From the IMG/VR virus record IMGVR_UViG_2778261505_000002: a stretch of 64,000 bases of DNA. One strand, given 5' to 3'. The notes under the pieces were generated by a model. The model saw only the letters and a list, made by a program, of their open reading frames with translations, was not told the origin of the DNA and made no database searches. Positions 1 to 64,000 of the stretch are shown piece by piece (positions within the stretch are counted from its first letter, which is position 1; the number at the start of each line of letters is the position of its first letter). The position numbers and the translations under genes were made by a program. The stretch comes from a virus (Duplodnaviria > Heunggongvirae > Uroviricota > Caudoviricetes).

Positions 1-8
1 TTCCGTGG

Positions 9-500
9 ATGATTCTGGCTATTCGCAAGAATGTTGAGGGAGATGCCCCTTTCCATTTTAGCGAGATGAATGTGATCACACCTGATGGTTTCGAAATGCC
101 ATACCTGGGTAGACCGTATGTATTTGGCGTATTCGATTGCTGGATGTTGTGTCGGGACTATTTGAAGCGTGAGTTTAACGTCGAACTAAACCCGAACGCA
201 CACCTGCATATTCCATCGTGGTACACCGGCGATAACGACATTCTCGATCAGAACTACCGTAACGAGGGATTGGTACGGCTTGCACCCGGAACAGAGCCTC
301 AACGTGGGGACGTATTCTTTATCCAATACGGGAAAATGCCTGACCACTGCGCGGTTTATATCGGCGATGGAATGATTCTTCATCACCAGATCGACCGCCT
401 AAGTTGTCGTGCTTATTACGGCGGAATGTATCAGAAACATACGACGCATCACTTGCGTCACAGAGACTTGCTCAAGGGAGATGAGACGTGTCTGAGTTAG
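9..500 (+). CDS. Tail tip assembly protein, lambda gpK-like (NlpC/P60-type); probably 5'-truncated by the window edge
   Basis: NlpC/P60-like Cys motif (FDCWMLCRDY) and a His-containing C-terminal half; reading frame is open to position 1; sits directly upstream of gpI-like and gpJ-like genes. Confidence 0.65.
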   Translation: MILAIRKNVEGDAPFHFSEMNVITPDGFEMPYLGRPYVFGVFDCWMLCRDYLKREFNVELNPNAHLHIPSWYTGDNDILDQNYRNEGLVRLAPGTEPQRGDVFFIQYGKMPDHCAVYIGDGMILHHQIDRLSCRAYYGGMYQKHTTHHLRHRDLLKGDETCLS

Positions 501-1078
501 TTCATGTGCAGCTTGGCGGCCCTATGGCCAAACATTTTGGCCGCCACTGGCATCTAAAGGTGCGTAATACAAAACAAGCTCTGGATTTAATTGAGGCCAA
601 CAAGCCTGGGTTTAAAGCATGGATGAAGCGCAATATCAAAACCTATGACAGATACCACATCCAGATCACCAATAAACAGGGCCACAAGTGGTCTGTGGAC
701 GAGAGTGAATATCAGATGATGGGGCAGTCTGACAATATTGCAAAAATCCGCATTACACCTGTTCCGCGAGGAAGCGGTGGATCTGCTTTTGGATGGTTTC
801 AGACGGTTGTTGGAGCAGTATTAATGGTTGCCTCGATATGGGTGCCCGCTCTTGCGCCTCTCGGTTTGTCACTGATGATGGGCGGTATAGCGCAAATCAT
901 ATCTCCGCAAGCCACTAACGAAAGTGTGAGGCAGGCGGATAACTCGAACTCTTATTACTTTGATGGACCTCAAAACACAACAAACCAGGGGAACCCTGTA
1001 CAGCTTATCTATGGCGAGGAAATTTTAGTTGGCTCACAGGTCGTGAGTTCTTCTATCACCATCGACCAGCTTATGTAA
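488..1078 (+). CDS. Tail assembly protein, lambda gpI-like
   Basis: Position between K-like and J-like genes, 13-bp overlap with the upstream gene, Gly-rich hydrophobic C-terminal half typical of gpI. Confidence 0.6.
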   Translation: MSELVHVQLGGPMAKHFGRHWHLKVRNTKQALDLIEANKPGFKAWMKRNIKTYDRYHIQITNKQGHKWSVDESEYQMMGQSDNIAKIRITPVPRGSGGSAFGWFQTVVGAVLMVASIWVPALAPLGLSLMMGGIAQIISPQATNESVRQADNSNSYYFDGPQNTTNQGNPVQLIYGEEILVGSQVVSSSITIDQLM

Positions 1079-1089
1079 TCAAGGATTTT

Positions 1090-4000
1090 TTGGACATGGA
1101 ACAGTTCAAGAAGAAAAAATTACCGCTTCTTATTGCCGGTGCTGGTGGCAAGAAAAGTAAAAGCTCCAGCCGTACCCCGGTTGAAGCTGATGATACTGTC
1201 AATTCTCGTGCTATGGCAGCCATCCTCGACCTTCTTGGCGAGGGGGTTATCGGTGGCCTGGTAAATGGCGCAAAGTCGATCTTCATCGACGATTTACCGA
1301 TCTTGAATGAAGATGGCTCTTCCAACTTCAGCGGTATTACATGGGATTTTCGTGACGGCTCACAAGACCAGACGCCAATGGCTGGTTTTGATTTTGTTGA
1401 AACGCCTAAGTCCGTAAATATTCAGCTTAAAAAAACACACGACGTTACGGTTTCAATCGATAACGATGAAGCTGATCGCGTTCGTGTCATCATGAAATTC
1501 CCCTCTTTACGTAGCGTTGATAAAAGCTCTGGCGATACAAATGGCACTACGGTGAAGTACAAATTCCAGATCGCCAACGCAGACGCAACATTTTCTGATG
1601 TAGTGGCAGAAGGTGAGAAAAGCGTTGATATCACGCTAACGGCAAAGAAAACCGGCGTGTATTACCGTAGCTATGAGCTGAAACTGCCTAAGCCTGGTCG
1701 TGCATACAAGGTTAGGGTGATTCGTCTTACAGATGATAATAGTAGCCAGTACCTCTACAACGACACATGGGTTGATTCCATCGGTGAGATTGTCGACACG
1801 CCAATGAACTACCCTAACTCTGCTCTTGTTGGCTTGAAGGTCAATTCAGAGCAGTTTGGTAGCACAATGCCTTCCCGTTCGTATTTGGTGCGCGGTATCA
1901 AAATCCGAGTACCGTCAAACTACAACGAATACACCAATACTTATGTCGGCGTATGGGACGGTACTTTTAAGCTGTTGTCTTCTTCAAACCCTGCGTGGAT
2001 TCTCTACGATTTGCTTACCAATACTCGGTATGGTCTTGGGCAATTTGTGTCGGAATCCATGATTGACCTCGGCCAGCTCTACCAGATTGGTCGATATTGT
2101 GACGAAGAGGTCGATGATGGCTTTGGGGGTAAAGAGAAACGCTTTGCAATCAATACGCAGATCACCAGTCGACAAGACGCATACCGATTAATTCAGGATA
2201 TTGCCGGTGCATTCCGCGGCATGGTGTTTTGGGCTGGTGGCATGGTTAACATCATGCAGGATAGCCCATCAGATCCGGTAATGATGTTTACCAACTCCAA
2301 CGTCAAAGATGGACTGTTTACCTATAAAGGTTCTGCGCGTAAAGATCGCCCATCCGTTGCGCTCGTAACCTACAACAACAAGGAGGACGGTTATAAGCAA
2401 AATATCGAGTACGTTGAAGATCAGGACGCAATGCGCCGTTATGGTGAGCGTAAAACAGAAGTCGTAGCATTTGGATGTACAAGCCGAGGCCAGGCTCACC
2501 GAGTTGGTTTGTGGCTGTTGTATACCGCCAGAATGGAGTCGGATGTAATTACATTTACTGCCGGCTTAGACGCCTCATTTCTGATGCCTGGTGAAACCGT
2601 TCTGATTCAGAACAAATATCGTGCAGGTAAACGTAACTCCGGTCGAATTGTGGAGTTTACCAAAAACAGCATCACTCTCGATGCGCCTGTGTCGTTAGCT
2701 AAAAGCGGCAGCTTTATTCGGATATTGAATCAGGAAGGCAAAATCGTTGAACGCGATGTTCTTGAAACTGGCGAAAACATAACAAAGGTTACGTTTTCAA
2801 AAGCCCTGTCGTCAGCGGAAACGCCTGTTTTGAACGGTGTCTGGACAATTACAGAACCAGATCTCGAACCTATGCGCGTTCGCATCGTTAACATCGCACA
2901 GGGGGAAACGTCGGGTAGCTTTGACATCACCGCTGTTGAGAACAATCCGTCTAAATATGAGGCAATCGACAATGGTGCAACGCTGATCCCGCAGAATACG
3001 ACGGTATTGGACCCAACTTACTCCAAGCCATCTAATCTGCAAATCACTGAAGGGACTTATCTCTCAAGCCCGGGCAACCTGTCAGTAAAACTGACTGCAA
3101 CATGGGAAGGGAAATCTCCAGAGTATTGGATCAGTTGGCGACGTTCTGATGAAAACAATGTATCGAACTGGCAATCGGCGCGTGTAACCGAAGAGCAATA
3201 CGAAATCGTTAATGTCGCGGAGAATGGACGCTACGACTTCCAGCTGTATGCGGTTTCATTCAACGGTAAAAAAACAGAGATTATCAGTACCGTTTATCAG
3301 GTGTTGGGCACAATGACACCGCCTGATGCCCCAACGTCATTAACGGCCGTTGGAGACTATCGTAATGTGATACTGAATTGGGTTAATCCAGATTCGGTAG
3401 ACCTTGATCACATTAATGTTTACGCATCCCAGACCAACAATCTGGATACGGCGAAACTGATCGCAGAGTCTGCAAGCACCACCTTTACACATGCTGGTCT
3501 TGGGGATAGCGAAACGTGGTATTACTGGGTTCGAGCATCGAACAAGCGAGGTATGTTAAGTCCTCCGAACTCAAACTTGGGTACAGAGGCGACAACTCGC
3601 GATGTACTGTCGTTCCTGACTGGCAAAATTACATCTTCCGAGCTTGGTCAGGCTCTGCTTGAGGACATCAACAGCAAAGTCTCTCAAGAAGCAGTTGACG
3701 AGTTAAATGAGCATATCAACCAGAGCGTCGAATCTTTAGAGGGGGCGGTAAACGACGTTAAGGAAGATATAGCTGAATTAGATAAGCAGTTCAGCGATAA
3801 CCTCGCGGGTTTTGAAATAAAATTCAACGAGCGTAGCGATGCTTTGGAGAACGCACAAACCGAGCTTAAAGGTGAGGTTTCGGCAACGATTAACAAGGTC
3901 AATGAAGCGTTTGAAAAAATTGATGCTACTGATGCTGCAATTGTTGAAATCGAAAACACCGTATCTGAACACGATAAAGCTCTCGCTAATACAGTCGAGG

Positions 4001-5820
4001 CAATAAAGGCTGCAAGAGATGAAGCGGCGGCTCTTATTGCTAAGGAAAGCGAGGCTCGTGTTGAAGGTGATGCTGCAAACGCTAAACAACTGGAAGTGTT
4101 GCAGTCAACGGTAGAGGAAAGCTCCGCTGCCGTTGAAGAAATGAAAAAGACGGTTGCAGAGGTCGATCGTGCCAGTGCAGAACTGACTACGAACATTGAG
4201 GCTTTGGCCAAAACAAATATTGACCTGGCTCTTCGTCAAGATGAAGACCAGCACAAGCAGATGGTCAATAACGCGAAGATCGCAACAACACAGAAAACCT
4301 TTGCTGATGATATGTCTGCAATGGCCACGAAGGTTGAGGAAATTCGCGTAGAAATTGGCGAAGATATTAAGGCCAGTATTCTGGAAGAGTCCACCGCTCG
4401 TGCCGATGGCGATGAAGCGTTGGCAAAGCGTGTCACTCAGCTGCAATCTAAGTTTGAAGGAGATATCAGCGCGGCGATTAGTACAGAGCAGGAGGCTCGT
4501 ACATCTGCCGATGAAGCTCTGACGACACAAATCACTCAGCTTGAGTCGAAAGTAAGCAACGATATCGTCGCAGCTATTAAGGAAGAGCAAGAAGCCCGAG
4601 CAACGGAAGATTCGGCTCTGGCAAGCCAGATCACCCAACTTCAGGCAAAGGTTGATGATGATATTTCTGCTGCAATACGCAGTGAGCAGGAGGCCCGAGC
4701 AAGCGGGGACTCTGCGTTAGCCAAACAAATAAACCAGCTTCAGTCAAAGGTTGACGGTGATATATCCGCTGCCATCACTCAGGAGCAGGAGGCCAGAGCA
4801 AGTGCTGACCAGGCGCTCTCACGAGAAATTAACAGCCTGCGAGCACAAACCGGAACTGATATTGCCGCAGCGGTTGCTGTAGAGACAAAAGCAAGGACTG
4901 ATGCCGATAGTGCATTGTCTACCCAGATTACGTCTCTTACAGCAAAAGCTAATGATCTCAAGGCGTCTCTTGCCAGAGAAACAACGGCTCGTGCAGATGG
5001 TGATACCGCTTTAACAAAAGAGGTTTCAAGTTTAAAAGCACAGACAGCGAAAGATATTAGTGCGGCCGTTGCAGTTGAAACGCAGGCTCGAACTGATGCT
5101 GACTCGGCGTTGTCGTCTCAGATCACCAAGCTGACCTCTCAATACAAAGAGGATATTAAAGCGGCTGTAGCAACCGAAACGAAAACGCGTACAGAGCAAG
5201 ATGCTGCATTGGCGACTCAAATCACAAACTTAGAGTCTCAAACGGCAGCCAACATTTCCGCGGCGGTCACAACTGAAACGAAAGCGAGAACGCAGGCAGA
5301 TAATGCTCTGAGTGGGCGAATCGATACTCTGAAAGCAGAGGTGAATGGAAATACCGCGACAATTCAACAGCAGGCAACAGCTATTGCTGATACCAACAAA
5401 AAAGTGTCAACCGCGTGGACGTTGAAAATGGAGACTTCAACGAGCGGAGGGCAGAAGTATGTTGCCGGTATTGCGCTTGGTATTGACACCACTGGGCTAT
5501 CTCAGTTTTTGGTTCAGGCGGACAGGTTTGGTTTGGTCAACTCTGTTAACGGGAAGATCACAACGCCATTTGTTATCGAAAACAGTATCGCCTATATGAA
5601 TGGAGCGTATATCAAGGATGGCACAATCACCAATGCAAAAGTAGGCGATCTGCAATCTACCAATTTTGTTAGCGGTAGATCTGGATGGCGGTTCGGCAAA
5701 AATGGAACGCTTGAGATCAACGGTAATAGCGGCGGCAATGGGCGATTGGTTATAAATGGTCAGCGGATTGACGTTTATGACGATAACAACGTCTTACGAG
5801 TAAGAATTGGCCGTCTGTGA
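1090..5820 (+). CDS. Tail tip / host specificity protein, lambda gpJ-like (central tail fibre), with a coiled-coil tandem-repeat domain
   Basis: 1576 aa; N-terminus resembles lambda J; FN3-like middle section; about ten tandem ~33-aa repeats (EQEARxxxDxALxxQIxxLxSKVxxDIxAAI) between ~4380 and 5340. Confidence 0.8.
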   Translation: MDMEQFKKKKLPLLIAGAGGKKSKSSSRTPVEADDTVNSRAMAAILDLLGEGVIGGLVNGAKSIFIDDLPILNEDGSSNFSGITWDFRDGSQDQTPMAGFDFVETPKSVNIQLKKTHDVTVSIDNDEADRVRVIMKFPSLRSVDKSSGDTNGTTVKYKFQIANADATFSDVVAEGEKSVDITLTAKKTGVYYRSYELKLPKPGRAYKVRVIRLTDDNSSQYLYNDTWVDSIGEIVDTPMNYPNSALVGLKVNSEQFGSTMPSRSYLVRGIKIRVPSNYNEYTNTYVGVWDGTFKLLSSSNPAWILYDLLTNTRYGLGQFVSESMIDLGQLYQIGRYCDEEVDDGFGGKEKRFAINTQITSRQDAYRLIQDIAGAFRGMVFWAGGMVNIMQDSPSDPVMMFTNSNVKDGLFTYKGSARKDRPSVALVTYNNKEDGYKQNIEYVEDQDAMRRYGERKTEVVAFGCTSRGQAHRVGLWLLYTARMESDVITFTAGLDASFLMPGETVLIQNKYRAGKRNSGRIVEFTKNSITLDAPVSLAKSGSFIRILNQEGKIVERDVLETGENITKVTFSKALSSAETPVLNGVWTITEPDLEPMRVRIVNIAQGETSGSFDITAVENNPSKYEAIDNGATLIPQNTTVLDPTYSKPSNLQITEGTYLSSPGNLSVKLTATWEGKSPEYWISWRRSDENNVSNWQSARVTEEQYEIVNVAENGRYDFQLYAVSFNGKKTEIISTVYQVLGTMTPPDAPTSLTAVGDYRNVILNWVNPDSVDLDHINVYASQTNNLDTAKLIAESASTTFTHAGLGDSETWYYWVRASNKRGMLSPPNSNLGTEATTRDVLSFLTGKITSSELGQALLEDINSKVSQEAVDELNEHINQSVESLEGAVNDVKEDIAELDKQFSDNLAGFEIKFNERSDALENAQTELKGEVSATINKVNEAFEKIDATDAAIVEIENTVSEHDKALANTVEAIKAARDEAAALIAKESEARVEGDAANAKQLEVLQSTVEESSAAVEEMKKTVAEVDRASAELTTNIEALAKTNIDLALRQDEDQHKQMVNNAKIATTQKTFADDMSAMATKVEEIRVEIGEDIKASILEESTARADGDEALAKRVTQLQSKFEGDISAAISTEQEARTSADEALTTQITQLESKVSNDIVAAIKEEQEARATEDSALASQITQLQAKVDDDISAAIRSEQEARASGDSALAKQINQLQSKVDGDISAAITQEQEARASADQALSREINSLRAQTGTDIAAAVAVETKARTDADSALSTQITSLTAKANDLKASLARETTARADGDTALTKEVSSLKAQTAKDISAAVAVETQARTDADSALSSQITKLTSQYKEDIKAAVATETKTRTEQDAALATQITNLESQTAANISAAVTTETKARTQADNALSGRIDTLKAEVNGNTATIQQQATAIADTNKKVSTAWTLKMETSTSGGQKYVAGIALGIDTTGLSQFLVQADRFGLVNSVNGKITTPFVIENSIAYMNGAYIKDGTITNAKVGDLQSTNFVSGRSGWRFGKNGTLEINGNSGGNGRLVINGQRIDVYDDNNVLRVRIGRL

Positions 5821-5913
5821 TGGTGGAAAAAAAATTTTATATCGGTAAAAATAGGTAAGTATCTACTTAATGGCGGGCAAGGATAGCCCGCCAAATCAAG
5901 GAGCATATTCAAC

Positions 5914-8900
5914 ATGTGGTACAGGGAAGGTACTATCACATTTACACAGGGCAGCAATACTCTGGTTGGGGCAGGGACAGCCTGGAACGTAACAGCTAAT
6001 GGTGTGTTGCCGGGGATGATCGTCATTGGCCCCGACAATAAGCTGTATGAGATCAAGCGCGTAACCAGTGATACGAACATTGTTCTCTCAGAACCTTATA
6101 CCGGCGAAACTCAGTCTGAAGTTCCGTGCCGAATCATTACGACCTATGAAGGCGACTTAACACAGTTTAGCGCGCGCTTTACTGCGCTAATGTCGCGTAT
6201 ATCGGCTGATTCCAAGTCCATACGCAGTTGGTTGACTGCGCTGGATGAGGTGACAATCGAGCGTGAAGACGGTACAGAAGTGACCGTTAAGCCGCTAATG
6301 CAGATCGTCAACGAGCACAACGAAAACGTTGAGTGGTATAAAAATAACACTGACGCGATTGATGCTGCTGGCGACAAAGCTCGTGAGGCGGCGGCCAGTG
6401 CTGCCGCAGCAGCAAAAAGCGCCAATGCCGCTGGAGAAAAAGCCTCTCAAGCGTCTCAAAGTGCATCCGCTGCGGCATCCTCACAAAGTGCCGCAAGTGC
6501 GAGTGCAACTGCTGCGAAAAAATCTGAAACGAATGCTGCAGCGTCACAAAAATCTGCAGCCACTTCTGCATCCACCGCGACCACGAAGGCGTCAGAAGCT
6601 GCCACCTCAGCCCGGGATGCGGCGGCCTCAAAAGAGGCAGCGAAATCATCAGAAACGAGCGCAGCCTCGAGCGCCAGTAATGCCGCTTCCTCGGCAACGG
6701 CGGCAGGAAATTCCGCGAAGGCGGCAAAAACGTCCGAGACGAACGCCAGGTCTTCTGAAACGGCAGCGGGACAGAGCGCCTCGGCTGCGGCAGGCTCAAA
6801 AACAGCGGCTGCGTCGTCTGCCAGTGCCGCGTCAACAAGTGCCGGGCAGGCCTCAGCCAGTGCCACCGCCGCCGGAAAATCGGCAGAAAGTGCCGCATCG
6901 TCTGCTTCAACTGCCACAACGAAGGCTGGCCAAGCCACTGAACAGGCCAGCGCAGCAGCGAGGTCTGCTTCCGCAGCGAAGACATCCGAAACGAACGCGA
7001 AAGCGTCGGAAACCCGTGCAGAATCCTCAAAAACGGCAGCCGCATCGTCCGCCAGTTCGGCGGCGTCATCGGCATCATCGGCGTCTGCTTCAAAAGATGA
7101 GGCGACCAGACAGGCGTCAGCAGCGAAGGGCAGCGCCACGACGGCATCCACGAAAGCAACAGAGGCGGCAGGCAGTGCGACGGCAGCATCTCAGAGCAAA
7201 ACTGCTGCTGAATCCGCTGCGACCCGTGCGGAAGCTGCTGCTGATCGTGCTGAAGAGATTGCCGGTGCAGTTGCGATGGAAGACGCAAGCCTTACAACTA
7301 AAGGTGTTGTGAAACTTAGCAGTGCTGTCGACAGCACCAGTGAATCGCTGGCCGCAACGCCAAAAGCAGTTAAAGCAGCCAATGACAATGCGAATAGCAG
7401 GGTGCCATCTAACCGAAAAGTTAACGGTAAAGCACTGACTGCGGATATCAAATTAACGCCGAAAGATATTGGTACTTTAAATTCAGTAACGATGTCTTTC
7501 TCTGGCGGGGCAGGGTGGTTCAAACTGGCTACGGTTACCATGCCACAAGCGAGTTCCATCGTTTACATCGCATTGATTGGTGGCGCTGGTTACAACGTCG
7601 GCTCCCCACATCAGGCAGGCATTTCAGAACTGGTTCTACGAGCAGGCAATGGAAACCCCAAAGGGATTACAGGTGCTTTGTGGAAGCGTACAGCTGTCGG
7701 ATTAACGAATTTCGCCTGGATCAACACATCCGGCGATACATATGATATTTACGTTGAGATTGGCAATTATGCGACTCGTGTAAATATCCATTGGGATTGT
7801 ACTGCAAATGCGACAGTTTCTATTTATACCTCGCCAACATATTCAGCGAGTAAGCCTTCCAGCGTTACCGATGGTGTTGTTTATACGATGTATAGCACAC
7901 ATCAGAAACCGACGCCGTTAGATATTGGAGCACTGCCAACAACCGGAGGAACAGTTTCAGGTCCGTTGTCTGTTACAGGTGGATTAACTGGTTCATTGAA
8001 TGGTAATGCAAGTACAGCCACGAAATTGCAGACGGCAAGATCTATCGGTGGAGTTGTTTTCGACGGTTCTGCAAATATTAACCTTCCAGGTGTAAACACT
8101 ACGGGTAATCAGAACACCACTGGTAATGCTGCAACTGCTACAAAACTTCAGACGGCAAGAACTATCGGCGGCGTGAGCTTTGATGGTACTGCGAATATTA
8201 ATTTGCCAGGTGTTAATACGACTGGTAATCAGAACACAACGGGCAACGCGGCTACTGCTACGAAGTTGCAGACTGCGCGTACTATCAATGGGGTGTCGTT
8301 TGACGGCTCGGCAAATATTGCCTTGTCGCCAGCAAATATAGGTTGCCCGGCATCTCCTACTGGTTGGTTAACTACAGGAAGTAATGGAGGAGCAATAACG
8401 ACAGCCCAGTTAGTTACTTTGTTGCAAAATAACGGGGCATTCAGTACGAAAGCATGGATCGCTCGTTGTGCATGGGCGTATGCGAATAGTGCATCCATAC
8501 CAGACAGTGAAACTGGTTGTGGCATTATTCCACTGGCGGGTGCTGTGATAGAAGTATTCAGCAATAATACCAACAATTACACCATTCGAATAACAACGGC
8601 CACTACGACAAATGTCTCTGGTGCACTCACTAATGCGGAGTTTATCTATGTGTCTAATGGCTCAAGTTATTCACCTGGATGGCGCAGAGCGTATAACACT
8701 AGAAACAAACCAACAGCTTCTGATGTAGGAGCATTACCGCTTTCAGGTGGCACATTATCTGGAGGGTTAACGTCTTCTGGTGAGATCGTTTCAAAATATG
8801 CAAATGGTTTCCGCATTGCTTACGGTAACTTTGGGTTCTTTATCCGTAATGATGGGGCGAACACATATTTCCTGCTAACAGCATCAGGAGACACATTAGG

Positions 8901-10065
8901 TTCATGGAACGGTTTGCGACCTATTACAATTAATAATACCAGCGGTGCTGTATCAATTGGTAATGGACTAAATGTGACTGGTGGCGTAAATGGTAGTTTG
9001 AACGGTAATGCTTCAACAGCTACGAAGTTGCAAACAGCGAGAAACATCAATGGTGTTAAGTTTGATGGTTCAGGCGATATCAATATTAATACATTGGTAT
9101 CTCGTGGCCGAGTTACGGCGTTAAGCGGCTCTACTCAAGGCACTGCTGGCATTCAAATGTATGAGGTGTACAACAATAGCTACCCGACCACGTATGGCAA
9201 CGTATTGCACATGAAAGGTGCGAGTGCTGCTGGTGAGGGCGAGTTGCTTATTGGCTGGAGTGGTACGAGCGGTGCACATGCGCCGGTTTTCATTCGCTCC
9301 CGAAGAGATTACACAGGTGCGGCATGGTCAGCGTGGGCGCAGGTATATACATCAAGGGACTCCATTCCTGGTGTGAATGCCACTGGTAATCAGAACACTA
9401 CTGGTAATGCCGCAACCGCCACAAAATTGCAGACAGCAAGGAAAATTGCTGGTGTGGCGTTTGATGGCTCTGCCGATATAACTTTGACTGCGGCTAACCT
9501 TAATGCTTACACGAAAACAGAGGTAGCAAACCTTCTAAGTTCCTATGCAAGCAGATCATCACTGACAGGCTATAGTGGCAACCTGGATATTGTTGCTGAA
9601 ACACTGGTTGTCAAATCAGGCGGTAGTGGAGGGTTTGCTATATGGGATATTGGCACAACTACTAGCGGTGCCAATATGTACATTGATCCAAACCCAGGTA
9701 TCAATACAGTTTGGCGTTCAACGTCTTCAAGGCGCTATAAAAAGGATATTGAAACATTACAAGATCGATATGCTGATGAACTTTTGTCATTAAGACCTGT
9801 TTGGTATCGTTCAATTTGTCGAGGTGACCGAAAGGATTGGGGGTATTACGGCCTTATTGCTGAAGAGGTTGGTGAGATTGCCCCGCAATATGTCCATTGG
9901 CGTGAACCAACAAATAATGATTCTCCAGAAGATATTTCCTCAAATGGTATGGTCGCTGAAGGAGTGATGTATGAGCGTTTGGTTGTACCACTCATTCATC
10001 ATATTCAGCAATTGACCAAAAGGGTTGAGGAGCTTGAAACGAAGTTAAATTCACCTAAAGAATAA
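5914..10065 (+). CDS. Tail fibre protein with C-terminal intramolecular chaperone (peptidase S74-like) domain
   Basis: 1383 aa; Ala/Ser-rich repeats (SETNA...); repeated NTTGNAATATKLQTARxIGGVxFDGxANI modules; C-terminal segment (YKKDIETL...GLIAEEV...ELETKLN) typical of the auto-cleaving chaperone domain of endosialidase/T5 pb1-type fibres. Confidence 0.8.
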   Translation: MWYREGTITFTQGSNTLVGAGTAWNVTANGVLPGMIVIGPDNKLYEIKRVTSDTNIVLSEPYTGETQSEVPCRIITTYEGDLTQFSARFTALMSRISADSKSIRSWLTALDEVTIEREDGTEVTVKPLMQIVNEHNENVEWYKNNTDAIDAAGDKAREAAASAAAAAKSANAAGEKASQASQSASAAASSQSAASASATAAKKSETNAAASQKSAATSASTATTKASEAATSARDAAASKEAAKSSETSAASSASNAASSATAAGNSAKAAKTSETNARSSETAAGQSASAAAGSKTAAASSASAASTSAGQASASATAAGKSAESAASSASTATTKAGQATEQASAAARSASAAKTSETNAKASETRAESSKTAAASSASSAASSASSASASKDEATRQASAAKGSATTASTKATEAAGSATAASQSKTAAESAATRAEAAADRAEEIAGAVAMEDASLTTKGVVKLSSAVDSTSESLAATPKAVKAANDNANSRVPSNRKVNGKALTADIKLTPKDIGTLNSVTMSFSGGAGWFKLATVTMPQASSIVYIALIGGAGYNVGSPHQAGISELVLRAGNGNPKGITGALWKRTAVGLTNFAWINTSGDTYDIYVEIGNYATRVNIHWDCTANATVSIYTSPTYSASKPSSVTDGVVYTMYSTHQKPTPLDIGALPTTGGTVSGPLSVTGGLTGSLNGNASTATKLQTARSIGGVVFDGSANINLPGVNTTGNQNTTGNAATATKLQTARTIGGVSFDGTANINLPGVNTTGNQNTTGNAATATKLQTARTINGVSFDGSANIALSPANIGCPASPTGWLTTGSNGGAITTAQLVTLLQNNGAFSTKAWIARCAWAYANSASIPDSETGCGIIPLAGAVIEVFSNNTNNYTIRITTATTTNVSGALTNAEFIYVSNGSSYSPGWRRAYNTRNKPTASDVGALPLSGGTLSGGLTSSGEIVSKYANGFRIAYGNFGFFIRNDGANTYFLLTASGDTLGSWNGLRPITINNTSGAVSIGNGLNVTGGVNGSLNGNASTATKLQTARNINGVKFDGSGDININTLVSRGRVTALSGSTQGTAGIQMYEVYNNSYPTTYGNVLHMKGASAAGEGELLIGWSGTSGAHAPVFIRSRRDYTGAAWSAWAQVYTSRDSIPGVNATGNQNTTGNAATATKLQTARKIAGVAFDGSADITLTAANLNAYTKTEVANLLSSYASRSSLTGYSGNLDIVAETLVVKSGGSGGFAIWDIGTTTSGANMYIDPNPGINTVWRSTSSRRYKKDIETLQDRYADELLSLRPVWYRSICRGDRKDWGYYGLIAEEVGEIAPQYVHWREPTNNDSPEDISSNGMVAEGVMYERLVVPLIHHIQQLTKRVEELETKLNSPKE

Positions 10066-10077
10066 ACAACTTCAATC

Positions 10078-10105
10078 GGGGCTGGAGCTAAACCAGCCCC
10101 TGCTT
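10078..10105 (+). terminator. Candidate terminator hairpin after the tail fibre gene
   Basis: GGGGCTGG-(7 nt)-CCAGCCCC stem-loop directly after the stop codon; T-tract is weak. Confidence 0.4.
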
Positions 10106-10125
10106 AAAAGTATAAGGATATATTT

Positions 10126-10380
10126 ATGAGCTATGGTGCACAGGTTTGGTCGCCATCAAGACAGGAGATGGTCAATGCGTTGGCCCCTGTTTATTACCTC
10201 GATTATTTTACTCCCTCTGGTTCAGGAAGTAGAACATATGAGGTTGAGGCGGGATTGGGAATCGACTATTACATAATGGACGTAACCAATGGAAAGTACA
10301 CAAGTCTTACGGTTTCTGGAAATACCATTTCGTGGTCTGGAGCTAGTGGTAATTTAAACATATTGGTTTTTCAAAAATAA
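10126..10380 (+). CDS. Hypothetical protein (tail-fibre-adjacent)
   Basis: ORF with upstream AAGGA RBS; no recognisable motif. Confidence 0.4.
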   Translation: MSYGAQVWSPSRQEMVNALAPVYYLDYFTPSGSGSRTYEVEAGLGIDYYIMDVTNGKYTSLTVSGNTISWSGASGNLNILVFQK

Positions 10381-10988
10381 TGTACGGAAGCAAGATATAT
10401 CGATCTGACGGGAAGGTCTGGATGTCTCCTTCTTTGTCTCCTATCGTTTTTCAGAGAAAGCAGGTTGTTTCTTTGTCCGGCGGAACAGAGTTTAACACCA
10501 AAATATCTCCAGATCGTTCACCGATTATTTTTGTTGCCTATTCGAAAGCTGTTTCATTAATAGCCAACAGAATAGTGCGTAACAACCAGGTGATTTACAG
10601 TTTCGGAGGTCAGGGTAGCGACTCTAGTGCCACGATATACGTATTTTCGAAAGGTATAGCCAAAAAAGAAACTTGGGGCATGAGTTTTTTCAATGCACAA
10701 GGGGAGGAAATCTATAATACGGCAAATATCCCACTTTCATTTACCTTTCTTAATAATACAGAGTGGAACAGCTCTGGAGGGCATGTTTTTGATTACCCTC
10801 CAGCGATAATCCCAACATATGCGAATGTGTTCGCTGTTCCAGTACCGGGCGGAGCCATGACAATGGTTTATGGATATGCGGCATATGGAAATACTGTTAG
10901 CTCGATATTCGTAAACCAACTTAATGGCGGCCATAGTTTTAGCGTAAATGGCAGAGTACCGGTAATAAATAGAAATCTGTATAACTGA
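10380..10988 (+). CDS. Hypothetical protein (tail-fibre-adjacent, possible fibre accessory or assembly protein)
   Basis: 202-aa ORF whose start abuts the upstream stop; Gly/Ser/Asn/Tyr-rich composition. Confidence 0.4.
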   Translation: MYGSKIYRSDGKVWMSPSLSPIVFQRKQVVSLSGGTEFNTKISPDRSPIIFVAYSKAVSLIANRIVRNNQVIYSFGGQGSDSSATIYVFSKGIAKKETWGMSFFNAQGEEIYNTANIPLSFTFLNNTEWNSSGGHVFDYPPAIIPTYANVFAVPVPGGAMTMVYGYAAYGNTVSSIFVNQLNGGHSFSVNGRVPVINRNLYN

Positions 10989-10995
10989 TGAGTAA

Positions 10996-11229
10996 ATGAT
11001 GAAAAGATTATTTCTAACAATAGCTGTTGTTCTCTCTCTTACTGGCTGCCAGAAATTGCCGACACCTATATGTTATGGTGAAGCTATCATTGGTGGACAG
11101 GAGACAGTCATACCCATATATGCTGTTAAAAAAGTGAACGACTATACCTTATACAAAGCGGGTAGCATCTATAACTGGCGATGGGTTGGAGTAGGTGCTT
11201 TCTCATCAATCGGTTGCAATGCTGAATGA
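10996..11229 (+). CDS. Small lipoprotein; candidate Cor/Llp-like superinfection-exclusion protein
   Basis: Signal peptide with lipobox (LSLTG|C); 77 aa; located immediately downstream of the tail fibre genes. Confidence 0.5.
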   Translation: MMKRLFLTIAVVLSLTGCQKLPTPICYGEAIIGGQETVIPIYAVKKVNDYTLYKAGSIYNWRWVGVGAFSSIGCNAE

Positions 11230-11298
11230 TAGGTAAGTACACACCTACAACAAAAGGGTGAAATGTGATATAAATCCGCCATCCCGATTTGACTTTTC

Positions 11299-11634
11299 AT
11301 GGAGGAAAACATGTCGAACGAGATGGCGGGCGTTACAACAGAGCAAGTTGAGCGTATTGCCGCGATCGTTGCTCGGGAGGTTGTTGGCAAATTAGGTAAA
11401 GAGCTACGTGAAGAAATTGGCCAGGAGGTCAATGATCAGCTGAAAACCTACTTTGGTGATATGACCCCGGCGCAACATAGTATTCAACACTCCAATCTGG
11501 ACAAACTCCTTAACCGGTTAGATTCCATCTCAAGTGGGTTCTTTGGCGGCATTGTTTCTAAAATAACGTCGTTCATTATTACCGCACTGCTTTTGGGGTT
11601 AGCCGCGTATGGCGTAAAAAGTGGACTGCAATAA
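11299..11634 (+). CDS. Hypothetical membrane protein; candidate holin
   Basis: 111 aa, soluble N-terminal part and one C-terminal TM helix; first gene of the putative lysis cassette. Confidence 0.35.
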   Translation: MEENMSNEMAGVTTEQVERIAAIVAREVVGKLGKELREEIGQEVNDQLKTYFGDMTPAQHSIQHSNLDKLLNRLDSISSGFFGGIVSKITSFIITALLLGLAAYGVKSGLQ

Positions 11635-11647
11635 CAGGAGATCAAGG

Positions 11648-12340
11648 ATGAAGACTCCGAGAGGCATTCGTAATAATAACCCCGGTAATCTTGATAAAGG
11701 ATCACCGTGGCAAGGTCTGGTTGCGAATCCAGACGAACCGCGCTTTTGCACGTTTAAAGACCCTGTTTGGGGGATTCGTGCGCTGGCGGTGACTCTAATT
11801 ACCTACCACGACAAACGTCGCGCAAAAGACGGCTCAAGTATCGATACCATTCGTGAAGTTATTGAACGTTGGGCACCGCCGAATGAAAACAATACTGACG
11901 CCTACATTAATGAGGTGTCTAAAGCCGTTGGTGTAACCGCAGACATGATCATCGATCTGCATGATTACGACATCCTTCGACCTTTGGTTGAGGCAATCAT
12001 TCGCCACGAGAATGGCCGAGGCCCGCTAAAAACGCTGAACACCTGGTATGCGGCAGAAGTTATTGAGGAAGGTCTGCGTCGAGCTGGCGTTGTTAAGCCG
12101 GTGAAAACCGTGAAGGCTGTTCCTGTAACTAAAGAAACCGCAGGCGCAACTGTTACAGCAGGTATTGGTCTGGCGCAGCTGGCCGATGTTATGCCGCAGG
12201 TTTCCGCTGCTATGGATAAAGCACAAGGTCATATCTCTAGCGGGGATACAGTACGCATCATCTTCGGTATTGCCACTATTGTTGTGGCAGGATTCATTGC
12301 CTGGTCGCAGGTAAGAAAACACCAGAAAGGGATGGTCTAA
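11648..12340 (+). CDS. Hypothetical protein with C-terminal TM anchor; candidate endolysin by position only
   Basis: Start chosen at the ATG preceded by AGGAG (the track ORF begins 27 nt earlier at 11621); conserved-looking N-terminal RNNNPGN motif; lies between the holin candidate and Rz/Rz1. Confidence 0.4.
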   Translation: MKTPRGIRNNNPGNLDKGSPWQGLVANPDEPRFCTFKDPVWGIRALAVTLITYHDKRRAKDGSSIDTIREVIERWAPPNENNTDAYINEVSKAVGVTADMIIDLHDYDILRPLVEAIIRHENGRGPLKTLNTWYAAEVIEEGLRRAGVVKPVKTVKAVPVTKETAGATVTAGIGLAQLADVMPQVSAAMDKAQGHISSGDTVRIIFGIATIVVAGFIAWSQVRKHQKGMV

Positions 12341-12341
12341 T

Positions 12342-12593
12342 ATGCTAGGCAGCCTGATGACAAAGCTAAAAGTTGCTTTGATTACGCTGGCTGCCGTTCT
12401 TTTCGTTCTTGTCGGCGCTTACACGATGGGCGGGAATGCGGCGCGACGAGCAATGGAAGAGAAGGCAAAACAGGAAGACAGAAAACGACTTCAAAGCACA
12501 GTGGAAGTGGTGAATGAGACGAGCAATAAAATACGTCAGAAAGATGCTTCTGCCGTTCATCGTGAGTTGTATGATAAGTGGGTGCGTCATTAA
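12342..12593 (+). CDS. i-spanin (Rz-like)
   Basis: N-terminal TM helix followed by a charged coiled-coil region; a +1-frame lipoprotein ORF overlaps its 3' end. Confidence 0.7.
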   Translation: MLGSLMTKLKVALITLAAVLFVLVGAYTMGGNAARRAMEEKAKQEDRKRLQSTVEVVNETSNKIRQKDASAVHRELYDKWVRH

Positions 12594-12729
12594 ACCACAA
12601 ACCGCCAGCGTATTGTTCTGCGATGGAGCTGGGCCTATCTATATCAGCAATAATGATGTGATGACCGAAGAAACCGAACGCCAAATCCTTTTTCACAATA
12701 CGATGGGAGAGAGAGTTTGCGGTTGGTGA
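12544..12729 (+). CDS. o-spanin (Rz1-like outer-membrane lipoprotein)
   Basis: Lipobox (MISG|C) in an ORF overlapping the 3' end of the Rz-like gene in another frame; start set at the internal Met before the signal peptide (track ORF begins at 12514). Confidence 0.65.
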   Translation: MLLPFIVSCMISGCVIKPQTASVLFCDGAGPIYISNNDVMTEETERQILFHNTMGERVCGW

Positions 12730-12738
12730 TGCGAAGTT

Positions 12739-12754
12739 CCCCTCACTTGAGGGG
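12739..12754. terminator. Hairpin between convergent genes (candidate bidirectional terminator)
   Basis: CCCCTC-ACTT-GAGGGG stem-loop between the Rz1 stop and the stop of the minus-strand GNAT gene. Confidence 0.4.
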
Positions 12755-12760
12755 AGTACA

Positions 12761-13282
12761 TTATTCTTCGAACAATTTTTCGATAGATTTTGTAGGATAG
12801 AACAAAGAACGCTCGTTGTTACCAACCAGCTGGATAAAGTCTAAACTTTTATAAAACGCCTTGGCTTTGTCATTTAACGCCTCAACGAAAAGTCCATGAA
12901 TGCCTACAGCAAGAGATGCATTGTACACAACGCGCATTGCATGTGTTACAAGCATTGAGCCAAATCCTTGACCTTGAAGGGACTTGTCCAAAGCCAGCCT
13001 ACCCAAAGTAACACTTGGAACATTCCGATAAGGTACCTTCTTTTGCTGGCTTCTTGAAGGTAAGGACTCCTTTTCAAAGCAGCTACCTGACAAAGTGTAA
13101 TACCCTAACACTTTTGGTCTGCCTTCTTTCGTGCAAAGCACATAAGCGCGAAGAATTTTTCCCTCATGCTGCCTTTTTAAGTGGTTGGTTAAAAAGGCAT
13201 TTAGTGATTCTTCACCGCAATCAAAACCATTCAAATCATAATCTTTCTCTCCAGAGAAAATTTCTATCTTTATATTATCCAC
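12761..13282 (-). CDS. GNAT-family acetyltransferase toxin (TacT/AtaT/KacT-like)
   Basis: GNAT fold motifs (QGQGFGSML, acetyl-CoA binding region); 173 aa; immediately downstream of a DUF1778-type RHH antitoxin gene. Confidence 0.8.
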   Translation of the reverse strand: MDNIKIEIFSGEKDYDLNGFDCGEESLNAFLTNHLKRQHEGKILRAYVLCTKEGRPKVLGYYTLSGSCFEKESLPSRSQQKKVPYRNVPSVTLGRLALDKSLQGQGFGSMLVTHAMRVVYNASLAVGIHGLFVEALNDKAKAFYKSLDFIQLVGNNERSLFYPTKSIEKLFEE

Positions 13283-13289
13283 GAGTAAA

Positions 13290-13559
13290 CTACTCCATGC
13301 TTTTCAGACGATCAGCAGCTCGTTTCAGCTTGTCGTTCGGTGCCGGAGGATTGCTTATAGCGTCCATAACCAGATTCCAGGATTCTTCATTCAGAACTAG
13401 TCTACGGTGTTGCTCTATAACTTTCACGGCACGTTCAGATGCACTGCTAACCATAAACTGAGTAATGCTCTGGTTAGACATTGCGGCAGCTTCCTCGATG
13501 ATGCTTTTATCGTCATCGGTTAATCTCAAATCGATGCGCTGCTTTTTTAGTGCTGACAT
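13290..13559 (-). CDS. RHH antitoxin (TacA/DUF1778-like) of the GNAT toxin
   Basis: About 90 aa; start set at the ATG preceded by AGGAGG (track ORF extends to 13598); operonic with and upstream of the GNAT gene. Confidence 0.75.
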   Translation of the reverse strand: MSALKKQRIDLRLTDDDKSIIEEAAAMSNQSITQFMVSSASERAVKVIEQHRRLVLNEESWNLVMDAISNPPAPNDKLKRAADRLKSME

Positions 13560-13877
13560 GTATTCCTCCTGATGGCCGTGATGTAGGAAGGCCATCAATC
13601 TCCTCTGTTCAAACTGAGTTTTCGACTCAAAAATTACTTTAAAAGGCTATAGCCCATTACGTGTGCATTATCAAATTGTGTACGGCATATCACCGTACTT
13701 GTAATATAGAGGTCATTGTTACTTTTTTCAACAGACAAATACAAGCTATGTTTGCCAATTGTTAATCACAACCTACCATTTAACCTTTACACCGCAGCCG
13801 TAGGCATTTAGGCTATATCACATATAAGAAAACAAGTTGTTTCAGACGATAATTATATACGCAAAGGGAACTCTCCA

Positions 13878-14546
13878 ATGACCAAGATCTTTGTGGTTGG
13901 CGGCACAAAGGGCGGGCCTGGCAAATCCACCGTTGCCCAGCAAATTGCCGTTTGCCTGAAAGTCAAAAAGAAGAAGAAGGTTTATATTACCGATATAGAT
14001 ATTCAGCGCACGACAACGAGCTGGTGTGAAGACCGTCGACAGAACGAAGACCTTGAGCTGATTCCTTTTGCATACGTTCAGGATGACATCATTAAGCACC
14101 TAAAATCGCTTCAGGGTAGAGCTGAGTTTGTAGTGGTAGATGCTGGTGGCTTCGACTCCGAAATTCAGCGACAAGCGATGCTGATGGCTGACGTTATCAT
14201 TATCCCGCTGCGTCCTAAGCGTCGTGATTTGAAATCTTTACGTGACATCGATCCTATTATCGACAATGTTCGCAATGTAAACGATAAAGTGAAGGTCCGC
14301 GCGGTCATGAACCAGTGCCCGGCTTTGCCATCACAAGTGTCTCGCATTCTGGCGGCTAAAGAGATTGTTGAGACGTTTGGAATCGAGTCTGCGCCAGTCA
14401 ATCTATATAACCGCAACGTCTATGATGATGCGGAAGAGTCTGGTCGTTCTATCTTTGAAATGACCGGTAGCGAGCGCGACAAAAAGGCGGAAGCCGAGTT
14501 TGAAGAATTTGTAGATTATCTGTTGAGTCTGGAGGAAGAAGAATAA
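13878..14546 (+). CDS. parA: ParA-family partition ATPase
   Basis: Deviant Walker A (GGTKGGPGKST); 222 aa; followed by a small basic ParB/ParG-like gene whose start overlaps the parA stop. Confidence 0.85.
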   Translation: MTKIFVVGGTKGGPGKSTVAQQIAVCLKVKKKKKVYITDIDIQRTTTSWCEDRRQNEDLELIPFAYVQDDIIKHLKSLQGRAEFVVVDAGGFDSEIQRQAMLMADVIIIPLRPKRRDLKSLRDIDPIIDNVRNVNDKVKVRAVMNQCPALPSQVSRILAAKEIVETFGIESAPVNLYNRNVYDDAEESGRSIFEMTGSERDKKAEAEFEEFVDYLLSLEEEE

Positions 14547-14905
14547 TGTCCATGAAAATGGGTGACCTAGCAAAGCGCAAAGAGCCTGATGCACCGGCTA
14601 AGAACACAACTCCTTTGCGCCAACCAGTCAGACCACAGGGACGCCCGACTCGTGGCAAAGAGAAAATTAAAAGCCGCACAATGTCACTGGAGGACGAATA
14701 CTTCGAACTGCTGGAGATGATGAAGTTCATCCCTCGCTTCGAGAAGTTCACTCGTTCTGACGTGATTCGAGCAGCCATTTTCCATCTGGCAGAGAAGTCA
14801 CCGCAGGAAATCGAGGACATCGTGAAATTGAATGAGGCGATCACCGCTGCCGATGTCACGATGCGTACCGATGAAATCAAACGAGAGTTGATGAAGAAAG
14901 GTTAA
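14546..14905 (+). CDS. Small centromere-binding partition protein (ParG/ParB-like, type Ib)
   Basis: 119 aa, basic N-terminal tail, operonic with parA (overlapping start/stop). Confidence 0.6.
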   Translation: MSMKMGDLAKRKEPDAPAKNTTPLRQPVRPQGRPTRGKEKIKSRTMSLEDEYFELLEMMKFIPRFEKFTRSDVIRAAIFHLAEKSPQEIEDIVKLNEAITAADVTMRTDEIKRELMKKG

Positions 14906-14910
14906 AAATC

Positions 14911-14941
14911 ATGCATTGGCGCGTACATTGCGCCAATGCAT
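14911..14941. terminator. 12-bp perfect hairpin between convergent genes (terminator or protein-binding site)
   Basis: ATGCATTGGCGC-GTACATT-GCGCCAATGCAT; a T-run follows on the minus strand. Confidence 0.5.
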
Positions 14942-14957
14942 AACTACAGTGTCAGCT

Positions 14958-15725
14958 TTATGCCGCGCTAACACTATGTTCAGTCCTAACCACCCCAACC
15001 TTCACAAAAGGGCTACCGTAGCTTGGTGGCTTCTTGATTAATTTGCCTACATACAGTTTTCTAATATGCTCATCGGCTATTCTGCCAACAAATTCATAAC
15101 GTTTTGTGTCGGGGCCAAGAGCTATATCCCTTGTAAAGTACTGCTGAGAACCGGCTTTGACCCAGCATTCAATCTGATAAACTTCCATTATCAGCCCACC
15201 ATATGTAGCGTAGGCATATTTGAGATTCTCGTCTCTTGGAACCTTTGCCCATACGCCACGCGTAGCTTCATATAATGCCAGAGCGGACATTCCTGACTTG
15301 TAGGTGCTGTTTAGCAGGAAGGCAAGACCGGCGTGCTCAGGAGCAATTTCAGTTTCCTCTTGCAGCACTAAGTGATGGTAGGCGTCTAGTGATATTCTGC
15401 CCATCATGGAACCACTTCCTCGTACCTTATTCGTAAGCTCTCCGACCCCCATAAGGTCGATGCATGTCGCCTCAACAAGTTTGGCTGTGGTTTCATCCAT
15501 ACCATGACGAAGTATATCTATGCCTAATTTTTTATTAGCCAAAAGTTCTTTGATCCGCATGGATTTGGGAGAGTCATCGGGATACTTGATGTGATCGAGA
15601 CAACGAGTCGATTTGCCTTTTCCTATGTAAAACGGTCTTTTCATCTTGTCTTCTGTATCATAGAGACAGTAAACATAGTATTTAGCCTTATCCAATGATC
15701 TCGCGTATACCGATAAATCGTCCAT
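14958..15725 (-). CDS. GIY-YIG nuclease-domain protein
   Basis: N-terminal YVYCLYD...PFYIGKGK motif (GIY-YIG); 255 aa; isolated on the minus strand. Confidence 0.6.
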   Translation of the reverse strand: MDDLSVYARSLDKAKYYVYCLYDTEDKMKRPFYIGKGKSTRCLDHIKYPDDSPKSMRIKELLANKKLGIDILRHGMDETTAKLVEATCIDLMGVGELTNKVRGSGSMMGRISLDAYHHLVLQEETEIAPEHAGLAFLLNSTYKSGMSALALYEATRGVWAKVPRDENLKYAYATYGGLIMEVYQIECWVKAGSQQYFTRDIALGPDTKRYEFVGRIADEHIRKLYVGKLIKKPPSYGSPFVKVGVVRTEHSVSAA

Positions 15726-15837
15726 TATTGCATCTCTTTGCTACTGACTAATGCGTTCTATTTTACACATAAGTTTTTAATCAATTTAACAGGCTCAAAG
15801 TGTAGAGCTTCTGGGCGTCTAAGACGACAAGTTATGC

Positions 15838-15892
15838 CTGCTTCCGTATATATAAATAATAAGTAACTTATTAAATATATACGGAAGCAGGT
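15838..15892. repeat. Large palindrome (17-bp inverted arms around an AT-rich palindromic core)
   Basis: CCTGCTTCCGTATATAT ... ATATATACGGAAGCAGG; a near-identical element recurs at 61770-61825. Confidence 0.7.
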
Positions 15893-15998
15893 CTTTTAAA
15901 AGACACCACCAGAACAACTCCCTTCCGTTTCCACTTCCAAAAACTGCCACCAGTCGCTATCATCCGCTCATTGTGATAAGTAAGTAACTACCTACCAG

Positions 15999-16748
15999 GT
16001 GAGCCACATGAGCCAAATCTTTTTCGATACCATCGACAACGACCAGTACGACTTCATGACAGAGTGGAATACCGCTGTTATGGACAAGTGGGTCGCTGAA
16101 AACATTGGTTTGTCGCGCTGTAAAGACGAGGCTGAACTCTTCGAGACGAAGTGGTTTGATTACCGCGACATGCATCCTCTCATGGCCACCTGTCTTTTTA
16201 CGGAGGCATACAAACGTCAGTACTCAAATATCATGCTGACGCACGGTCGCGAACACTTTGAAACAGCTCCGTTCACCACCGGGTTAAAACGTCTGCCTTA
16301 TCAGGAGTTGTCGACTGCCAATAAAACGTCGCTATGGAAAGCACGCCAGTTTGCGGATCGCTATTGCTGCTCATACGACTACTTTATCTCCACCGTTCTT
16401 TCCGCAGCTGCACGACGGCTGTGGGACAAGCTGCCGCGCCCACAGCATTTATGGCAGCCAGAACTGATTGAGATATTTGAAGAGAAATTAGCCAGACGCG
16501 CAACAACCCGTCTGGATGACTCTCTGGTTAGCTTTAAGCATATGGGAGACATGCAGTTCAACCCGATTCAGGAAAGCTATTTTGAGTGGATTCTGGAGCG
16601 TTTGCGCACCATCCCTCGCAGCAAGCGCATACGCGCAATTTTCTCCGCTATCTGGCTAATGGAAATCGTTCCAGAGCGCCTTATTTCCGCCCACTTTCCA
16701 GAAGAACTGGAAGAAGCACGGCGGTTTATTGATCCCCTATCTAATTAA
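15999..16748 (+). CDS. Hypothetical protein (first gene of the replication block; possible helicase loader)
   Basis: 249-aa ORF directly upstream of the DnaB-like helicase; no motif recognised. Confidence 0.4.
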   Translation: MSHMSQIFFDTIDNDQYDFMTEWNTAVMDKWVAENIGLSRCKDEAELFETKWFDYRDMHPLMATCLFTEAYKRQYSNIMLTHGREHFETAPFTTGLKRLPYQELSTANKTSLWKARQFADRYCCSYDYFISTVLSAAARRLWDKLPRPQHLWQPELIEIFEEKLARRATTRLDDSLVSFKHMGDMQFNPIQESYFEWILERLRTIPRSKRIRAIFSAIWLMEIVPERLISAHFPEELEEARRFIDPLSN

Positions 16749-16791
16749 CTAATACTAGAAAACAATTTGTTTAAAAAACAAAGGAAAGCAC

Positions 16792-18132
16792 ATGACCGAA
16801 CTTTGCCATACAGGACGCGGGCTGTCCGAAGAATTTGATGAAGATTTCCAGAACAGACTGACGGCATATTTTTGTCGTGATCACGAGTTTCTTACTCGTG
16901 CGGGAGATCTGGTTGTGCCTAGCCAGTTTGCCAATGCGGCCAATGCCATATTGGTTAATATGGTTTCGGGCTATTACCGTATGTACAAGAGCGCGCCCTC
17001 TTCATCTGCAATTCTGGATATGCTTAAGCGTGCGAAACGCGATAAGACTATCCGTGAGGAACTATTCGCCGATGTTGTTGCTGCGTTTAAGCGCATCCTT
17101 GCAGAAAAATTGTCCGATACCTCGTACATGGTTGACCAGGTATCAACCTTCGCAAAAAGTGTAGCGTTTGATGATGCTCTGATTAAGGCTGCTGAACTGA
17201 AAGAGAAAGGCGACTTTCAGGGGGCGATGGCAATCATGGCCAAGGTTCAGCAGATTGGATCGAACGAAGCGACCGGAATCTATGACTACTACACCTCCGC
17301 AAGTGAGCGATTGAAAGCGCGTGAATATGAGGCTTCAGAGGAGTATGTACCAAACAGTATTACAACTGGACTCCCTCTTCTCGATAGGTTGCTGTACCAA
17401 AAAGGCTGGGCAAAGCGCGAAATGGTGCTCTTCATGGGGTTCGCTAAATCCGGTAAATCGACCGCAATGGGGGAGTTTTCCATAAACGCAACACTTGCTG
17501 GCTACAATGTTCTGTATCTCTCGCTGGAGGTTCACACCACCATTTTATCCGACCGTTTTGATGCAAGATTGTCGGAGACGGAAATGTCCAAGTTGGTGGA
17601 ACGGCGCGATGAAGTTCATCGTAAGTTGGCAGAGTTGGGAGCCTCTAAGGGGATTGGTAGTTTGTGGGTTGTTGAGCGTCCGTCAGGAAGTATGTCACCG
17701 GCAGATCTGGACCGTATGCTTAACAGTATGAAAGCCAATGGCATGGTGCCTGACATGGTTGTTGTCGACTACGCAGATTTGATGCGTGCCAGTTATGACC
17801 TTCGTGATGATCGCGCCAACATTCGTAGTATCTACACCGATTTACGTGCTCTTTATGACAAGCATAACGTTGCTGGGATCACGGCATCGCAGACAAACCG
17901 TGAAGGTGGCGCGTCAGAAGTTGCCACAATGATGCACGCTGCCGACAACATCGAAAAAGTACGTATTGCTGACCTGGTAATAACGATCAACAAAACCGAA
18001 GAAGAAGAAGCGAAAGGAGAGGCTCGTCTCTACTTTGCTGGTTCACGTAACCAGCAGGGAGGGATCAGCATTCGCGTTAAACAAAACCTCGAACAAATGC
18101 GCTTCATTGAGCGAATCTTAGACGTTACCTAA
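16792..18132 (+). CDS. Replicative DNA helicase (DnaB-like, RecA-fold C-terminal domain)
   Basis: Walker A GFAKSGKST, Walker B VVVDYADLM, and arginine-finger region (ASQTNREG). Confidence 0.8.
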   Translation: MTELCHTGRGLSEEFDEDFQNRLTAYFCRDHEFLTRAGDLVVPSQFANAANAILVNMVSGYYRMYKSAPSSSAILDMLKRAKRDKTIREELFADVVAAFKRILAEKLSDTSYMVDQVSTFAKSVAFDDALIKAAELKEKGDFQGAMAIMAKVQQIGSNEATGIYDYYTSASERLKAREYEASEEYVPNSITTGLPLLDRLLYQKGWAKREMVLFMGFAKSGKSTAMGEFSINATLAGYNVLYLSLEVHTTILSDRFDARLSETEMSKLVERRDEVHRKLAELGASKGIGSLWVVERPSGSMSPADLDRMLNSMKANGMVPDMVVVDYADLMRASYDLRDDRANIRSIYTDLRALYDKHNVAGITASQTNREGGASEVATMMHAADNIEKVRIADLVITINKTEEEEAKGEARLYFAGSRNQQGGISIRVKQNLEQMRFIERILDVT

Positions 18133-18213
18133 AAAATAAGCGTGGAGAACACCTCCACGCTTGATTCATTGGTGAAACAACTTTTCTTTTGCCAAACCAC
18201 AAAAGAAAAACAC

Positions 18214-19395
18214 ATGAGCCTTTATGTTATATCAACATTTAGGTTGGTCACAATATTGCCTGTTAAAAGTGGAATTATCGTGAGCGAGCTGAAAGAGCTA
18301 ATTACCGAATTAGATTTTGAACAATGGTTGGATACTGAAGGTATCGTTTATCGACGTGGAGGCGTGAGTGCTCGCGGTCGTGAAGTGAATATCAAGGAGT
18401 GTCCGGTATGCGGCAGCTCCAACTGGAAGGTATATTTCAATCTGACCAGTGGCGTCGGTAAATGCTTCGCTGGTGATCATCCCGAAGAGATTCAGTTCAA
18501 TAAGCTGGTCTTCCTCAAGCACTACAGCGGCAAATCACGACGACAGTTCGAGGAATATGTGCAGAACGCCCTTCTTTCCCAGGGGTGGGCACCAAAGAAA
18601 GAAGAGCTAGTGCTTGCAAGCACAGTCGAGTTAGAGGGGCCAGTTGCACTCCCTCGTCATTACGAGCTTCCTATAGATGGTCGTCTTCCAGACTATCTGG
18701 TTGAACGAAACATATCGCCTGAAATGGCAAAGTATTTTGACCTACGATACTGCGTCGAAGGCAAGCACGCCTATGTAGATCCGTATACAGATCAGGTTAA
18801 AGGACAGATATTCGATATGCGAATACTGATACCGGTTTACGATCTGGATGGGGTAATGAAGACATTTCAGGGACGAGACATTACCGGTACAGCAGAACGC
18901 CGCTACCTCTTTCCTATGCAGCTTCCAGCTTCAGGTAAATTTCTCTACAACGGCCATAATGCAGTCGGCAAACAGACTGTAGTTGTCTGTGAGGGTGCGT
19001 TCGATGTTATGGGGGTCAAACGAGCTATTTTCGACGAAGAAACATTACGTGATTACGTGGAGCCAATAGGAACGTTCGGGATGCATCTATCTGGCAACAC
19101 CACTCAGGATGCAGAAGATCAGTTGGGCGCGTTCCTGACGCTCAAGGCGCGTGGATTACGTAATGTGATCATGATGTGGGATAGTGAAAAGCAAGCTATA
19201 CGCAACACGATGGCCGCAGCCAGGCGACTGACCAGTATTGGTCTTAATGTCAAAGTGGCGTGTTTGGGCGAGGAAGGACTCGACCCGGGCGATGCAACGC
19301 CAGAGCAAATCATCAAAGCCTATTATCGGGCAAAACCGTATACCAAGCAGTTGGAGTTGCAAAGCAAGGTTTTGGGCATTAAGGCTCTATCATAA
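18214..19395 (+). CDS. DNA primase (zinc-binding + TOPRIM)
   Basis: CPVCGSS...CFAGDH zinc-ribbon-like motif and TOPRIM-like VVVCEGAFDVMG; start ambiguous (track ORF starts at 18142; 18214 carries the conserved AAAGAAAAACACATG context). Confidence 0.7.
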   Translation: MSLYVISTFRLVTILPVKSGIIVSELKELITELDFEQWLDTEGIVYRRGGVSARGREVNIKECPVCGSSNWKVYFNLTSGVGKCFAGDHPEEIQFNKLVFLKHYSGKSRRQFEEYVQNALLSQGWAPKKEELVLASTVELEGPVALPRHYELPIDGRLPDYLVERNISPEMAKYFDLRYCVEGKHAYVDPYTDQVKGQIFDMRILIPVYDLDGVMKTFQGRDITGTAERRYLFPMQLPASGKFLYNGHNAVGKQTVVVCEGAFDVMGVKRAIFDEETLRDYVEPIGTFGMHLSGNTTQDAEDQLGAFLTLKARGLRNVIMMWDSEKQAIRNTMAAARRLTSIGLNVKVACLGEEGLDPGDATPEQIIKAYYRAKPYTKQLELQSKVLGIKALS

Positions 19396-19470
19396 CAATC
19401 ACCTTCAAAATAAGTAGATGATTACTTATCTTTCTGTGAGAATACTTTCATCTGTTAGCTAGGAGTTGGT

Positions 19471-20253
19471 ATGAAAGACGAAATTCAGAAATTAGCCTGC
19501 GACATCATTGATAAAACTGGTTTAGAAATCAGCGAGAGCAATCGGCTAGACATCATTGAAAAAGCCGTAAAAACAGCAATGGATCATATCGCCACTCGTT
19601 TGGTCGAGATCCCGCTACCGGGGCTACCTTATCTGAAGGTTAAGTTACACGTATGGGGTGAACCTTCTTGTGCACGGCGTTCTGCATTAGTTGTTTTTAT
19701 TAGCAAAGAAAACCCGATCAGTCTTAAAGTGCAGGTTGGGGCATGGATGGATGGCAAAGTGATCTACACAAATACCGTTTTTTGTGCGTCAAATGACAGT
19801 ATTATTGAAGAGGCTATTCAAGAATCACTTCTAACTATGCATAGCTTATTTTTGCTGGAAGACAAGCAAAACTACGAAGAGTACTTACGGTCGATAAAAG
19901 GTGAGAGAACATTGTCACTTAAAGCCGATTTCGTTACCCCGACAAACCTGTTGGAAGTCTTGCTTAATAAAGGGGCTAATGATGCCGTAAATGTAATCAG
20001 AGAGAGTGAGTATGCGTCTCTTTGCGACATGTGCAAAAGCCAGTTGGATCTGGTGCATATCGTTATTGATGCTGGGAAGGCATGTGATGGCGTAATGGCG
20101 GAGTTTGCTGGGAAGATGGTCAGGATTGCTAACGAATTACCGATGATAGAGCAAGAGGCTAAATCATACGCCACCAATCATGTCACAGAGCTTCTTGTCC
20201 CCTATCGCTTAGAAAGCGATCAGCGCAAGATGATTAGCTGGGGAAGTTGGTAA
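19471..20253 (+). CDS. Hypothetical protein
   Basis: 260-aa ORF with upstream palindromic motif and GGAG RBS. Confidence 0.45.
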   Translation: MKDEIQKLACDIIDKTGLEISESNRLDIIEKAVKTAMDHIATRLVEIPLPGLPYLKVKLHVWGEPSCARRSALVVFISKENPISLKVQVGAWMDGKVIYTNTVFCASNDSIIEEAIQESLLTMHSLFLLEDKQNYEEYLRSIKGERTLSLKADFVTPTNLLEVLLNKGANDAVNVIRESEYASLCDMCKSQLDLVHIVIDAGKACDGVMAEFAGKMVRIANELPMIEQEAKSYATNHVTELLVPYRLESDQRKMISWGSW

Positions 20254-20308
20254 GCTCTCAGTGTGTCGTTTTTTACGCAAATAATGATAGGTAAGCACAA
20301 GATTATTT

Positions 20309-20791
20309 TTGGCGGTAATTGTGAAAGCTGATTTGTCAAAAATCCCCTCTATTTCAGGAAATAATGGTTATTCACTTCGTTGTGAGGAAGTAAAGATAAA
20401 CGGTGAGTCGGCATATTGCAGCTACTCCGTTTGCCAGCACACCATTCTTGCCTTCAAAGAAAACCGTCTTCCTCGAACTTCATTCCAGTCGTGCGCAACC
20501 GCTATCAAAGCAGGCAAATGCAAGGCGTTAAAAATGATGGTTGAAGAGATTCGTAAAGGAGAATCTCTGTATTTCGAAGATATGACCGCGCTCATTAAGG
20601 AGGTTGAAGAACGGAATAAACAAGCCAGAACTTTAAAACGAAAACGTGACAGTGTAACGATTAATAGCATGGTTAAGAAGAGCGCCACATCACAAACAGC
20701 GATCACTGACGTGTATGCGGCGTTGCTTGAAGAAACAACAAAAGAAACACATGAGCAAATCGATCAACATATGGAGGTAAAACAACAATGA
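20309..20791 (+). CDS. Hypothetical Cys-rich protein
   Basis: 160-aa ORF; several Cys in the N-terminal half; 3' end overlaps the ligase start. Confidence 0.4.
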   Translation: MAVIVKADLSKIPSISGNNGYSLRCEEVKINGESAYCSYSVCQHTILAFKENRLPRTSFQSCATAIKAGKCKALKMMVEEIRKGESLYFEDMTALIKEVEERNKQARTLKRKRDSVTINSMVKKSATSQTAITDVYAALLEETTKETHEQIDQHMEVKQQ

Positions 20792-22110
20792 AAAAGTTGA
20801 TCGCACTTAAGCATAAGCTGGACGAAATGAAAGTTATGGGCACCAATGCAAAAAAAGAGGCATTGGCCAACATGGATGACTTTGAACAAAGCATGGTTTC
20901 ATTGATGCTCAACCCTTTCATCCGTTTTGGGGTAAAGAAATACAAAGTGGCAGAGCCGCTTAGTGAGTCCATCCCAAGTGACGAAAAAGCCATTGATGTA
21001 CTGAATAAGCTGGCCTCTCGCGAGCTAACGGGGAACGCAGCAATAGCAGCTGTTGAGTCTATCGTGGCGTCAATGTGCGCCGATGGGCAGGACGTGTTCC
21101 GTCGTTTCCTCTTAAAAGACCCGAAAGCTGGCGTTGGGATTAGCCTATGCAACAAGGTTTTTGAAAATCCCATTCCGAAATTCGAGGTGCAGCTGGCGTC
21201 ACCGTATAAAGAAAAAGGCGACAAATACCCCTTCAAGCCAAATCCTAAAGCAAAATGGCCGATGATTGGCAGTCTTAAGCTCGATGGTTTGCGAGTAATT
21301 TGCGAGGTTATTGTTGACGAGGAAGAGGTTAACTTCCTTTCTCGTACTGGTAATCCAATCACGTCTCTCGATCACCTAAAGCCAGCCATGCTCGAATTAG
21401 GCAAACTTTCAGGCCACAAACACATCTTCTTCGATGGTGAAGGAACTGCCGGTTCATTTAACCAGTCCGTATCTGCATTGCGCAAAAAGAACGTGCAGGC
21501 AATTGGCGCTATTTATCATGTTTTCGACTTCTTCCTACCGGAATGGCGAGCACAGGCTAAATCCAAAGAGTATGCAAAGACAGGTATGAAGCTGAAAGAG
21601 CGCCTGGCTATGCTGGTGGCGTTGTTCAAAAACGATCGCAGTGAAGGCTACACACAAGACATTCACCTGCATCCGTTCTATATCATCCATAGCCACGAAG
21701 ACTTCATCGAACGCTTCATGAAACGCCTGGACGATAACGAAGAAGGGGAGATGGGCAAAGATCCGAACTCTGTTTACGAGTTTAAACGTACCCGCAGCTG
21801 GTGGAAGTTAAAAGACGAAGATTCAGAAGATGGTGAAATTATCGACTTTGAGCCGGGCGACCCGGACTCTGGTTTTGCCAACACACTTGGAAAAATTGTT
21901 ATTCGTCTTGAAAACGGCGTCATCGTTCGTGCGAGCGGCATTAAGCATAAATATCTGGATGAGATCTGGAACAACAAAGAGAAGTACCGTGGTCGTATTG
22001 TCGAGGTTCATTGTCACGAGAAAACACCGGACGGCAGCTTACGCCACCCACGACTGAAATGGCCGCGTTGCTTACGCGATACAGAAGATCGAATCGGAGA
22101 TAAAGAATGA
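20788..22110 (+). CDS. ATP-dependent DNA ligase
   Basis: Adenylation motif I (KLDGLR) and downstream nucleotidyltransferase motifs; 440 aa. Confidence 0.8.
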   Translation: MKKLIALKHKLDEMKVMGTNAKKEALANMDDFEQSMVSLMLNPFIRFGVKKYKVAEPLSESIPSDEKAIDVLNKLASRELTGNAAIAAVESIVASMCADGQDVFRRFLLKDPKAGVGISLCNKVFENPIPKFEVQLASPYKEKGDKYPFKPNPKAKWPMIGSLKLDGLRVICEVIVDEEEVNFLSRTGNPITSLDHLKPAMLELGKLSGHKHIFFDGEGTAGSFNQSVSALRKKNVQAIGAIYHVFDFFLPEWRAQAKSKEYAKTGMKLKERLAMLVALFKNDRSEGYTQDIHLHPFYIIHSHEDFIERFMKRLDDNEEGEMGKDPNSVYEFKRTRSWWKLKDEDSEDGEIIDFEPGDPDSGFANTLGKIVIRLENGVIVRASGIKHKYLDEIWNNKEKYRGRIVEVHCHEKTPDGSLRHPRLKWPRCLRDTEDRIGDKE

Positions 22111-22269
22111 TGCTCGGCTGGATGATTGCATTTTTAGCAGTTGGTTTTTTCATAGGTATTGTGGTGATGTCCAGTTGCATCAATGACTACATTAAAAGCG
22201 GTGTTATAGAAAGACGCGGTCGTATTTATCGCATTGTAGAAATAACCAACACCCTGAAGGAGATTAAGG

Positions 22270-22485
22270 ATGATCGTATTAAGTAAACGGGAGAAGGAAA
22301 CGCTTCATGAAATCAGTAAGTGGCCGGAGTTCCCTGAGTACTGGAAGCCTAAAACGCGAGCTAAGTTAGAGCGTTTAGGGTTGGTTGCAAACGTTTCTGA
22401 AACGTGGTGTTCGGCCAACTACCAGTTAACTGATAAAGGGAAAGTATTGCTACAGCAATTAGTAGAATCAGGAGCGTTAAAATGA
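22270..22485 (+). CDS. Hypothetical small protein
   Basis: 71-aa ORF with AAGGAG RBS. Confidence 0.4.
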   Translation: MIVLSKREKETLHEISKWPEFPEYWKPKTRAKLERLGLVANVSETWCSANYQLTDKGKVLLQQLVESGALK

Positions 22486-22630
22486 TTCCATACATCTCAT
22501 TAGCTTTTATGGGTGGCTTCCTTATCGGCTTCGGCATCTGTCGTGATTTAATTAAGCAGGAACTTAAAACCAAAACACTGTGCATCGGAAAGCGTGTGTA
22601 TCGGGTAGTTCATGAAACAAAGGTGAAAAT

Positions 22631-22921
22631 ATGAGCAATTTAACTTCTTGGGAATGGTGGTTGGCCACCTATTTCTTAGCGGCCGGAGTCGCATTCGCCT
22701 TTTACGTAGGTCAGTTAGTCGTAAAACTGTTGCTGATTAAATTTGCTAGTCATAAACGTATCGATGATGGTCTGTGGCGTCTTGGCACCCTGGTGGAAAC
22801 TCGCTACGGGCAACTTAAGGAGAACGAAACCATTACTATCCAAGCGAAACGATTCACTGCCACCATTACAAGAACACCTAGTCGTAGAGTGGCCTTGATC
22901 AAAAAAGTCACAACCGAATAA
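22631..22921 (+). CDS. Hypothetical membrane protein
   Basis: 96-aa ORF with an N-terminal TM helix. Confidence 0.4.
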   Translation: MSNLTSWEWWLATYFLAAGVAFAFYVGQLVVKLLLIKFASHKRIDDGLWRLGTLVETRYGQLKENETITIQAKRFTATITRTPSRRVALIKKVTTE

Positions 22922-23699
22922 AAACATATTGATAAGTATTTACTTACTTATCTTTTATGTATAAGATGACTTTGTTTTCGTTGAGACGCGACTGTTTGAA
23001 CTTAAATACAAGTGCAAACGAAGAAGTCTATCTGGCAGTAGCCTAATAAGCCAAACACCAGCGAGGTCAGTTTCCAGCCTCGTTACCGAAATGGGACACA
23101 CTGAGCGAGTGTGATTGCAGAACGCAGGAGGGAACATTCATGTTCCCTCCGATGAAGTAACAGAATGGGCGGTTGGTATATTTTCAACTCCATATGACTC
23201 CCGGATTCTTAGCCACTGACCGCCCATCCTGTTACGTCATTTTGTTCAATTATGTCGTTTATACTGGGTTAAAAAGCGGCGACGTAGCCCGGCTGGTATG
23301 GTTAGCCAGCACACAACGTTGAGGCCATTACATTTTTATCAATTCTAAGGTTCTATTCACAGAGATACCGGCGAGCGTTGATATGTAACATGTTGGGCAA
23401 ACATTCAATCGGAGTAGTGGCCTCAACGTTGTGAAGACAGGATTGTTGTGTAGGTTTAACCACTGTTGCCATTGGTGCCTGTTTTCACAACAAATGATTC
23501 CATACATCACATTGTATAAATTACAAAGTAGGTGCTGTCCTCAGAAACATCATCTACTTAAAGATTTTGCCTTCTACTATTGAGCGAAGTCGAAAGCGTC
23601 TGGCACTAACGAAAAGTGCAAGTAGCGGTGCGTTTCCTGGCAGAAACTAAACCGTCGCGATTGGCACTGTTGAGTAATAAATACTGGCAGTGCTGAATT

Positions 23700-23774
23700 G
23701 ATGGTGTAGCTCAGCGGTAGAGCAGTTGGCTGTTAACCAACTGGTCGGTGGTTCGAATCCACCCACCATCGCCA
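23700..23774 (+). tRNA. tRNA-Asn (anticodon GTT)
   Basis: Cloverleaf folded by hand: 7-bp acceptor stem GATGGTG/CACCATC, anticodon loop CTGTTAA, GGTTCGAATCC T-arm, encoded CCA. Confidence 0.85.
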
Positions 23775-23779
23775 ATTTA

Positions 23780-23866
23780 GGGGAGTTAGTCCGTAGAGGT
23801 AGCGGTGTAGACTGTAAATCTACTGTCATTGCGACTCGGGTGGTTCGACTCCATCACTCCCCACCA
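23780..23866 (+). tRNA. tRNA-Tyr (anticodon GTA), long variable arm
   Basis: Acceptor GGGGAGT/ACTCCCC, anticodon stem-loop GTAGA-CTGTAAA-TCTAC, long variable arm, T-loop TTCGACT, CCA; D-arm pairing is atypical. Confidence 0.75.
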
Positions 23867-23870
23867 AATT

Positions 23871-23946
23871 GCCGGTTTAGCTCAGTTGGTAGAGCGCCTG
23901 CCTTGTAAGCAGGATGTCAGCGGTTCGAGTCCGTTAACCGGCACCA
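23871..23946 (+). tRNA. tRNA-Thr (anticodon TGT)
   Basis: Acceptor GCCGGTT/AACCGGC, D-arm GCTCAGTTGGTAGAGC, anticodon loop CTTGTAA, T-loop TTCGAGT, CCA. Confidence 0.85.
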
Positions 23947-24163
23947 ACACAACAGGAAAGAGCATTGAAAACCGCCGAGACTGCCCTGTTTTAAGCGTAA
24001 GTCCGTGCAAACGTCATACAGTGCTCTTTTCGTTGTGGTTGATGCGCAGACTGATGCGCGGAAAGAAATGCCCCAGCGACACACGAGGCGAGTTCACACA
24101 CTGCAATGCAGTCAGTAGCCGGGGTCGCTAAGCCGGAGATCAGTACCGGTAACCACAACAATT

Positions 24164-24250
24164 GGAGAGTAGGGAGCATGGTGCTCAAGCGGTCTTGAAA
24201 ACCGTCCCATTGTGCAAGCGATGATGGTTCGATTCCATTACTCTCCGCCA
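24164..24250 (+). tRNA. tRNA-Ser (anticodon TGA), type II with long variable arm
   Basis: Acceptor GGAGAGT/ACTCTCC, anticodon loop CTTGAAA, 17-nt variable arm, T-loop TTCGATT, CCA. Confidence 0.75.
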
Positions 24251-24405
24251 GACACAGCGTTGAGCGGTTTGGCCTTTTAATCACCCAGATTAAGACTCCG
24301 CTAACATAAACCAGACCGCTCAACGCTGTGATAGACAATTACGGCAGACGTTCTTAACCATAGCTTGCTAACATCCTAGCAACACTTTTTTTCAGCGCAA
24401 AATTC

Positions 24406-24428
24406 AAAGGGGCTTCGGCCCCTTTTTT
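24406..24428 (+). terminator. Rho-independent terminator
   Basis: AAAGGGGC-TTCG-GCCCCTTTTTT: GC stem, tetraloop, T-tract; closes the tRNA cluster. Confidence 0.85.
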
Positions 24429-24471
24429 GCAACTGAAAGAGTCAAGTCTACGAACTTTGTAGGAAGAAATA

Positions 24472-24822
24472 ATGACCAGCAAAGAGAACACACCACTAAA
24501 AGTCACCCCTGAACACATTGAACAACTCATTCAAAGTGAACATTATTTCACTGCATATGATGCCAGCCACGGGGATAACTTCATCTCTGTTTACAATTCA
24601 AAAACAGATATCGACAAAGGTCATGAGTCGTTAAAACTCTTAACGTTCTGCGTTATGGTTCTCAAAAATGGATATACCGTAACGGGAAAATCTGCGTGCG
24701 TAAGACCAGAAATCTTCAACTTTGATGTTGGTCGCGAGTACGCTCGAAAAGATGCTATCGATCAAATCTGGCCCCTGGAAGGCTATCTCCTGAAGCAAAA
24801 GTGGCATGAGGCAAAGCAATGA
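24472..24822 (+). CDS. Hypothetical protein
   Basis: 116-aa ORF; stop overlaps the glutaredoxin start. Confidence 0.45.
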   Translation: MTSKENTPLKVTPEHIEQLIQSEHYFTAYDASHGDNFISVYNSKTDIDKGHESLKLLTFCVMVLKNGYTVTGKSACVRPEIFNFDVGREYARKDAIDQIWPLEGYLLKQKWHEAKQ

Positions 24823-25064
24823 CGATCACTATCTACGGACGAGATAACTGCTCATACTGCAAACGTGCGGTCGAGCTGGCGAAGCAACTAAAGGGACATG
24901 GCTACGGTGATTATGAGTACATCGACATCACCACTGCCGGTATCGACAAGGAAAAACTAAGTGAAATTGTTGGTAAACCGGTAGAGACTATCCCCCAAGT
25001 GCTGATCGATGGCCAACCGATTGGCGGATACACTGAACTGGCTGCATACGTCAGCACCCTCTGA
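24819..25064 (+). CDS. Glutaredoxin (NrdH/NrdC-like redoxin)
   Basis: 81 aa with CSYC redox motif near the N-terminus and TIPQV...G motif; thioredoxin-fold size. Confidence 0.8.
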   Translation: MTITIYGRDNCSYCKRAVELAKQLKGHGYGDYEYIDITTAGIDKEKLSEIVGKPVETIPQVLIDGQPIGGYTELAAYVSTL

Positions 25065-25066
25065 TT

Positions 25067-25095
25067 TTAACGGCTCACAGGAGCCGTTTTTATTC
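25067..25095 (+). terminator. Rho-independent terminator
   Basis: AACGGCTC-ACAG-GAGCCGTT followed by TTTTATT. Confidence 0.75.
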
Positions 25096-25274
25096 CCACC
25101 AAACTCACTCCCGTTTCCCTTAAAATTCAAAAAACAACGTCAAAATGATTCCATACCTACTATGTATGGAATCATTACTGAAAATGAGTTACTTTTACTC
25201 TTGATCCTATAAGAATCTATGCCTAATATACTGTTTACTTATACAGTGAATCGGCGTAACTCGGTGATTGTCAT

Positions 25275-26378
25275 ATGAAAAATAGCTTTGACAGAGCACG
25301 CGCTGCGGAGAACACCTCAAAAGAGGCGATTGAGTATCTCGAAAGAGCATCTCAAATGCAGGCCGTTATGATCTCGCAGGTTAGCAATGATATGAGATTC
25401 TCGGACGCATTCATGTTATTTACTCGCTTATCTCTGCTGATAACCAGACGTCGGCCAGAGATCGCTGTTCATTGTATTTTGATACATGTTTTGCCGCACA
25501 TTGCCGATGTAAAAGTAAGTGACATTAATAGGTTCATGGTGAACCAACTGGTCAACCCACTAATACTGGATGGCAAAATTGTTATGGGCCGCCGCGTTTT
25601 CTCTCTGATGAAGCAGTTCCTTAGCTGGTGCGCCTTCCAGGGGATGATAGACGTGTCACCGTTAAACGATATGTCACTTAACAAAGTTGCCGGTGGCGCA
25701 AAGCCCACACCTCGCGAGCGGAAGCTGACCGACGCAGAGGTATGGGTGTTCTGGAATATATGGGACTACTTCAATGTGTGCGCTGGTACAAAATGGGCGG
25801 CCAGGCTGTGTCTTGTATCCGCAAGACGACCTGACGAAGTACTGCGGGCTAAAAAAAGTGAGTTCAATCTTAAGCGTGGGGTTTGGAATCAAGGCAAGAG
25901 GAACAAATCTGCCCGTGAGCATTCGCTGCCTTTAAGCACATTAATGCGCACATGTATTGAAGAGTTGTTCGAATACGGTAAAGGCAGCCAGTGGCTCGTG
26001 CCTTCGAATAAAAAAATCGGGAAAGACCTTCCTATGTCTAAAGTGGCAATAGCCCAGGCATTACGTCGTATTCTGGAACGACCAGAACTGATGGAGCTTG
26101 AGCCATTTACACCCCGAGACTTGCGCCGTACTGCGCGTAGTTACTTCCCAGCATTAGGCATAAGCCAGGAGGTATCACGTAAAATCATGAACCACAGTCT
26201 TGAGGGGATAGATCGAGTCTACGACCGGCACGATTATATGGACGAGATGCGAGACGCCTTAGAAAGTTTCTCGACGTACATCGCATCAATCGTAGAGCAA
26301 CCGGATTTAGACGAAATTGACCACAAATTCAAGGGAGATCGTCTATCAACAGAGCTTATTCGTGTAAATTTTTCATAG
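25275..26378 (+). CDS. Tyrosine site-specific recombinase (integrase or resolvase)
   Basis: C-terminal catalytic-domain pattern (…RRPDEV…, FTPRDLRRTARSY, MNHSLEGIDRVYDRHDY) consistent with the R-H-R-Y signature. Confidence 0.7.
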   Translation: MKNSFDRARAAENTSKEAIEYLERASQMQAVMISQVSNDMRFSDAFMLFTRLSLLITRRRPEIAVHCILIHVLPHIADVKVSDINRFMVNQLVNPLILDGKIVMGRRVFSLMKQFLSWCAFQGMIDVSPLNDMSLNKVAGGAKPTPRERKLTDAEVWVFWNIWDYFNVCAGTKWAARLCLVSARRPDEVLRAKKSEFNLKRGVWNQGKRNKSAREHSLPLSTLMRTCIEELFEYGKGSQWLVPSNKKIGKDLPMSKVAIAQALRRILERPELMELEPFTPRDLRRTARSYFPALGISQEVSRKIMNHSLEGIDRVYDRHDYMDEMRDALESFSTYIASIVEQPDLDEIDHKFKGDRLSTELIRVNFS

Positions 26379-26759
26379 AGACTTTATGGCCTCAACAACC
26401 TTTTGTGATGCGCCTTTCTCTTTACCGAATCGCTCGTTATATGCAGCAAGAACCTGTTTTTCGTCCTCGTTAAGAGGAGCGGTGCCTTCTTTGTATAAAA
26501 ATGCTGCGAGTTCAGGTTGGCGTTCTTCCAGCACCATCATCATAAGACGACTTGGCTCAATACCCAGCGCCAGCGCCAACGGACGAACCTTATCGATAGG
26601 CAAAGGAATTTTGCCACTTTTAATTAAAGAAAGGTTGTTGGCATTTTTATAACCAATAAGTCTGGCTATTTGGGCCTGACTCATAGGTGAGGATTCAATC
26701 AGCCCTGCGATAAAAGCAGCATAGCGACTTTCTATAAATTCAATCTTGTTGTCAGACAT
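26373..26759 (-). CDS. XRE-family helix-turn-helix transcriptional regulator
   Basis: HTH segment (MSQAQIARLIGYKNANNLSLIKSGK); start set at internal ATG (track ORF extends to 26789); divergent from the downstream AT-rich region. Confidence 0.65.
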   Translation of the reverse strand: MSDNKIEFIESRYAAFIAGLIESSPMSQAQIARLIGYKNANNLSLIKSGKIPLPIDKVRPLALALGIEPSRLMMMVLEERQPELAAFLYKEGTAPLNEDEKQVLAAYNERFGKEKGASQKVVEAIKSL

Positions 26760-27010
26760 TGTTACAACCTTTGCGCGTTCAATTCTCACTGGTAAGTGCT
26801 TACCGATATTACATCAAAGGTTAGGGTTGTAAAGCTATTATCATTTTTTTCGATAGGCACTTAAAAGACCGGTTAAAGGCCATTGCACGGAGAAAAATTA
26901 GCCCAAAACAGGTAAGAAAATTAACTTGTATATGATATGAATGTATTCAGTATTGATATAAATTTTAGTAGTATTCCTTACCATAGTATAAGTTAGAATG
27001 GATTGATTGA

Positions 27011-27223
27011 ATGAACACCACTATTTCCAGCCTAATCGCTCTTGAGATCGGACACGTACAGAAATTAGCTGATGAGTGTGTAGCTGACATCCTCACCGAT
27101 CTACCGAATGAGCAGATTCAGGTTGGTGTGAATGACACAACTGGCTTTATATTCGAATTTAACAACAAACGCTTCACGCTTCTCAATACCGGCTCCGGGT
27201 CTTTAGCCGTCAGAATCTGTTAA
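27011..27223 (+). CDS. Hypothetical small protein
   Basis: 70-aa ORF followed by an inverted repeat (CTGCGCGAA...TTCGCGCAG). Confidence 0.35.
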   Translation: MNTTISSLIALEIGHVQKLADECVADILTDLPNEQIQVGVNDTTGFIFEFNNKRFTLLNTGSGSLAVRIC

Positions 27224-27321
27224 CCCCTCTTCTCCCTGCGCGAATGGCTTAGTTCCCTGTTCGCGCAGTGCTACATTAAACACACTAGTAAATAATTTGT
27301 TTTCATAACAAAGGATTAGCC

Positions 27322-29430
27322 ATGTCTAAAAAACGTTCCATCAAAGAGGTTCAGGACTTCCGTGACAGTGTAAAACGAGTAGTCGCTCTCCTTTCAGGTA
27401 AAAACATCCCTGTTGCAGAACGAGGGGACGACGCTTATGTTCGCTATAACGATGATGGAGAGCCAATTCTCGTAAACATCCCATCAATCCCGGATAACGC
27501 AACACCGGCATTGATGAATGCTGTGCGCGGATTTCTCGATCATGAGGTTGCTCACATTTTGTTTACCGATATTCGTGTGTCCAACAAAATGAGAGAAAAA
27601 GGACGCGTTCCTTCCTGGTCGCTATGGAATGCCTTAGAAGACGTGTTCATCGAGCGAAAAATGGGTCAGGTCTTTAACGGAACAAGACGTAATCTGATGG
27701 CAACTCAGCGCCTTATAATCGAAAAAGTCTTTAAACCAAAGGCTTCAGAGGCTATTGCTTATTGTGGCAAAGATCAGCGCGCGCTTTTTCTAAACTTCTT
27801 TCTCTGTCCGGTTGTAAGAGCCTGGGATGGCCAAGCACCGTTCGTAGATTTCATGGATGAATATTGGCCTGTCATTGAGAAACCAATTTCATTATTAAAA
27901 GAACATGGTATCGATGTGGCCGTGCGTAACATGTCTTGCACCGAGGATTGTGTAAAGGTGGCTGCGACCATAGCTAAGATCCTCAAAGACACTGAAAGTG
28001 AAAGCAAAGGTAAGGAGTCAGCTCCGGGAAAAACTTCCGATCCTTCAGACGCTGACCAGACGGATGCCTCTGGAGAAAACAGTGAAGACAACGAAGATCA
28101 TGAGACACCCTCAGTGTTAGATAATCACAAATCTATCAAATCAGAATCACACAGTAAGCACAAACATGATAATAACGACAGTGATGATTCAGATAATTCT
28201 GAATCATCAGAAACAATATTCGATGATACAGAAAATGATAAAGAGGTATCAGATTCTGATGCTTCTGATAACGCGGCGTCAGAATCATTAACCGCTGACC
28301 ACGAAAAAAGAAAAACGACAGAAGACGGCTCTTCAGATATCCCAACTCCGTCAAAAATGAGTCTGGAAGAGGCTTTAGAGGAGTTGGATAGCATGGAAGA
28401 TGAAGTCGGAGGCATGACAGAAGATGCGCTATCCGAAACGATTAAAAGCGAGTTAACAGAAAGCTCGAAAAGCGAATACAGGCCATACAATCGCTCATAC
28501 GACTTCATCGGCTCGATTGATCAGGCAGAAGCCCATATCAAACGGCTTATTAAAACATTCTCCGATATTGATTTGGGAGGATATCCAATCAGCCGCTATC
28601 GCATCGTTCCTGAAGGCAACCAGCTCTTCGACAAATATATTGAAAAGCATCTTTCGTCAGGTGTTTCGTCGACGCTGGCAAAAGACCTGGAGCGAGCAAT
28701 AGCAAGCAGAAACAGAGTTCAGTTTATACCGGGCCAGCGTCGGGGGCGCATTCATGGTTCTAGTATCTACAGATTAGCAATGAATGATGCTCGCGTGTTT
28801 CGTAAAAAAGAAGAATCTAAAGCCGTTAACGCCTGTGTTCAACAAGTGATTGATTTATCAGGTTCAATGAGTGGTATAACGATACAATTGGCTCTTGCAA
28901 GTGCATATACCATCGCCGATGCCCTTGATCGAATAAATGTTCCCAACATTATCACCGGCTTCACTACATTTGGTAGTCATATGGCGGCAGGAGAACTTAA
29001 GGCTGTCAAGTATGAGTTCTCTCGCTTTGAATCTTTAATGCTACCTATCATCAAAAATTGGAATGAAAAGGTAAATTCTCGCGAAGTTCGCTCACGTATG
29101 GGGTGCGTAGGCTACACATTCCCACTTCTTAATAACGTGGATGGTGAAAGCATAGCCAGCCTTGCATCGTTATTTTCCGGTCGCTTGGAGGACAGGAAGA
29201 TCATGCTTGTTCTGAGTGATGGCGCGCCGTGGGCTGTTGGGAGAGGTTTTGACGCTCATTTGCGTTCAGTTGCGAAGCAAATTGAAACGCAGACTGATAT
29301 TGATTTGATGGCAATTGGCATCATGACTGACGCACCGGAGAGATTTTACTCAAATCATGCCCTGGTAACGAGCGTTGATAGTCTTGGTTCATCTGTAGTT
29401 ACTGAACTATCTCGTATCATTTTAAAGTGA
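27322..29430 (+). CDS. vWA-domain protein with acidic Ser/Asp-rich linker (CobT-like partner of an AAA+ ATPase)
   Basis: C-terminal MIDAS-type motif (VIDLSGSMSG ... LVLSDGAP); ~130-aa low-complexity acidic stretch (SDDSDNSESSE...); directly upstream of a MoxR/CobS-like AAA+ gene. Confidence 0.65.
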   Translation: MSKKRSIKEVQDFRDSVKRVVALLSGKNIPVAERGDDAYVRYNDDGEPILVNIPSIPDNATPALMNAVRGFLDHEVAHILFTDIRVSNKMREKGRVPSWSLWNALEDVFIERKMGQVFNGTRRNLMATQRLIIEKVFKPKASEAIAYCGKDQRALFLNFFLCPVVRAWDGQAPFVDFMDEYWPVIEKPISLLKEHGIDVAVRNMSCTEDCVKVAATIAKILKDTESESKGKESAPGKTSDPSDADQTDASGENSEDNEDHETPSVLDNHKSIKSESHSKHKHDNNDSDDSDNSESSETIFDDTENDKEVSDSDASDNAASESLTADHEKRKTTEDGSSDIPTPSKMSLEEALEELDSMEDEVGGMTEDALSETIKSELTESSKSEYRPYNRSYDFIGSIDQAEAHIKRLIKTFSDIDLGGYPISRYRIVPEGNQLFDKYIEKHLSSGVSSTLAKDLERAIASRNRVQFIPGQRRGRIHGSSIYRLAMNDARVFRKKEESKAVNACVQQVIDLSGSMSGITIQLALASAYTIADALDRINVPNIITGFTTFGSHMAAGELKAVKYEFSRFESLMLPIIKNWNEKVNSREVRSRMGCVGYTFPLLNNVDGESIASLASLFSGRLEDRKIMLVLSDGAPWAVGRGFDAHLRSVAKQIETQTDIDLMAIGIMTDAPERFYSNHALVTSVDSLGSSVVTELSRIILK

Positions 29431-29525
29431 ACAAAACAGCCTTAATGATAAGTAACCACTTACGATAGATGATGATATATTTATATAAGAAGTTGAACGC
29501 TCATTAGAGAACAAAGGAAAAACGC

Positions 29526-30761
29526 ATGACGACTACTGCACTGCAAAATGAAAAAAATCCTTCTGATTACCTTGTTTGCAAGTGGTGCGGCAAATCATTT
29601 CACTATTTTAAGTCCCATGTAGCCAATGGTAATTGCGAGGGCATTCCTGAGTCAGTAAAAGATGCCGATCCTGACACCGTACTGAAAATGTACACAACGC
29701 AGTTTCCAGATGAACCAACGCTATCGAAAAAGGCACTTGATGCAATTCAAGCTAAACGTGCCGAGCAAAAAAGCGAAATGGCCAAATCTTCTGGCTTGAC
29801 CAGTAGCCCTGGCTACACAGGCACAGTTGAGTACAAGACAGATCTGGTCGCAGCTCACGAACTGCTAAACGTAACGGTGGAAGAACTCGGAACAAAACGT
29901 GGGACGCCGCTCATGGTTAGCGTCAACGTCAATACGCCGTATCCAGAGTTCGTTCCCGAAGTGAAGAAAGGCTACGTATATGGCGACTTCGAACTGATCA
30001 AAGATATTTTCATGATGCTTGAACTTGGCATACCTGGCTATTTGTGGGGTCATGCAGGAACAGGCAAATCGTCATTGCCTACACAGCTATGTGCTTTGCT
30101 CAATCGTCCGTTGATCCGTGCCCAACATACAGCATCAATGGAAGAGGCACATGTTACGGGGCAAATTCTGGCGCGTGATGGCTCTACGTATTTCGAACCT
30201 GGCTTGCTTGCGCTCGCAATGAAGCATGGCTGGGTTTACCTCGCGGATGAATACGACTTTGCGTTTCCACAAATTCTTGGCGTGTATCAGCCAGTGCTGG
30301 AAGGTGAAGCGTTGGTCATCAAAGAGGCAACTCCAGAATGGCGTCGCATTACTCCGCATGAACGGTTTGCTTTCATTGGCACTGGCAACACGAACGGATC
30401 TGGTGATGAAACCGGCTTGTACCAGGGTACAAACATCCAGAACGCCGCGAACTTTTCGCGTTTTGGCATCGTTTCGAATGTGAAATACATGAGCAAAGAC
30501 GCAGAGATCAACATGCTGACAAATGCAGGCATCGTGGATGAATACGCTGAAAAGATGGTTAAGTTTGCCGGTATCGTTCGCGATGGATACGAAGAACACC
30601 TCATTAGTCAGCCAATTGGCCCTCGTGAACTTTTGTTGTCGGCCAAGATTGGAATGATGCGAGGCGACTTTGTGACAGGTATTGAGCGTTCTTTCATTAA
30701 CAAACTCCCTTCAGCTTCTGCACAAGCGGCTCGTGAAGTTGTTCAAAAAATATTTGGTTAA
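29526..30761 (+). CDS. AAA+ ATPase, MoxR/CobS-like
   Basis: Walker A GHAGTGKSS, Walker B (WVYLADEYD), sensor region; N-terminal Cys/His cluster (CKWCGKSFHYFKSH). Confidence 0.7.
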   Translation: MTTTALQNEKNPSDYLVCKWCGKSFHYFKSHVANGNCEGIPESVKDADPDTVLKMYTTQFPDEPTLSKKALDAIQAKRAEQKSEMAKSSGLTSSPGYTGTVEYKTDLVAAHELLNVTVEELGTKRGTPLMVSVNVNTPYPEFVPEVKKGYVYGDFELIKDIFMMLELGIPGYLWGHAGTGKSSLPTQLCALLNRPLIRAQHTASMEEAHVTGQILARDGSTYFEPGLLALAMKHGWVYLADEYDFAFPQILGVYQPVLEGEALVIKEATPEWRRITPHERFAFIGTGNTNGSGDETGLYQGTNIQNAANFSRFGIVSNVKYMSKDAEINMLTNAGIVDEYAEKMVKFAGIVRDGYEEHLISQPIGPRELLLSAKIGMMRGDFVTGIERSFINKLPSASAQAAREVVQKIFG

Positions 30762-30941
30762 TCGTGCGTAAAGGATGTTTCGGCTCTCTTATCGCTGCTT
30801 CTGAAACTGGTAAGGCTTGTCTGGTGTGTCCAGACAAGCCCGATTGTCACCAATCAGCAAAAGAAGTTGCGATTTCGATGCATGGGAAGTTCGTAGGCTT
30901 CCCCAATGACAAAATCAAAAAAACCAGAAAGGTAAAAACAC

Positions 30942-33900
30942 ATGAAGGCACTGATGGTTCGAACTGACTTCTCACTTGGGGAGTCGGCTCTAAAAGCAGA
31001 AAACGCGGTGAAGATTGCCAGAGAAGCTGGCTACACCGCTGTAATTTCAGCAGATAGCATGAATATTGCGAGCGTTATTCCACTACAACGTGCCGCTGGT
31101 GACGACATGGCGGTTATTTGTGGTGTGAAACTAAACATTGTTGATGATCCCACATACGAGCACCGGGCTAAACTTGCTAAAGAATCTATGAGATGTATGG
31201 AATCATTAGAGCGAGGACGTAACTACTCGTTTACCGCTCTAATTAAAAATGAGAAAGGATATCGCGACATCTGCGAACTAATGACGGCGGCCAACACACG
31301 AGAACAGTTCTACTTTGTACCGCGTCTCTCGCTCGAACAGTTGGTTTCTACATATGCCAAAGGCAACATCATCCTGCTTACTTCCGACATCGGTAGCGTG
31401 TTCCAACGCAACGATTTTGCAAAAATCATAAGCACACTGATTACAGCGGGTGGAAAAGACAACTTCTATAGTGTGGTTTATCCGCACCCTACCCCATTCT
31501 ACGACCAGATTAACGTCCGGGCGATGAAAGTCGCCAGCGCATTGAAAATAGAGCCAGTGGCGTTCTATCCCGCTTATTACGAATCGATCGACGATGCAGA
31601 CATTAAAGACATTGCGCACATGGTTACGAACAACATCAAAATCGACCAGCCGCATCGTCTGCGTATCCCCCACCAGCGAGATAACGCCGTCAATGGTCGC
31701 CGCCATCTCCTTGAGGCGCTTAAAGCCTTCTCCGTTCGCATGGATGTGCCGGTAACAGCTGCAATGGCCTCAACAACGCAGGATACCATTATCGATGCCT
31801 GCACATGGCGCTGGCATGAATTGCCGCCAGCACTGCCAAAGATGGCAGACGACGAGCCTGCAACGCTGATGAAACTGGCTGTTGCAGGGCTGCGTAAACG
31901 TCTTACCACAAAAGAGTTTGGATACACACCACCTGCTTCTGAGAACAGGGTTTATGTTGAGCGGCTAAAGTACGAAATGGACACGCTGACTCGCCTGGGA
32001 TTCTGTGGTTACTTCCTGATGGTACGCGATCTGATGAATCACAGCCGTGAAACTGGCATTCCTGTCGGGCCTGGTCGTGGTTCCTCCGCTGGATCTCTGG
32101 TGGCATGGTGCATAGGCATAACCAACGTCGACCCAATCCGTCACGGTCTTCTGTTTGAGCGTTTCATCAACCCTGAGCGTCTCGACTTGCCAGATGCGGA
32201 TTTGGACTTCAGCCAGGCACGTCGCCATGAGGTGATCGAGTATCTGAATGAACGATACGGCGAAGATTACGTTGCAGGTATTCCTAACTTCACATATCTG
32301 GGCGCAGCCTCTGCACTACGTGACACCGCTCGTATTTATGGTGTGGAGTCCGCAGATATGGCGGTATCAAAAGAGCTGAGGAACGTCGAGGATGATAGCC
32401 TTCCATTGGAAGAGCTGCGCGAACAACTGGCAAGTCTCGACAAATACGCGACAAAATACCCTGATGCATTCAATGCAGCCTGCAAGTTACAAAGCCTTAT
32501 GCGTGGCTTTGGTAGACATGCGGCAGGGATGATTGTAGCAGGTGTTCCTCTGACAGAACGTACACCGGTTGAACGACGTGGTGACGCGCGTTGTATCGCA
32601 TTTGACAAGCGTTACTGCGAGGCTATGGGCCTAATTAAGCTGGACGTGCTTGGCCTGGCAACTCTCGATTTGCTCGATAGTGCAAAACGCTACATAAAAG
32701 AGAACACAGGTGAAGATATCAATCTTGATGCCATTTCTCTTGAAGATCGCAAGGTGCTGGATGGTTTTGCTGCTGGGTACACTCAAGGTGTTTTCCAGCT
32801 TGAATCAGGCCCAATGCGCAAGCTGCTTAAAGATTTAGGTGGTGGAATTGAGCCAATGAGCTTTAAAACGGTCGTTGCTACGACTGCGCTCTTCCGGCCG
32901 GGGCCAATTCAGTCAGGCATGTTGGATGATTATGTTTCTGTCGCCAAAGGCTTTATGACGCCGGAATCATTACACCCCGTTCTTGATGAACTTACCGCAG
33001 AAACAAATGGCGTGATTCTTTATCAGGAACAGACGATGAACGCGACTCGATTGCTTGCTGGCTTCACAATGGCTGAAGCTGACGGCGTTCGTAAAGCGAT
33101 CGGCAAAAAAGACATGGAGAAAATGAAGAGCATGGGTGAGAAGTTCATCGTTCAGGCTCAAGCTGGCTGGATAGACGTTGAGCTGGAAGATGGCACTACA
33201 CAGCGCATTCACCGTGCGGAACATTTTAAATGCGAAGACGGAACACTGAAAACTGTCGAAGAGGCACTTGAGTACGGCGCAAAACTACCTATAAACGCAG
33301 TACGCGTTACAGCGTCACATCCAGGGCTATCAGAGATGAAAGCGAAGGAGATCTGGACCGCATTCGAAAAGAATGGTGCCTACCAGTTCAACAAATCACA
33401 CTCTGTTGCTTACTCCTTAATCAGTTATCAATCTATGTGGTTGAAAACTCATTATCCCGCAGAGTTTTTCGCTGCTGCTCTCACTATTCTTGGCGAAGAT
33501 AAACACCAGGGGCTGGTTAAAGATGCGCTGACCTATGGTATTCGCGTATTGCCACCAGACGTTAACGTGTCATCTAACCGAATCGAGATCCGCACGCTTG
33601 AAGATGGCAGCCAGGTGCTGTATGCGCCCTTCTCTGCTGTGAAAGGGTGTTCTGAGAATGGCTGCCAAGCCATCATGAGAGCGCGAGAAAAAGTTGGCGG
33701 CAAATTCGAGTCACTGGCGCAATTCGAAGAAGCTGTCGAGAAACGTGCCTGTAATAGTCGAGTGCGCGAATCACTGCAAAAAGTAGGTGCGTTTGCATCC
33801 ATCGAGCCAGGTAGTCTGCCAGCAACTGATCCAGAGCGTCTCCGCGACCAGGCTGAATTGATGGGAAACCTTGTCATAGACGCAGTTAAAGCCTCACGTC

Positions 33901-34460
33901 CGTTTGAGATGAACCCCAAACGTTCGGCTGAAATTAACGCACTCATGACACGGATGGCGGCTGAAATGGGCTTAGGTGATGAACTAATCCGCCCCAGCAT
34001 TGGTATTAAGCCGAAAATCATGATCATTCTGGACAATGCGAACGGCAATGATGCTCGAACCGGTTACTTCATGGAGAACGGATACGACGACTTTAAGGCC
34101 AAGCTATTGACGGCTGGAGATTTACGCATGGGCGATCTCTATGTCACAGGCGTTTGCAAGAAGGTTAAAGACAAAGAAAAAGACTACACCAAAGACGAGA
34201 TCGGCCAGTTCACCGACTTTATACGTGAAGAGATCAATCTGGTGCGTCCGACCTATGTGCTGACGTGTGGCAGCCGGGCAACGGCATTGTTTAACAACAA
34301 AAACAAGCCATCCGATTTGGTCGGCAGGAAGGAGTATCTTCCAGACCTTGACGTTACTGTCTTTTACGGGTTTAACCCCAACATTCTTTACTTCAGACCT
34401 GAAGAGGGAGAACGACTAGAAGCGATATTAGCCGACGTAGCAGAAACTATTAAGACGTGA
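30942..34460 (+). CDS. dnaE: DNA polymerase III alpha subunit (DnaE-type, with PHP domain)
   Basis: 1172 aa; N-terminal PHP-like start, polymerase core motifs GPGRGSSAGSLVAWCIGITNVDP and FERFINPER...DADLDF, downstream HhH-like segment. Confidence 0.9.
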   Translation: MKALMVRTDFSLGESALKAENAVKIAREAGYTAVISADSMNIASVIPLQRAAGDDMAVICGVKLNIVDDPTYEHRAKLAKESMRCMESLERGRNYSFTALIKNEKGYRDICELMTAANTREQFYFVPRLSLEQLVSTYAKGNIILLTSDIGSVFQRNDFAKIISTLITAGGKDNFYSVVYPHPTPFYDQINVRAMKVASALKIEPVAFYPAYYESIDDADIKDIAHMVTNNIKIDQPHRLRIPHQRDNAVNGRRHLLEALKAFSVRMDVPVTAAMASTTQDTIIDACTWRWHELPPALPKMADDEPATLMKLAVAGLRKRLTTKEFGYTPPASENRVYVERLKYEMDTLTRLGFCGYFLMVRDLMNHSRETGIPVGPGRGSSAGSLVAWCIGITNVDPIRHGLLFERFINPERLDLPDADLDFSQARRHEVIEYLNERYGEDYVAGIPNFTYLGAASALRDTARIYGVESADMAVSKELRNVEDDSLPLEELREQLASLDKYATKYPDAFNAACKLQSLMRGFGRHAAGMIVAGVPLTERTPVERRGDARCIAFDKRYCEAMGLIKLDVLGLATLDLLDSAKRYIKENTGEDINLDAISLEDRKVLDGFAAGYTQGVFQLESGPMRKLLKDLGGGIEPMSFKTVVATTALFRPGPIQSGMLDDYVSVAKGFMTPESLHPVLDELTAETNGVILYQEQTMNATRLLAGFTMAEADGVRKAIGKKDMEKMKSMGEKFIVQAQAGWIDVELEDGTTQRIHRAEHFKCEDGTLKTVEEALEYGAKLPINAVRVTASHPGLSEMKAKEIWTAFEKNGAYQFNKSHSVAYSLISYQSMWLKTHYPAEFFAAALTILGEDKHQGLVKDALTYGIRVLPPDVNVSSNRIEIRTLEDGSQVLYAPFSAVKGCSENGCQAIMRAREKVGGKFESLAQFEEAVEKRACNSRVRESLQKVGAFASIEPGSLPATDPERLRDQAELMGNLVIDAVKASRPFEMNPKRSAEINALMTRMAAEMGLGDELIRPSIGIKPKIMIILDNANGNDARTGYFMENGYDDFKAKLLTAGDLRMGDLYVTGVCKKVKDKEKDYTKDEIGQFTDFIREEINLVRPTYVLTCGSRATALFNNKNKPSDLVGRKEYLPDLDVTVFYGFNPNILYFRPEEGERLEAILADVAETIKT

Positions 34461-34468
34461 TCCCATAA

Positions 34469-34495
34469 ACATGGCCTCTATGGCCATGTTTTCCC
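34469..34495 (+). terminator. Rho-independent terminator
   Basis: AACATGGCC-TCTAT-GGCCATGTT followed by TT run. Confidence 0.6.
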
Positions 34496-34585
34496 TTATC
34501 CCCTCATATCCCCTATCCTCGAACTCCTTGCCTTATCATCACAATGATATAATCAATATAAGATGATAAGTAAAAAGGAAAGCAC

Positions 34586-35017
34586 ATGATCACCGATATT
34601 TACGAGAAAATAATGTCTGATCTCGAGTTTGACCGAGACAATCTGGAGGAAGTCTGGCGTAGACAACCCCGCCTTTTAATGGAGTATGGCTCAAAACTCG
34701 CTCATGCAGAAAGAAGTGTCGCAGAGGCAAAACTTAACCTTGAAGCTGTTGAAGCAAAGCTATACGACACAGAGCGTAAGAACTTGAGTATGAACGGCAT
34801 TAAGTTCAACGAATCTGTACTGGACGCTAAGGTTAAAACAAACCCACAGTATCTGTCTAAACGGCAGAAGTTGGATGAAGCACGGCACATCGCAGACATA
34901 TACAAACATGCTGTCGCCGCCTTTTCGCATCGCCGAGACATGATCGTTCAGGCGTCAAAGATGGCCATCGTTGAATTAGAGCGATTAGGCTCTGAACGCT
35001 TTATTACTCCCCGTTGA
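34586..35017 (+). CDS. Hypothetical protein; possible recombination mediator (UvsY-like)
   Basis: 143-aa mostly helical ORF directly upstream of the gp32-like SSB; UvsY-like size and charge pattern only. Confidence 0.3.
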   Translation: MITDIYEKIMSDLEFDRDNLEEVWRRQPRLLMEYGSKLAHAERSVAEAKLNLEAVEAKLYDTERKNLSMNGIKFNESVLDAKVKTNPQYLSKRQKLDEARHIADIYKHAVAAFSHRRDMIVQASKMAIVELERLGSERFITPR

Positions 35018-35134
35018 TTTTTGATAGATAATAAGTAAGTACTGATCTATCATTTAACAGCTCGAAAGAGCCACGAATGAACGAAAGCCCAACGCGCATA
35101 GCGCCATCGGCCAAATCACAACAAGGAGAAACAC

Positions 35135-36163
35135 ATGTCTAAGACATTACTTGATTTGCTTAACAAAACTCGTGAAGACATTGCCGCCAAACGTGGTAAC
35201 AACGTTGATCTGACTCGCTTAAAAGACGGCGTCAACTATATTCGCATCTTCCCGAATAAAGACGACCCAAACGGTAAGTTCTTCCAGACTTTCGGTATGC
35301 ACTACGTTAAGTATCAGAACGAGGAAGGTAAAGAAGCAACCAACGCTTATATTTGTGAGCAACATACTCACGGTCGCGCTTGTCAGCTATGCGAAATGGT
35401 GATGGAAGGTCGCGCTCGTCACAAGGGTAACAAAGCAATGGAAGAACGCATCGGTCAAATGCGTGCCACTCCTCGCTACCTGGTCAACGGCATTCTTTCT
35501 GCTCGTGAGGATTTCGCAGATGCTGAGAAATGCCAGTTAATCGAGCTGCCGTCTACTGTATTCGATGATATCTGCAAAGCAATCACCGAAGACATCGCTG
35601 ATGATATCGGCAATCCACTGAGCAAAGAGGAAGGCTACGCATTCCTGATTAAACGTACTGGCTCTGGTCGCGATACCAAATATGACGTCTCGCCTAAGCG
35701 TAAAGTCTACAAAGGCGATATCGAAGATAAATTCTGGAATACCCAGCATGATCTGATCGCATACGCAAATCAGGCTGATGAAACTCGTCTTCTGTCGACA
35801 GTTCGCACTATGGGTCGTCTGATTGGCATCGCTGCACCAACTGCCGCAGCATCTGCACCAGCAATTTCCTCAACCGCGAAAACATCGGCTGCGGCACTAC
35901 CTGGATTTGGCTCTGTCACTGGTCATACGGAGGGTGCGACTGCTGTAGCTACCGCTCATACCCCAGCTTCTGAACCAACCAGTCTGGTTGATGAAGAAAT
36001 CCTCCGTGCCGTTGAAACTGAATTTAAACCAGAAGCAAGTCCCGCTGCCGTTGCAGTATCAGTCAAAGAGTCTGAAGCAGTCGCAGCGACATCTGTAGCA
36101 GCCGCATCTGCGACGGAAGATGAAGGTCTGGATGACCTACTGAGAGAGCTGGACTCTCTGTAA
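35135..36163 (+). CDS. Single-stranded DNA-binding protein, T4 gp32-like
   Basis: IRIFPNKDD motif and His/Cys cluster (CEQHTHGRACQLC) matching the gp32 zinc-binding subdomain; acidic C-terminal tail (EDEGLDDLLRELDSL). Confidence 0.75.
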   Translation: MSKTLLDLLNKTREDIAAKRGNNVDLTRLKDGVNYIRIFPNKDDPNGKFFQTFGMHYVKYQNEEGKEATNAYICEQHTHGRACQLCEMVMEGRARHKGNKAMEERIGQMRATPRYLVNGILSAREDFADAEKCQLIELPSTVFDDICKAITEDIADDIGNPLSKEEGYAFLIKRTGSGRDTKYDVSPKRKVYKGDIEDKFWNTQHDLIAYANQADETRLLSTVRTMGRLIGIAAPTAAASAPAISSTAKTSAAALPGFGSVTGHTEGATAVATAHTPASEPTSLVDEEILRAVETEFKPEASPAAVAVSVKESEAVAATSVAAASATEDEGLDDLLRELDSL

Positions 36164-36177
36164 TCCCATTACGTGAC

Positions 36178-36208
36178 CAGTAAGGCGTCTACGGACGCCT
36201 TACTTTTT
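36178..36208 (+). terminator. Rho-independent terminator (GGCGTC hairpin family)
   Basis: TAAGGCGTC-TACG-GACGCCTTA followed by CTTTTT. Confidence 0.85.
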
Positions 36209-36223
36209 GGAAGGAATGTACCG

Positions 36224-37168
36224 GTGAATTATCTCTTCGTAGATGGCAATAGCCTGGGTTATTACCACCAACAATCTGACAAATTGCACAACGGCGAAAT
36301 GGAAGTACAGGCTGCTTTCGGCTTTGTTAAGAACGTCCGTCGTTATGCCTCCATCCTTCATGCCCGACCTATGATTCTTTGGGATGGATTTAGTGACAAG
36401 CGTCGCGACTTTTACCCGGACTACAAAGCAAATCGCGACGACGATCCTGATATGAAAAAGATGAAGGAAGGCTTTGCTATCCAGAAGCCATACATCCTCA
36501 AAATGATGACCGCGCTTGGAGTTACCCAACTCATTGCAAAAGATGCAGAAGCGGATGATCTGGCCGGGCTGCTGGTAGCCAGCATTGCACCGCAGCCAAT
36601 CGTTGAACACATCTATCTGTTAACAGGCGATAGCGACTGGCTTCAGTTAGTTCGCGAAAACGTAAGCTGGGTAAGCCTGCGCGAAGACGCCAAAAACAAG
36701 CAGGTTAATTTTGAGCAATTTGCGGAACTGACAGGATTCGCTACTCCTCGCGCATTTTTGGAAGCAAAAGCATTACAAGGCGATAACTCGGACAACATTA
36801 GCGGTGTTGGTGGCATTGGTGCTGGCGGTGCGAAAGAGCTGCTGCATGAATGGGGAAGTGTCGCAACGATGGTACGCGGCATCAACGACGGCTCAATCGT
36901 GGTTAATAAAGGGCGTCATAAGACCGCCTTCAACAAACTAGCGAAGAATGCCTTCAACGAGAAAACAGGCTGTCGAATGCTCGAAGCGTTCAAGAGAAAC
37001 ATCACGCTAATGAACCTGATTGAGACGAAGTTTCCGCCTACCGAAATCGAAACAATCAAAGGCAATCGTGACGTGAAAGCATTCGAGCAACTGTGCTACG
37101 AGCTGAATTTCCGTTCGTTCCTTGAAGACCTTGAAGTGTTTGTTCTTCCATTCGAAAGGTATTGCTAA
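36224..37168 (+). CDS. 5'-3' exonuclease / flap endonuclease (FEN, RNase H-like)
   Basis: LFVDGNSL, AKDAEADD and LLTGDSDWLQL acidic motifs; start set at GTG after GGAAGGAA RBS because the track ATG at 36173 lies inside the upstream terminator. Confidence 0.75.
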   Translation: MNYLFVDGNSLGYYHQQSDKLHNGEMEVQAAFGFVKNVRRYASILHARPMILWDGFSDKRRDFYPDYKANRDDDPDMKKMKEGFAIQKPYILKMMTALGVTQLIAKDAEADDLAGLLVASIAPQPIVEHIYLLTGDSDWLQLVRENVSWVSLREDAKNKQVNFEQFAELTGFATPRAFLEAKALQGDNSDNISGVGGIGAGGAKELLHEWGSVATMVRGINDGSIVVNKGRHKTAFNKLAKNAFNEKTGCRMLEAFKRNITLMNLIETKFPPTEIETIKGNRDVKAFEQLCYELNFRSFLEDLEVFVLPFERYC

Positions 37169-37434
37169 TGCTTAAATCGATTATCAATGGCGCTACAACC
37201 ACCCCTGCCCAACTGGCAAAAGAGATTGTCTTTTATCACGGTGAGTACGCTGTCATCGCACTGCCGTCAATTCTAGGCGCTGCCGGAATGAAAGCGACAG
37301 ATCGCGAGTTTGGATTAGTCAGCGAGCAGGTCGTAAAAATCCTCGCTCGTGTATCCAGACTCCTTAACCACGATGCGATTGTATTCGATGAATCCGCCGC
37401 TTTAAAACGAATCAACGAAACAAAAGGAGCCTGA
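37162..37434 (+). CDS. Hypothetical protein
   Basis: 90-aa ORF overlapping the FEN stop; AAAGGAG RBS precedes the following gene. Confidence 0.4.
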   Translation: MLMLKSIINGATTTPAQLAKEIVFYHGEYAVIALPSILGAAGMKATDREFGLVSEQVVKILARVSRLLNHDAIVFDESAALKRINETKGA

Positions 37435-37436
37435 TC

Positions 37437-38510
37437 ATGGCAAAAGGAAAATCCGCACTGGCACTTGCTCTGAAAAAGAAAATCGGTAGCAACGACGAAA
37501 TTCAGAAAGTAACTCATTGGATTGATACAGGCTTTCCACCGTTAAACAAAGCTATTTCTGGTCGTTACGATGGCGGCTTCCCATGTGGTCGTATCGTCGA
37601 AGTATTCGGTCCTCCAAGTGCAGGGAAAACGTTCCTTGCAACAGCAGCGATGATCTCCGCTCAAAAACAAGATGGTCTGGCGGTATTCCTCGATCATGAA
37701 AACAGTTTTGACGTTGGCCTGGCTGTCGCCAATGGCCTGAACGCAGATGAGGATGACGGTCAGTGGGTATACAAGCAGCCTGACACCTTCGAAGACTCTG
37801 TAGAGTTGATCGGCACAATACTTAAATTGGTACGTGATGAAGAGCTTATCCCTGAATCAGCACCTATCTGTATCGTGGCTGACTCACTTGCGTCTATGGT
37901 TCCGAACTCCAAAGCCGAGAAGTTCGAAAAGATGGCTGAAGGCACTGCCAAAGACAAAGATCAGCTAAACATGAACGACAATACGGCACTGGCTCGTGCG
38001 ACAAGTGCGAACTTCCCTACTCTGGCTTTGTGGGCACGCAAATACAACGCCTGCATCATCTTCTTGAATCAGGTTCGCACAAAAATCGGTGTAATGTTTG
38101 GCGACCCTACTACGTCGCCAGGTGGAGATTCACCGAAGTTCTACGCTTCTGTACGTATCCGTCTTGGTGCATCGGTGATGAAGGATGGTAAAGAGAAGAT
38201 CGGCCAGGACGTAGGCGCAGAATGCATCAAAAACAAAGTTGCACCACCGTATGGCAAATGCACCTGGAAATTCTACTTCGATCCTACTCGTGGCCTCGAC
38301 GTTATCGAATCGCTCGTCGAGTACATGCTGGAAGAAGGATACCTGCCAAAGAACGCCAGCGGGCGAGTTGAAATTGGTGACAAGAAATACACCAAATCAC
38401 AGATCGTCGAGATGTATCGGGAGAAGCCACTGGCTGAAATCATTGCGGCTTTGCAGGCAATCGACGACCGAAGAGCAAAAGACAACCCCACCGAGTCAGT
38501 AGAAGAGTAA
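37437..38510 (+). CDS. RecA/UvsX-like recombinase
   Basis: Walker A (FGPPSAGKT), Walker B-like IIFLNQVR, and RecA-signature GGDSPKFYASVRIRL. Confidence 0.8.
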   Translation: MAKGKSALALALKKKIGSNDEIQKVTHWIDTGFPPLNKAISGRYDGGFPCGRIVEVFGPPSAGKTFLATAAMISAQKQDGLAVFLDHENSFDVGLAVANGLNADEDDGQWVYKQPDTFEDSVELIGTILKLVRDEELIPESAPICIVADSLASMVPNSKAEKFEKMAEGTAKDKDQLNMNDNTALARATSANFPTLALWARKYNACIIFLNQVRTKIGVMFGDPTTSPGGDSPKFYASVRIRLGASVMKDGKEKIGQDVGAECIKNKVAPPYGKCTWKFYFDPTRGLDVIESLVEYMLEEGYLPKNASGRVEIGDKKYTKSQIVEMYREKPLAEIIAALQAIDDRRAKDNPTESVEE

Positions 38511-38514
38511 ACAC

Positions 38515-38541
38515 AAGGCGTCCACAGGACGCCTTTTTTAT
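38515..38541 (+). terminator. Rho-independent terminator (GGCGTC hairpin family)
   Basis: AAGGCGTCC-ACAG-GACGCCTT followed by TTTTATC. Confidence 0.85.
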
Positions 38542-38602
38542 CTCTTGAAAATATATAAGTACTTACTTATTATTTTCGCATAACAACCACATAGGAAAAC
38601 AC

Positions 38603-38803
38603 ATGATCAAAATCTATCTATTGGCAGTAGCCACAGGCGTTTCAGTGGCTCTCATCTACGGTTTACTGGTTCCGTCGCTGATTTCTACCAAGAGTGATTT
38701 AGCCGTCATGTTTGGAGTTATCGTTGGTTTTGGTGCTCCTGTAATCGGTCTTATTGCTGGTCGTAAGTTTATCAACTCATTAATCAAAGCAAAGGGGAAA
38801 TAA
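38603..38803 (+). CDS. Small membrane protein
   Basis: 66 aa, two predicted TM helices; AGGAAAACACATG start context. Confidence 0.5.
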   Translation: MIKIYLLAVATGVSVALIYGLLVPSLISTKSDLAVMFGVIVGFGAPVIGLIAGRKFINSLIKAKGK

Positions 38804-38806
38804 GTA

Positions 38807-39637
38807 ATGAAGAAAGGTTTACTTGCAGTTGCTCTGGCGGCTATTTGCACAATGGGTCTTACTGGCTGTGATCGCGTGGAGCCTGGATACGTTGGCATCA
38901 AAGTAAACAAATTAGGTGAAGACAAAGGGATCGGTGAAGTGGTTGGCGTTGGGCGCCAATGGACAGGTCTTAACACCGAACTTTACGTATTCCCGACCTT
39001 CAAACAAATGAAGACCTACGACGAACCGTTCACATTCCAGATGAGTGACGGTACTGCTATTGGTCACAAAATTGGCGTTGCGTATCTGGTTAATCGTGAC
39101 AAGGTAACGACGGTGTTCCAGACCTATCGCAAAGGCGTAGACGATATCACCGAATCAGATCTGCGTCAGAAAATTGCCGACTCTCTAAACCGTTTGGCCA
39201 GCCGTATGACCACTGACTCATTTATCGACGGTGGTAAGGCGCAATTGCTGGACAACGCACTGAAAGATATTCAGAAAGAGATGTCTCCGGTTGGTATTGA
39301 GGTACTGAGCCTGTCATGGGTTGGAAAGCCTGATTACCCAAAAACCGTCATTGAATCTATCAACGCCAAAGTAACGGCTAACCAGCGTACTCTGCAACGT
39401 CAGCAGGAAGTTGAACAACGTAAAGCTGAGGCGAATATGCTACGTGAACAGGCTAATGGTGAAGCTGATGCTATCCGTGCTCGCGCGCAAGCAGAAGCCG
39501 ACGCCATTCGTCTGCGCGGTGAAGCTCTGCGTCAAAACCCGAACGTTATGGAGCTGGAAGCCATCAATAAATGGAATGGCCAGTTACCGCAGTACATGAC
39601 TCAAGGGGCTAACACTCCTTTCATTACAGTGAAATAA
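38807..39637 (+). CDS. SPFH/band-7 domain lipoprotein
   Basis: Lipobox (GLTG|C) then a prohibitin/HflK-like core and a C-terminal coiled coil (EADAIRARAQAEADAIRLRGEA). Confidence 0.6.
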   Translation: MKKGLLAVALAAICTMGLTGCDRVEPGYVGIKVNKLGEDKGIGEVVGVGRQWTGLNTELYVFPTFKQMKTYDEPFTFQMSDGTAIGHKIGVAYLVNRDKVTTVFQTYRKGVDDITESDLRQKIADSLNRLASRMTTDSFIDGGKAQLLDNALKDIQKEMSPVGIEVLSLSWVGKPDYPKTVIESINAKVTANQRTLQRQQEVEQRKAEANMLREQANGEADAIRARAQAEADAIRLRGEALRQNPNVMELEAINKWNGQLPQYMTQGANTPFITVK

Positions 39638-39653
39638 CTCTCATTAAGAAGAT

Positions 39654-39682
39654 CAGGCGTCCAGTTGGACGCCGTTTTATTC
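39654..39682 (+). terminator. Rho-independent terminator (GGCGTC hairpin family)
   Basis: CAGGCGTCC-AGTT-GGACGCC followed by GTTTTATT. Confidence 0.85.
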
Positions 39683-39732
39683 TCGTTATTATCACACACA
39701 AGAAAACAATTTGTTAAAAGGTTAAGTTAATT

Positions 39733-40557
39733 ATGCCCAACCACATTACAAACGAAATCCGAGTCATAGGTGGTACAAATAAACAACGCTTAGATTTCAT
39801 ACGTGCCATAACTAACAAAAAAGGTCTAATTGACTTTAATACCATTTGCAGACGTCCGAAAAGTATAGAAATGGAAGAAAACAATCATATCAGGCGCATG
39901 GCCTCTGCAATGGCGGGCGAAACAGTTTACGACCACATGTTCGGTGAATTAAAAACTCCAGAACAGGTCGAATTAGCTATGCGTGAATCAGGAATGACAC
40001 GCAAGGAAATTCGCAAAATCAAAGAGCAGGCTCTTATGCGGCTTGAGAATTATCGTCGCTATGGCTATTACTCATGGTTTGACTGGTCGCGAGCTAATTG
40101 GGGAACAAAATGGAATGCCTACAACATCGAAATGCCCGTAAAACGTATCCCTACACGTATTAAGTACGGCCATAATTTCCGCCATACACACGTTCGAGCA
40201 TATGCAAAACGAATCTATAAAAAACGTCTTGCAAGACATGCCGCAACTGGTGGTGAGTTGGTGATTCGCTTTGAAACAGCATGGTCTATGCCAAAACCAA
40301 TTTATCAGGCGATGGCTAGAAAGTTCCCGCACCTTGAGTTTGTAATACGTTATGCAGACGAAGACTTCGGCAATAACTGCGGATTCATTTTACTTCGCAA
40401 CGGCAAATGGGAATATGACTACATTGCACCGGCGAATAACGAACAATCGTCAGAAGAAAAAATCAAATGGTGCAAGTTCGCCTTTGAGTTATGTTGTCCT
40501 GGTATCACTCCACAAGAATACGGTCTAAATGAAAAATACGAATACGCCGGATATTAA
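39733..40557 (+). CDS. Hypothetical protein (Trp-rich SWFDWSRANWGTKWNA motif)
   Basis: 274-aa ORF preceded by the AAAACAATTTGTT palindrome; family not recognised. Confidence 0.45.
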   Translation: MPNHITNEIRVIGGTNKQRLDFIRAITNKKGLIDFNTICRRPKSIEMEENNHIRRMASAMAGETVYDHMFGELKTPEQVELAMRESGMTRKEIRKIKEQALMRLENYRRYGYYSWFDWSRANWGTKWNAYNIEMPVKRIPTRIKYGHNFRHTHVRAYAKRIYKKRLARHAATGGELVIRFETAWSMPKPIYQAMARKFPHLEFVIRYADEDFGNNCGFILLRNGKWEYDYIAPANNEQSSEEKIKWCKFAFELCCPGITPQEYGLNEKYEYAGY

Positions 40558-40589
40558 TGCTTTACGCACGAAGCATAGAGGTTAAGAAG

Positions 40590-41330
40590 ATGAAAAGAAA
40601 AATTGAAGAACCAAAAACGACCCTTAATAAACATGGGGAAAAAATTCAAACACACCCAGCGTTCGGTCTTGTGAAAACAAGCCGTGTTAGCACGACTGGC
40701 ATTCGTCTATTTGATTCAGAACTGGAACATAGAGACTATATTGAAATAGGCGTTTACGAGGCTGAACTATCCTTGGATAATGAACGAACCCGGCCACAAA
40801 GGAGTAGCAATAGACGGCCTTTAGTTGAAATTAGACTTAGCCAGGCACAATGGGCTGCTATGGTTAGCAGTTTTGGTGTGGGCGAAGGTGTGCCATGCAC
40901 TATTTCATATAAAACCATTGGCGACTCAATTAGAGTTCATGATATTGCCGAGCAAAAAAGTATTCGACAAAAATTCAACGATCAAATAAAGGCAGCTACG
41001 AATAGTGAGATTGATCGACTTAATCAGCAAGTATCAGAGCTAGGTGAGCTTGTGAAAAAAGGAAGAGCTGGAAAACGTGACCTTGAAGAACTATATAGAA
41101 AACTTGCATCTGCTGTAGCTAACCTTCCTGAAAATCTGTGCTTTGCTACCGAATTAATGCAGGAGCAAATGGATGAAATTGTCTCATCTGGAAAGGCGGA
41201 GATTGAGGCGTATGTTGCAGGCACTGTTATGCGTAAAGGGTTAGCAGCATTAGGCACAGAATCATGCATTAACGATGCTCCTACTGTCTCTATCACCAAA
41301 ATGGAAAGCGGTAAAGAATTACTGCCATAA
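40590..41330 (+). CDS. Hypothetical protein with central coiled coil
   Basis: Start set at ATG after GAGG RBS (track ORF begins at 40557); no motif recognised. Confidence 0.4.
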   Translation: MKRKIEEPKTTLNKHGEKIQTHPAFGLVKTSRVSTTGIRLFDSELEHRDYIEIGVYEAELSLDNERTRPQRSSNRRPLVEIRLSQAQWAAMVSSFGVGEGVPCTISYKTIGDSIRVHDIAEQKSIRQKFNDQIKAATNSEIDRLNQQVSELGELVKKGRAGKRDLEELYRKLASAVANLPENLCFATELMQEQMDEIVSSGKAEIEAYVAGTVMRKGLAALGTESCINDAPTVSITKMESGKELLP

Positions 41331-41398
41331 ATGTATCTGAGGTACTGACAATGCTTTTAATTCAACCTGGGTTCGGTTTAAAGATAAAAAAAGGACAT

Positions 41399-41740
41399 AT
41401 GTTCGGTTTCAAAGAATCGAAACGAAAAATTCTGTCCATTAGATTGCCGTTTATCACCATTCATTGGTTAAACAGAGAGTCAACCGATTATTGGTATAAA
41501 TGTGCTCTGGCCGCATTTAACGACCCTGACTGGTTTATAGAAAACCACCATGCTGTTCGTCAGGCAAAGAGAAAAGCTAATACGACATACATGAAGGCGT
41601 ATCGGAAGGCATGGAAAGAACACCGCGATCGATACCAAAAAGACATGGAGAAACTTGAATTGGAAAATATGGATCTAAGAAGGAAGCTCGGTGAAGCACG
41701 GCGAGATATTGAAGCATATAAACGTCTTGTATCGGAGTGA
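41399..41740 (+). CDS. Hypothetical basic protein with C-terminal coiled coil
   Basis: Start at ATG after AAGGA (track ORF begins at 41351). Confidence 0.35.
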   Translation: MFGFKESKRKILSIRLPFITIHWLNRESTDYWYKCALAAFNDPDWFIENHHAVRQAKRKANTTYMKAYRKAWKEHRDRYQKDMEKLELENMDLRRKLGEARRDIEAYKRLVSE

Positions 41741-41873
41741 ATATGACTTTACATTGTTTTTTCAAAGGGCATTGCTTTTCACTATACAGAAACAGAAATA
41801 ATAATGGGGCATTCTACATATGTAGTAAATGTGGGAGGACAAAATATCTTCCAGATGTCAAATTTGAAGGTCC

Positions 41874-42320
41874 TTGAATGTTTGCATTAAATGGGCAATA
41901 CAGATGATCACAACAGACTTTTCTAAATTAAGTGATTTTGAAATTAACAGACGAGTATGTGAGGCTTTAGATATGGAGGAGTATTTCTTCATACCTGATG
42001 ACGAAGCAGATTTCGATTCGGAGATCCCCACTGACGAAAGAGGTCCTGTTTGGCAGACGTCAAAAAGGGATATTAATGGCTTCCGTGCTTCAAACGGAAA
42101 TTGCTTCAATCCTTGCAACAACCCGGCGGACGCAAAGCCCATTATCGTAGAGAACAGAATTGGCATTATTCCTGCGCCAGAAAATGGATTATGGAAGGCA
42201 GCGCATAGAAAGATTGGTAACGATAATACTCCATACCATATGACTCAAAATGTAAATCCACTCCGCGCCGCCATGATTGTCTTTCTGATGATGAAAGAAA
42301 GTGAGAGTTGTACCGATTAA
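41874..42320 (+). CDS. Hypothetical protein
   Basis: 148-aa ORF; no motif recognised. Confidence 0.35.
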   Translation: MNVCIKWAIQMITTDFSKLSDFEINRRVCEALDMEEYFFIPDDEADFDSEIPTDERGPVWQTSKRDINGFRASNGNCFNPCNNPADAKPIIVENRIGIIPAPENGLWKAAHRKIGNDNTPYHMTQNVNPLRAAMIVFLMMKESESCTD

Positions 42321-42619
42321 TGAATATATACGATTTTTTTAAAAAACCTAACACATGTGTCAGAAAAGGGTATAAACCGTCAGTCATCGATTGCTGGTCG
42401 CTATCAGCAAATAATCTCAACAATGTATTCAAAATGCATTGGGAGTTTCTTTGTGAAGCGCGCGGCGTTCTCGACATGACAGTCAGAGAAGCAATTATCT
42501 GGATTCTTTGGTTTCCGGTAAGAACATTTATGACTCTGACGTACCCATTTACCTTCTGGATTTGGGGAACCGTCCTTTATTTCATATTAAAAGGAGAAGT
42601 AAAACATGGCAGCAATTAA
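42308..42619 (+). CDS. Hypothetical membrane protein
   Basis: 103 aa; Trp/Phe-rich predicted TM segments. Confidence 0.35.
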   Translation: MYRLMNIYDFFKKPNTCVRKGYKPSVIDCWSLSANNLNNVFKMHWEFLCEARGVLDMTVREAIIWILWFPVRTFMTLTYPFTFWIWGTVLYFILKGEVKHGSN

Positions 42620-43031
42620 GAAACTCTACGATGCCGCAAACGCGGCTCTGGATGTTATTGATGATGAAGTATCAAAAGGCTTTCCTGAACCTGATTGGGC
42701 GCATCAGCTACGAAACGCTATCGCCGAAATGAATCCACCAGATCCGACCACCGACGAGACAGACTGGCAGCGATTTATCCGTATGTACGCTCAGGAAATA
42801 GGTCCAACGCCAACGGCAGAGCAAGCAATGCTGCTGAAATACTTCAAAGAGGCGGGAGAGGATTTACCAATTGATGACTCAGCATATTGGTTCCACTGCG
42901 CATGGCGTAAGTATGACGTGATATTCACACAAGGCATGGGAAGCAAAGATATGGTTGTGTGGCATCTACTCCATATAGACACAGCCGTTGACAGAGTTAT
43001 TGAACAGTTTTTCCCTAACCAAGAAGATTGA
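42606..43031 (+). CDS. Hypothetical protein
   Basis: 141-aa ORF with GGAG RBS. Confidence 0.4.
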   Translation: MAAIKKLYDAANAALDVIDDEVSKGFPEPDWAHQLRNAIAEMNPPDPTTDETDWQRFIRMYAQEIGPTPTAEQAMLLKYFKEAGEDLPIDDSAYWFHCAWRKYDVIFTQGMGSKDMVVWHLLHIDTAVDRVIEQFFPNQED

Positions 43032-43086
43032 TCGCCTATTCATAACTAACAAAATAAGTAAACACTAACCACAAAAGGAAAAACAC

Positions 43087-43362
43087 ATGAGAGTTTTAGT
43101 TCGAATCGTTACCAGCACTGTCTATGACGTGTTTCCGCTTTTTATGGTCAAAGTCGATGGCCTTAACGATGAAGAAACTGACGCGCTGATCCAGCGTACT
43201 CTTGTTGAATATACAGGTCATGACGCTGATTCAGTGATGGTTGATGATGATGGTGTTTGTTGGCATAACGGCAACTGTTGGTACGTAGAAGAGACTCAAC
43301 AAATCAGTAATGAAGATGCTGAACATCTTGAGCGTATTTTAAGCATCAGCACTTTTGAGTGA
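43087..43362 (+). CDS. Hypothetical protein
   Basis: 91-aa ORF with the conserved AAAGGAAAAACACATG start context. Confidence 0.45.
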   Translation: MRVLVRIVTSTVYDVFPLFMVKVDGLNDEETDALIQRTLVEYTGHDADSVMVDDDGVCWHNGNCWYVEETQQISNEDAEHLERILSISTFE

Positions 43363-43577
43363 GTTTACAGTAAAGTTTATATAAGTTAGTATCTACCTAT
43401 CATGAAGATTTTTATTGAATACTTGTTACTCATCGTTTCAATAGCTTTTGTCATCGACTGCATTTTCACTGGTGTCATTCGTAAAGTCTTTTCCCCGGTG
43501 CACGACGTAGTCATAAACGCTTTGGCTATCGTGCTCGTATTTAATTCAGCATTTGATGTAATCAAAGAGGTGGCAGC

Positions 43578-43913
43578 ATGAAGACCATCCCATTCGCGCT
43601 GTTGTTTCTTTCTTCGATCGTTGTGGCCGACACCACTGTTTATCAGTGTGAAATGTCTGTAGCCGACGTTAAGAATGGCACTCTTACCGACGTCATAAAA
43701 GCACCATATGGAGCGATGGTCGTAGACAGCGGCGACCAGTTCTATGTTGTGCGTGACGATCGAGTGTTGTCATCCCCATATCTCACAAATCGTAATGGCA
43801 AATTAACCGGCGTCGGAGAAGACCACTTCGTATACAACAAATACAAGGGCTTCTATGGCGTTCACGCTTCTCAGCAAAGCTACCTTTTCGATGACTGCAA
43901 GGAGGTTGGGTAA
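43578..43913 (+). CDS. Hypothetical secreted protein
   Basis: N-terminal signal peptide (MKTIPFALLFLSSIVVA); 111 aa. Confidence 0.45.
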   Translation: MKTIPFALLFLSSIVVADTTVYQCEMSVADVKNGTLTDVIKAPYGAMVVDSGDQFYVVRDDRVLSSPYLTNRNGKLTGVGEDHFVYNKYKGFYGVHASQQSYLFDDCKEVG

Positions 43914-44125
43914 TGGCATTAACACTGGCAGGTCTGGAAATCGAGAAAACAAGCGGCTACTGGCGTGCTAAGGGTTTCAAGCAGCCTGGCATTCTTGAGC
44001 GTCTGGAACGTGAAGATGGGTATATCGTCCACCAGCGGCGTGAATGGCGTATGTACGATCCAGAAACAGGAAAACTGACTACAAAAGCCGGAACACTTTG
44101 GGGTCTGTTAAAGAAAATACACTAA
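43913..44125 (+). CDS. Hypothetical small protein
   Basis: 70-aa ORF whose start overlaps the upstream stop. Confidence 0.35.
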   Translation: MALTLAGLEIEKTSGYWRAKGFKQPGILERLEREDGYIVHQRREWRMYDPETGKLTTKAGTLWGLLKKIH

Positions 44126-44172
44126 ATGCAAACTGACTGCGGAACGTGCCGCAGTCATATTTCATAGTCGTC

Positions 44173-44705
44173 ACCGCTGACAGCATACACAATCAACTAC
44201 CGCTGATAGCATATCGAGAGTCTATCTCACCGCTCACAGCATACATTACTCGATTTTTTACCGCTGACAGCATACTTAAGAAATTGCATGAATAATGTGT
44301 CCCGGTATGGGTATAACCAGAACAAAATTACCGCTGGCAGCATACGAATGTCTGACATATACCATTAATTACCGCTGATAGCATATCCAAACAAAAATTC
44401 CTCAATAAAACACCGCTGACAGCATACATTCTATCAGAGAGTAGCAGGCAATAAATGCCTTTCACTACAAGCAATCAGCGCAATAGCAATAGAATGTTAG
44501 TGAGCGCAAACCTATATGGAATGCACTCTTCGAGGTTAGTAACCACTGGGGAGGTATGACAGAGCATTGAGTGGTGATAGATGATTTACCGCTCACAGCA
44601 TACGTTCATCTCACTATACCGCTGGTAGCATATCTTTAACCGTTCACAGCATACTTTTCAGAAAAATAGCCGCTGATAGCATACATTTCACCGCTGACAG
44701 CATAT
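44173..44705. repeat. Iteron array downstream of repA (incA-like), about 12 copies of a 16-bp repeat
   Basis: ACCGCTGACAGCATAC and close variants at about 44173, 44199, 44228, 44259, 44329, 44370, 44411, 44587, 44618, 44639, 44668, 44690; variable spacing; ends at the rep stop codon. Confidence 0.85.
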
Positions 44706-45799
44706 CAAAGCAGTTTGAGACTATTGGAAAGGATCTCAATCATCTTGATATTTTCAGGCGTCAAATTCTGCGAAAGTTCGGTTATCTTGTTGATAATGTT
44801 CTGTTTGGCATCAATTTCCCCAGCTTTCTCATCTGGTTTTTTGGGTTCGATGTCTTCAGGTTTTGGCGGTGCGACTTTGAGTTTTGGATTGCGGCTGTGA
44901 ATCTGGATATAGATCGACCGCCCACGCTTAATCTCGCTGTATTCGAGATAGCCCAAATCTTGGAGAGCTTTTAAGCCGTTACGTATAGTCTGATTCTGCG
45001 AGCTGACATTCCTGCTACTCAAATTGAGTCGCGCACGCAATCGAGCAAGCGATACCGGCGCAGGCTTGGTTGGAAGACTTTCGATGAAGGTGTACAGAGC
45101 CTGTGCTGTTTCTTTGCGTGGTAGCTTATTGATAACCTTTAACTGCAAAAGAACCTTATGGTCAAAGCGATATAGTTCGGCCAGCTTCGGTTCTGCATAG
45201 AACACCACCGTATCTTTCTGCTCGTTGTAGTCCACGCTATTGATGAGGTGCACCATCAGAAGCGAGATCTTGTTAGAGCCGTCGACGTTCTTTTCTTCAT
45301 ACGTTCTCTGGAAAGACAGAGTTGTACGCATGATCTTCAAAAGACTGTTTGTAAGCCGGTCGCGGAGTGTTTTGCGGATCTGTGACGATGGATAGCCACA
45401 AAACTTAGCAAATTTCGTGATACTTAACTCGACACGACCGTTAGGTTCGCCGTATTCTGCCAGCGAACGCACAACGCCCACCCACGTTTTGAAATCATGA
45501 TCCATGTCGAGACGAGGACCGGTTATCTTGATATCGGAATAGCCTTCAGAACGGGCTACTTCGAGCTGGACAAGCTCCTTTGAAGCATCGATCTCATTTG
45601 GCTTGTTACGTTTACTGTATTTTGTTCCCTTAAGCGTGGGGACGAACAACCCCAGTCGCATCAACGCAATTGGTTGGACTGTATTGTTGCTATTAGGGAC
45701 AAGTTCCCCTGTGTACAATTCAAGGGAACCTTCTTCAAAGTTGTCGATGTTATCTTCTACTTCTTTGTTATTTTTACCTTTTTTATTTTTTGTGGACAT
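44705..45799 (-). CDS. repA: Plasmid-type replication initiator (RepA-like, iteron-binding)
   Basis: Flanked on both sides by arrays of the same 16-bp iteron; start set at ATG after AAAGG RBS (track ORF extends to 45919 across the upstream iterons); basic protein of RepA-like size. Confidence 0.7.
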   Translation of the reverse strand: MSTKNKKGKNNKEVEDNIDNFEEGSLELYTGELVPNSNNTVQPIALMRLGLFVPTLKGTKYSKRNKPNEIDASKELVQLEVARSEGYSDIKITGPRLDMDHDFKTWVGVVRSLAEYGEPNGRVELSITKFAKFCGYPSSQIRKTLRDRLTNSLLKIMRTTLSFQRTYEEKNVDGSNKISLLMVHLINSVDYNEQKDTVVFYAEPKLAELYRFDHKVLLQLKVINKLPRKETAQALYTFIESLPTKPAPVSLARLRARLNLSSRNVSSQNQTIRNGLKALQDLGYLEYSEIKRGRSIYIQIHSRNPKLKVAPPKPEDIEPKKPDEKAGEIDAKQNIINKITELSQNLTPENIKMIEILSNSLKLL

Positions 45800-45819
45800 G
45801 TGGACACCTTTGTCATTCA

Positions 45820-45921
45820 ACCGCTGACAGCATACTTGATTTGCCGCTGACAGAATACCAAAAACAGTTGGCAGCATACGGTGAACCGCTGACAGACTAT
45901 CAATTACCGCTGACAGCATAC
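45820..45921. repeat. Iteron array upstream of repA (incC/origin-like), 5 copies at ~21-23 bp spacing
   Basis: ACCGCTGACAGCATAC-type repeats at 45820, 45843, ~45864, 45885, 45906, overlapping the presumed rep promoter. Confidence 0.85.
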
Positions 45922-45959
45922 ATGAACATGACTTCAGACCAGTCGTGGCGCGGCTTACA

Positions 45960-46040
45960 GCGATCGGGGATCTTATTTGATCTATATAAGGATCTATCTA
46001 TGGATCTCTTTATTAGGATCTATCCTGTGGATATGTGAAT
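45960..46040. promoter_or_regulatory. Candidate replication origin core: GATC cluster in AT-rich DNA plus DnaA-box-like site
   Basis: Six GATC sites within ~60 bp (45962-46020) and TGTGGATAT (46026-46034, 8/9 match to the DnaA box complement) immediately beyond the upstream iterons. Confidence 0.65.
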
Positions 46041-46120
46041 AATTAAAACAGGCATTTACTACCTTCGGCGCACCTGGTGGGTTATCGTTGCCTCGGCTAA
46101 CAATCACAGAAAAATGACAT

Positions 46121-46765
46121 ATGGATCTAAAACGCACGCGCTGGGTTCGTCGTCTTGAAGACGGCTCCTACACTATCGAATCAAATTCCAACCTGAATAA
46201 GCAGAAGTTGCTTTGTGACATCTGCGGTATAGCGGCGAAGTGCCCGATCTACGAAACCAGAATTAAACTTGATAAGGCTGGTGTGAATTTTCATTTAAAC
46301 AGTTGCATCAGGTACGTTCCATTACTCGCATTTCGTAAACCGATCATCGGATTGGATGCCCCCTACTTCAACACACTCCGTTCAGGTGTGACGTGGCGAG
46401 ATCGTTTATCACCAGACAAGCTGATTTGCCTCGTATCCGCAGACACAGGGAAAATCATCCGTTTTGGGAAAGTAGACAAGGTTTACTCAGGCCCAGTAGA
46501 CGAAATGTTGCGGAAACACAGCCGGTTTAATCATCTCTGTATGGGTGGTGAGAAAATCGAGAAGGTAGAAGAAGTGATCCGCAAATCCTACGGACACTTT
46601 CTGACCAAAGATAGCCTGCTCACCGCAATCTACATCAGACATGTAAAACGTGAGTTCGACCTCGAATACCACAGCGAAGAAGAGCTTAACCTTGTTGACC
46701 CACGTCCAAAAGCTGGCGTCATAAGCATAAACGCAGCGCGTAAAAAGCCCACTGACGCGCTGTAA
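46121..46765 (+). CDS. Hypothetical protein
   Basis: 214-aa ORF adjacent to the origin region. Confidence 0.45.
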   Translation: MDLKRTRWVRRLEDGSYTIESNSNLNKQKLLCDICGIAAKCPIYETRIKLDKAGVNFHLNSCIRYVPLLAFRKPIIGLDAPYFNTLRSGVTWRDRLSPDKLICLVSADTGKIIRFGKVDKVYSGPVDEMLRKHSRFNHLCMGGEKIEKVEEVIRKSYGHFLTKDSLLTAIYIRHVKREFDLEYHSEEELNLVDPRPKAGVISINAARKKPTDAL

Positions 46766-47019
46766 CCCTCCAGATCGTATATTGGCGTAGATAGAATCTA
46801 CGCCTCCTCAAAATAGCTCTCATAGCGTTCTACAGTGATCCTGTCTTATTTTTAGTCATACAGACAAGCAAAGTTGCGCCACAATAAATAGGTATATACT
46901 TACTTATAAATTTTGTATATTAAGACGCTCGTTTCATTCCTAACATACCGTTATGCATAGTTGTTTACCTTCTCATTGCTCTTAAAATTTGTATCAAAAT
47001 AACCACAAAGGAAAAACAC

Positions 47020-48105
47020 ATGACTTTGCCATACGGCGTCATTTCTGACTGCCACTACCACAAATGGGATGCGTTCTCCACGACGAACGCAGAGGGGCTT
47101 AACTCCAGACTTGAAATACAGTTGGAAGCAACGAAAGAAGCAGCCATCGCCATGAAGAAGGCCGGTTGTAAGTACATGTTGGTTGCCGGTGATACATTTC
47201 ACGTCCGAGGAACTGTGTCCCCTTCTGTTTTGCATTACGTAACTGAAACGTACAAGTGGATTATCAACGAGCTTGATCTGACAGTAGTAATGCTGGCCGG
47301 TAATCACGATCTTGAAACCAACGATTCAGTATATAGCGCCAACGCAGCAGCATCGCTGAGTTCTATCGGCGTGGTAATCGTATGTGGCAAACGCCCACAC
47401 TCAATAAAAATTGGTGATGTGACTGTCCACCTGATTAGCTGGCGTAACAATCATGCGGAGCTTATCAGCGATCTGAAAGCATTACGTAAGAGCGTAGAAG
47501 GTGATAATCATGACGTTGTTATCCATACATCCATTAACAAAGCCATTCCAACAATGCCTGACGTCGGTATCGATGCGCAGGAGTTAAAGGATATCGGCTT
47601 TCGTCTCGTGCTTAGTGGGCATTACCACAACCACAAAGAGGTCATTCCTGGAGTTATCAGTGTCGGTGCGCTGACCCATCAAAATTGGGGAGATGTTGGA
47701 TCTCTGGCTGGTTACATGATCGTAAACCCGGACGGCAGTTTCAGTCACTACGAAACCAGTGCGCCTAAATTCATTAACCTGGAAGATTATGTTGCCGATG
47801 ACCAAATTCGCGGCAACTACGTGCGTTTCCGCGCCGTAATTGAGAACGATGAAGAAGGCATTAAGTACCAGAACATCCTCAAAACAATGGGTGCAAAAGG
47901 TGTCGTGTGCAACTTCATCCGTAAGTCATCAATGATGGAAGGGACAGCAAGCACAACGGAAACCAGCAAAATCGATAGCCTGGGAGAGTCGGTATCTGCT
48001 TATTGCAAGATTGTCCACGATACTGACGGCGGATTTGATCTGAGCAAGTTGGATATTTTGTGTCAGGAAATCCTCACCGAAGCGGAGAGTTCGGAGGCTG
48101 TGTGA
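47020..48105 (+). CDS. SbcD/Mre11-like nuclease (calcineurin-like phosphoesterase)
   Basis: Metallophosphoesterase motifs (VAGDTFH, LAGNHD, GHYH); followed by an SbcC-like gene. Confidence 0.8.
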   Translation: MTLPYGVISDCHYHKWDAFSTTNAEGLNSRLEIQLEATKEAAIAMKKAGCKYMLVAGDTFHVRGTVSPSVLHYVTETYKWIINELDLTVVMLAGNHDLETNDSVYSANAAASLSSIGVVIVCGKRPHSIKIGDVTVHLISWRNNHAELISDLKALRKSVEGDNHDVVIHTSINKAIPTMPDVGIDAQELKDIGFRLVLSGHYHNHKEVIPGVISVGALTHQNWGDVGSLAGYMIVNPDGSFSHYETSAPKFINLEDYVADDQIRGNYVRFRAVIENDEEGIKYQNILKTMGAKGVVCNFIRKSSMMEGTASTTETSKIDSLGESVSAYCKIVHDTDGGFDLSKLDILCQEILTEAESSEAV

Positions 48106-48334
48106 GGCAAAGTCGTTATGGGAGCTTTCGAGACTTTGCCATCACGATGAAAAGACTTGAACGAGGCCAGACGGTGATGTTTCACAAGCCCTACCCGCCA
48201 CAAGGAAATCCCGTAGCGTTTTATCTTGGAAGGTTAACCAGAAAAGGCGTATTGAGGCGCAGATCCTTCCCGGCGCATACGGAGTTCAGATTGAAAGAAG
48301 GTCAAAAGCTAACACACGGTATCAAAGGTGTTAT

Positions 48335-50251
48335 ATGAAGTTTTTAAAGCTCCAGGTTGAGAATTTTATGGCTATCGCCAGCGCGGAGGTCGAGTTAGAT
48401 CAGCGTGGTTTAGTGCTCATTCAGGGTGTTAATAGTGATGATAGTTCCGCATCAAGTAATGGCTCTGGAAAGTCAACGCTAATGAATAGCCTGATGTGGT
48501 GTCTTTATGGCGAAACAGCTCATGGTGTGAAGGGTGACGATGTGTTGTCTACCGACCATGAAAAGAACTGTCGTGTTGCAGTAACCATCGAGGATGAAGG
48601 CAAGAGATATGCGATCATTCGTCACCGTAAACACAAAGAGTTCAAAAATCGGCTTATCGTTCGTGGTGAAGACGGCGATATGACGAAAGGCAAAGATGCG
48701 CTGACGCAAGAGTTCGTCGAGCGTCTGATCGGTGCATCTAAAGAGGTTTTCATGGCTTCCATCTATGCGAGCCAAGAAGCTATGCCAGATTTACCTGGAA
48801 TGTCCGACAAAAACCTCAAAACCATCGTAGAAGAAGCCGCTGGCGTTGACAGACTGACACGCGCCTACGCTATTGCTCGTGAGCGAGCTAATGCAGCTGC
48901 CGCACGTATGGATGTGGTTAAAACCAAATTGGAGTCGACAATCTCGACCATTGAGGCAACACAGTCAGAAATTGAGTCAGCGAAAGCCTCCTCTGAATCA
49001 TGGGAGCAAGAGCGTTCTAAACGTTATGACGATGCCCTGGCTGGGCTGGCCAGTGCCGAAGTTGAGTTAACGGAAGTTGAACTTGAGATCCGCACTCTTC
49101 CCGAACAGATCCGTGATACCGAGAAGGCAATCGAAAGTGAGCGCAAAAAGTTAGCCTCAAAAGAAGAACATGACGCCAAGTTGCTCAAAGTTCGTGGTGC
49201 GATAACTGATATTCGGGCAAGCATCAAAGCTACAGAAAATAGTCAGGCTGATGCAATGAGCCGCGCGCGTAATTTTAAGACCAAAGCAGAAGAGGTTGGT
49301 ACTAAAGTGGGATCACCATGCCCTACTTGTGGCAAAGCCTACTGCGAAGAAGATCTATCAACGGTGAAGGAGAATTTCATTGAACAAGCACGTCAGGAAA
49401 TTGGTCAGGCGAAGACACTTGCAGAGGCAATGGCTAAACACAAAACGAATCTTGAGAAAGCGTTAAGCATTGAGTCTGCCCTTGTTAAAACGACACCTGA
49501 TGTAACGGCTATCATTGCCCGGATTGAAGAGCTTACGAAACAACTCTCATCTTTGCGTCATCGTGAGAAGGAGGTTGTTGCTATTGAGTCTCTTGTGACT
49601 CGTGCTCGTACTGAGGTCGATCGTATATCAAAAGAGATTAATCCGTTTATTGCTCTTATCGCCAGACACGAAGATAACCTGGTATCCAGTAAGTCTACCT
49701 TCAAGTCCTTAAAAGATGAGTTGAAGGCTATTCAGGAACAAACGTTGCTATTGGAAAAAGCTCGTCAGGTCTACTCTCCTGCCGGGGTGCGTTCTCATAT
49801 TTTGACGTCTGTTACGCCTTTCCTGAATACACGCACTGCCGAGTACCTCAATACGTTGTCTGACGGGAATATTACTGCTGAGTGGTCGACGATGGATGTC
49901 ACCAAAAAAGGTGAGTATCGCGACAAATTCAACATTAGTGTGCAGAAGAAAGGTTCAAGTAAGTCGTTCCAGACCCTCTCTGGTGGTGAGAAGCGGAAGG
50001 TTCGCATTGCGTGTTCTTTGGCATTGCAGGATCTGGTTAGTAACCGGGCGAGTAAAAACATCGATTTGTTTATCGGCGACGAAATTGACGATGCACTCGA
50101 TACAGCCGGTCTTGAACGCCTCATGGGTATTCTGGAGTCCAAAGCTCGCGAGCGAGGTACTGTGCTGATTATCTCCCATAAAGAGATGAAGTCATGGTTC
50201 CGGGAAACTATTACGCTGGAAGTTAAAGAGGGGCGCAGCTATGTCGTTTAA
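48335..50251 (+). CDS. SbcC/Rad50-like ATPase
   Basis: N-terminal Walker A (GSGKSTLMNSL), long coiled coil with CPTCGK zinc hook, C-terminal ABC signature (LSGGEKRKV) and Walker B (LFIGDEID). Confidence 0.85.
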   Translation: MKFLKLQVENFMAIASAEVELDQRGLVLIQGVNSDDSSASSNGSGKSTLMNSLMWCLYGETAHGVKGDDVLSTDHEKNCRVAVTIEDEGKRYAIIRHRKHKEFKNRLIVRGEDGDMTKGKDALTQEFVERLIGASKEVFMASIYASQEAMPDLPGMSDKNLKTIVEEAAGVDRLTRAYAIARERANAAAARMDVVKTKLESTISTIEATQSEIESAKASSESWEQERSKRYDDALAGLASAEVELTEVELEIRTLPEQIRDTEKAIESERKKLASKEEHDAKLLKVRGAITDIRASIKATENSQADAMSRARNFKTKAEEVGTKVGSPCPTCGKAYCEEDLSTVKENFIEQARQEIGQAKTLAEAMAKHKTNLEKALSIESALVKTTPDVTAIIARIEELTKQLSSLRHREKEVVAIESLVTRARTEVDRISKEINPFIALIARHEDNLVSSKSTFKSLKDELKAIQEQTLLLEKARQVYSPAGVRSHILTSVTPFLNTRTAEYLNTLSDGNITAEWSTMDVTKKGEYRDKFNISVQKKGSSKSFQTLSGGEKRKVRIACSLALQDLVSNRASKNIDLFIGDEIDDALDTAGLERLMGILESKARERGTVLIISHKEMKSWFRETITLEVKEGRSYVV

Positions 50252-50984
50252 ATTAAGCCGCTCGCAGTTTTTGCAGGTATTTGCAGTGATGCAGTCGATA
50301 AAACTGATCAATGGGCATACTTCCAATGGTGCGGCTCCACGTATTCTGTGGGGCAGCAACAATATTGACGGAGTACAATTTGCCGCGTTGCTTGGTCTAA
50401 TATCCGAGACGCCATTGATGCAAAGTTTGAAATCACTACCACCTGGATGTATTGCGCCGATCCTGATTAATCCTTTTGTTGAGGGGGGATATCTTCCCAA
50501 CGTCGGGCCTGGGTTTATTGCATCCCATGAAAATGAAGATCTTAACATTAATAGCGAAGGGTTCTTTGGGGGAATGGGTGCGCATCACTGTATGGCTTTC
50601 ACGAACCTTATTCGACTTGCCAATAAGCGGGTGGATAGTTTGGCATCGCCAGGTGATGCTTTTACTGGTTTCCTTATCCAAAGGAGGGATAAAAAGTACA
50701 GTGCGGACAAACTACAGTTTGTTGGTAAGTATGGAGAAATGGTAGAAATCGAACTTCAGCTCCCGCATGTTTTAGCAAACGATAGTGCAGACAGTCGGAG
50801 GCTGTTGGGCATCATGCGTCATTTCATAGCAAGTGGCGTTAAACATGCCGTAGATAAACGTGTCACGCAGGAAAATGAGTATTCAGACTTTGCAAACTCT
50901 CCCCAACCAACGTTGCAAACGGCAATAGTAACCAATTCGTTGGAGGCGAGATTATTGGAAAACCCTATATGGGGAACATGGTAA
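50241..50984 (+). CDS. Hypothetical protein
   Basis: 247-aa ORF overlapping the sbcC stop. Confidence 0.45.
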   Translation: MSFKLSRSQFLQVFAVMQSIKLINGHTSNGAAPRILWGSNNIDGVQFAALLGLISETPLMQSLKSLPPGCIAPILINPFVEGGYLPNVGPGFIASHENEDLNINSEGFFGGMGAHHCMAFTNLIRLANKRVDSLASPGDAFTGFLIQRRDKKYSADKLQFVGKYGEMVEIELQLPHVLANDSADSRRLLGIMRHFIASGVKHAVDKRVTQENEYSDFANSPQPTLQTAIVTNSLEARLLENPIWGTW

Positions 50985-50993
50985 GGAGACTAT

Positions 50994-51563
50994 ATGAGTA
51001 AAAAAATCAGCGTAGTTGGTGTTGATCCCTCAATGAGCAACTTTGGGCTTGCTGTGGGCACTTTAGACCTTGAGACGGACGAACTTGAGATTCACGGCCT
51101 TACTCTTGTTGAGACTAAAGCGGGGAGTAACAAAAAGACCGTTCGTGTGAACAGTGACGATCTGCGCCGAGCCAGTGAAATATGGCGTGTTGCGAAGCCA
51201 ATCATTGATAAGGCAAATATGGTTTTTTGTGAGCTACCGGTTGGGAGCCAAAGCTCTCGTTCGCAGACGTCTTACGGTATTTGTATCGGTGTACTTGCGT
51301 GTGTGGATAAGCCATTGATCCAGGTTACTCCAAACGAAATTAAGCATTTTGTCGGCAATAAACTTACTACATCGAAAGAAGAGATTATCCAGTGGGCTAC
51401 GAAAAAACACCCTAAAGCACCGTGGCTGCGTCGTAAGCAATCTGGACAGGATGTTCTCGTGAACAAAAACGAACATTTGGCTGATGCGGTGGCTGCCATC
51501 CATACCGGTATGCAAACAGATCAGTTCCGCCAGGTGCGCGATGTTCTTAAGTCTCTCATTTGA
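50994..51563 (+). CDS. RuvC-like Holliday junction resolvase
   Basis: N-terminal VVGVDPSMSNFGLAV (RuvC-fold first strand with catalytic Asp) and size ~190 aa. Confidence 0.55.
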   Translation: MSKKISVVGVDPSMSNFGLAVGTLDLETDELEIHGLTLVETKAGSNKKTVRVNSDDLRRASEIWRVAKPIIDKANMVFCELPVGSQSSRSQTSYGICIGVLACVDKPLIQVTPNEIKHFVGNKLTTSKEEIIQWATKKHPKAPWLRRKQSGQDVLVNKNEHLADAVAAIHTGMQTDQFRQVRDVLKSLI

Positions 51564-51636
51564 TTTCATTGATAGGTAAGTACTTATCTATTAACATGGG
51601 CCACTATATTTAGTGGCCCTCTTTATTTGGTGATAC

Positions 51637-53952
51637 ATGATAAGCATCGTAAAACGTAACGGCCAAACAGAGCCGTTATCCGAAGAAAAATACAACCGCG
51701 TCGTAATGTATGGCGTAGAAGGCATTCGTGGTGTAAGCGCATCCGCTGTAGCAATGGGAGCTGCGGCCAGCATTTTTGATGGGATGACCACCAGCCAGTT
51801 GCATGAGGCTTTGGTTAAATCTGCCGCTGATTTGATCTCACCAGAAGCACCAAATTACTCACAGGTGGCTGCCCGCCTGAACATTTTTAAAATCCGCAAA
51901 GATGCCTTCGGTCGTTACGACTATCCGAACTTCTACCAACACATTGTCAAGAACGTTAACAAGGGCGTTTATGACAAGGATTTGCTGACACATTATTCGT
52001 TTGAAGAGATCGAAGAACTCGGCAATTACATTAAGCCTAAACGTGACGATCTTTTTGGCTATGCAGCTACGGTGCAGTTGCAAAGCAAATACCTCGTTCA
52101 AAACCGTGTTACTGGTGAGATTCATGAGGGGCCGCAACATATCTATATGCTGGTAGGCATGTGTCTGTTCCAGAATTGGGAAGACGACTGCGCTGGCAAA
52201 ACACGTATGGAGATGGTCAAAGGTTTCTATGACGTTACAAGTACGTTCAAACTGTCTCTGCCCACACCAATCATGGCCGGCGTCCGTACTCCAACCCGTC
52301 AGTTCTCCAGTTGTGTGCTGATTGAGTCTGGCGATAGTCTGAAAGGGATTAGTGCAGCTTCAGCCGCAATTATCGACTACGTTTCACGTCGTGCTGGAAT
52401 TGGTATTGGTTTTGGCCGTATCCGTGCGCTGGGCAGCGAGATCCGCAATGGTGAAGCCACCCATACCGGAGTTATTCCATTCCTGAAGCATTTCCAGACA
52501 GCTGTTAAATCTTGTTCGCAAGGTGGTGTTCGTGGTGGCGCAGCAACAGCGTTTTACCCGATCTGGCATCTTGAAGTTGAAAGTCTGCTGGTGGTGAAAA
52601 ATAACCGTGGTATTGATGAAAACCGCGTTCGCCATCTTGATTACGGCGTCATGAGTAACCGTCTAATGTACCGTCGACTCGTCAGAAGCGAGAACATCAC
52701 TCTGTTCAGCCCGCATGATGTGCCTGATATGTACGAAGCCTTCTTCACAGACCAGGAGCTGTTTGAAAAGCTGTACCATAAATACGAAGCCGATGATTCA
52801 ATTCGCAAGAAGTCAGTACCTGCCATTGAGCTGTTCTCATCTCTGATGCAGGAACGAGCGTCCACGGGCCGAATTTATATTGCGAACGTCGATCATATTA
52901 ATGAGCATGGCGCTTTCATTCCTGCTCTTGCACCTGTCCGCCAGTCAAACCTGTGTATGGAGATCACCCTACCCACCCGTCCACTGGCATTTACCGACGA
53001 CCCGAACGGTGAGATCGCGCTATGCACTTTATCCGCTTTTAACCTCGGAGCCATCCGTTCACTGGAGTCTCTTAAAGAGGTGGCGTTCTATGCCGTTGCT
53101 GCACTGGATTCGTTACTGGATTATCAAGACTATCCGATGGAGGCAGCCGAAGTGCCTGCCAAAGCTCGTCGTAGCTTGGGAATTGGTGTAACCAACTTTG
53201 CTTATTACCTGGCAAAGAATGGCGTTCGTTATTCTGATACCGCTGGTAATAAACTGGTGCATGAAACATTCGAAGCTATCCAGTATTACCTTCTTGATGC
53301 CAGCTGCCGACTTGCTGAAGCAAAAGGTGAGTGTGACTGGTTTGAGCAGACCAAGTACGCAATTGGTCAGTTGCCGATCGACCATTACCGTTCTTCATTA
53401 GACGAAAGTGGCGAAACCAACTTTGAGTTAAAGATGCCGTGGGAAGAACTGCGTGAACGTATTGCAAAATACGGCCTTCGCAACTCCACACTGACGGCAC
53501 AAATGCCATGCGAGACTTCCAGCCAGATCACTAATTCCACCAACGGCATCGAACCGCCTCGTGGCCCGGTGTCGGTGAAATCTTCTAAGGACGGCATCGT
53601 TAAGATGGTCGTGCCTGAGTTTGAAAAACTGAAGGAACAGTATGAATACCTGTGGGATATGCCGGACAACCGCGGCTATCTGACAAAGGTGGCGATCATC
53701 CAGAAGTTCTTTGACCAGGCTATTTCAGCCAATACCAACTATGACCCTTCTCGCTTTGAAGGCGATAAAGTCCCAATGATGACGCTACTGTCAGATTTGC
53801 TTCTCGCCTACAAGATGGGAGTTAAAACGCTTTACTACCACAACACCAGAGATGGTGCAGGAAAGCGTGATGACGACGAACCGCAGAATCCACTGGCGCA
53901 AGCTGTAGCCGTCGAGCCAGAAGATGAGTGCGACGGAGCCTGCAAAATCTGA
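51637..53952 (+). CDS. nrdA: Ribonucleotide reductase class Ia large subunit
   Basis: N-terminal ATP-cone, active-site regions (SSCVLIE, NLCMEI, ETSSQ), C-terminal redox CxxC-type tail (ECDGACKI); strongly resembles enterobacterial NrdA as I recall it. Confidence 0.9.
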   Translation: MISIVKRNGQTEPLSEEKYNRVVMYGVEGIRGVSASAVAMGAAASIFDGMTTSQLHEALVKSAADLISPEAPNYSQVAARLNIFKIRKDAFGRYDYPNFYQHIVKNVNKGVYDKDLLTHYSFEEIEELGNYIKPKRDDLFGYAATVQLQSKYLVQNRVTGEIHEGPQHIYMLVGMCLFQNWEDDCAGKTRMEMVKGFYDVTSTFKLSLPTPIMAGVRTPTRQFSSCVLIESGDSLKGISAASAAIIDYVSRRAGIGIGFGRIRALGSEIRNGEATHTGVIPFLKHFQTAVKSCSQGGVRGGAATAFYPIWHLEVESLLVVKNNRGIDENRVRHLDYGVMSNRLMYRRLVRSENITLFSPHDVPDMYEAFFTDQELFEKLYHKYEADDSIRKKSVPAIELFSSLMQERASTGRIYIANVDHINEHGAFIPALAPVRQSNLCMEITLPTRPLAFTDDPNGEIALCTLSAFNLGAIRSLESLKEVAFYAVAALDSLLDYQDYPMEAAEVPAKARRSLGIGVTNFAYYLAKNGVRYSDTAGNKLVHETFEAIQYYLLDASCRLAEAKGECDWFEQTKYAIGQLPIDHYRSSLDESGETNFELKMPWEELRERIAKYGLRNSTLTAQMPCETSSQITNSTNGIEPPRGPVSVKSSKDGIVKMVVPEFEKLKEQYEYLWDMPDNRGYLTKVAIIQKFFDQAISANTNYDPSRFEGDKVPMMTLLSDLLLAYKMGVKTLYYHNTRDGAGKRDDDEPQNPLAQAVAVEPEDECDGACKI

Positions 53953-53957
53953 CATAT

Positions 53958-53984
53958 GGTGGGGGATATCCCCACCTTCTCTTT
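53958..53984 (+). terminator. Rho-independent terminator
   Basis: GGTGGGG-GATAT-CCCCACC followed by TTCTCTTT. Confidence 0.7.
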
Positions 53985-54058
53985 GATTTGTAAGCCTTGT
54001 TTAAACACATAAGATAACAACTTGTTTAAACGCACCAAAAAAGAAAAAGGAAAAACAC

Positions 54059-55201
54059 ATGTCATATTCAACGTTCCGTTTGGGTGCTAATGATGCAACC
54101 AAAGAGCCTATGTTCCTCGGACAATCTGTCAACGTGGCACGTTACGATCAGCAAAAATACCGTGATTTTGAAAAGTTGATTGAACGTCAATTGTCTTTCT
54201 TCTGGCGGCCGGAAGAAGTTGATATTTCGAGCGATCGTATCGACTTCAACACGAAGCTGCGGGACCACGAACGTCACATTTTTCTGAGCAATCTCCGTTA
54301 TCAAACGTTACTCGATTCAGTTCAGGGACGTAGTCCAAATGCAACGCTGCTGCCGCTTATCTCTATTCCTGAACTGGAAACGTGGGTTGAAACGTGGTCT
54401 TTCTCTGAGACTATCCATAGCCGCAGCTACACCCACATTATTCGTGGCATGGTGGACGATCCGAGCATTGTTTTTGACGGTATTGTTACGGATGAAGAAA
54501 TCATCAACCGAGCGATCAGTATCTCTGCTGAATATGACAGGCTTTATGGGATGACCTGCGAGCGCCAGTCGTTAGGTGAGAAGGAATTTGAGCGTCTGTA
54601 CGTAAATGAATATGGCTGGGAGCCATACCCTTTGCATCGTCAGCTTTTCCGCACGTTGGTGTCCATTAATGCGCTTGAGGCGATCCGTTTCTACGTAAGT
54701 TTTGCATGTACGTTTGCCTTTGGTGAACGGAAGTTGCTTGAGGGTAACACCAAAATTATGCGCTTTATTGCCCGTGATGAAGCTCTGCATTGCGAAGGAA
54801 CTGAACGCATGATCCGCTTCATGCGTACCGGTCGCGAAGGTTTATTGTGGAAAGAGATTGCTGCTGATGAAGAAAACGTCATTTACGACACCATGAAATC
54901 AGTCGCCGAACAAGAAATGAACTGGGCAGACTATCTCTTCAAAGACGGTTCGATGATTGGTTTAAACGCGGATATTCTCAAAACCTATGTAAAATACCGC
55001 ACCAATCTGGCTATGAATCGTCTTGGCCTGAAGGCTTTATTTCCAGAAGTTACCACTGATCCGCTGGTCTGGATGAACAAGTGGTTGTTAACCGACACAC
55101 TGCAAATTGCGCCACAAGAGGCAGAGCAAAGCACATATCTGGTAGGTCAGATCGATTCTACCGTGGATAAGGCTTCTCTAAGCCAGTTTGCAGACCTGTA
55201 A
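54059..55201 (+). CDS. nrdB: Ribonucleotide reductase class Ia small subunit
   Basis: Di-iron/tyrosyl-radical motifs ([23 protein letters not shown]); N-terminus closely resembles enterobacterial NrdB as I recall it. Confidence 0.9.
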
Positions 55202-55278
55202 ACCGATACAAAGCATTATATGGCCTGGCAACGCTGGGCCACAATGGATCACAAGAATTAAGAAGGAGCAAAACTAGC

Positions 55279-56148
55279 ATGAACTTTACCAAACTGACTG
55301 ACCACCTGAAACTTGCCACCGATCGACTCATTGGATTTAAGCCAGAACCATATGAGTTGCATGAAGGCCATGGTGTAGCCACTGAAAGTATTTACAAGAT
55401 GGTCGATCAGTTTCATGAACTCTTCCAGCATCCGAGACGCGTTATGCCGACACCAGAGCTGCTTCGTCTCCGTGCAAGCCTGATTCATGAAGAAGCTGTA
55501 GTGGAAGGTATTCCAGCCGCAATGAATGGGGATATTGAGCAACTGCTGGATGCAATGGCCGACTTTTTATACGTTGGTGTTGGTACGATGGTCGCCATCA
55601 AAGGTGGTATTTCTACCGGCATGACTTATTACACGCAGGAACAGAGCATTGATCGCTTTATGCAGACAATTTTTGTGCCTGGTAACACTGTTTTCGATGA
55701 TATGGCAATGCCATTTCAGGAAGCTCGTGAGGCGTCATGTATGCTCGAAGAGCTGGCAGATAAACTTGAGAAGAAGACTGTTAAGGATTCTGAGCTGATT
55801 CAGGAACTGCGCCGTGTAATGAACAAAATCTATGTGGCGTGCATGATGACTTATCGACTGGCTGATTTTCTCGGTATCAATGTCGTCGAGCTGGTTGGCG
55901 AAATTCATCGGTCCAACATGACAAAATTATGGCCTGCAGATGCCGAAGAGCGTCGCCATGCTGTGGCCAACTGCAAATACGACTCTTCTGACCTGGGATT
56001 TCGCCATGCTGATGGCACCGATAAGATGATCGGTTTTCGAATTTCCGATGGAAAGATTCTGAAGTCTCCAACCTATAGTGATGTCGATTTATCCTCCTTT
56101 GTTGAGCAAGCTAAAGCCTCAGCAATGTACGGAATGATCAAAAAATAA
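55279..56148 (+). CDS. Hypothetical protein; possibly MazG-like all-alpha NTP pyrophosphohydrolase
   Basis: Helical protein with EExxE...D acidic pattern (LIHEEAVVE...DAMADFLYV); weak assignment. Confidence 0.3.
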   Translation: MNFTKLTDHLKLATDRLIGFKPEPYELHEGHGVATESIYKMVDQFHELFQHPRRVMPTPELLRLRASLIHEEAVVEGIPAAMNGDIEQLLDAMADFLYVGVGTMVAIKGGISTGMTYYTQEQSIDRFMQTIFVPGNTVFDDMAMPFQEAREASCMLEELADKLEKKTVKDSELIQELRRVMNKIYVACMMTYRLADFLGINVVELVGEIHRSNMTKLWPADAEERRHAVANCKYDSSDLGFRHADGTDKMIGFRISDGKILKSPTYSDVDLSSFVEQAKASAMYGMIKK

Positions 56149-56292
56149 TTGTAGGTAGTTATCTATCTGTGTATATTGCGCTGGCGCGTTAAATTTCTGA
56201 AACAACTATTCGTTTTTGGTGGCCTATGGCCACCATTTTTTTATCTGTCTGGTCTTGTTCTCTCAATAAATGTAAACTCACGCAATGAATAA

Positions 56293-57423
56293 GTGGTTAC
56301 TTATCTTTGTGAGGTTTTTGTGTCACTCCTTTTGAATCGTGAGCATACGAACGGTCAGGTAACAAACGCATCGTATGCAAAAGTTATTGAGACGGTGCTT
56401 AAAAGCGGCGTGCAGGCTGATGATCGCACAGGCACTGGTACTTTAAGCACCTGCTACGTTCCCTCTTACTACATGCTTACTGGTGGGACTGTGCCGCTTA
56501 TTTCTGGAAAGGCGGTAAATCTTAAGCCACTGCTTGTCGAACTTGAGTGGTATCTGAAAGGCACGGGCAACATCCAATTTCTCAAGGATAACGGCGTTAA
56601 GATTTGGGATGCATGGGCCGATGAGAATGGCGATTTGGGGCCGGTTTACGGTAAGCAGTGGCGTCGATGGGAAGATACCCGCATCGTGAGCCATAGTGAA
56701 TATCTGAGCAAGATCGCTACTTTCCGTGAACGCGGGTACAAAGTCGAGGGATACCTGGGTATCAGTGAAGATCGCGTAGTGCTGTCCCGTGAAATCGATC
56801 AGCTACAGCGTATTGTCGATACACTGCGCACGAACCCTACCGATCGTCGCATCATGCTTAACGCATGGAACGTAGGCGAGCTTGAGGATATGAAACTGCC
56901 ACCTTGCCACTTTGTCTTCTCTTTGTGGAGTCGTGAACTGGATTTTGAAACCCGTTTAACGATGGCAACTGACATTGGTCTTCAACACAGTCGCCTCGGT
57001 TACGAGTCTATCTACACCAAGATGCTATACGATCTGGAGATGGACGGCAGTGTTACTGAAACTGAACTGGATGAACTTGGAATCCCCAAACGCATCCTCA
57101 ACTCCTGCCTCGTACAGCGTAGCGTAGACACTTTTGTTGGTATGCCATTCAATATTGCTGGCTATGGCATTCTCACTCATTTTCTCGCGAAGATTACGGG
57201 TCACATGGCCGGTGCATTTGTGCATTTTGGCTTTGACGTGCATTTGTACAACAACCACATGGAAGGTGTGTGTGAGCTAATGCAACGACAGGCTCCAGAG
57301 CATTCAGATCCGGTCGTTATATTCCCTAATGAATGGTCTGAGCTGGATGATTTCAAATGGGACGAGATTCTTATTCTTGGCTATGCCCCTCTACCGTGGA
57401 TCAAGGTTCCAGTGGCGGTGTGA
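56293..57423 (+). CDS. thyA: Thymidylate synthase (ThyA family) with internal insertions
   Basis: DRTGTGTLS, IWDAWADENGDLGPVYGKQWRRW, RRIMLNAWNVGEL, LPPCH, PFNIAGY motifs; ~45-aa insertion after the PCH active-site segment; start may be the GTG at 56320. Confidence 0.8.
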   Translation: MVTYLCEVFVSLLLNREHTNGQVTNASYAKVIETVLKSGVQADDRTGTGTLSTCYVPSYYMLTGGTVPLISGKAVNLKPLLVELEWYLKGTGNIQFLKDNGVKIWDAWADENGDLGPVYGKQWRRWEDTRIVSHSEYLSKIATFRERGYKVEGYLGISEDRVVLSREIDQLQRIVDTLRTNPTDRRIMLNAWNVGELEDMKLPPCHFVFSLWSRELDFETRLTMATDIGLQHSRLGYESIYTKMLYDLEMDGSVTETELDELGIPKRILNSCLVQRSVDTFVGMPFNIAGYGILTHFLAKITGHMAGAFVHFGFDVHLYNNHMEGVCELMQRQAPEHSDPVVIFPNEWSELDDFKWDEILILGYAPLPWIKVPVAV

Positions 57424-57424
57424 T

Positions 57425-57838
57425 ATGGCAAGAGGTATGTATGTCTTATGCGAAATTGAAGGTGTGCTGGCAAATACCAGCCATCGTAAATCTGTATCTG
57501 ACTCGGATGCAGGCCAATTCATTGCCGGTGATGAACTCATTTTCCCCACCAGCCGTATGTTGCGTGGTTTTGCTCGCTCAGGGGCTGAAGTGGTGCTTAT
57601 CAGTAGCCGCTCTGAAACTCTTGAAGCGCCCACTAAACGATGGCTGAAAGATTTTGGTGTTGATTACGACTGGCTTCACCTCGTACCGAATAGCACTAGT
57701 TATGAGAAGCATATTAAGCGCACATTAGCGGAGCATAAAGGCGATCTGCTTATCGCTGCGCTGGTGCACGATCCTCGACTCCGTGCCGCTTTAGCTGACT
57801 CTCATCATAGACCGGTCATCTATGAGGTGAGCAAATGA
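57425..57838 (+). CDS. Hypothetical protein
   Basis: Start set at ATG overlapping the thyA stop (track ORF begins at 57329 inside thyA); 3' end overlaps the DHFR start. Confidence 0.4.
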   Translation: MARGMYVLCEIEGVLANTSHRKSVSDSDAGQFIAGDELIFPTSRMLRGFARSGAEVVLISSRSETLEAPTKRWLKDFGVDYDWLHLVPNSTSYEKHIKRTLAEHKGDLLIAALVHDPRLRAALADSHHRPVIYEVSK

Positions 57839-58311
57839 AGATGATAGCTGCTGTTGGCCGTAACTATGAGATCGGCATAGCGAACGAACTGCCCTGGCGT
57901 TGTTCTACCGATCTGAAGCTATTTAAGAGACTCACCAAAAACGCCACTGTCGTTATGGGGCGTAAAACGATGGAAAGTCTCAAACGCCCTCTTCCAGAGC
58001 GTCATAACCTCGTTTTGACGCGCTCTCATGGCTTTGTACCAAATGGATTCTACCCTGCTGGTGTGGATGATGTGTTGCGATTACCAGAGCCTGTGTGGGT
58101 GATTGGCGGGGAACAAATTTACTCGCTATTCATGCCGCATGTTGAAGAGATTTGGCTCTCCCACATCGGCGTTGATGTGCCAAACGCCGATGCATTCTTC
58201 CCGGCAAGCATGATGCGTAATTTAGGCTTTGTGCCTGTTGAAACAGCTTATACCCAACGAGCCAGCGAGGAAGAGCCTGGCTTTTCGCAGATCGTATACA
58301 GAAGGTCGTAA
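57835..58311 (+). CDS. Dihydrofolate reductase
   Basis: DHFR motifs (IAAVGRN...LPW, VVMGRKTMESL, VWVIGGEQIY); 158 aa. Confidence 0.85.
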   Translation: MKMIAAVGRNYEIGIANELPWRCSTDLKLFKRLTKNATVVMGRKTMESLKRPLPERHNLVLTRSHGFVPNGFYPAGVDDVLRLPEPVWVIGGEQIYSLFMPHVEEIWLSHIGVDVPNADAFFPASMMRNLGFVPVETAYTQRASEEEPGFSQIVYRRS

Positions 58312-58955
58312 TGGATTACCGGATTGGGATCACTGGTGCTCAGGGCAGTGGGAAAACAACCCTGGCTAAATATATCGACAAACATTACGGAATCCCTTAC
58401 GTGGATGCTGGTGTCGGAAGTTTGATGAGCCGCCTCGGTGTTCGAGTAAGTGATTCTATGCCTCTATATGAGCGGCTTCAGATTCAAATGGAAATAGCAA
58501 AGCATATAGAGCTACTTACGCGTGGTGCTGAAGGCTTTGTTATCGATCGCACACCTGCTGATGTTATGGCCTACACGTTGGATTTGGTCGGCCATACAAA
58601 TGAAGATCGGTGTATTGAGTTAGCCCTCGATATCGAAAAGTTTTGCCACAAAACTGCTATTTCAAACTTTAACGCCATTGCTGGCCTACGCCCGGGGGTC
58701 GCTCTCTCAGAGCGAGATTACTTGCGGTCACAACGAGCATCATTAGACCGTCTGTATGTCGCTCGTATTGATGCGTTGATGTGCGGGGAACTGACAAAAA
58801 TTCACCTGCATCCGCAAAGGGGAGATCTGCAAACCTTCGTCGTTTCCAACCGGTATCGCACAGTTGAAGCAAGAGCCAGATCAGTGATGAGAATGCTAGA
58901 TAACGCTGTAGAAAAGATAGAAAACCGGTTCTGTGGCCGAGTGACCGTTCATTAG
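58311..58955 (+). CDS. P-loop kinase (putative nucleoside/nucleotide kinase)
   Basis: N-terminal Walker A (GITGAQGSGKTTLA); size and context within the nucleotide-metabolism cluster. Confidence 0.5.
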   Translation: MDYRIGITGAQGSGKTTLAKYIDKHYGIPYVDAGVGSLMSRLGVRVSDSMPLYERLQIQMEIAKHIELLTRGAEGFVIDRTPADVMAYTLDLVGHTNEDRCIELALDIEKFCHKTAISNFNAIAGLRPGVALSERDYLRSQRASLDRLYVARIDALMCGELTKIHLHPQRGDLQTFVVSNRYRTVEARARSVMRMLDNAVEKIENRFCGRVTVH

Positions 58956-59016
58956 AAATTGTTCGCCTCTTCGACATTGCGACAATAAAACTCTCAAAAT
59001 GGGTTAAGGATAAAAA

Positions 59017-59436
59017 ATGTTTAGTGAAATGTTGCTTGAAGATGAACTGGATCGGAAAACAACAGAGGCTTTGATTCGTGTAGCGGACGAACATTCCCGG
59101 TCGCTTATGAGCGATCGAGAGGCTCGTCTGGCTATTCGTGCCATATTCGAAACTGCGCAGGGGCTTGTTGGTACACAAGTGGGTGAAGCCATTAACATCG
59201 CCATGTCTCAGTTCAGTGAAGGCAGTAAAAAGCCTCTGTTTCCTATGCATTTGATGCTGGCTGGTGGCACGGTGCTTTATATCTCTGTTTGTCTGGATAG
59301 CAACCAAATCAATATTCTCAACACTGTGTCAGGTAAGTGGAAAGATCCGATTGTCTGTGAAACCAGTGAAGAAACTTTGAAAAAAGCGGCTCAATTTGTA
59401 CGTAGCGCACTACTTAAGGGCGCTAAGAAGTTGTAA
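59017..59436 (+). CDS. Hypothetical protein
   Basis: 139-aa ORF. Confidence 0.4.
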   Translation: MFSEMLLEDELDRKTTEALIRVADEHSRSLMSDREARLAIRAIFETAQGLVGTQVGEAINIAMSQFSEGSKKPLFPMHLMLAGGTVLYISVCLDSNQINILNTVSGKWKDPIVCETSEETLKKAAQFVRSALLKGAKKL

Positions 59437-59445
59437 GGAGTTCTG

Positions 59446-60003
59446 ATGACAACGATTGTTGCAGGCATCGATATCGAGTCTACGGGACTGGATTTCCTTG
59501 CTGGTCATAAAATTATTGAAATCGCAATTACCCGCTATGAACTGGAGACACAGAGACATATTGATAGTCTGGAGATGCGTTTTAACCCTCGCAGAAACAT
59601 AGATCCGAAAGCTCAAGCCGTTCATGGCATTTCATTGGAACAGCTCGCAGCTGAACCTTTGTTGTCAAATCATGCCAGCGAAATTGGCGCTTATATGGGG
59701 GCATGTAGTGTGTGGGTTGCTCATAACGGCGAAGCATTTGATATACCATTTATTCGACACGAGTTTTCAGGGTATGGAGTAAGACTGCCAGAAGTTCCTG
59801 TTATAGATACTATGTTATCGGGATTTTGGGCCACAGAAGACGGTAAACGTCCCCGCCTTGAAGAGTTGGCCTTCTCTCTTGGCTTTATATACGATCATGC
59901 CAAAGCACATAGTGCCTTATATGACACAAACTTAATGATGCAATGCTTCTTTAAGGCACGTAATAAGTACGGATTTTTTAAATTACCCTCTGAAATTGTG
60001 TAA
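59446..60003 (+). CDS. DnaQ-like 3'-5' exonuclease (DEDDh family)
   Basis: Exo I (GIDIESTGL), Exo II (VAHNGEAFDIPFI), Exo III (HSALYDT) motifs. Confidence 0.8.
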   Translation: MTTIVAGIDIESTGLDFLAGHKIIEIAITRYELETQRHIDSLEMRFNPRRNIDPKAQAVHGISLEQLAAEPLLSNHASEIGAYMGACSVWVAHNGEAFDIPFIRHEFSGYGVRLPEVPVIDTMLSGFWATEDGKRPRLEELAFSLGFIYDHAKAHSALYDTNLMMQCFFKARNKYGFFKLPSEIV

Positions 60004-60007
60004 AACA

Positions 60008-60046
60008 AAAGCCTACTTTAAAAAGTTTAAAGTAGGCTTTCTTTTA
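60008..60046 (+). terminator. Rho-independent terminator
   Basis: AAAGCCTACTTTAAA-AAG-TTTAAAGTAGGCTTT followed by CTTTT. Confidence 0.8.
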
Positions 60047-60161
60047 AAGAACAGTCGCCTTTCAATCATTTCCTGCCTGTATTTAATACTTTTCCGCCTG
60101 ATAGGTTTAGTCAAAATGCAGCCATCGAAACGCAAATGTAACCAAACAGAAGGAGACTTAC

Positions 60162-60971
60162 ATGAGTTCGGTTGAAAATGTAATGACAAATGATGATCTG
60201 GACGAGCTGACAGCCATGTTGCAATCACTTGATGAACCAGTAAAAAAAGCTGCACAGGTTGAAAATACTGATGATATTGACGATCTGCTGCTCGGCCTAG
60301 ATGCTGGCGTAGCCATGAGTTCTGATGATGTTGCCGAAGAACTGTTCAATGAAGAAAAAGCAGGTGATTTCAGCTCTGCTTTAAATGAGTTGGAGTTAGC
60401 GCATGAGCCTATAAACGTAATTAACGCTGAAAGTGTTGAAGCTGCCGAAAACGAGCCAGAACAATTGGGATTTATTGAGGTTGAAGAGTGTGTTGAGGTT
60501 AATGATGAATTAAAAGTTCAACAGTCAAATGATAGCAATACAAATAAAAAAGCTCGTACTGCAAGAGGTCCTCGTTTTACTTTAAGTGATAAAGATGATT
60601 CGTTTTTCAATAAAGCGGGCTTAGAAAAAGATATTTTCTTAGACGCTTACGATAACGCGCCTGTCAAAGCAAAGGATAAGATATTAAACCTTCTTAATTG
60701 GTTTAGCGGAGGTCCAGATATTAGTGTTTACACGGTAATTTCCATGAGACACCTTCTCACAGAAAAGAAGGCTACAAGTAATAGTATTAAGATTGCTTTA
60801 ATGAGCAATCCAGAAAAACCGTATCCGCTTAATACTGCGTCAACTCAGGCTGGGCAAATGATGGCTGTATTTCCAGCGACAGGAATTGCCGTTAGAGACG
60901 GTGGAAATCTAACATTGAACGAAGAATCACCGATCGTTAAGAAGTTTGTCGCGGAGTACACTATTGGATGA
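60162..60971 (+). CDS. Hypothetical protein with strongly acidic N-terminal half
   Basis: 269 aa; D/E-rich N-terminal ~110 aa; immediately upstream of the Dam-family MTase gene. Confidence 0.45.
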   Translation: MSSVENVMTNDDLDELTAMLQSLDEPVKKAAQVENTDDIDDLLLGLDAGVAMSSDDVAEELFNEEKAGDFSSALNELELAHEPINVINAESVEAAENEPEQLGFIEVEECVEVNDELKVQQSNDSNTNKKARTARGPRFTLSDKDDSFFNKAGLEKDIFLDAYDNAPVKAKDKILNLLNWFSGGPDISVYTVISMRHLLTEKKATSNSIKIALMSNPEKPYPLNTASTQAGQMMAVFPATGIAVRDGGNLTLNEESPIVKKFVAEYTIG

Positions 60972-61154
60972 CGTTCCCCTACTTAAAATAAAGCCCATAG
61001 AGAGCTTTATAGTACTGGGTAAGCCAATCACATACCCAGCACCACAAAAACGCGCTAGAGAGCTTCTCGTTTGCATTTCTGGCGCGTTTTATTTGATTGC
61101 CAGACATAAAATCAAATGCAAAAATAGGTATATACTTACCTATCGAGAAAGAAG

Positions 61155-61748
61155 ATGATTGCAGCCGAAAAAATCAAACAGCGAAAGCGCGACAACTCTC
61201 TTCGTGACCTCTGGAGAACACCTGACTGGCTGTTTTCTGCCATTCAACGTTATCTTGGAGTGACATTTGATGTTGACGTTGCCTGCAACAAGGACAATGC
61301 AAAGCTGCCTAATTTCATAGGCGTTGAGCGTGATGCTTTGAAATCTGAATGGGGACAGCCAGGTACAATTGCCTTCCTCAATCCACCCTACTCCAAAATC
61401 TACCCCTGGATTGATGCGGCTATACGTGAGCAGGCTCGCGGAGTTACAACAGTGATGCTAATTCCTCAATCCCTAGATACAAAGTGGTATGAGCGTGCAA
61501 CAGAGTGTGCGAATGAGACGATTATTCTGTCTGGTGGCCGCGTAGCGTTTGTCGAGCCTGACGTAAATCTGGGGCAGGTAGAAGTAAACATCAACCCAGG
61601 TGGCAGTATGCTCGTTGTTTTTCGAGGATTCTGTCAGGACGCTGGGCACTCTATAAGCAAGATCCCTTTGGACGTCATGAAAAGTCTGGGAGGGTATGAT
61701 CCTGCGAATGTGATCAGGAAAAAAAGACCATCAAAGAAGGCTGCTTAG
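61155..61748 (+). CDS. DNA N6-adenine methyltransferase (phage Dam family)
   Basis: Catalytic NPPY motif (IAFLNPPYSKIYPW) and T1-Dam-like architecture; 197 aa. Confidence 0.8.
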   Translation: MIAAEKIKQRKRDNSLRDLWRTPDWLFSAIQRYLGVTFDVDVACNKDNAKLPNFIGVERDALKSEWGQPGTIAFLNPPYSKIYPWIDAAIREQARGVTTVMLIPQSLDTKWYERATECANETIILSGGRVAFVEPDVNLGQVEVNINPGGSMLVVFRGFCQDAGHSISKIPLDVMKSLGGYDPANVIRKKRPSKKAA

Positions 61749-61769
61749 TTTGTTCTGGCGTCTGTAATT

Positions 61770-61825
61770 AGCCTGCTTCTGTATATATAAATAACTACAT
61801 ATTAATTATTAATATACGGAAGAAG
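61770..61825. repeat. Second copy of the large palindrome (CTTCTGTATATAT ... ATATACGGAAG)
   Basis: Near-identical in arms and AT-rich core to the element at 15838-15892. Confidence 0.65.
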
Positions 61826-61933
61826 GCTGTTTTGTATCAGAGACTCCAGACCTGAACATCACTACAGAATCCACTAGAACCCCTTCCCAGACGCTTTAAA
61901 ATCGATTTTATGAACCACTTTAAGGAAACCAAC

Positions 61934-62164
61934 ATGTCATACCCGACTAATGTCGTTGCGCTCGTAGAGAGCGATTTTCTGGCCCAGGCTCGTGAAATGA
62001 TGAAAGATCGTGAGCAGGCTTTCAACTTGTACGAATGGGCAATTAAGTGCTTGCATCTTGGCGAGCATCGCGAACTTGTTGAACAGCTTTTAGGTGAGTT
62101 GATCAATGAGGTGTTTGCCTTGAATGTTCAACTACATGGTAGAGAAAATAATCAATCACAATGA
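61934..62164 (+). CDS. Hypothetical small protein
   Basis: Start at ATG after AAGGAAAC (track ORF begins at 61910). Confidence 0.4.
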   Translation: MSYPTNVVALVESDFLAQAREMMKDREQAFNLYEWAIKCLHLGEHRELVEQLLGELINEVFALNVQLHGRENNQSQ

Positions 62165-62747
62165 TAGATAAGTACAAACTATTCATAAAGTGAATTGTAA
62201 GTGCTAAGATCTGATAGTTTCCAGTCGTAGACTGGAGACTCGACCTGATGGGTGGGGGTAAGCGTCACTGGCGTCAGGTTTAAAAAAAGCTCACTACCAG
62301 CGTAGAACTGGTGCCGTTTAGGTGTCGGGGAAGGGGGAACCAAAGTGAGCAGAGACAAGGGTCACTTTATGATTGTCGAGTCTGGGGTGTTTCGAGAGGT
62401 TGAATCCAGTACTCCCCTTCATAAAGTGTGGGAAGATCTCGGTTCTGGGGTGCTGTCATCCATAACTTCCCAAGTCTAAGCTGGCAGTAGACTTAGACCA
62501 TAACTTTTCAGGTTATGAAACGACCAGGTTGGTGAGAGATTTTTATACTCACCTCCCTGGGAGAGTATTACCTGAAAAGACAACCTCTCACTTCGTTCGA
62601 GGTGAACTTCACTCACTTCGTTCGTTCAGTTCAGGTTTATAAAAACCTGTTCTGGGAAGTAATTTGTTTATTTTAATAATTATTAACACGCACGCGTGTG
62701 CGCACGCGCGAGGAAAAATCGGCGCGGCGCTTGATTCAGGAGTTTAT

Positions 62748-63338
62748 ATGACGACGAAGACACCAGCCCGATCGCAAGCAAAAACTCGCAAAAAAGCCAA
62801 AAACAAAAATTCCCCCCGCACCAATCCCACAACGCCTGTCGTAGAGTTCAATCCCCAGCTTAAAACCGTGAAAATCTTTAGTGATGGCTCTTGCCTTAAA
62901 AATCCGGGTGGCCCGGGCGGTTACGGTATCGTTCTCCAGTATCGTGGTGAGGAACGCGAGTTCTCAGATGGTTTTCATAGCACCACCAATAACCGCATGG
63001 AGATGATGGGGGCACTTATCGGGCTGGAGCGTTTGAAATATCCATGCAACGTTATTTTGCACTCTGATAGCCAGTATCTGAAAAACGGCATGACACAGTG
63101 GATGAAATGGTGGAAACGCAATGGATGGATGACTTCTGACAAAAAACCAGTAAAGAATGTTGATCTGTGGAAGCGTCTGGATGAGGCCGCAAGTCGACAT
63201 AATGTTCGCTGGAAGTGGGTTAAAGGTCACGCCGGGCATCGTGAAAATGAAATATGTGATCGACTCGCGAAGATCGCAGCTTTTTCAGCAGCAGATATGC
63301 CTCACAAGAAAGATATTGGTTTTGTTTATAATAAATAG
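62748..63338 (+). CDS. rnhA: Ribonuclease HI with a basic N-terminal extension
   Basis: [60 protein letters not shown] closely match the enterobacterial RnhA motifs as I recall them; start set at ATG after GGAG (track ORF begins at 62664). Confidence 0.85.
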
Positions 63339-63486
63339 TAAGTAAGTGTTTACCTATCATTTTAAATCATGTATCTTATCGGCGTCAGGATGACAATGTG
63401 TCGGTAAGACACAGTTCCAGGATGGAACGAGAAAGGCGGCTGGCAATCGCCAGCCGCAACTCTTTCTGACACTGGATGGAGTCCAC

Positions 63487-63981
63487 ATGGCACGTCAAAC
63501 CTATTTCACTTCTGTAACTAAACGTCCTCGTTCTTTACGTCAAATTTTGGCCGAATTATTTAGCGGTCGGGTTATGTCACGCCTTGATGAACTAGAGACT
63601 ACCGTTCGGTTGCTGAATGAACGTTTAGATAATCAAGCGTCAGTTGTTGCGAACGTGGGGGCGATTGTTGCCTCTGGTTCTTCACGCGAAGCGAAAAATG
63701 CACGGCCTTTAGTGAAGGAGAAAAACAACAAGGACAGTTCGAATGGAAAATTTTCAAAGAAAGAGGCTGAAACCAATGGCCTACGTTCTCATTATAGTTT
63801 CACTGGCGACGGTAGCCGTTCCAGCCGGTCAGAGCCTTTTGATGCCGGATTCATCCATCACCACACCTTCGTCGACGACAATTACCACCACTCCAGTGGA
63901 GCGTCCTGTCACTCTGGATGGGATGGCGGTGGATGCGATACCTCAAGTTCATCCAGTTACTCAGGATCATGCTGTGACTAA
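63487..63981 (+). CDS. Hypothetical protein with Ser/Cys-rich C-terminus
   Basis: 164-aa ORF near the window edge; an alternative-frame ORF (63743-63994) with a TM helix overlaps it, so the true frame is uncertain. Confidence 0.3.
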   Translation: MARQTYFTSVTKRPRSLRQILAELFSGRVMSRLDELETTVRLLNERLDNQASVVANVGAIVASGSSREAKNARPLVKEKNNKDSSNGKFSKKEAETNGLRSHYSFTGDGSRSSRSEPFDAGFIHHHTFVDDNYHHSSGASCHSGWDGGGCDTSSSSSYSGSCCD

Positions 63982-64000
63982 GGCGGTTGTATGAACTGGT

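Follow-up and report, generated by a model that had tools for sequence, protein, structure and literature searches.

An iteron-controlled replicon of the RepFIB/P1-RepA family on a phage-plasmid of the SSU5 supergroup

Architecture of the locus

The window, i.e. the whole 64,000-nucleotide stretch of DNA analysed here, contains at 44134-46042 a minus-strand gene, rep, set between two arrays of a 16-bp repeat (the iteron). Beyond the upstream array follow a GC-rich spacer, an AT-rich block of GATC sites and a pair of abutting DnaA boxes. The same record carries phage genes (tail, tape-measure, DnaE, NrdAB and others). The outer boundary of the replicon is formed by a GC-rich hairpin (44134-44157) with a 9-bp stem and T runs on both strands, resembling a bidirectional terminator, which sits between the gene for a 70-aa protein (43913-44125) and the first iteron. 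The genes next to the replicon are small ORFs without known function.

The rep gene and its predicted product

rep (44705-45799, minus strand) encodes a protein of 364 aa that is predicted, from homology, Pfam matches and its modelled fold, to be an iteron-binding initiator of the RepFIB/P1-RepA type and the Rep_3 family (WH1-WH2). The longest ORF here is 404 aa, and its start, the RefSeq start at 45919, lies inside the iterons. A Shine-Dalgarno sequence, AAGGTG (45805-45810, minus strand), is found 5 nt upstream of the ATG at 45799; together with the N-termini of homologues and the annotation of phage PhiR41_1, it favours the 364-aa start over the 404-aa one. The length of 365 aa given in the preliminary description is corrected accordingly.

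One of the homologue searches used the 280-aa core of Rep as query. The closest initiator type is RepFIB, with 52% identity to F RepFIB RepA (WP_000361610; BLASTP, E 2e-110) and thousands of IncFIB plasmid Reps at ~50% identity, followed by P1/P7 RepA with 43.5% identity over aa 32-309 (tblastn, E 2e-64). Rep is thus clearly similar to both P1 RepA and the IncFIB Reps, the two families with which a comparison had initially been suggested, so that the refutation set out at the start, a Rep without kinship to iteron initiators, does not apply. It also matches PHROG 775 (E 5e-133). The WH1 domain is recognised by Pfam Rep3_N (37.5 bits against a gathering cutoff of 22.4), and the WH2 domain, Rep3_C, is matched in six of seven family members, with Rep itself below threshold (E 0.13). 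An NCBIfam search with Rep gave no match. PDB sequence searches with Rep and with a seven-member profile returned nothing meaningful, and hhalign comparison of that profile with F RepE was weak (probability 3%), so that it is Pfam and the predicted fold that tie Rep to solved initiators.

The AlphaFold model of Rep has a core pLDDT of 80-93; a single-sequence model was discarded (pLDDT 40). Structural matches to the model, spanning 216-313 columns, are RctB domains 2-3 (Foldseek E 4e-8), RepE, a Rep-ssDNA complex and a pi-iteron complex. The Rep3_N match and this modelled fold place Rep among the Rep_3-type initiators, with a predicted pair of winged-helix domains. RctB of Vibrio cholerae chromosome II (5tbf, 5ubf), to which the predicted core is structurally closest, is only 12-14% identical in sequence, i.e. 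related at the level of the fold, and has further domains as well as regulatory sites of its own (39-mers, crtS). The RctB origin is likewise described as an iteron-type origin with DnaA boxes and Dam dependence, features that the window would share.

Rep is 78 aa longer than P1 RepA, which has neither its extension of ~30 aa at the N-terminus nor its tail of ~55 aa at the C-terminus. Both are shared by the RepFIB Rep, including a conserved terminal helix in the tail.

Two iteron arrays flank rep

The whole window was scanned for ACCGCTGACAGCATAC, allowing up to 3 mismatches, with shuffled sequences as null. Of 18 matches, 17 lie within 44173-45921, all on the plus strand (read as GTATGCTGTCAGCGGT on the rep strand); shuffled sequences average 0.48 matches and never exceed 3. 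Twelve copies are downstream and five upstream of rep, in agreement with the counts first proposed.

The downstream, incA-like array consists of two groups whose facing iterons are 176 bp apart, start to start. The distal group (44173-44427, minus strand in the rep-strand reading) has seven copies with spacings of 26, 30, 31, 70, 41 and 41 bp, oriented like the origin iterons; its copy number is variable among relatives. The proximal group (44588-44705, minus strand) has five copies with spacings of 30, 21, 30 and 21 bp, and its last iteron shares 1 nt with the rep stop codon. All 12 downstream iterons are direct repeats. The array is divided by a 160-bp non-iteron insert (44428-44587), which is not conserved in a Klebsiella relative that has iterons in its place. 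An Rfam search of 43800-46300 detected no RNA family, so the insert matches no known RNA, and relics of SSU5-type or P1-type iterons were not found in it within 4 mismatches. Among relatives, the number of downstream iterons ranges from 8 to 13 (8 in Klebsiella pJN2-26, 9 in PhiR41_1, 12 in the window and 13 in p4_0.2).

The five upstream, incC-like iterons (45820-45921, minus strand) occupy most of the space between rep and the origin core. Their spacings of 23, 21, 21 and 21 bp bear out the early description of a period of about two helical turns. Two of the five carry 3 mismatches.

The rep promoter must lie in the 321-bp divergent intergenic region that holds these origin iterons. A consensus sigma-70 scan of the rep strand found no promoter there; a relaxed scan returned weak candidates only, overlapping the iterons, and no promoter was assigned.

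The origin core

Next to the origin iterons is a GC-rich spacer (45922-45961, minus strand; 55% GC) containing GCCGCGCCACGACTGG, a sequence that is near-identical at the same place in P1 oriR. It is followed by an AT-rich block (45962-46020) with GATC sites at 45962, 45969, 45979, 45991, 46003 and 46017, i.e. six in 59 bp, five of them inside (A/T)AGATCC-type repeats. The block has 34% GC against 46% for the window, as the preliminary description had noted in outline. No other stretch of the 64 kb has four or more GATC within 60 bp, and only 2 of 2000 random placements reached six sites. By position, the block is homologous to the five Dam sites of P1 oriR, and it is presumed to be both the unwinding element and the element controlled by Dam and SeqA. 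Folded as single-stranded DNA, the block yielded no stable structure (z = -0.28).

Two DnaA boxes with one mismatch each, ATATCCACA and TTATTCACA in the rep-strand reading, adjoin one another at 46026-46042 (minus strand), on the outer side of the origin. The first (TGTGGATAT, 46026-46034) is the near-consensus box reported initially, to which the second (46034-46042) is now added. The window contains 13 one-mismatch boxes where 15 are expected, a chance frequency. As single boxes of this kind are not enriched, the case for these two lies in their tandem arrangement and in their position, which matches the 18-bp DnaA site annotated in P1. In a related plasmid, both of the tandem boxes are perfect (TTATCCACA). 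Two-mismatch boxes over the rep start (45791-45807) were discounted, such matches occurring 3.6 times per kb.

The origin core, including GCCGCGCCACGnCTGG, aligns at the nucleotide level with the annotated P1 oriR, and also with the Klebsiella, SSU5, F RepFIB, IncFIB(K) and Moellerella replicons. The host-factor sites are conserved, while the iteron sequence changes with the Rep lineage, which is what is expected if the iterons are Rep-specific sites.

Comparison with known replicons

The P1 map, taken from the AF234172 annotation, is the same as that of the window: five origin iterons ~21 bp apart, a ~40-bp spacer, a GATC block and the 18-bp DnaA site. The likeness extends to details. The GC-rich spacers are nearly identical in sequence, the first four GATC sites are spaced at 0, 7, 17 and 28-29 bp in both, and iteron 9 of P1 incA overlaps the repA stop by 1 nt, as does the last downstream iteron here. 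Both elements are plasmid prophages with tandem DnaA boxes at the outer origin edge. The five annotated incC iterons of P1 are spaced 21-22 bp apart (21-23 bp in the window) and are as degenerate as those described here; our P1 iteron scan recovered 8 of the 9 annotated incA copies and 4 of the 5 annotated incC copies.

There are, however, several differences. The 16-bp iteron GTATGCTGTCAGCGGT stands against a 19-bp iteron in P1 (GATGTGTGCTGGAGGGAAA), and there are six GATC sites rather than five. The downstream array has 12 direct copies split by the 160-bp insert, whereas P1 has nine (3 direct, 6 inverted), and the geometry of handcuffing may therefore differ. The P1 layout that had been proposed thus stands for the map and the origin core but not for the orientation of the downstream iterons. 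In P1, a type Ia parABS system lies directly downstream of incA, whereas here a small ParA-like ATPase gene, the only one in the window (222 aa, 13878-14546), is ~30 kb away from rep. With its direct downstream iterons and distant par locus, the region is P1-like as a replicon but does not reproduce the maintenance region of P1. The virion type is that of a siphovirus, unrelated to the P1 type.

Two further maintenance functions had been put forward. The ParA-like ATPase and a toxin-antitoxin pair (TacA/GNAT toxin, 12761-13598, minus strand) are indeed present, but a recognisable ParB was not identified in the window, and the par system is neither of P1 type nor adjacent to rep.

The nearest relatives are the RepFIB replicons (F, IncFIB, IncFIB(K)), ahead of P1 itself. 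In RepFIB, repA is likewise flanked by iterons, and the upstream GATC-repeat core (AGATCCCC-ATCGCTG) aligns with that of the window. The GC-rich spacer is closer to P1 than to F, and the iteron sequence is unlike that of RepFIB, so that the incompatibility specificity is probably different. RepFIB resides on a conjugative plasmid, whereas the replicon studied here is on a tailed-phage genome.

Finally, replicons of the SSU5 / pHCM2 / pKPHS1 type share the gene neighbourhood (a 645-nt gene upstream, and 213-nt and 336-nt genes downstream) as well as the origin core and the two-array design. Reps of Klebsiella pKpn type are 85-87% identical to the window Rep and have an identical iteron. SSU5 RepA itself is only 48% identical, with iteron ACCACTGTAGAGAGT, downstream iterons in mixed orientation and a duplicated origin core.

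Distribution and identity of the replicon

Of 5,426 complete E. coli genomes, 120 contain the replicon. All 185 occurrences are on plasmids and none is on a chromosome; extrachromosomal maintenance is here judged from assemblies and is thus observational. The region is 99.6-99.7% identical to that of E. coli phage-plasmids such as p09EL50 and 98.8% identical to that of phage PhiR41_1. The identity of 99.6-99.7% also holds for about 120 further plasmids, non-mobilizable and roughly 105-120 kb in size, in which this replicon is the only one typed. A Rep of 86% identity, with the same iterons and origin core, is present on a 34.7-kb non-phage plasmid.

The window is a member of the SSU5 supergroup of phage-plasmids (pSLy3 / p09EL50 / pECOH89 type), and its replicon is of the p09EL50/pECOH89 type within that supergroup. 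The RepA proteins of p09EL50 and pECOH89 have been stated to be identical, and ESBL genes such as CTX-M-15 have been reported on phage-plasmids with this replicon (PMC3999498). The proposal of an extrachromosomal prophage fits both this membership and the exclusively plasmid location. Together, these results indicate that 44134-46042 very probably belongs to the RepFIB/P1-RepA family of iteron-controlled theta replicons and serves the plasmid maintenance of an SSU5-supergroup E. coli phage-plasmid.

The replicon is real, ordinary and already catalogued, the exact sequence having been determined, annotated and typed many times before, and its function would follow from homology. What was obtained directly is the anatomy of the sequence, the relationship of Rep and the origin core to their homologues, the predicted fold and the finding that the replicon resides on plasmids only. 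Our search of the literature found no experiments on this replicon lineage, all of its functions being assigned by homology, and the published descriptions found are shallow; the IncpKPHS1 paper, for instance, mentions no more than four iterons downstream and reports no known domain in Rep (PMC6735626). The design is that of the textbook P1/RepFIB replicon, leaving the understanding of iteron replicons unchanged, and the practical value is modest. For a replicon that occurs in ~2% of complete E. coli genomes, the present analysis adds an origin map at base resolution, from the iterons through the GC spacer and the GATC block to the DnaA boxes. It also corrects database annotations in which the rep start codon is placed inside the iterons, iterons are labelled attL/attR, or RepA is called a "replication helicase".

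Proposed mechanism

From the homology to P1 oriR and RepFIB, we infer that Rep binds the iterons and represses its own gene, that handcuffing takes place and that the origin depends on DnaA and Dam. Rep monomers would bind the five origin iterons, and host DnaA the two outer boxes. Together they would open the adjoining AT-rich GATC-repeat block, where the host replisome would be loaded. Since the rep promoter has to fall in the iteron-filled intergenic region, Rep binding is proposed to repress rep as well. The 12 downstream iterons would both titrate Rep and form pairs with the origin ("handcuffing"), keeping the copy number low. The methylation status of the GATC sites, set by host Dam and SeqA and possibly by a phage Dam-family enzyme, could couple firing to the cell cycle.

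Alternative readings

The element encodes a DnaE-like Pol III alpha, a DnaB-like helicase, a ligase and RecA, as well as a Dam-family methyltransferase (61155-61748). The DnaE-like, DnaB-like and ligase genes indicate that another replication mode exists alongside the plasmid replicon, and one may ask whether the origin also, or mainly, serves lytic phage replication, being fired by the phage replisome and switched by the phage methylase. We consider this very unlikely: ordinary plasmids that are not phages also replicate by this type of replicon, and a downstream array for copy control runs counter to the needs of a lytic origin. P1 uses its homologous oriR for plasmid replication only, and its lytic replication starts from a separate origin.

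That the repeats are sites of another protein, such as a partition centromere or an operator array, with a superficial likeness to iterons, is extremely unlikely. It is true that the 119-aa protein (14546-14905) that partners the ParA-like ATPase belongs to no recognised family and that no centromere was located. But the arrays flank a RepFIB/P1 RepA homologue at family-typical positions, their sequence tracks the Rep lineage, the par locus is ~30 kb distant, and outside the arrays the window has a single chance match with 3 mismatches. Equally hard to credit is a decayed remnant in an element maintained by some other, unrecognised replicon: the degenerate origin iterons (two of five) and the failure to find a strong promoter would fit it, but Rep is intact, with 100% conservation in many records, the conservation of the origin core extends across genera, the origin iterons of P1 are just as degenerate, and MOB-suite types no second replicon in p09EL50 or p4_0.2.

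It is conceivable, though unlikely, that the origin is more than a passive plasmid module and is wired into the phage life cycle through the element's own Dam-family methylase. If so, phage methylase would control the six-GATC block and could free the origin from the timing imposed by host Dam and SeqA, or permit replication in hosts poor in GATC methylation. As a separate part of this unlikely reading, the natural all-direct arrays of 8, 9, 12 and 13 iterons would give lineage-specific copy numbers.

Map of the replicon

The replicon region (44134-46042) had been read from the sequence as a P1-like plasmid replicon inside a phage genome, and both the observation (iterons, GATC cluster and DnaA box) and its interpretation were right. 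The replicon is not new: it has been sequenced and typed before, with the annotation "RepB family plasmid replication initiator protein", its carriers form a well-described group of phage-plasmids, and its design is textbook P1/RepFIB. What is added here is a precise map of the origin together with a few corrections of annotation.

Iterons were searched for in the whole 64-kb window using ACCGCTGACAGCATAC with up to 3 mismatches, and dinucleotide-preserving shuffles served as control. Eighteen matches were found, 17 of them within 44173-45921, all on the plus strand; shuffled windows gave a mean of 0.48 and a maximum of 3. As first described (about 12 copies downstream of rep and 5 upstream, some two helical turns apart), 12 copies lie 3' of the minus-strand initiator gene rep (44705-45799), in a distal group of 7 (44173-44427) and a proximal group of 5 (44588-44705), and 5 form the upstream, or origin, array (45820-45921), with start-to-start distances of 23, 21, 21 and 21 bp. 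All 12 downstream iterons have the orientation of the origin iterons, and the copy nearest to rep runs 1 nt into the gene's stop codon. The two downstream groups are parted by 160 bp of non-repeat DNA, which has no Rfam match, contains no detectable relic iterons and is not conserved in Klebsiella. Close relatives differ in how many downstream iterons they have: the window and pSCMY1 both have 12, p4_0.2 has 13, PhiR41_1 has 9 (via an 85-bp iteron-to-iteron deletion) and Klebsiella phage pJN2-26 has 8. What does not vary is the origin part, with its five iteron positions, its GATC block and its DnaA boxes.

The pJN2-26 record (MZ779062.1) carries 20-bp "phage attachment site attR/attL" features on either side of rep (1378-1397 and 2648-2667), each of which falls on an iteron, one belonging to the origin array and the other to the downstream array. 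Almost certainly, these labels were produced by automated detection of direct repeats and do not mark real att sites.

Between the origin iterons and the GATC cluster lies a 40-bp spacer (45922-45961) of 55% GC. The cluster itself (45962-46020) bears out the reported six GATC sites in about 60 bp of AT-rich DNA (34% GC, the window as a whole having 46%). Nowhere else in the window do 4 or more GATC fall within 60 bp, and a cluster of six arose in only 2 of 2000 random placements of the 266 GATC sites. The block has no secondary structure of its own. The near-consensus DnaA box of the preliminary description (TGTGGATAT, 46026-46034) is one mismatch from consensus and is abutted by a second one-mismatch box (46034-46042). 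Because one-mismatch boxes occur in the window at chance frequency (13 seen, 15 expected), the DnaA site is credible only through its tandem form and position; the pair is supported by a related 34.7-kb non-phage plasmid, in which two perfect TTATCCACA boxes stand in tandem at the corresponding position. On the minus strand, a tandem TGTCCACA TGTCCACA motif (45791-45807) overlaps the rep start codon, each copy being a two-mismatch DnaA box, a class found at 3.6 per kb in the window. It may represent another DnaA-box site, on the side of the iterons that faces rep; the corresponding place reads GTATCCACA in Klebsiella and CTATCCACA in P1.

Homology to P1 oriR

The strongest single result is that, as judged by sequence, the window origin is homologous to P1 oriR. 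In the GenBank AF234172 annotation, used as reference map, P1 has, in order, nine incA iterons, repA, five incC iterons, a gap of about 40 bp, five Dam sites and an 18-bp DnaA site; the incA iterons end 1 nt into the repA stop codon, the same overlap as at the rep stop, and the incC iterons are spaced at 21-22 bp and contain PrepA. The proposed P1 oriR / incC-repA-incA layout is thus borne out in feature order and nearly in distance: the last origin iteron is 41 bp from the first GATC in the window and 40 bp in P1, the GATC offsets from the first site are 0, 7, 17, 29, 41 and 55 versus 0, 7, 17, 28 and 51, and the DnaA site follows the first GATC at 64 and 60 bp, respectively. The core also aligns, pairwise alignment giving near-identity in the DnaA boxes, the AGATCC repeats and the spacer GCCGCGCCACG(A/T)CTGG, and iterons that differ from each other.

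The origin core aligns as well in PhiR41_1, pJN2-26 and SSU5; with F RepFIB, IncFIB(K) and a Moellerella phage-plasmid the alignment is looser. Iteron sequence follows Rep lineage: the window shares GTATGCTGTCAGCGGT with its Klebsiella relatives (85% identical), SSU5 has ACCACTGTAGAGAGT and P1 has GATGTGTGCTGGAGGGAAA. Conserved host-factor sites beside co-varying initiator sites are the pattern that would be expected of a functional origin of the P1/RepFIB-type family.

The window differs from P1 in the following respects. Firstly, its 12 downstream iterons are all direct, whereas of the P1 copies three are direct and those of the distal block beyond them are inverted (SSU5 has both orientations). 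Secondly, the 160-bp insert splits the array. Thirdly, the number of downstream iterons varies between close relatives. Fourthly, the partition functions are not adjacent to the replicon. SSU5 (JQ965645.1) carries two tandem copies of origin core plus iteron array upstream of repA (2280-2500 and 2655-2900), and most GATC sites of the rep-proximal copy have changed to GAAC or GACC; those of the distal copy are still present, as are its DnaA-like boxes.

By analogy with the P1 and RepFIB paradigm, Rep monomers would occupy the five origin iterons and DnaA the outer boxes, and the AT-rich GATC block between them would melt and take in the host helicase. Since rep is transcribed divergently from a 214-aa protein gene (46121-46765, plus strand; PHROG 2105, no Pfam match), its promoter must lie in the shared 321-bp intergenic region, although scans of that region did not pinpoint it. 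As origin core and iterons take up most of this region, Rep bound there should repress rep. Copy number would be limited by the downstream array, through titration of Rep and pairing with the origin.

Rep is a RepFIB-like initiator

The longest reading of rep gives 404 aa from an ATG at 45919, within the iteron array. The ATG at 45799 follows a Shine-Dalgarno sequence, AAGGTG, at a distance of 5 nt and agrees with the N-termini of all homologues and with the PhiR41_1 annotation; we therefore take Rep to be 364 aa, one residue shorter than first described. RefSeq WP_001348683.1 and many plasmid records have the 404-aa form, whose extra 40 residues (45800-45919, minus strand) would be encoded by iteron repeats.

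Rep proved homologous to both families proposed for comparison, P1 RepA and IncFIB Rep. In tblastn searches of phage genomes, P1 and P7 RepA are 43.5% identical to Rep over residues 32-309 (E 2e-64), SSU5 and Cyrano RepA 47.9%, and the Rep of Klebsiella SSU5-like phage-plasmids 85-87%. A plasmid search returned at least 5,000 records, those among the matches listed being mostly IncFIB plasmids at about 50% identity, and direct comparison with RepFIB RepA of plasmid F gave 52% (E 2e-110). Thus, the nearest characterised relative is RepFIB, with P1 RepA one step further. At the N-terminus Rep is extended by about 30 aa and at the C-terminus by a tail of about 55 aa with a terminal conserved helix; RepFIB proteins share both features, and P1 RepA (286 aa) has neither.

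Pfam Rep3_N (WH1) matches Rep above the gathering score; Rep3_C (WH2) is sub-threshold in Rep, but of 7 members of the family 6 have a match to it. The published account of the Klebsiella IncpKPHS1 group (PMC6735626) gives four iterons downstream and no known domain for Rep; our iteron count extends the former and our domain result contradicts the latter. Sequence searches of the PDB, with Rep and with a profile of 7 members, gave no meaningful match. An AlphaFold model built on 57 homologues (core pLDDT 80-93) supports a two-winged-helix initiator fold: in Foldseek its core (model md87759ff0bff of Rep, 44708-45799) matches domains 2-3 of RctB, from Vibrio cholerae chromosome II, better than any other structure (E 4e-8), the other best matches being operator-bound RepE, a Rep-ssDNA complex, a WH1 domain and iteron-bound pi. 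The RctB match fits the published view that the chromosome II origin is P1/F-plasmid-like. P1 RepA, SSU5 RepA and their family, PHROG 775, are labelled "replication helicase" in PHROGs and RefSeq phage records (NC_005856 / NC_018843); they are winged-helix iteron-binding initiators, not helicases.

Other maintenance genes and distribution

Of the parA/parB and toxin-antitoxin genes claimed earlier, a ParA-like ATPase (13878-14546, plus strand; 222 aa, PHROG 164, with MipZ, AAA_31 and CbiA matches) and an adjoining TacA-like antitoxin and GNAT acetyltransferase toxin pair (12761-13598, minus strand) were found; no ParB or centromere was identified in the window. The ATPase, its 119-aa partner (together 13878-14905), which has no family match, and the TacA/GNAT pair are a maintenance cluster about 30 kb from the replicon. 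On the other side of the replicon from the 214-aa gene lies a 70-aa protein gene (43913-44125, plus strand; PHROG 804), annotated "putative Cre-associated protein" in SSU5 and pJN2-26; both flanking genes are conserved in SSU5. A Dam-family N6-adenine methyltransferase (61155-61748, plus strand; Pfam PF05869, E 3e-38) is encoded on the same element as the six-GATC origin, and P1 too encodes its own Dam-type enzyme. The least ordinary possibility, a putative phage-specific tuning of the origin by this methylase or by variable iteron number, is unlikely.

Over the 2-kb region, the window shows 99.6-99.7% identity with some 120 circular non-mobilizable E. coli/Shigella plasmids of about 105-120 kb, including p09EL50 from E. 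coli O104:H4, and 98.8% identity with Escherichia phage PhiR41_1. Around the replicon, the p09EL50 record has tape-measure, tail, DnaE-like polymerase, DnaB-like helicase, ligase and RecA genes, and also NrdAB, thymidylate synthase, tRNAs and a phage adenine methyltransferase. Within the SSU5 supergroup of phage-plasmids, these elements make up the pSLy3/p09EL50/pECOH89 branch (PMC7969092; bioRxiv 10.1101/2025.09.12.675607), and pECOH89 RepA is announced as identical to p09EL50 RepA and 48% identical to pLF82 RepA (PMC3999498). The replicon is carried by 120 of 5,426 complete E. coli genomes, and all 185 matching places are on plasmid records, none chromosomal, which together with the SSU5-supergroup relatives fits the suggestion of an extrachromosomal prophage. 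pECOH89 is the reference for the PlasmidFinder type "IncFIB(H89-PhagePlasmid)", a name that occurs in many surveillance papers. The 34.7-kb plasmid with perfect DnaA boxes, pCFSAN004177P_01 (CP012496.1, 1079-2412), is mobilizable and multi-replicon (IncFIA/IncFIC), with no phage genes noted; its Rep is 86% identical to that of the window, and it has the same iteron and a GATC cluster. Evidently, the replicon module moves between phage-plasmids and ordinary plasmids.

Follow-up and report, generated by a model that had tools for sequence, protein, structure and literature searches.

The DNA considered here, a window of 64,000 nucleotides, is part of an SSU5-like Escherichia coli phage-plasmid (its identity is 99.8% with phage CMS-2020a and 98.7% with Cyrano/pLF82). 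The intergenic region upstream of its nrdA gene carries, at 51571–51592, a palindrome that recurs ahead of many other genes of the same stretch; this raises the question of which protein, if any, reads it, and to what effect. An initial annotation had listed the palindrome at 17 coordinates, considering the nrdA copy the best one, and proposed either the operator of a dimeric DNA-binding regulator or a phage-specific class of promoters. In the literature we found no description of the motif sequence or of operators of the SSU5 group.

A copy was present at all 17 coordinates, within a few bases, and two more had been overlooked, that is, a strong one at 15975–15996 and a variant at 26787–26808; in total, the window harbors 19 copies. 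The recurrence described by the initial annotation (at least 17 copies of ~20–24 bp) was thus confirmed, while the length turned out to be fixed at 22 bp, with half-sites RATARGTAAGT and ACTTACYTATY meeting at the center and a weak symmetric extension to ~26 bp. A central spacer of variable length was rejected, since all copies align without gaps; the center does vary, as had been stated, in sequence. The motif is also far more frequent than in shuffled sequence, as had been anticipated: allowing at most one mismatch, the half-site ATAGGTAAGTA occurs 12 times in the window versus 0.68 expected, with a maximum of three across 100 shuffles. A weight matrix of 22 columns retrieved 20 matches of at least 14 bits, compared with 0.21 in dinucleotide shuffles, and all 20 fall in non-coding DNA, which represents 11.8% of the window (binomial p = 2.7e-19); the matrix was trained on the same sites, so that the half-site count is the independent test. 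One of these 20 matches (61786) is a different AT-rich inverted repeat and not a copy of the motif, and the internal periodicity of the tetranucleotide RRTA gives rise to secondary matrix scores at ±4 nt. The information content of the motif is ~22 bits, and a single consensus is common to both halves. No additional half-sites or tandem operators scoring at least 6 bits were found within ±80 nt of the copies.

The two halves vary independently of each other. The Watson–Crick pairs between them are 623, versus 638 ± 9.7 when the halves are shuffled independently (z = −1.6), i.e., the covariation expected of a hairpin is missing; this points to a site on double-stranded DNA for a symmetric protein and largely refutes a hairpin, either in RNA or as a cruciform. 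An element acting at the RNA level (a transcribed hairpin serving as a processing site, stabilizer, attenuator, or operator of an RNA-binding protein such as FljA) might have been suggested by the many copies lying just 5′ of ribosome-binding sites, by the two copies directly preceding terminator hairpins, and by a gene for an FljA-family protein (PF03614, 1e-80), located outside the window, in Cyrano, SSU5, and the Klebsiella plasmid considered below. Nevertheless, the halves pair slightly less than shuffled ones and show no compensatory variation, the stem would be AT-rich, most copies are not followed by a U-tract, the shared consensus of the halves is that of a symmetric protein on duplex DNA, no Rfam family matched the motif, and the FljA-like gene is absent from a motif-bearing Moellerella plasmid. 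This reading is, therefore, the least credible of those considered.

The copies are found at different positions relative to sequences resembling host σ70 promoters; promoters and transcription start sites (TSSs) are here weight-matrix predictions in AT-rich DNA. In some cases the palindrome is embedded between the hexamers. The copy at 51571–51592 (GATAGGTAAGTACTTATCTATT, 28.1 bits) makes up the −35 end and the spacer of a predicted promoter TTGATA-17-TAACAT on the plus strand (51569–51597, score 12.2, TSS ~51604), upstream of the nrdA ATG at 51637; this arrangement is conserved in four genomes. Directly after the motif, on the plus strand, a GC-rich hairpin GGGCCACT...AGTGGCCC followed by a T-run (51598–51627) is present; the predicted TSS lies within its 5′ arm, so that the hairpin would stop only read-through from upstream. 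Cyrano, SSU5, and the Klebsiella plasmid repeat the same succession of stop codon, motif, hairpin, and Shine–Dalgarno sequence downstream of their capsid gene. Similarly, the copy at 38550–38571 (AATATATAAGTACTTACTTATT) is the spacer of a predicted near-consensus promoter TTGAAA-17-TATTAT on the plus strand (38545–38573, score 13.5, TSS ~38580), with a terminator just upstream and the ATG at 38603, and this architecture is also found in Cyrano, SSU5, and the Klebsiella plasmid.

Other copies lie close to a start codon. The one at 15975–15996 (GATAAGTAAGTAACTACCTACC) ends 11 nt before the ATG at 16008 and is directly followed by the Shine–Dalgarno sequence AGGTGA; a predicted promoter TTCCAA-17-TATCAT (15935–15963), kept in SSU5, would place it at ~+6 to +27, with the TSS at ~15970. 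The copy at 43053–43074 (AATAAGTAAACACTAACCACAA) ends 12 nt before the ATG at 43087, its left end being overlapped by a predicted TTGATC-16-CAAAAT, and that at 43380–43401 (TATAAGTTAGTATCTACCTATC) abuts the ATG at 43402 of a gene for a membrane protein of 59 aa. In the latter case the −10 hexamer of the predicted promoter TTTACA-17-TAGTAT (43364–43392) falls inside the motif and the TSS approximately at the ATG (43399–43402), which would imply a leaderless mRNA. The copy at 61123–61144 (AATAGGTATATACTTACCTATC, 27.7 bits) ends 10 nt before the ATG of a methyltransferase gene (61155), with a terminator just upstream; the predicted promoter TTGCCA-17-AAAAAT (61097–61125, score 11.9) has its −10 on the left end of the motif, which would span ~−9 to +13 (TSS ~61132), and the layout is kept in SSU5. 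Finally, the copy AATAAGTGGTTACTTATCTTTG (56284–56309, register 56288 or 56284; 19.2 bits) ends 10–14 nt before the start of thyX.

In several further copies a −10-like hexamer overlaps or follows the right end of the motif. The copy at 19409–19430 (AATAAGTAGATGATTACTTATC), downstream of the primase gene, precedes the −10-like element TGTGAGAAT at 19435–19443, and this downstream element (TGTAAGAAT/TGTATAAGAT) is kept at an equal distance in Cyrano, SSU5, and the Klebsiella plasmid. The copy at 22931–22952 (GATAAGTATTTACTTACTTATC, 26.5 bits), upstream of an unannotated stretch of 750 nt and of a tRNA cluster (tRNA genes at 23700–24250), includes an internal TTTACT, a possible −35, separated by 17 bp from TAAGAT (22962–22967; predicted TSS ~22974), the spacing of the latter being kept in three genomes; an internal TTTACC of the copy at 63337–63358 (AGTAAGTAAGTGTTTACCTATC, 24.2 bits) likewise lies 17 bp from TATCTT (63372–63377), conserved in three genomes. 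Extended −10 elements follow the copy at 29447–29468 (GATAAGTAACCACTTACGATAG; element TGATATATT, hexamer 29476–29481), which lies between a cobT-like and a cobS-like gene and has orthologs in four genomes, and that at 62163–62184 (GATAGATAAGTACAAACTATTC; element TGCTAAGAT, hexamer 62205–62210), whose right half is degenerate. Upstream of the gp32-like SSB gene, the −10 TATCAT (35048–35053) overlaps the right end of the copy at 35030–35051 (AATAAGTAAGTACTGATCTATC, 26.2 bits), and the Klebsiella ortholog reads TTGATA-17-TATCAT; upstream of the sbcD-like gene, the copy at 46887–46908 (AATAGGTATATACTTACTTATA, 25.5 bits) is followed by the −10 TATATT (46916–46921). The same hexamer (56172–56177) follows the weak copy TAATTGTAGGTAGTTATCTATC directly after mazG (56146–56171; register 56146, alternatively 56150), with a terminator ~70 nt further on.

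The copy at 11228–11249 (GATAGGTAAGTACACACCTACA), which overlaps the stop codon of the ORF 10996–11229 upstream of the holin gene, is followed by a conserved extended −10 (TGATATAAA, 11266–11274); this holin element, TGTGATATAAA, is kept in four genomes at a distance from the motif end varying between 8 and 14 nt (8, 12, 14). An intergenic copy (AATAGGTAAGTATCTACTTAAT, 5850–5871, 24.4 bits) separates the end of the tail protein J gene (5820) from the tail-fiber ATG (5914) and has its orthologs at 22447 in Cyrano and 21936 in SSU5. The copy at 20286–20307 (GATAGGTAAGCACAAGATTATT, 16.8 bits) is weaker, with a good left half and a degenerate right one.

Taken together, predicted promoters overlap every copy of the window, with motif centers from ~−43 to +18 and three placements: inside the 17-bp spacer of near-consensus promoters, over the −35 region, and over the start site or the 5′UTR before the ribosome-binding site. 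In the spacer-type sites (TTGAAA-17-TATGAT/TATCAT/TATTAT and TTGATA-17-TAACAT are examples) the center of the palindrome is at −19.5 or −22.5, and in some others near −31; the −35 and −10 hexamers of the former are near-consensus and at the optimal distance of 17 bp, and such promoters should not need an activator. None of the four copies at positions 1–20000 coincided with a canonical promoter in a strict σ70 scan of this region, where such promoters are depleted (11 versus 30 ± 6.9).

The distance to the next start codon does not correspond to the 25–115 bp previously reported: in the window it spans 0–160 nt, with a bimodal distribution, plus one case of 747 nt (the tRNA cluster). Across genomes, 24 out of 92 sites end at most 20 nt before the start codon (the lowest value being −3), none falls at 21–29 nt, and the remaining ones are at 30 nt or more, reaching beyond 100 nt. 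The short-gap class is found in short intergenic spaces, e.g., the TerL/portal junction (a 26-bp spacer) and the copies at 15975, 43053, and 61123. In these sites the best σ70-like promoter is upstream of the motif or on its left end (mean score 7.7, versus 4.0 for the mirror control), while in long-gap sites it is at or after the right end (8.7 versus 5.7); the upstream-promoter scores of the two classes differ with a Mann–Whitney p of 4e-4. Moreover, 15 of the 52 long-gap sites have TTGA abutting the upstream edge of the motif, and none has it at the mirror position (p = 6e-5). Both p-values are optimistic, as orthologous sites are not independent. About 15 of the same 52 sites possess a TTGA-type −35 hexamer exactly 17 bp from the −10, and many copies lack a recognizable −35; sites of this latter kind resemble activator-dependent promoters too. 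About one-fifth of the long-gap sites have a −10-like hexamer, in many cases with TG, which begins 7–10 nt past the motif; the motif center is then near −31, and this cluster could mean a preferred activator geometry, as in the MotA boxes of phage T4.

According to these data, the operator of a dimeric DNA-binding regulator is the proposal of the initial annotation that finds support, since the motif is a true palindrome with independent halves and ~22 bits of information, placed in several registers over promoter-like sequences. A phage-specific promoter class is not supported, since the motif has no directional core, its distances from the −10 and from the start codon vary, and many copies lie between near-consensus host σ70 −35 and −10 hexamers; the directional core and fixed start of T7-like, T4 late, and N4 hairpin promoters are not seen here. 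A −10 fixed at columns 19–24 of the motif, taken as the sign of a rightward promoter, was also rejected, the mirror hexamer on the opposite strand being at least as good (49% vs. 36%), and no phage RNA polymerase or sigma factor was found in the annotations of Cyrano and SSU5 or among the proteins scanned, many small ORFs having no assignment. Nor is the motif limited to the early/middle gene set, as had been suggested, because it also precedes late genes (tail fiber and holin; portal, capsid, and tail outside the window).

In order to follow the motif beyond the window, it was compared in Cyrano, SSU5, one Klebsiella plasmid, and one Moellerella plasmid, whose NrdA proteins share only 66–87% identity. 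Each of these genomes harbors 25–28 copies at orthologous junctions, where the motif is a conserved island within otherwise diverged intergenic spacers, and the positions are orthologous across hosts of two families, Enterobacteriaceae and Morganellaceae. This conservation speaks against the site of a host transcription factor as well as against selfish repeats of no regulatory role (REP- or MITE-like). The palindromic, intergenic, and AT-rich nature of the copies is shared with many host sites and REP elements, but they occur singly and at constant length, lacking flanking repeats and extra half-sites, and their placement follows promoter elements. We know of no host consensus matching the motif, and such an origin appears very improbable.

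In the virulent Pseudomonas phage nickie, which is fully syntenic, the weight-matrix scan did not retrieve the motif (maximum 7.7 bits) and a de novo palindrome count did not reveal any other recurrent palindrome. Several uncharacterized small proteins are common to all four motif-bearing genomes, SSU5 included, and absent from nickie. SSU5, which is virulent, lacks ~6.7 kb (integrase, repressor, and an ORF of 70 aa) present in its 99%-identical plasmid relatives, and from this sequence comparison it is recognized as a recent deletion derivative of them; despite the loss of the integrase–repressor module, it keeps all its motif sites. The absence of the motif from virulent nickie and its retention in an SSU5 that lost the repressor both count in favor of a prophage-repressor model. 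A genome with every site and no repressor would also fit a function needed in lytic growth.

The deleted repressor is an XRE-family helix-turn-helix protein of 128 aa, encoded in the window on the minus strand at 26373–26759 (phrog_8 "transcriptional regulator", 7e-12; HTH_19 weakly). The overlooked variant copy (CACTGGTAAGTGCTTACCGATA, 26787–26808, 15.6 bits), with the perfect inner palindrome GGTAAGYRCTTACC, lies 27 nt upstream of its ATG at 26759 and is presumed, from its position, to be the autoregulatory operator of the gene. The same variant is found ~48 nt upstream of repressor genes only 64–70% identical; more generally, among homologs of 38–70% identity the recognition helix NNLSLIKSGK is conserved, and a motif-like site is located upstream of each of their genes. 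The repressor family was seen only with this phage backbone (67 of 67 viral-contig loci, the longest of ~100–114 kb and many being shorter fragments), and its co-occurrence with the motif is, therefore, not independent evidence. Among the predicted DNA binders, it is the only one expressed in lysogeny with a motif site at its own promoter. A PDB search did not reveal any relative of the protein, and the other small conserved proteins examined lacked Pfam domains. For a simple XRE dimer, an operator of 22–26 bp conserved along its full length would be a long one.

The state of these genes in a lysogen can be read from the published RNA-seq table of the LF82 lysogen (normalized counts, gene level). 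Genes downstream of the motif are near background (CYRAN_56 5.0, CYRAN_69 7.6, and CYRAN_4 10.9, versus a median of 9.8) and the repressor gene reaches 96, i.e., ~10-fold above background. CYRAN_81, downstream of the copy corresponding to 62163, is ~12-fold above background, consistent with a leaky operator whose right half is degenerate. CYRAN_56 (the 38550-type site), whose lysogen counts lie at the detection floor, has the largest induction step in macrophages, followed by CYRAN_60, the ortholog of the 59-aa membrane protein gene (43402); the largest steps (CYRAN_56, CYRAN_60, and CYRAN_12) are all at motif sites, in data near the detection floor. At the gene level, the expression steps at motif junctions did not differ significantly from those at other junctions (p = 0.38 for level and p = 0.08 for induction).

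These data suggest that the palindromes are probably the dispersed operators of the prophage repressor. Sites placed at so many positions relative to the promoter elements argue for repression, since only a repressor acts from all of them. In the scenario that we can depict, a phage-encoded symmetric repressor (dimeric or tetrameric) would bind ~28 operators per genome, built into host-type σ70 promoters heading the lytic units (structure, lysis, replication, and nucleotide metabolism), and in the plasmid-prophage state it would occupy every copy. Depending on the placement, it would fill the spacer between −35 and −10, cover the −35 region, or act as a roadblock on the start site or the early transcribed region; its loss or inactivation would free all the promoters at once, and the weaker variant operator at the promoter of the XRE gene would provide autoregulation. 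As for the binder, the XRE protein is the likely candidate within this model, and its identification is a tentative one, somewhat short of an even chance.

Two other readings of the same sites appear unlikely, and to a similar degree. The copies might define a class of activator-dependent promoters, in which a phage dimeric activator or sigma-appropriation factor would replace the −35 and recruit the host RNA polymerase, its own gene being repressor-controlled, as with the P1 Lpa or T4 MotA promoters. A good −35 is indeed missing at most sites, strict σ70 promoters are depleted in 1–20000, about a fifth of the long-gap sites have the −10-like hexamer 7–10 nt past the motif, SSU5 retains all copies without the XRE repressor, and small proteins with no assigned function are encoded by all four motif-bearing genomes (e.g., one of 88 aa just before the small-terminase gene). 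However, in the short-gap sites (24 of 92), directly followed by the Shine–Dalgarno sequence, the factor would sit at or downstream of any usable start; the holin −10 spacings of 8, 12, and 14 nt correspond to opposite faces of the helix; and the fixed spacing or helical phase to the −10 expected of activator sites (P1 Lpa, T4 MotA, Mu C, P2 Ogr) was not found. Moreover, several sites lie between near-consensus hexamers at 17 bp, for which no activator is required, the symmetric motif lacks a directional core, and one copy is at the promoter of the repressor gene, expressed in lysogeny when all the other genes are silent. Alternatively, the operators might be repressive and recognized by another protein, that is, a KorA/KorB-like or ParB-family silencer, a small DNA-binding protein, or a Cro-like lytic regulator. 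In plasmid RK2, KorB has about 12 dispersed palindromes; here, the genes include those of two ParB_N proteins and of a type Ib ParA and its partner, one copy lies 16 nt before the first parB-like gene, uncharacterized small proteins are shared by the four motif-bearing genomes and not by nickie, and a site of 22–26 bp is long for an XRE dimer. Yet the ParB-like proteins are also conserved in the motif-less nickie, no copy was found near the parA operon, where that of a centromere-binding autoregulator would be expected, and the remaining candidates have no recognizable DNA-binding domain, whereas the XRE protein is the sole predicted DNA binder combining expression in lysogeny with a site at its own promoter.

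Slightly less probable still is a combination of the two functions, with the 26-bp palindrome as a portable promoter–operator cassette. Its ends would be outward-facing −10-like hexamers (TATYAT on each strand), and the bound protein, a switch factor of the CI-like repressor/activator type or one appropriating sigma, would silence ~28 units in the plasmid state and drive them coordinately in lytic growth; if true, control of the whole genome would follow a logic based on a single site, of a kind not described in phages of enterobacteria.

Returning to dispersed repressor operators, one of the closest known systems is that of the C1 repressor of P1, which keeps scattered lytic operons silent from about 22 operators "widely dispersed" in the genome. 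Like P1, the element studied here is an enterobacterial phage-plasmid; in both, many copies of one operator lie at the heads of lytic operons and overlap promoters (predicted ones in the window), the targets are silent in the lysogen, and the repressor is expressed, its gene being itself operator-controlled (presumably so in the window). In P1 and P7, operator sequence and repressor specificity are conserved among relatives. The P1 operator, however, is a 17-bp asymmetric sequence (ATTGCTCTAATAAATTT) recognized by a C1 of 283 aa, compared with a 22-bp palindrome and a candidate of 128 aa of the XRE type, for which Pfam and PHROGs gave no match to a P1 C1 family; furthermore, P1 late genes use a separate activator, Lpa, whereas here the same motif also precedes late genes. 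The system of the window would work like the P1 C1 regulon without being a member of it.

The repressor gp71 of mycobacteriophage L5 acts at more than 20 operator/stoperator sites, located in promoters and short intergenic spaces of early and late operons, and blocks both initiation and elongation; the lytic D29 is a recent repressor-deletion derivative that retained the sites, just as SSU5 lost the repressor and kept them. The short-gap copies, between promoter and ribosome-binding site, would act similarly to stoperators. Differently from the symmetric site described here, that of L5 is a 13-bp, asymmetric, orientation-dependent sequence bound by a monomer with two DNA-binding domains; most stoperators are outside promoters, whereas most copies here overlap promoter-like elements, and host and protein family are unrelated. 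P1 Lpa and T4 MotA share with our sites the recurrence, at many promoters, of a phage-specific element that immediately precedes a −10 of host type. The inverted repeat of P1 late promoters is centered near −22 and T4 MotA boxes at −30, at a fixed distance from the −10 and with no −35, whereas our copies range from ~−43 to +18, a good −35 flanks many of them, and a quarter are at or after the start site. Finally, KorB/KorA of RK2 are plasmid-borne regulators that silence many operons through about a dozen palindromic operators across the replicon; the dispersed palindromes of a replicon-wide silencer are alike, but KorB is a ParB-family CTPase also acting at a distance, and the ParB-like genes are here shared with the motif-less nickie.

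In conceptual terms the element adds nothing new, since the same logic is known from P1 and L5. Among clinical Escherichia, Klebsiella, Enterobacter, and Salmonella, phage-plasmids of the SSU5 type are very common: 822 PLSDB plasmid records match a 2.5-kb SSU5 segment, and 494 plasmid records have an NrdA 80–90% identical to that of the window. They have also been described as carriers of resistance genes, and in the literature we found nothing on lysogeny control in this group. A single operator consensus shared by all lytic promoters would provide the lysis–lysogeny decision with a testable model, of one repressor and ~28 operators. It would explain how virulent variants arise, SSU5 by a single deletion, and why operator and recognition helix are frozen across genera, since 28 sites would have to change together. 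In turn, it would be of practical use in predicting immunity groups, annotating promoters, obtaining obligately lytic derivatives for therapy, and curing or inducing such plasmids by repressor titration.

The 22-bp palindrome is far more frequent in the window than chance would allow: allowing at most one mismatch, 12 instances of its half-site ATAGGTAAGTA are present where 0.68 would be expected, and shuffled sequences never gave more than three, which bears out the recurrence noted by the initial annotation. A copy was found at all 17 coordinates that the annotation had listed; the list itself was incomplete, a strong copy at 15975 and a variant adjacent to the repressor gene at 26787 having been overlooked. 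The copies had also been described as having a variable spacer, but they align without gaps, the sequence differing and the length being constant at every copy. This alignment yields a palindrome made of RRTA tetramers, with the halves RATARGTAAGT and ACTTACYTATY. A weight matrix, trained on the very sites that it scored, gave 20 window matches scoring 14 bits or more, versus 0.21 in dinucleotide shuffles; all 20 lie in non-coding DNA, which makes up 11.8% of the window (p=2.7e-19). The match at 61786 is part of a different, AT-rich inverted repeat, leaving 19 copies. Measured across 92 sites, the information content of the motif is about 22 bits, and weak symmetric A/T preferences widen the site to about 26 bp.

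A second repeat family consists of a long AT-rich inverted repeat flanked by CCTGCTTCCGTATA and TATACGGAAGCAGG and followed by a T-run, with copies at 15836-15895 and 61770-61830 and, in phage Cyrano (the plasmid pLF82), at 31178, 78098 and 108356. Within the centre of the first copy lies the motif compressed to 14 bp, AATAAGTAACTTATT. These repeats resemble terminators and might alternatively be origins or elements linked to packaging.

Over an 8-kb stretch of the window, identity is 99.8% with Escherichia phage CMS-2020a, 98.7% with Cyrano and about 77% with Salmonella phage SSU5 and with Klebsiella phage-plasmids. The approximate counterpart of the window is Cyrano 16.6-80.6 kb, harboring tail tip/fibre, lysis, partition, replication and recombination genes, an integrase-repressor module, repA with iterons, and nucleotide metabolism genes; the plus strand carries nearly every lytic gene. 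The plasmid replicon comprises about 13 iterons, ACCGCTGACAGCATA, at 44173-44704 and 45820-45917, flanking repA (44705-45919, minus strand). Outside the window, Cyrano 100780-101301 encodes an FljA-like protein (Pfam "Repressor of phase-1 flagellin", 1e-80), also kept in SSU5 and the Klebsiella plasmid and possibly a regulator of host flagellin that the phage-plasmid brings with it.

The same matrix retrieved about 27 sites each in Cyrano and SSU5, with 25 in Klebsiella plasmid pKSB1_9A_3 and 26 in Moellerella plasmid pW1-b; these occupy orthologous junctions, which inflates the sample sizes used here. NrdA identity to the window among the motif-bearing relatives is 87%, 74% and 66%. The structural operon, outside the window, also has motif junctions: at TerL/portal, at the portal gene's 3' end, and downstream of the capsid and tail genes. 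When orthologous spacers are aligned, the motif stands out as a conserved island, and several positions differ between orthologous copies with the consensus still kept.

A function as an RNA hairpin entails that a change in one arm is offset by a change in the other. Among 90 distinct sites, we counted 623 Watson-Crick pairs versus 638 +/- 9.7 when right halves were shuffled among sites (z=-1.6), and columns 5/18 show the combinations A-T (30), A-C (18), G-T (16) and G-C (16). The arms do not compensate for each other, so each half is drawn independently from a single half-site consensus, a pattern characteristic of a symmetric protein bound to duplex DNA. Readings at the RNA level, or as a host-factor site or a selfish repeat, are unlikely, given this result, the lack of additional half-sites in the flanks searched, and an Rfam scan in which tRNAs were the sole matches.

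The motif typically starts 0-30 nt from the upstream stop codon, and in the four genomes its distance to the next start codon is bimodal. At 24 sites the gap is at most 20 nt, peaking at 9-16 nt, with the Shine-Dalgarno sequence immediately 3' of the motif; no gap falls between 21 and 29 nt, and all the others are of at least 30 nt, some annotated start codons being wrong (e.g., that of the SSU5 methyltransferase, inside the motif). The ATG directly adjoins the motif or overlaps with it in three cases: window 43380, the SSU5 orthologue of that site, and Moellerella 95202. It follows that one copy in four cannot be upstream of a promoter for the next gene.

All promoters and start sites considered here are in silico predictions. 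At short-gap sites the best sigma70-type promoter lies upstream of the motif or on its left end (mean score 7.7, 62% scoring at least 7; mirror control 4.0 and 8%), and at long-gap sites at or after the right end (8.7 and 67%; mirror control 5.7 and 27%); the upstream-promoter scores of the two groups differ (Mann-Whitney p=4e-4). Long-gap sites show two dominant registers, in each of which the palindrome itself forms the 17-bp spacer: -35 TTGAAA/TTGATA at columns -5 to 1 with -10 TATSAT at columns 19-24, or -35 TTGATA at columns -2 to 4 with -10 at 22-27. TTGA abuts the upstream edge at 15 of 52 long-gap sites and never occupies the mirror position (p=6e-5). At other long-gap sites (between the ligase gene and the tRNAs, 3' of the primase gene, 5' of sbcD) a -10 is conserved 7-10 nt 3' of the motif, frequently preceded by TG; at the holin gene this spacing is 8-14 nt and differs between genomes. 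Examples are TTGAAA-17-TATTAT (38545-38573), TTGATA-17-TAACAT (51569-51597), TTGCCA-17-AAAAAT (61097-61125, -10 on the left end of the motif), TTTACA-17-TAGTAT (43364-43392, leaderless by prediction) and TTCCAA-17-TATCAT (15935-15963, motif at about +6 to +27). The resemblance of the motif ends to a -10 was rejected as evidence of direction, the mirror hexamer being equal or better.

At nrdA (51571-51636) and after the capsid gene (Cyrano 5442-5522) the order stop codon, motif, 5 nt, GC hairpin with T-run, SD-ATG is conserved. With the start predicted at about 51604, within the hairpin's 5' arm, the terminator would halt upstream read-through and not transcripts of the nrdA motif promoter. Such an overlapping terminator-promoter pair would insulate transcription units. 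At 56146-56310, a terminator (GGTGGCCtatGGCCACC plus T-run, about 56236-56260) is bracketed by two motif copies; a transcript of about 70 nt from the first copy could exist, with no match in Rfam.

In the published transcriptome of the LF82 lysogen, CYRAN_56 (5.0, the detection floor), CYRAN_69 (7.6) and CYRAN_4 (10.9) are low (median 9.8); the repressor gene reaches 96 and unlinked morons 100-7000. Several motif promoters are near-consensus and would be active alone, yet their downstream genes are at background. Genes expressed in the lysogen mostly lack the motif. The repressor gene, CYRAN_81 and the tRNA region are partial exceptions consistent with this pattern, the first having a weaker variant site and the second following a degenerate copy. 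Tested at gene level, these data gave no significant effect (p=0.38 and p=0.08). The biggest induction steps fall at motif junctions (CYRAN_56, CYRAN_60 and CYRAN_12).

A strong predicted motif-plus-TAAGAT promoter at 22931 precedes the tRNA cluster (Asn, Tyr, Thr, Ser; 23700-24250) by about 750 nt, with no annotated gene between; CYRAN_40, which overlaps the tRNAs, is 15-fold over background in the lysogen, probably reflecting the tRNA signal. The 5' regions of 160 and 128 nt after the copies at 62163 and 63337 (62185-62660 and 63359-63486) are kept between Cyrano and SSU5; CYRAN_81, a small ORF in the former, is about 12-fold over background. A putative early promoter (26960-27010, -10 TAGAAT), with everted half-sites CTTACC-ATAG-TATAAGT in its spacer, precedes a 70-aa ORF at 27011, whose orthologue CYRAN_46 has the strongest macrophage induction among Cyrano lytic-strand genes (+6.4 log2).

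Activator sites occupy a fixed upstream position and helical phase. Predicted motif centres range from about -43 to +18, and the motif overlaps the polymerase footprint in many registers, including downstream of the predicted start, as a repressor operator would. We thus consider it probable that the motif is the operator of a repressor. An activator-dependent promoter class would account for the frequent lack of a -35, the clustering of -10 elements 7-10 nt 3' of the motif, the scarcity of canonical sigma70 -35/-10 pairs in 1-20000 (11 vs 30 +/- 6.9 in shuffles) and the retention of all sites by SSU5; it is nonetheless improbable in view of the short-gap sites, the variable spacing, the consensus promoters at motif sites and the copy at the repressor's own promoter. 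We give equally little credence to a silencer other than the XRE repressor binding the motif. ParB-like proteins also occur in the virulent Pseudomonas phage nickie, which lacks the motif; the partner protein of ParA has no motif near its own operon, and the other small proteins common to all four motif-bearing genomes have no recognisable domain.

For the repressor reading, the natural candidate binder, tentatively proposed, would be the XRE-type protein encoded at 26373-26759, a predicted helix-turn-helix regulator expressed in lysogeny. Its helix NNLSLIKSGK is kept in homologues 38-70% identical (variants NNISLIKSGR, NNISMIKSGK and NNLSNIKTGR). Each homologue gene has motif-like sites 48-160 nt upstream, and the variant TATCRGTAAGYACTTACCAGAG is retained about 48 nt upstream in the two closest homologue groups. 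The family was found on this phage backbone only; its co-occurrence with the motif is therefore not independent evidence.

Nickie has its whole gene order in common with the SSU5-like phage-plasmids (DnaB 39% identical). Scanning it with the motif matrix gave no match (maximum 7.7 bits); it has no other recurrent palindrome, and its orthologous junctions have ordinary -10-like sequences. Across so large a divergence, this comparison does no more than suggest that the motif tracks the temperate enterobacterial clade and not the lytic machinery. Nickie has no integrase, repressor, repA or par genes; several of its junctions carry a variable GC-rich hairpin about 10 nt 5' of a CATAAT-type -10.

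SSU5, described as virulent, lacks the integrase, the repressor and the neighbouring 70-aa ORF. Its junction is shared by none of 822 plasmid relatives, and Enterobacter plasmid pMB2617_2, 99% identical in the flank, carries at that spot about 6.7 kb including all three genes; SSU5 is thus a recent deletion derivative that kept its operators, just as the lytic mycobacteriophage D29 relates to temperate L5.

Phage P1 C1 uses 22 dispersed, asymmetric operators of 17 bp, and the L5 repressor over 20 operators and stoperators situated in short gaps between genes. The motif system is functionally alike but belongs to neither type, its site being palindromic; the candidate protein has no P1 C1 family match in Pfam and PHROGs scans and no PDB relative. 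P1 Lpa and T4 MotA sites resemble some motif promoters in position, but their fixed spacing is not seen with the motif. The literature searched contained no description of the motif or of SSU5-group operators. The system is not conceptually new; the motif is of use in the study of a group of phage-plasmids that is common in the clinic.

Follow-up and report, generated by a model that had tools for sequence, protein, structure and literature searches.

The stretch of DNA analysed here (the window, 64,000 nt) carries a gene for a ThyA-type thymidylate synthase (TS), thyA (56320..57423, +), encoding 367 aa. The largest open reading frame extends from GTG 56293 to 57423. GTG 56320 was favoured as the start codon and is most likely the true one, since it lies 5 nt downstream of a GAGG (56311-56314), the equivalent codon of the SSU5 orthologue is TTG, and annotated homologues also comprise 367 aa. 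Upstream are located nrdB, encoding the ribonucleotide reductase small subunit (54059..55201, +; PF00268, E 4.5e-46; phrog_86, E 1e-144), and a gene for a MazG-like nucleoside triphosphate pyrophosphohydrolase of 289 aa (55279..56148, +; PF01503, E 1.3e-8; phrog_671, E 1e-47). In the annotated relative Cyrano, NrdA is encoded upstream of NrdB. The MazG-like protein gave a weak match in the PDB (E 1e-3) to MazG-like DR2231, a dUTPase. The gap between the mazG-like gene and thyA contains a terminator-like hairpin (56217..56245, +), identified by consensus match only, with an 8-bp stem including six G-C pairs followed by seven T residues.

A HAD/PNKP-phosphatase-like protein of 137 aa (57425..57838, +) is encoded 1 nt past the thyA stop codon. 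It matched phrog_5387 (E 6e-89), Pnkp1 4xrp (E 4e-6) and, below the cut-off, PF25109 (E 1.5e-4), and the catalytic D-x-D motif, which its Photobacterium homologue has, is replaced by E-x-E. Its stop codon overlaps the start codon of a dihydrofolate reductase (DHFR) gene (57835..58311, +) in an ATGA. The DHFR matched PF00186 (E 1.6e-34) and NCBIfam DfrA51 (338 bits vs. a cut-off of 322), is 91% identical to the SSU5 DHFR and contains all of the key residues A6, I13, D26 and S48. By these sequence criteria, it is a DfrA51-type DHFR with predicted trimethoprim resistance; dfrA51 has been characterised experimentally, and its function has been shown (PMC12217456). The DHFR stop codon in turn overlaps, in a TAATG, the start of a gene for a 214-aa P-loop protein of the nucleoside/nucleotide kinase fold (58311..58955, +; AAA_28, E 6.9e-10), which possesses the motifs GAQGSGKTT, DRTPxDV, LRPG and RxQRxSLD. 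Structural neighbours of its AF2 model (pLDDT 87) were the NadR kinase domain, dCK, thymidylate kinases and dNK, with TM-scores of 0.55-0.61; shikimate kinase and AK were found as well, i.e., some neighbours were non-nucleotide kinases, and sequence matches were at the P-loop level only. Thus, the stop/start junctions from thyA through the HAD-like and DHFR genes to the kinase gene all abut or overlap.

Judged by nucleotide identity and gene order, which both matched SSU5-like relatives, the host element is an SSU5-like phage-plasmid. Over 3.7 kb, nucleotide identity amounted to 99.6% with Escherichia phage CMS-2020a, 98% with Cyrano and 76% with SSU5. In PLSDB, 372 records matched (365 of them non-mobilizable; about 105-125 kb). 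Orthologues with 87-99% protein identity were found in an identical operon in Salmonella phage SSU5 (SSU5_081), Escherichia phage Cyrano (CYRAN_72) and the PLSDB plasmids; they also show the 367-aa architecture, and their differences from the window protein are allelic only. The entire module SbcCD...NrdA-NrdB-MazG-TS-HAD-DHFR-AAA_28-exonuclease is retained even in distant Photobacterium. In the Cyrano record, the thyA orthologue is misnamed as ThyX.

Fold and inserts of the thymidylate synthase

The ThyA-family reading frame proposed in the original prediction (56293-57423, +) proved to be real. Its product matched Pfam Thymidylat_synt (PF00303) with 263 bits vs. a cut-off of 24.3 (E 2.8e-78), PHROG 160 (E 4e-95) and the TIGR03284 equivalog with 219 bits vs. 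a cut-off of 108. The thresholds of the narrower PRK01827 sub-models were not attained, since the inserts described below split the match. Over all 264 aligned positions, 44% identity to E. coli ThyA was observed. The AF2 model (pLDDT 94, pTM 0.92) matched E. coli TS in Foldseek with an E of 8e-32 and a TM-score of 0.94, normalised to target length, i.e., to the whole E. coli chain. Model and match both place the protein in the TS fold, in common with E. coli ThyA (PDB 2TSC/1TYS).

An excess of about 110 aa over the canonical enzyme had been predicted, and the protein is indeed longer: by 103 aa than E. coli ThyA when counted from GTG 56320, or by 112 aa from the first GTG of the reading frame. 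The excess is made up of a 15-aa N-terminal extension, insert A (net 34 aa) and insert B (net about 51 aa). In the phmmer search against the PDB, E. coli TS was aligned in three blocks (query 27-127 = E. coli 3-102, 166-212 = 107-153 and 270-376 = 160-264). The one insert named previously, between LPPCH and QRS, is seen here as a gap against E. coli TS, with a net length of about 51 rather than 45 aa; insert A, after QWRRW, and the N-terminal extension had been missed.

Insert A comprises residues 119-156 (DTRIVSHSEYLSKIATFRERGYKVEGYLGISEDRVVLS; 56674..56787, +). The AF2 model shows, with high confidence, strands at residues 117-124, 141-146 and 152-159 and helices at 125-137, so that insert A would extend the small domain by a beta/alpha element. 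Its dN/dS of 0.02-0.03 indicates purifying selection. By comparison with the human TS sequence, site A is presumably the site of the second, 8-aa insert of eukaryotic TS. Small-domain surface inserts that do not impair catalysis are already known from L. casei and eukaryotic TS; the 50-aa insert of L. casei TS lies elsewhere, between WDEWA and GDLG, and site B is empty in both. As a side observation, insert A was found to be mosaic between SSU5-like lineages.

Insert B is a 55-aa segment (residues 204-258, SRELDFETR...LDELGIPKR; 56929..57093, +) that aligns to a gap in all solved TSs. It is located at the tip of the hairpin that links the strand of the catalytic Cys to the QRS strand, where E. 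coli ThyA has a VADG turn, and was modelled with helices at residues 209-225, 231-242 and 247-253 (block-mean pLDDT 95-98). With a dN/dS of 0.14, insert B is under purifying selection (the TS core has a dN/dS of 0.086), and GC content is uniform across the inserts. A HeH/SAP-like role of the LDELGIPKR end in nucleic-acid binding was rejected on account of the net acidic character of the insert (12 D/E vs. 6 K/R). Insert B alone gave no phmmer match in the PDB even at E<=10, and when a long-form profile was searched against the PDB, every solved TS broke at insert B. An insert-B-only profile yielded five matches among 1.84 billion representatives; with 46 positions and low information, this profile is no gauge of spread or origin.

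The original prediction placed the insert beside the active site. For the protein's own active site, this holds only in sequence, with 7-8 strand residues between the catalytic Cys and insert B. By homology to the human enzyme, insert B would begin one residue past the equivalent of Tyr202, which lies at the dimer-interface rim, beside Arg175/176 of its own subunit (E. coli R126/R127), and faces the Lys47-Thr55 phosphate-binding loop of the partner subunit (PMC9831607). In three dimensions, insert B is therefore more likely to neighbour the partner's phosphate-binding loop than its own active site.

Insert-bearing thymidylate synthases in other phages

The inserts were found in hundreds of phage-plasmids (the PLSDB records mentioned above), and Derbicus and OBP are examples of cultured phages with them. 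In many homologues, the site-B insert is 33-78 aa long with conserved end motifs. Erwinia phage Derbicus gp110, Pseudomonas phage OBP gp234 and 201phi2-1 B3FJL1 carry an insert in the same hairpin with the ends [ST]xE[LM]xxxER ... [LF][DE]xxG[IV]P. The best viral structural matches were TSs of jumbo phages (TMq 0.83-0.85), and long-form TSs also occur on metagenomic jumbo-phage contigs. The jumbo-phage TSs differ from the window protein in that identity is only 32-38%, insert lengths vary and no DHFR, HAD or kinase gene adjoins the TS gene. The OBP TS deviates further, lacking insert A and showing additional inserts and diverged active-site motifs (MRSND, PANMN). For one distant long-form TS, a canonical thymidylate kinase and NrdB are encoded close by. 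A module with the end motifs of insert B was also observed at a second site in P0122 and in the TS of phage OBP, and P0123, a non-TS repeat protein, matched the insert profile.

No account of inserts A and B was found in the literature on the SSU5/pHCM2 TS and on phage TS inserts, and the literature searched contained no enzymatic or genetic test of the window protein or of an insert-bearing homologue. TS ranks among the most studied enzymes, and its insert-bearing form is an architectural variant that is widespread and mostly phage-borne, and for which neither a solved structure nor a description was found within the search.

Active site and alternative explanations

The catalytic cysteine, Cys196 (E. 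coli Cys146; codon 56905..56907, +), lies in KLPPCHFVF. All 24 E. coli ThyA functional residues checked were kept, namely R21, E58, I79, W80, D81, W83, Y94, R126, R127, L143, C146, H147, Q165, R166, S167, D169, G173, F176, N177, H207, Y209, K259, A263 and the C-terminal residue. The catalytic and phosphate-binding residues are present as C196-H197, R36, R267, S268, R176 and R177 (E. coli C146-H147, R21, R166, S167, R126 and R127), the last two being donated by the partner subunit in TS. The residues for dUMP specificity and the E58/Y94/H147 network are kept as N278 (Asn177), E74, Y110 and H197; PMC8670742 describes why positions 147 and 177 matter. Folate-binding and closure residues are represented by W96, W99, D270 and F277 (E. 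coli W80, W83, D169 and F176), and the C-terminus, IKVPVAV, provides a PVAV closure tail that is nearly invariant across the clade. In 72 diverse long-form sequences, the catalytic, substrate-binding and cofactor-binding residues were invariant.

Since the TS family includes hydroxymethylases, the original prediction had raised the alternative of a pyrimidine hydroxymethylase. Such a dUMP/dCMP hydroxymethylase would start DNA hypermodification, with the MazG-like, HAD-like and kinase proteins acting as dTTPase, dTMPase and hmdUMP kinase. The SPO1-type pathway employs a dTTPase, a dTMPase and a dNMP kinase, and genes of these broad classes flank thyA in a superficial resemblance. Against it stands the E-x-E of the HAD-like protein in place of a catalytic D-x-D. 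SPO1 gp29 is likewise long (383 aa), but its extra length is a C-terminal extension away from sites A and B, and both inserts are missing in gp29 as well as in T4 gp42. These two enzymes belong to the same superfamily and share the Cys nucleophile, E58, Y94, R166-S167, D169, H207 and Y209 with the window protein, with about 20-22% identity. In contrast, W83, L143, H147, Q165, F176 and the C-terminal closure tail, all kept in the window protein, are changed or absent in both gp42 and gp29; W80, kept as well, is missing from one or both of them. When the hydroxymethylase signature (D177, non-His147, loss of Q165/W83/F176) was sought, the TS residue was found everywhere; T4 gp42 has D at position 177, whereas the retained N177 argues that dCMP is not the substrate. 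The score above the TIGR03284 equivalog cut-off speaks against a hydroxymethylase, too, as does the co-translated functional DHFR, which is required only where dihydrofolate is the product. Neither a glycosyltransferase nor 5-HMUDK nor aGPT-Pplase is annotated in the region of the relative's genome that is covered by the window, the only DNA-modification enzyme annotated in the relative being an adenine methyltransferase, and sequence assemblies routinely yield the element as a plasmid. Taken together, a hydroxymethylase is very improbable, and the comparison with ThyA, gp42 and gp29 turned against this part of the prediction.

Two further explanations concern the inserts. Group I introns are classic in phage TS genes, as in T4 td, and insert B (or A) might be a selfish or recent element in thyA that is tolerated but not used, such as what is left of an intron or intein, or a mobile mini-insertion. 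The modules with the same ends at the second site in P0122 and the OBP TS, and the match of P0123, would fit such mobility, as would an exact 10-nt direct repeat (TGAACTGGAT) bracketing 129 nt of insert B. However, the repeat was rejected as an insertion footprint, since chance alone would give about 0.17 such repeats in 600 nt. The thyA reading frame is unbroken, and a search of 55-60 kb against Rfam was negative at E<=1. At 55 aa, insert B is well below the size of an intein (at least 130 aa with splicing blocks), and nuclease motifs are absent. The uniform GC content, the selection on insert B and its modelling as a confident helical module packed against the enzyme also weigh against a selfish element, which is highly unlikely given that the insert position is conserved from Enterobacterales phage-plasmids to jumbo phages, down to about 38% overall identity. 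It is hardly more credible that the inserts mark lost enzymatic function, i.e., that this TS homologue is impaired in catalysis or moonlights in, e.g., a structural or regulatory role. Large inserts do lie near the catalytic strand in sequence, and the HAD-like neighbour apparently lacks catalytic aspartates, so that decay within the module is conceivable. This is opposed by the invariant active-site residues of the long-form sequences, the low dN/dS of the core and the linkage of thyA to a functional-type DHFR (DfrA51).

Proposed nucleotide supply and possible roles of the inserts

The gene very probably encodes a genuine ThyA-type thymidylate synthase and belongs to a conserved module for nucleotide supply in an SSU5-like phage-plasmid. 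Thymidylate synthesis had been the favoured reading of the original prediction, and active-site residues, fold, family scores and DHFR context now support it; the clustering of thyA with the DHFR and P-loop genes was borne out as well, with the HAD-like gene between them unmentioned previously. In the proposed module, NrdAB would reduce ribonucleotides and the MazG-like enzyme would probably convert dUTP to dUMP. TS would then methylate dUMP in the ThyA-type reaction (dUMP + 5,10-methylene-THF -> dTMP + dihydrofolate), tetrahydrofolate would be regenerated by the translationally coupled DfrA51-type DHFR, and the P-loop kinase, with its dNK/TMPK/NadR-like fold, would probably phosphorylate the product.

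The chemistry of the enzyme would be canonical, and the extra residues of about 103 aa would represent lineage-specific surface additions. A structural or regulatory role of the inserts is most likely, and it is unlikely that they alter the reaction. They may support or fine-tune the obligate dimer and active-site closure, or other phage enzymes may dock on them. A more specific proposal, put forward tentatively and less likely than not to hold, is that inserts A and B characterise a largely phage-borne ThyA subclass, in which an acidic three-helix module lies against the R21 loop of the partner subunit at the dimer-interface rim. This proposal includes repeated grafting of the module type, with the second-loop copies in OBP and P0122. 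If it were true, half-site behaviour or closure kinetics might be altered as compared to the host enzyme; alternatively, the enzyme might be insensitive to a TS inhibitor of the host or of a rival phage, or the module might serve as a docking surface to build a phage dNTP-synthesising complex.

The dimer-interface rim, where insert B probably lies next to the partner's active site, is targeted in human TS by dimer-destabilising drugs, and a natural elaboration at this position could inform how dimer contacts tune catalysis. In searches for DNA modification, the long ThyA-like gene found here should not count as a hypermodification starter, since ordinary thymidine is most likely what the element produces. 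The operon pairs TS with DfrA51, a clinically tracked trimethoprim-resistance determinant, and the TS/DHFR pair of the phage-plasmid is therefore relevant to antifolate tolerance.

Thymidylate synthase gene and its neighbourhood

The ThyA-family gene occupies the ORF 56293-57423 on the + strand, and its product matched PF00303 (E 2.8e-78), PHROG 160 (E 4e-95) and TIGR03284 (219 bits; cut-off 108 bits). The GTG at 56320 is the likely start rather than 56293, since GAGG is present 5 nt upstream, annotated homologues comprise 367 aa, and SSU5 carries a TTG at exactly the same codon. Compared to E. coli thymidylate synthase (TS), the window TS possesses an N-terminal extension of 15 aa, and the alignment splits into three blocks; therefore, two inserts were defined. 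Insert A (residues 119-156; 56674-56787, + strand) follows QWRRW and adds a net 34 aa. Insert B (residues 204-258; 56929-57093, + strand) is flanked by LPPCHFVFSLW and ILNSCLVQRS and adds a net of about 51 aa. Thus, the ThyA-family insert originally noted between the catalytic Cys segment and QRS is real and correctly placed, with a length underestimated at ~45 aa; the total excess length had been seen, but insert A was overlooked.

As predicted, genes for a dihydrofolate reductase (DHFR; 57835-58311) and a P-loop protein (58311-58955) were found nearby, while the HAD/PNKP-phosphatase-like gene between thyA and the DHFR gene (57425-57838; 137 aa) had not been mentioned. The thyA stop codon lies 1 nt from the ATG of the HAD-like gene, the HAD-like/DHFR junction shares ATGA, and the DHFR/kinase junction shares TAATG; therefore, translational coupling is indicated. 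Between the mazG-like gene and thyA, a terminator-like hairpin, described as strong, is located at 56217-56245 (TGGTGGCC-TAT-GGCCACCA followed by T7). Since this hairpin precedes thyA, thyA, the HAD-like gene, the DHFR gene and the kinase gene may form a separate transcription unit. A simple scan found no sigma-70-like promoter 5' of thyA.

Thymidylate synthesis versus DNA hypermodification

The window TS was aligned with E. coli ThyA, T4 gp42 (dCMP hydroxymethylase; NC_000866) and SPO1 gp29 (dUMP hydroxymethylase; NC_011421). All 24 functional positions of E. coli ThyA examined were kept, i.e., R21, E58, I79, W80, D81, W83, Y94, R126, R127, L143, C146, H147, Q165, R166, S167, D169, G173, F176, N177, H207, Y209, K259, A263 and the terminal hydrophobic carboxylate. 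In contrast, both hydroxymethylases depart from TS at W83, L143, H147, Q165 and F176 and lack the IKxPVA[IV] tail. In addition, T4 gp42 has Asp in place of N177, and SPO1 gp29 lacks W80 and has Q in place of R127. With 383 aa, SPO1 gp29 is also long, owing to a C-terminal extension and not to inserts at site A or B. Positions 147 and 177 were found to distinguish cytosine-modifying TS homologues in metagenomes (PMC8670742). The AlphaFold2 (AF2) model of the window TS (pLDDT 94, pTM 0.92) covers the whole E. coli TS with a TM score of 0.94 normalised to the target; the score normalised to the query was 0.68 because ~100 residues of the window TS have no counterpart in the E. coli enzyme.

Hydroxymethylases release THF and do not require DHFR; hence, a co-translated DHFR counts against a hydroxymethylase. 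The window DHFR is no decayed copy: the NCBIfam profile assigned it to DfrA51 with 338 bits (cut-off 322 bits), and it shares 91% identity with the SSU5 DHFR, with A6, I13, D26 and S48 intact. A hydroxymethylase identity is disfavoured on account of the TS residues at all 24 positions, the closure tail and the co-translated DHFR. Thus, the cautious original reading, that the adjoining DHFR favours genuine thymidylate synthesis, proved right. By sequence and model, the gene is predicted to encode a canonical TS, paired with DHFR in a phage-plasmid dTTP-supply operon, and not a hypermodification enzyme. The window TS can serve as a negative filter in DNA-modification screens.

The DfrA51 family of trimethoprim-resistance alleles was established in 2025 from the phage-plasmid SSU5. 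In each of the two E. coli hosts tested, dfrA51 from SSU5 increased the trimethoprim MIC by a factor of 128 (from 4 to 512 mg/L and from 2 to 256 mg/L), and the affinity of the purified enzyme for trimethoprim is about 9-fold lower than that of E. coli DHFR (PMC12217456). The resistance phenotype of the window allele is uncertain, since a related SSU5-type plasmid DHFR conferred no resistance in an earlier study (PMC7725336).

The neighbours of thyA superficially resemble the SPO1-type thymidine-replacement pathway of dTTPase, dTMPase and dNMP kinase (PMC8989533), in that MazG-like, HAD-like and kinase genes are present. However, the HAD-like protein has both catalytic aspartates replaced by glutamates (VLCEIEGV in the window compared to VVCDLDGG in the Photobacterium homologue, L009:10076-10516). 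The SSU5 protein shows E-x-E as well, and in Enterobacteria the protein may have lost its activity or taken on another role. The only solved relative of the MazG-like protein is DR2231 (E 1e-3), a dUTP-specific enzyme; such an activity would supply TS rather than deplete dTTP. Moreover, the only base-modifying gene in the annotation of the relative is that of an adenine methyltransferase. The P-loop protein (motifs GAQGSGKTT and DRTPxDV and an Arg-rich lid-like motif) has its structural neighbours in the NadR kinase domain, dCK, thymidylate kinases and dNK (TM 0.55-0.61). Its homologues occur only in SSU5-like elements (50 matches among 5.8 billion proteins), with DRTPxD and the Arg-rich motif invariant. 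It is predicted to adopt a nucleoside/nucleotide-kinase fold and to represent a putative lineage-restricted kinase family.

Structure, position and distribution of the inserts

In the AF2 model, insert A forms a three-stranded sheet with two short helices and insert B three helices (209-225, 231-242 and 247-253); most insert blocks had a mean pLDDT above 90, with one insert A block at 88. Both inserts are under purifying selection, since dN/dS was 0.14 for insert B against pLAO7 (core 0.086) and 0.02-0.03 for insert A against SSU5 and an Enterobacter plasmid. GC content was flat across both inserts, and the insert-bearing region gave no Rfam match. Insert B, at 55 aa, falls short of the size of an intein. 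As this insert is acidic, nucleic-acid binding is disfavoured.

Along the catalytic-Cys strand of human TS, the final interface residue is Tyr202, which occupies a pocket on the perimeter of the interface between the monomers and stacks on F59' of the partner; modified Tyr202 contacts its own D173/R175 and K47', T55' and D254' of the partner and displaces the partner's K47-T55 loop (PMC9831607). Alignment of the human peptide D186-R215 (PMC9831607) placed residue 202 at W203 of the window TS, and insert B begins at S204. Between insert B and its own catalytic Cys lie 7-8 strand residues. Human R175/R176 correspond to E. coli R126/R127, the arginines that bind the phosphate of the partner's dUMP, and the K47-T55 loop includes R50, equivalent to E. 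coli R21. By analogy, insert B should emerge beside the phosphate-binding loop of the partner subunit, at the interface rim, since it starts directly after the Tyr202 equivalent and given the R126/R127 and R21 equivalences. The original placement beside the active site holds in sequence only, as the insert follows the Cys segment; it lies far from its own Cys and, by human TS homology, is probably nearer to the partner's loop.

No PDB match was obtained by phmmer with insert B (E<=10), and none of the solved structures contains it, as the match of the long-form profile is interrupted in each TS of the PDB. The best Foldseek TMq of the window TS against solved structures was 0.71; its closest viral structural neighbours are jumbo-phage TSs such as that of 201phi2-1 (TMq 0.83-0.85). 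A profile of insert B only was too weak for mapping its distribution or origin. Among 72 aligned homologues, about 65 had 33-78 aa inserted at site B, including homologues with an overall identity as low as ~38%; most of these also had an insert of some kind at site A. The ends are conserved ([ST]xE[LM]xxxER ... LDxxx[IV]PxR), with only R212 and P256 strictly conserved inside insert B. The contexts examined were phage-plasmids or jumbo-phage-like contigs, and cultured phages are represented as well, among them Erwinia phage Derbicus, whose gp110 has both inserts, and Pseudomonas phage OBP, whose gp234 (L015:2977-4155) has insert B and a comparable module where the L. casei insert is located. 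The two-insert architecture is common in phage TSs and is probably an elaboration of the dimer-interface rim; it is undescribed in the PDB and in the literature that could be searched. As a structural variant, it is of interest to TS enzymologists but not surprising, given how well the enzyme is known.

The metagenomic protein P0122 carries an insert-B-type module (TxxER ... LDxx[IV]P) at the L. casei site, as in OBP. The active-site motifs of OBP gp234 have diverged (MRSND, PANMN), and it may not be a plain TS. The non-TS protein P0123 consists of four insert-B-like units. An exact 10-nt direct repeat, TGAACTGGAT, at 56934-56943 and 57063-57072 (129 nt or 43 codons apart; about 0.17 such repeats expected by chance in 600 nt) encodes ELD twice and encloses the greater part of insert B, so that the helical module would be lost in frame if the two copies recombined. 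Insert A showed 0 differences from pLAO7 in 37 codons, while core pS was 0.38; compared to the homologues P0002/P0005, it was only 54% identical, with flanks of 93-98% identity. Insert A is thus mosaic between lineages, which points to recombination or to two allelic types of a surface module.

Host elements

Over the 3.7 kb around thyA, identity was 99.6% with Escherichia phage CMS-2020a, 98% with phage Cyrano and 76% with Salmonella phage SSU5. The annotated relative has an SSU5-type phage-plasmid layout (tail and lysis genes, ParA, RepA, helicase, primase, ligase, Pol III alpha, SbcCD, RuvC), with NrdA-NrdB-MazG-TS-'Pnkp'-DHFR-ATPase-exonuclease after RuvC. In PLSDB, thyA alone matched 372 plasmids (Escherichia 194, Enterobacter 87, Salmonella 45), 365 of them non-mobilizable; the records listed were mostly 105-125 kb, with thyA labelled thymidylate synthase by PGAP. 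A Photobacterium ganghwense chromosome harbors the entire module in the same order, with a TS of 51% identity, and a 127-kb metagenomic contig keeps it minus DHFR. One more distant long-form TS has a canonical thymidylate kinase and NrdB nearby. Two public annotation errors were noticed in Cyrano (OV696614.1): CYRAN_72, the ThyA-family gene, is named 'ThyX Thymidylate synthase', while CYRAN_75, the protein with the P-loop kinase fold, is named 'ABC transporter ATP-binding protein'.

Follow-up and report, generated by a model that had tools for sequence, protein, structure and literature searches.

The closest described counterpart of the replicon considered here is that of phage P1, a phage-plasmid with a Rep3-family initiator. 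Five iterons adjoin its rep gene, another iteron array is located downstream, and the GATC repeats lie between a GC-rich spacer and tandem DnaA boxes; the annotated order is incA, repA, incC, five Dam sites and DnaA. Methylation of the origin is essential for the plasmids P1 and ColV-K30, and initiator binding is an unlikely reason for this requirement (PMC2865523). P1 also encodes its own adenine methylase, Dmt, a 754-aa protein in which a C5 methylase (PF00145) is fused to a D12-class Dam (PF02086), and both the P1/RepFIB origin type and the pairing of a phage Dam with a GATC origin are thus already known from P1. By annotation the dmt gene lies behind the promoter Pdmt with the C1 operator Odmt, and is therefore repressed in the prophage or plasmid state. 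When half-methylated, a P1-type origin is expected to be sequestered by SeqA, and the pac site of P1 constitutes a second GATC-dense target.

Adenine methylases of another family, PF05869, are found in a large number of phages (1969 phage records, 6628 protein clusters at 50% identity), including lytic and integrative phages without a plasmid origin. HP1 Dam (orf13), the Stx/VT2-phage dam product, T1 Dam (gp20) and the methylase from the packaging module of the lactococcal 936 group all belong to this family, and T1 Dam methylates GATC. These enzymes are small, phage-borne orphans with NPPY as the only classical motif, and their genes are located among replication, recombination or packaging genes. 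The enzyme M.Phi93DAM from a lactococcal phage makes G(m6A)TC, as demonstrated by SMRT sequencing and DpnI/DpnII digestion, and its methylation protects against DpnII; NPPY was the only motif recognised by its authors (PMC4190342). A list of phage Dam-like enzymes, citing the HP1 and VT-2 dam cloning papers, has also been published (PMC7556043).

The DNA analysed here, below called the window, is a viral stretch of 64,000 nucleotides. Its positions 60000-64000 show 99.5% nucleotide identity to the Escherichia phage CMS-2020a, approximately 98% to the phages Cyrano and PhiR41_1, and 76-78% to Salmonella phage SSU5 and Klebsiella SSU5-like phage-plasmids, while positions 45000-48000 share 99.9% identity with numerous plasmids of E. 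coli some 110 kb in size; p09EL50 (O104:H4 2009EL-2050) is one of them. Judged by these identities, the window belongs to an E. coli phage-plasmid of the SSU5-like kind. SSU5-like phage-plasmids also spread resistance genes (PMC9600943).

The replicon of the window, in minus-strand reading, consists of twelve iterons, the rep gene and five iterons, followed by a GC-rich spacer, the GATC repeats and finally the tandem DnaA boxes. Its features are:

44174-44705, plus strand: twelve more iterons 3' of the rep gene, an incA-like copy-control array (compare P1 incA)
44705-45799, minus strand: replication initiator of 364 aa, Rep3_N (PF01051), E 3.9e-9
45821-45921, plus strand: five incC-like iterons with the core CCGCTGACAGCATAC at about 21-bp spacing, adjoining the rep gene in the layout of P1 incC
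45930-45961, no strand assigned: GC-rich spacer (63% GC) from the iterons to the GATC repeats, conserved with P1 (GTGGCGCGGC)
45962-46020, no strand assigned: six GATC-containing repeats with spacings of 7, 10, 12, 12 and 14 bp, with homology to the repeats that carry the Dam sites in P1 oriR
46026-46042, minus strand: two DnaA-box-like 9-mers that overlap by one base, TGTGGATAT and TGTGAATAA, with one mismatch each to TGTGGATAA

The original prediction, made from the sequence of the window, had placed six GATC sites in a P1-type candidate origin at 45960-46020 and had held that methylation matters in origins of this type. The six sites are indeed present, at 45962, 45969, 45979, 45991, 46003 and 46017, mostly in a stretch of 29% GC, where the P1 origin has five intact sites. 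They form the only such cluster: when the 266 GATC positions of the window were randomised 5000 times, six or more sites fell within 60 bp in only 8 runs, and no other 60-bp segment holds more than three, whether in the window or across CP053388, a relative of 107.6 kb. A second cluster resembling P1 pac was sought across this relative and was absent, so that, unlike P1, the whole element appears to carry a single dense GATC target. Matches to the iteron number 21 in the window against 1.4 expected by chance, and the iterons are devoid of GATC, as in P1. The DnaA-box-like 9-mers are located where P1 oriR has its annotated DnaA site, and blastn aligned window positions 45933-46053 with the annotated P1/P7 oriR at 78-82% nucleotide identity (E 1e-13 to 1e-17), with the GATC sites of the window in register with the annotated Dam sites of P1. 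The assignment to the P1 type is thus borne out by iterons, Rep3-family initiator, DnaA boxes and nucleotide alignment, and by sequence the six sites make up the core of an iteron replicon of the P1-oriR type. The role ascribed to methylation agrees with its being essential in P1 and ColV-K30 (PMC2865523), and Dam dependence would be expected for the window origin as a reasonable extension by homology.

The start of the RepB-family initiator in public records is 45919 (404 aa), a start from which the gene would cover every one of the five iterons as well as the likely promoter; starting the gene at the ATG at position 45799 (364 aa, MSTKNKK...) agrees better with the Klebsiella annotation and the P1 layout. 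Directly after the DnaA boxes lies a conserved gene for a 214-aa protein (46121-46765 in the window), also present in the Klebsiella, SSU5, Cyrano and pMT1 replicons. The protein has no Pfam match at E<=0.001, matches PHROG 2105 (function unknown) and is annotated as 'ASCH domain' in Cyrano.

The IncFIB/RepFIB-type replicons of pMT1 (Y. pestis), pHCM2 (S. Typhi) and SSU5 resemble that of the window in the GATC-repeat/DnaA-box core followed by the same 214-aa gene, but differ in having an initiator and iterons of other specificity and a duplicated origin module. Two tandem modules, in each of which a DnaA box accompanies iterons and GATC repeats, are seen in SSU5 (L004:1916-2659), Cyrano (L005:1947-2689) and pMT1 (L006:1552-2295); in all three the module nearest repA is decayed, with GGTC and GTTC variants and three GATCs left in the repeat block, and the distal module keeps six. 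The window and Cyrano are approximately 98% identical around the methylase gene and only about 71% identical in the origin core. Their initiators differ as well, the window having a RepB-type protein of 364 aa with CCGCTGACAGCATAC iterons (44174-46060) and Cyrano a 351-aa RepA whose iterons are of the TACAGTGGAT type. It looks from the sequences as if the replicon module has been swapped, probably with a changed incompatibility.

The second part of the original prediction concerned a methylase of the phage Dam type with an NPPY motif, and this too was confirmed. The gene and the elements preceding it are:

61097-61125, plus strand: weak sigma-70-like promoter match, TTGCCA-17-AAAAAT with TG, by consensus; the -10 overlaps the palindrome
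61124-61143, no strand assigned: perfect copy of the palindrome ATAGGTA-N6-TACCTAT, a candidate operator, 11 nt before the methylase ATG
61155-61748, plus strand: orphan N6-adenine DNA methyltransferase, 197 aa, ATG start, PF05869/TIGR01712 ('phage Dam')

The protein matches Pfam PF05869 'Dam' with E 2.9e-38 and 131.6 bits (cutoff 28.1) and the NCBIfam equivalog TIGR01712 'phage N-6-adenine-methyltransferase' with 113.2 bits, above the cutoff of 97.05. It also matches PHROG 111 'DNA methyltransferase', and the top PADLOC matches are 'orphan methyltransferase' models. No match was obtained to the D12-class Dam profile PF02086, which describes E. coli Dam, T4 Dam and the C-terminus of P1 Dmt, and the window enzyme and P1 Dmt are accordingly unrelated although each element encodes its own adenine methylase. 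The only classical motif is NPPY at residues 76-79 (FLNPPYS), and, in contrast to the T1, HP1, VT2 and M.Phi93DAM enzymes, the protein has a basic C-terminal tail (KKRPSKKAA). An AlphaFold2 model (pLDDT 86, pTM 0.84) shows one Rossmann-type domain; the enzyme is small, and there is no additional domain for target recognition. The gene is of an already known kind, routinely annotated as phage N-6-adenine-methyltransferase.

A Type II restriction-modification system was considered and rejected: neither of the flanking open reading frames (60162-60971 and 61910-62164) gave any Pfam or PADLOC match, nuclease and defence models included, and the surroundings are devoted to replication and nucleotide metabolism. 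The methylase is therefore not part of a recognisable restriction-modification pair.

Compared with its pHCM2 and SSU5 orthologues the methylase shows 86% amino acid identity at approximately 75% nucleotide identity, with a Ka of 0.10 and a saturated Ks, and the gene is under strong purifying selection. Homologous DNA is present in 720 plasmids of PLSDB, among them 339 from Klebsiella, 195 from Escherichia, 88 from Enterobacter, 49 from Salmonella and 25 from Citrobacter; none of the 720 records is from Yersinia. Orthologous proteins occur as far away as Xenorhabdus and Providencia, where the contigs that encode them measure roughly 105-110 kb. The methylase is a core gene of the SSU5-like phage-plasmids.

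The target of the enzyme can be predicted from its family. The HP1, Stx, T1 and lactococcal Dams are only 31-38% identical to each other and 25-39% identical to the 61155-61748 protein, and yet an alignment of the five shows 17 invariant columns beyond the start Met, including D18, W20, T22, P23, D41, N48, L62, W66, M101, L102, E121, R129 and F132 of the window enzyme. Since the characterised PF05869 lineages traced here are all reported to target GATC despite this mutual divergence, GATC is the parsimonious prediction for the 61155-61748 enzyme and, in our estimate, a quite probable one; an identity of 25-39% to characterised Dams is no guarantee of it. The frequency of GATC in the window, inspected for a depletion or excess that might betray the specificity, is unremarkable: 266 sites stand against 252 +/- 16 in shuffled sequence, and the Markov ratio of observed to expected sites, 0.83, falls in the middle of the range for palindromic tetramers. 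A literature search yielded neither an experimentally determined specificity nor a methylome for the SSU5/pHCM2 methylase. Protection against restriction is a plausible consequence of the predicted methylation.

Of the explanations that compete with our main reading, the one that survives best is that the enzyme has a relaxed or other motif than GATC and gives broad restriction protection only, unrelated to the origin. Some features of the protein would fit with this. The SSU5-type clade forms a subfamily of its own (only 8 clusters at E<=1e-30, with the next relatives approximately 40% identical), the loop that follows the GR-x-F motif is three residues longer than in the T1, HP1, VT2 and M.Phi93DAM enzymes and is the part of the AlphaFold2 model with the lowest confidence, and non-specific phage adenine methylases do exist. 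The known non-specific enzymes, however, sit in other families; the four characterised PF05869 lineages are GATC enzymes without exception, and the family-invariant residues are kept in the window protein. We therefore regard a specificity other than GATC as unlikely. Hia5 and PhiOS31_p25/phiP27 L24 were considered as PF05869 relatives and rejected: the non-specific adenine methylase Hia5 has another architecture, with DPPY, FxGxG and a target-recognition domain (PMC3299994), and phiP27 L24, a homologue of the relaxed-specificity enzyme PhiOS31_p25, belongs to PF01555.

The methylase gene is embedded in a same-strand block with genes for a Pol III epsilon-like exonuclease, RNase H, RNR, ThyX, DHFR, MazG and Pnk, and is a conserved member of the DNA-metabolism and replication module of the element itself. 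In both HP1 and P1 (L014:20234-23677) the Dam gene adjoins, or shares an operon with, a gene for a MazG-like NTP pyrophosphohydrolase; in Cyrano (L001:3281-4150), and presumably in the window, the MazG-like gene is found about 5 kb upstream of the methylase in the same module. DUF4942 accompanies DNA methylase modules in some proteins, and a 561-aa DUF4942 protein encoded in Cyrano (L001:14626-16311), at a position about 2.6 kb past the end of the window, may be a second DNA-modification gene of the element.

The palindrome in front of the methylase gene (consensus ATAGGTAAGTACTTACCTAT) is present in 10 copies in the window against 0.09 expected. The copies, 20 bp each, start at 5851, 11229, 15976, 19410, 22932, 43381, 46888, 51572, 61124 and 63338, and all of them are intergenic and located 1-50 nt upstream of plus-strand genes. 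These genes include a 1383-aa open reading frame that is probably a tail fiber, a 111-aa open reading frame that is possibly a lysis gene, nrdA-like and sbcD-like genes, and the methylase. Upstream of the methylase the arms are invariant and the spacer is variable in Cyrano, pHCM2 and SSU5; the palindrome was found in every SSU5-like sequence examined, and also in pMT1, and a search of P1, T1 and phiP27 did not detect it. It looks like a candidate operator of an SSU5-like master regulator, comparable to the C1 operators of P1, and if it is one, the methylase would belong to the phage programme. We would infer rather than assert that the methylase is silent in lysogeny, because the palindrome could instead bind an activator or be no operator at all. 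A promoter scan around the methylase gave 6 promoter-like sites where shuffled sequence gave 7.6 +/- 2.8; at neither end of the gene did the scan detect a terminator-like hairpin.

Collectively, these observations lead us to the reading that the window encodes a probable GATC-specific phage Dam acting in lytic growth, that the P1-type origin is served by host Dam, and that the two are uncoupled, to which we assign a probability of about 0.6. In lytic growth the phage methylase would maintain full methylation of the phage DNA while it replicates rapidly. Progeny DNA methylated in this way would resist enzymes that cut unmethylated GATC, and would also escape host MutH and SeqA, which act on un- or half-methylated GATC. 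In the plasmid state the origin would need Dam methylation, as suggested by homology to P1 and RepFIB, and host Dam would be sufficient to provide it.

An involvement of the methylase with the origin could be imagined at the point of induction. Whereas P1 has the separate lytic replicon repL/oriL, no separate lytic initiator is annotated in the relative Cyrano, so that oriR could also serve lytic replication, and the methylase could then matter. A burst of methylase would in that case re-methylate the newly formed origins and end their sequestration by SeqA, and the plasmid origin would refire and seed lytic replication. Cyrano is annotated with a helicase, a primase, Pol III alpha and UvsX/UvsY/gp32-like proteins and with neither a lytic initiator nor a lytic origin, the methylase is placed within the replication module, and the dense GATC cluster is found only at the origin, all of which would suit such a switch. 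The model is purely inferential, however, and several considerations speak against it: oriR would remain restrained by the handcuffing of its iterons and the autoregulation of its initiator, the T4-like recombination proteins suggest recombination-dependent replication in which no refiring of the origin is needed, and PF05869 enzymes are common in phages that do not have such an origin. We consider this switch rather improbable, somewhat more so than a specificity other than GATC.

The remaining alternative corresponds to what the original prediction had proposed for the pair, namely that the self-encoded Dam makes origin firing independent of host Dam: the methylase would be made in lysogeny and methylate the GATC sites of the origin, and plasmid initiation would no longer depend on the level of host Dam. 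In its favour are the genuine P1-type, GATC-dense core, the probable GATC specificity of the enzyme, and the fact that methylase and origin are conserved together in SSU5-like elements of E. coli, Klebsiella and Salmonella. The comparison with pMT1 of Y. pestis (63 records) is instructive here. The origin core that this plasmid has in common with the window begins exactly at position 45961 of the latter, and the distal copy of the pMT1 origin holds six intact GATCs, but, unlike pHCM2 and SSU5, the plasmid lacks the methylase and its neighbours along with everything beyond approximately 51.6 kb of the window. A tblastn search of pMT1 for a PF05869 or D12 Dam homologue gave none (best E 0.11-0.53), and the sole annotated methylase of the plasmid is a 225-aa PF01555 protein with DPPY (L019:12416-13093). 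The gene for that protein sits in an ArdA/ParB-like leading-region block of conjugative-plasmid type. As evidence pMT1 is weakened by being a degraded derivative in another host and by carrying this different, PF01555-type methylase. When the origin was used as query, 1626 plasmid records were matched, at least 243 of them conjugative or mobilizable, against the 720 matched by the methylase.

Further lines point in the same direction as pMT1. Enzymes of PF05869 are widespread in lytic and integrative phages in which a plasmid origin is absent. The Dam of P1 itself is under C1 control and is not homologous to PF05869, and the presence of unrelated Dam-type enzymes in two phage-plasmid lineages points to a need of the phage lifestyle and not of the origin. 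All host genera seen belong to the Enterobacterales. To our knowledge Enterobacterales encode Dam, and independence from host Dam would therefore be without obvious natural use. Finally, the methylase resides in a module of lytic type, behind a palindrome common to the putative tail and lysis genes and the nrd gene. The co-occurrence of methylase and GATC origin is explained by common descent, both belonging to the same element lineage. An obligatory link between methylase and origin is not supported, and a lysogenic role of the methylase at the origin is the least likely of the alternatives.

Both the switch at induction and the setting of copy number in lysogeny by the phage methylase would amount to epigenetic self-control of the origin, which we hold to be no more probable than the switch taken singly. 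If it were true that the methylase regulates the origin, the element would be a mobile element with epigenetic self-control of its copy number; the current evidence points the opposite way, towards a phage Dam of the lytic phase and an origin served by the host. SSU5-like phage-plasmids are very common in clinical Enterobacterales, as seen from the 720 PLSDB plasmids with the methylase, and their P1-type, probably Dam-dependent origin is useful for replicon typing, for the prediction of incompatibility and for vector design. The recognition of the methylase as a probable lytic-phase GATC enzyme should aid the interpretation of methylomes from strains that carry these elements.
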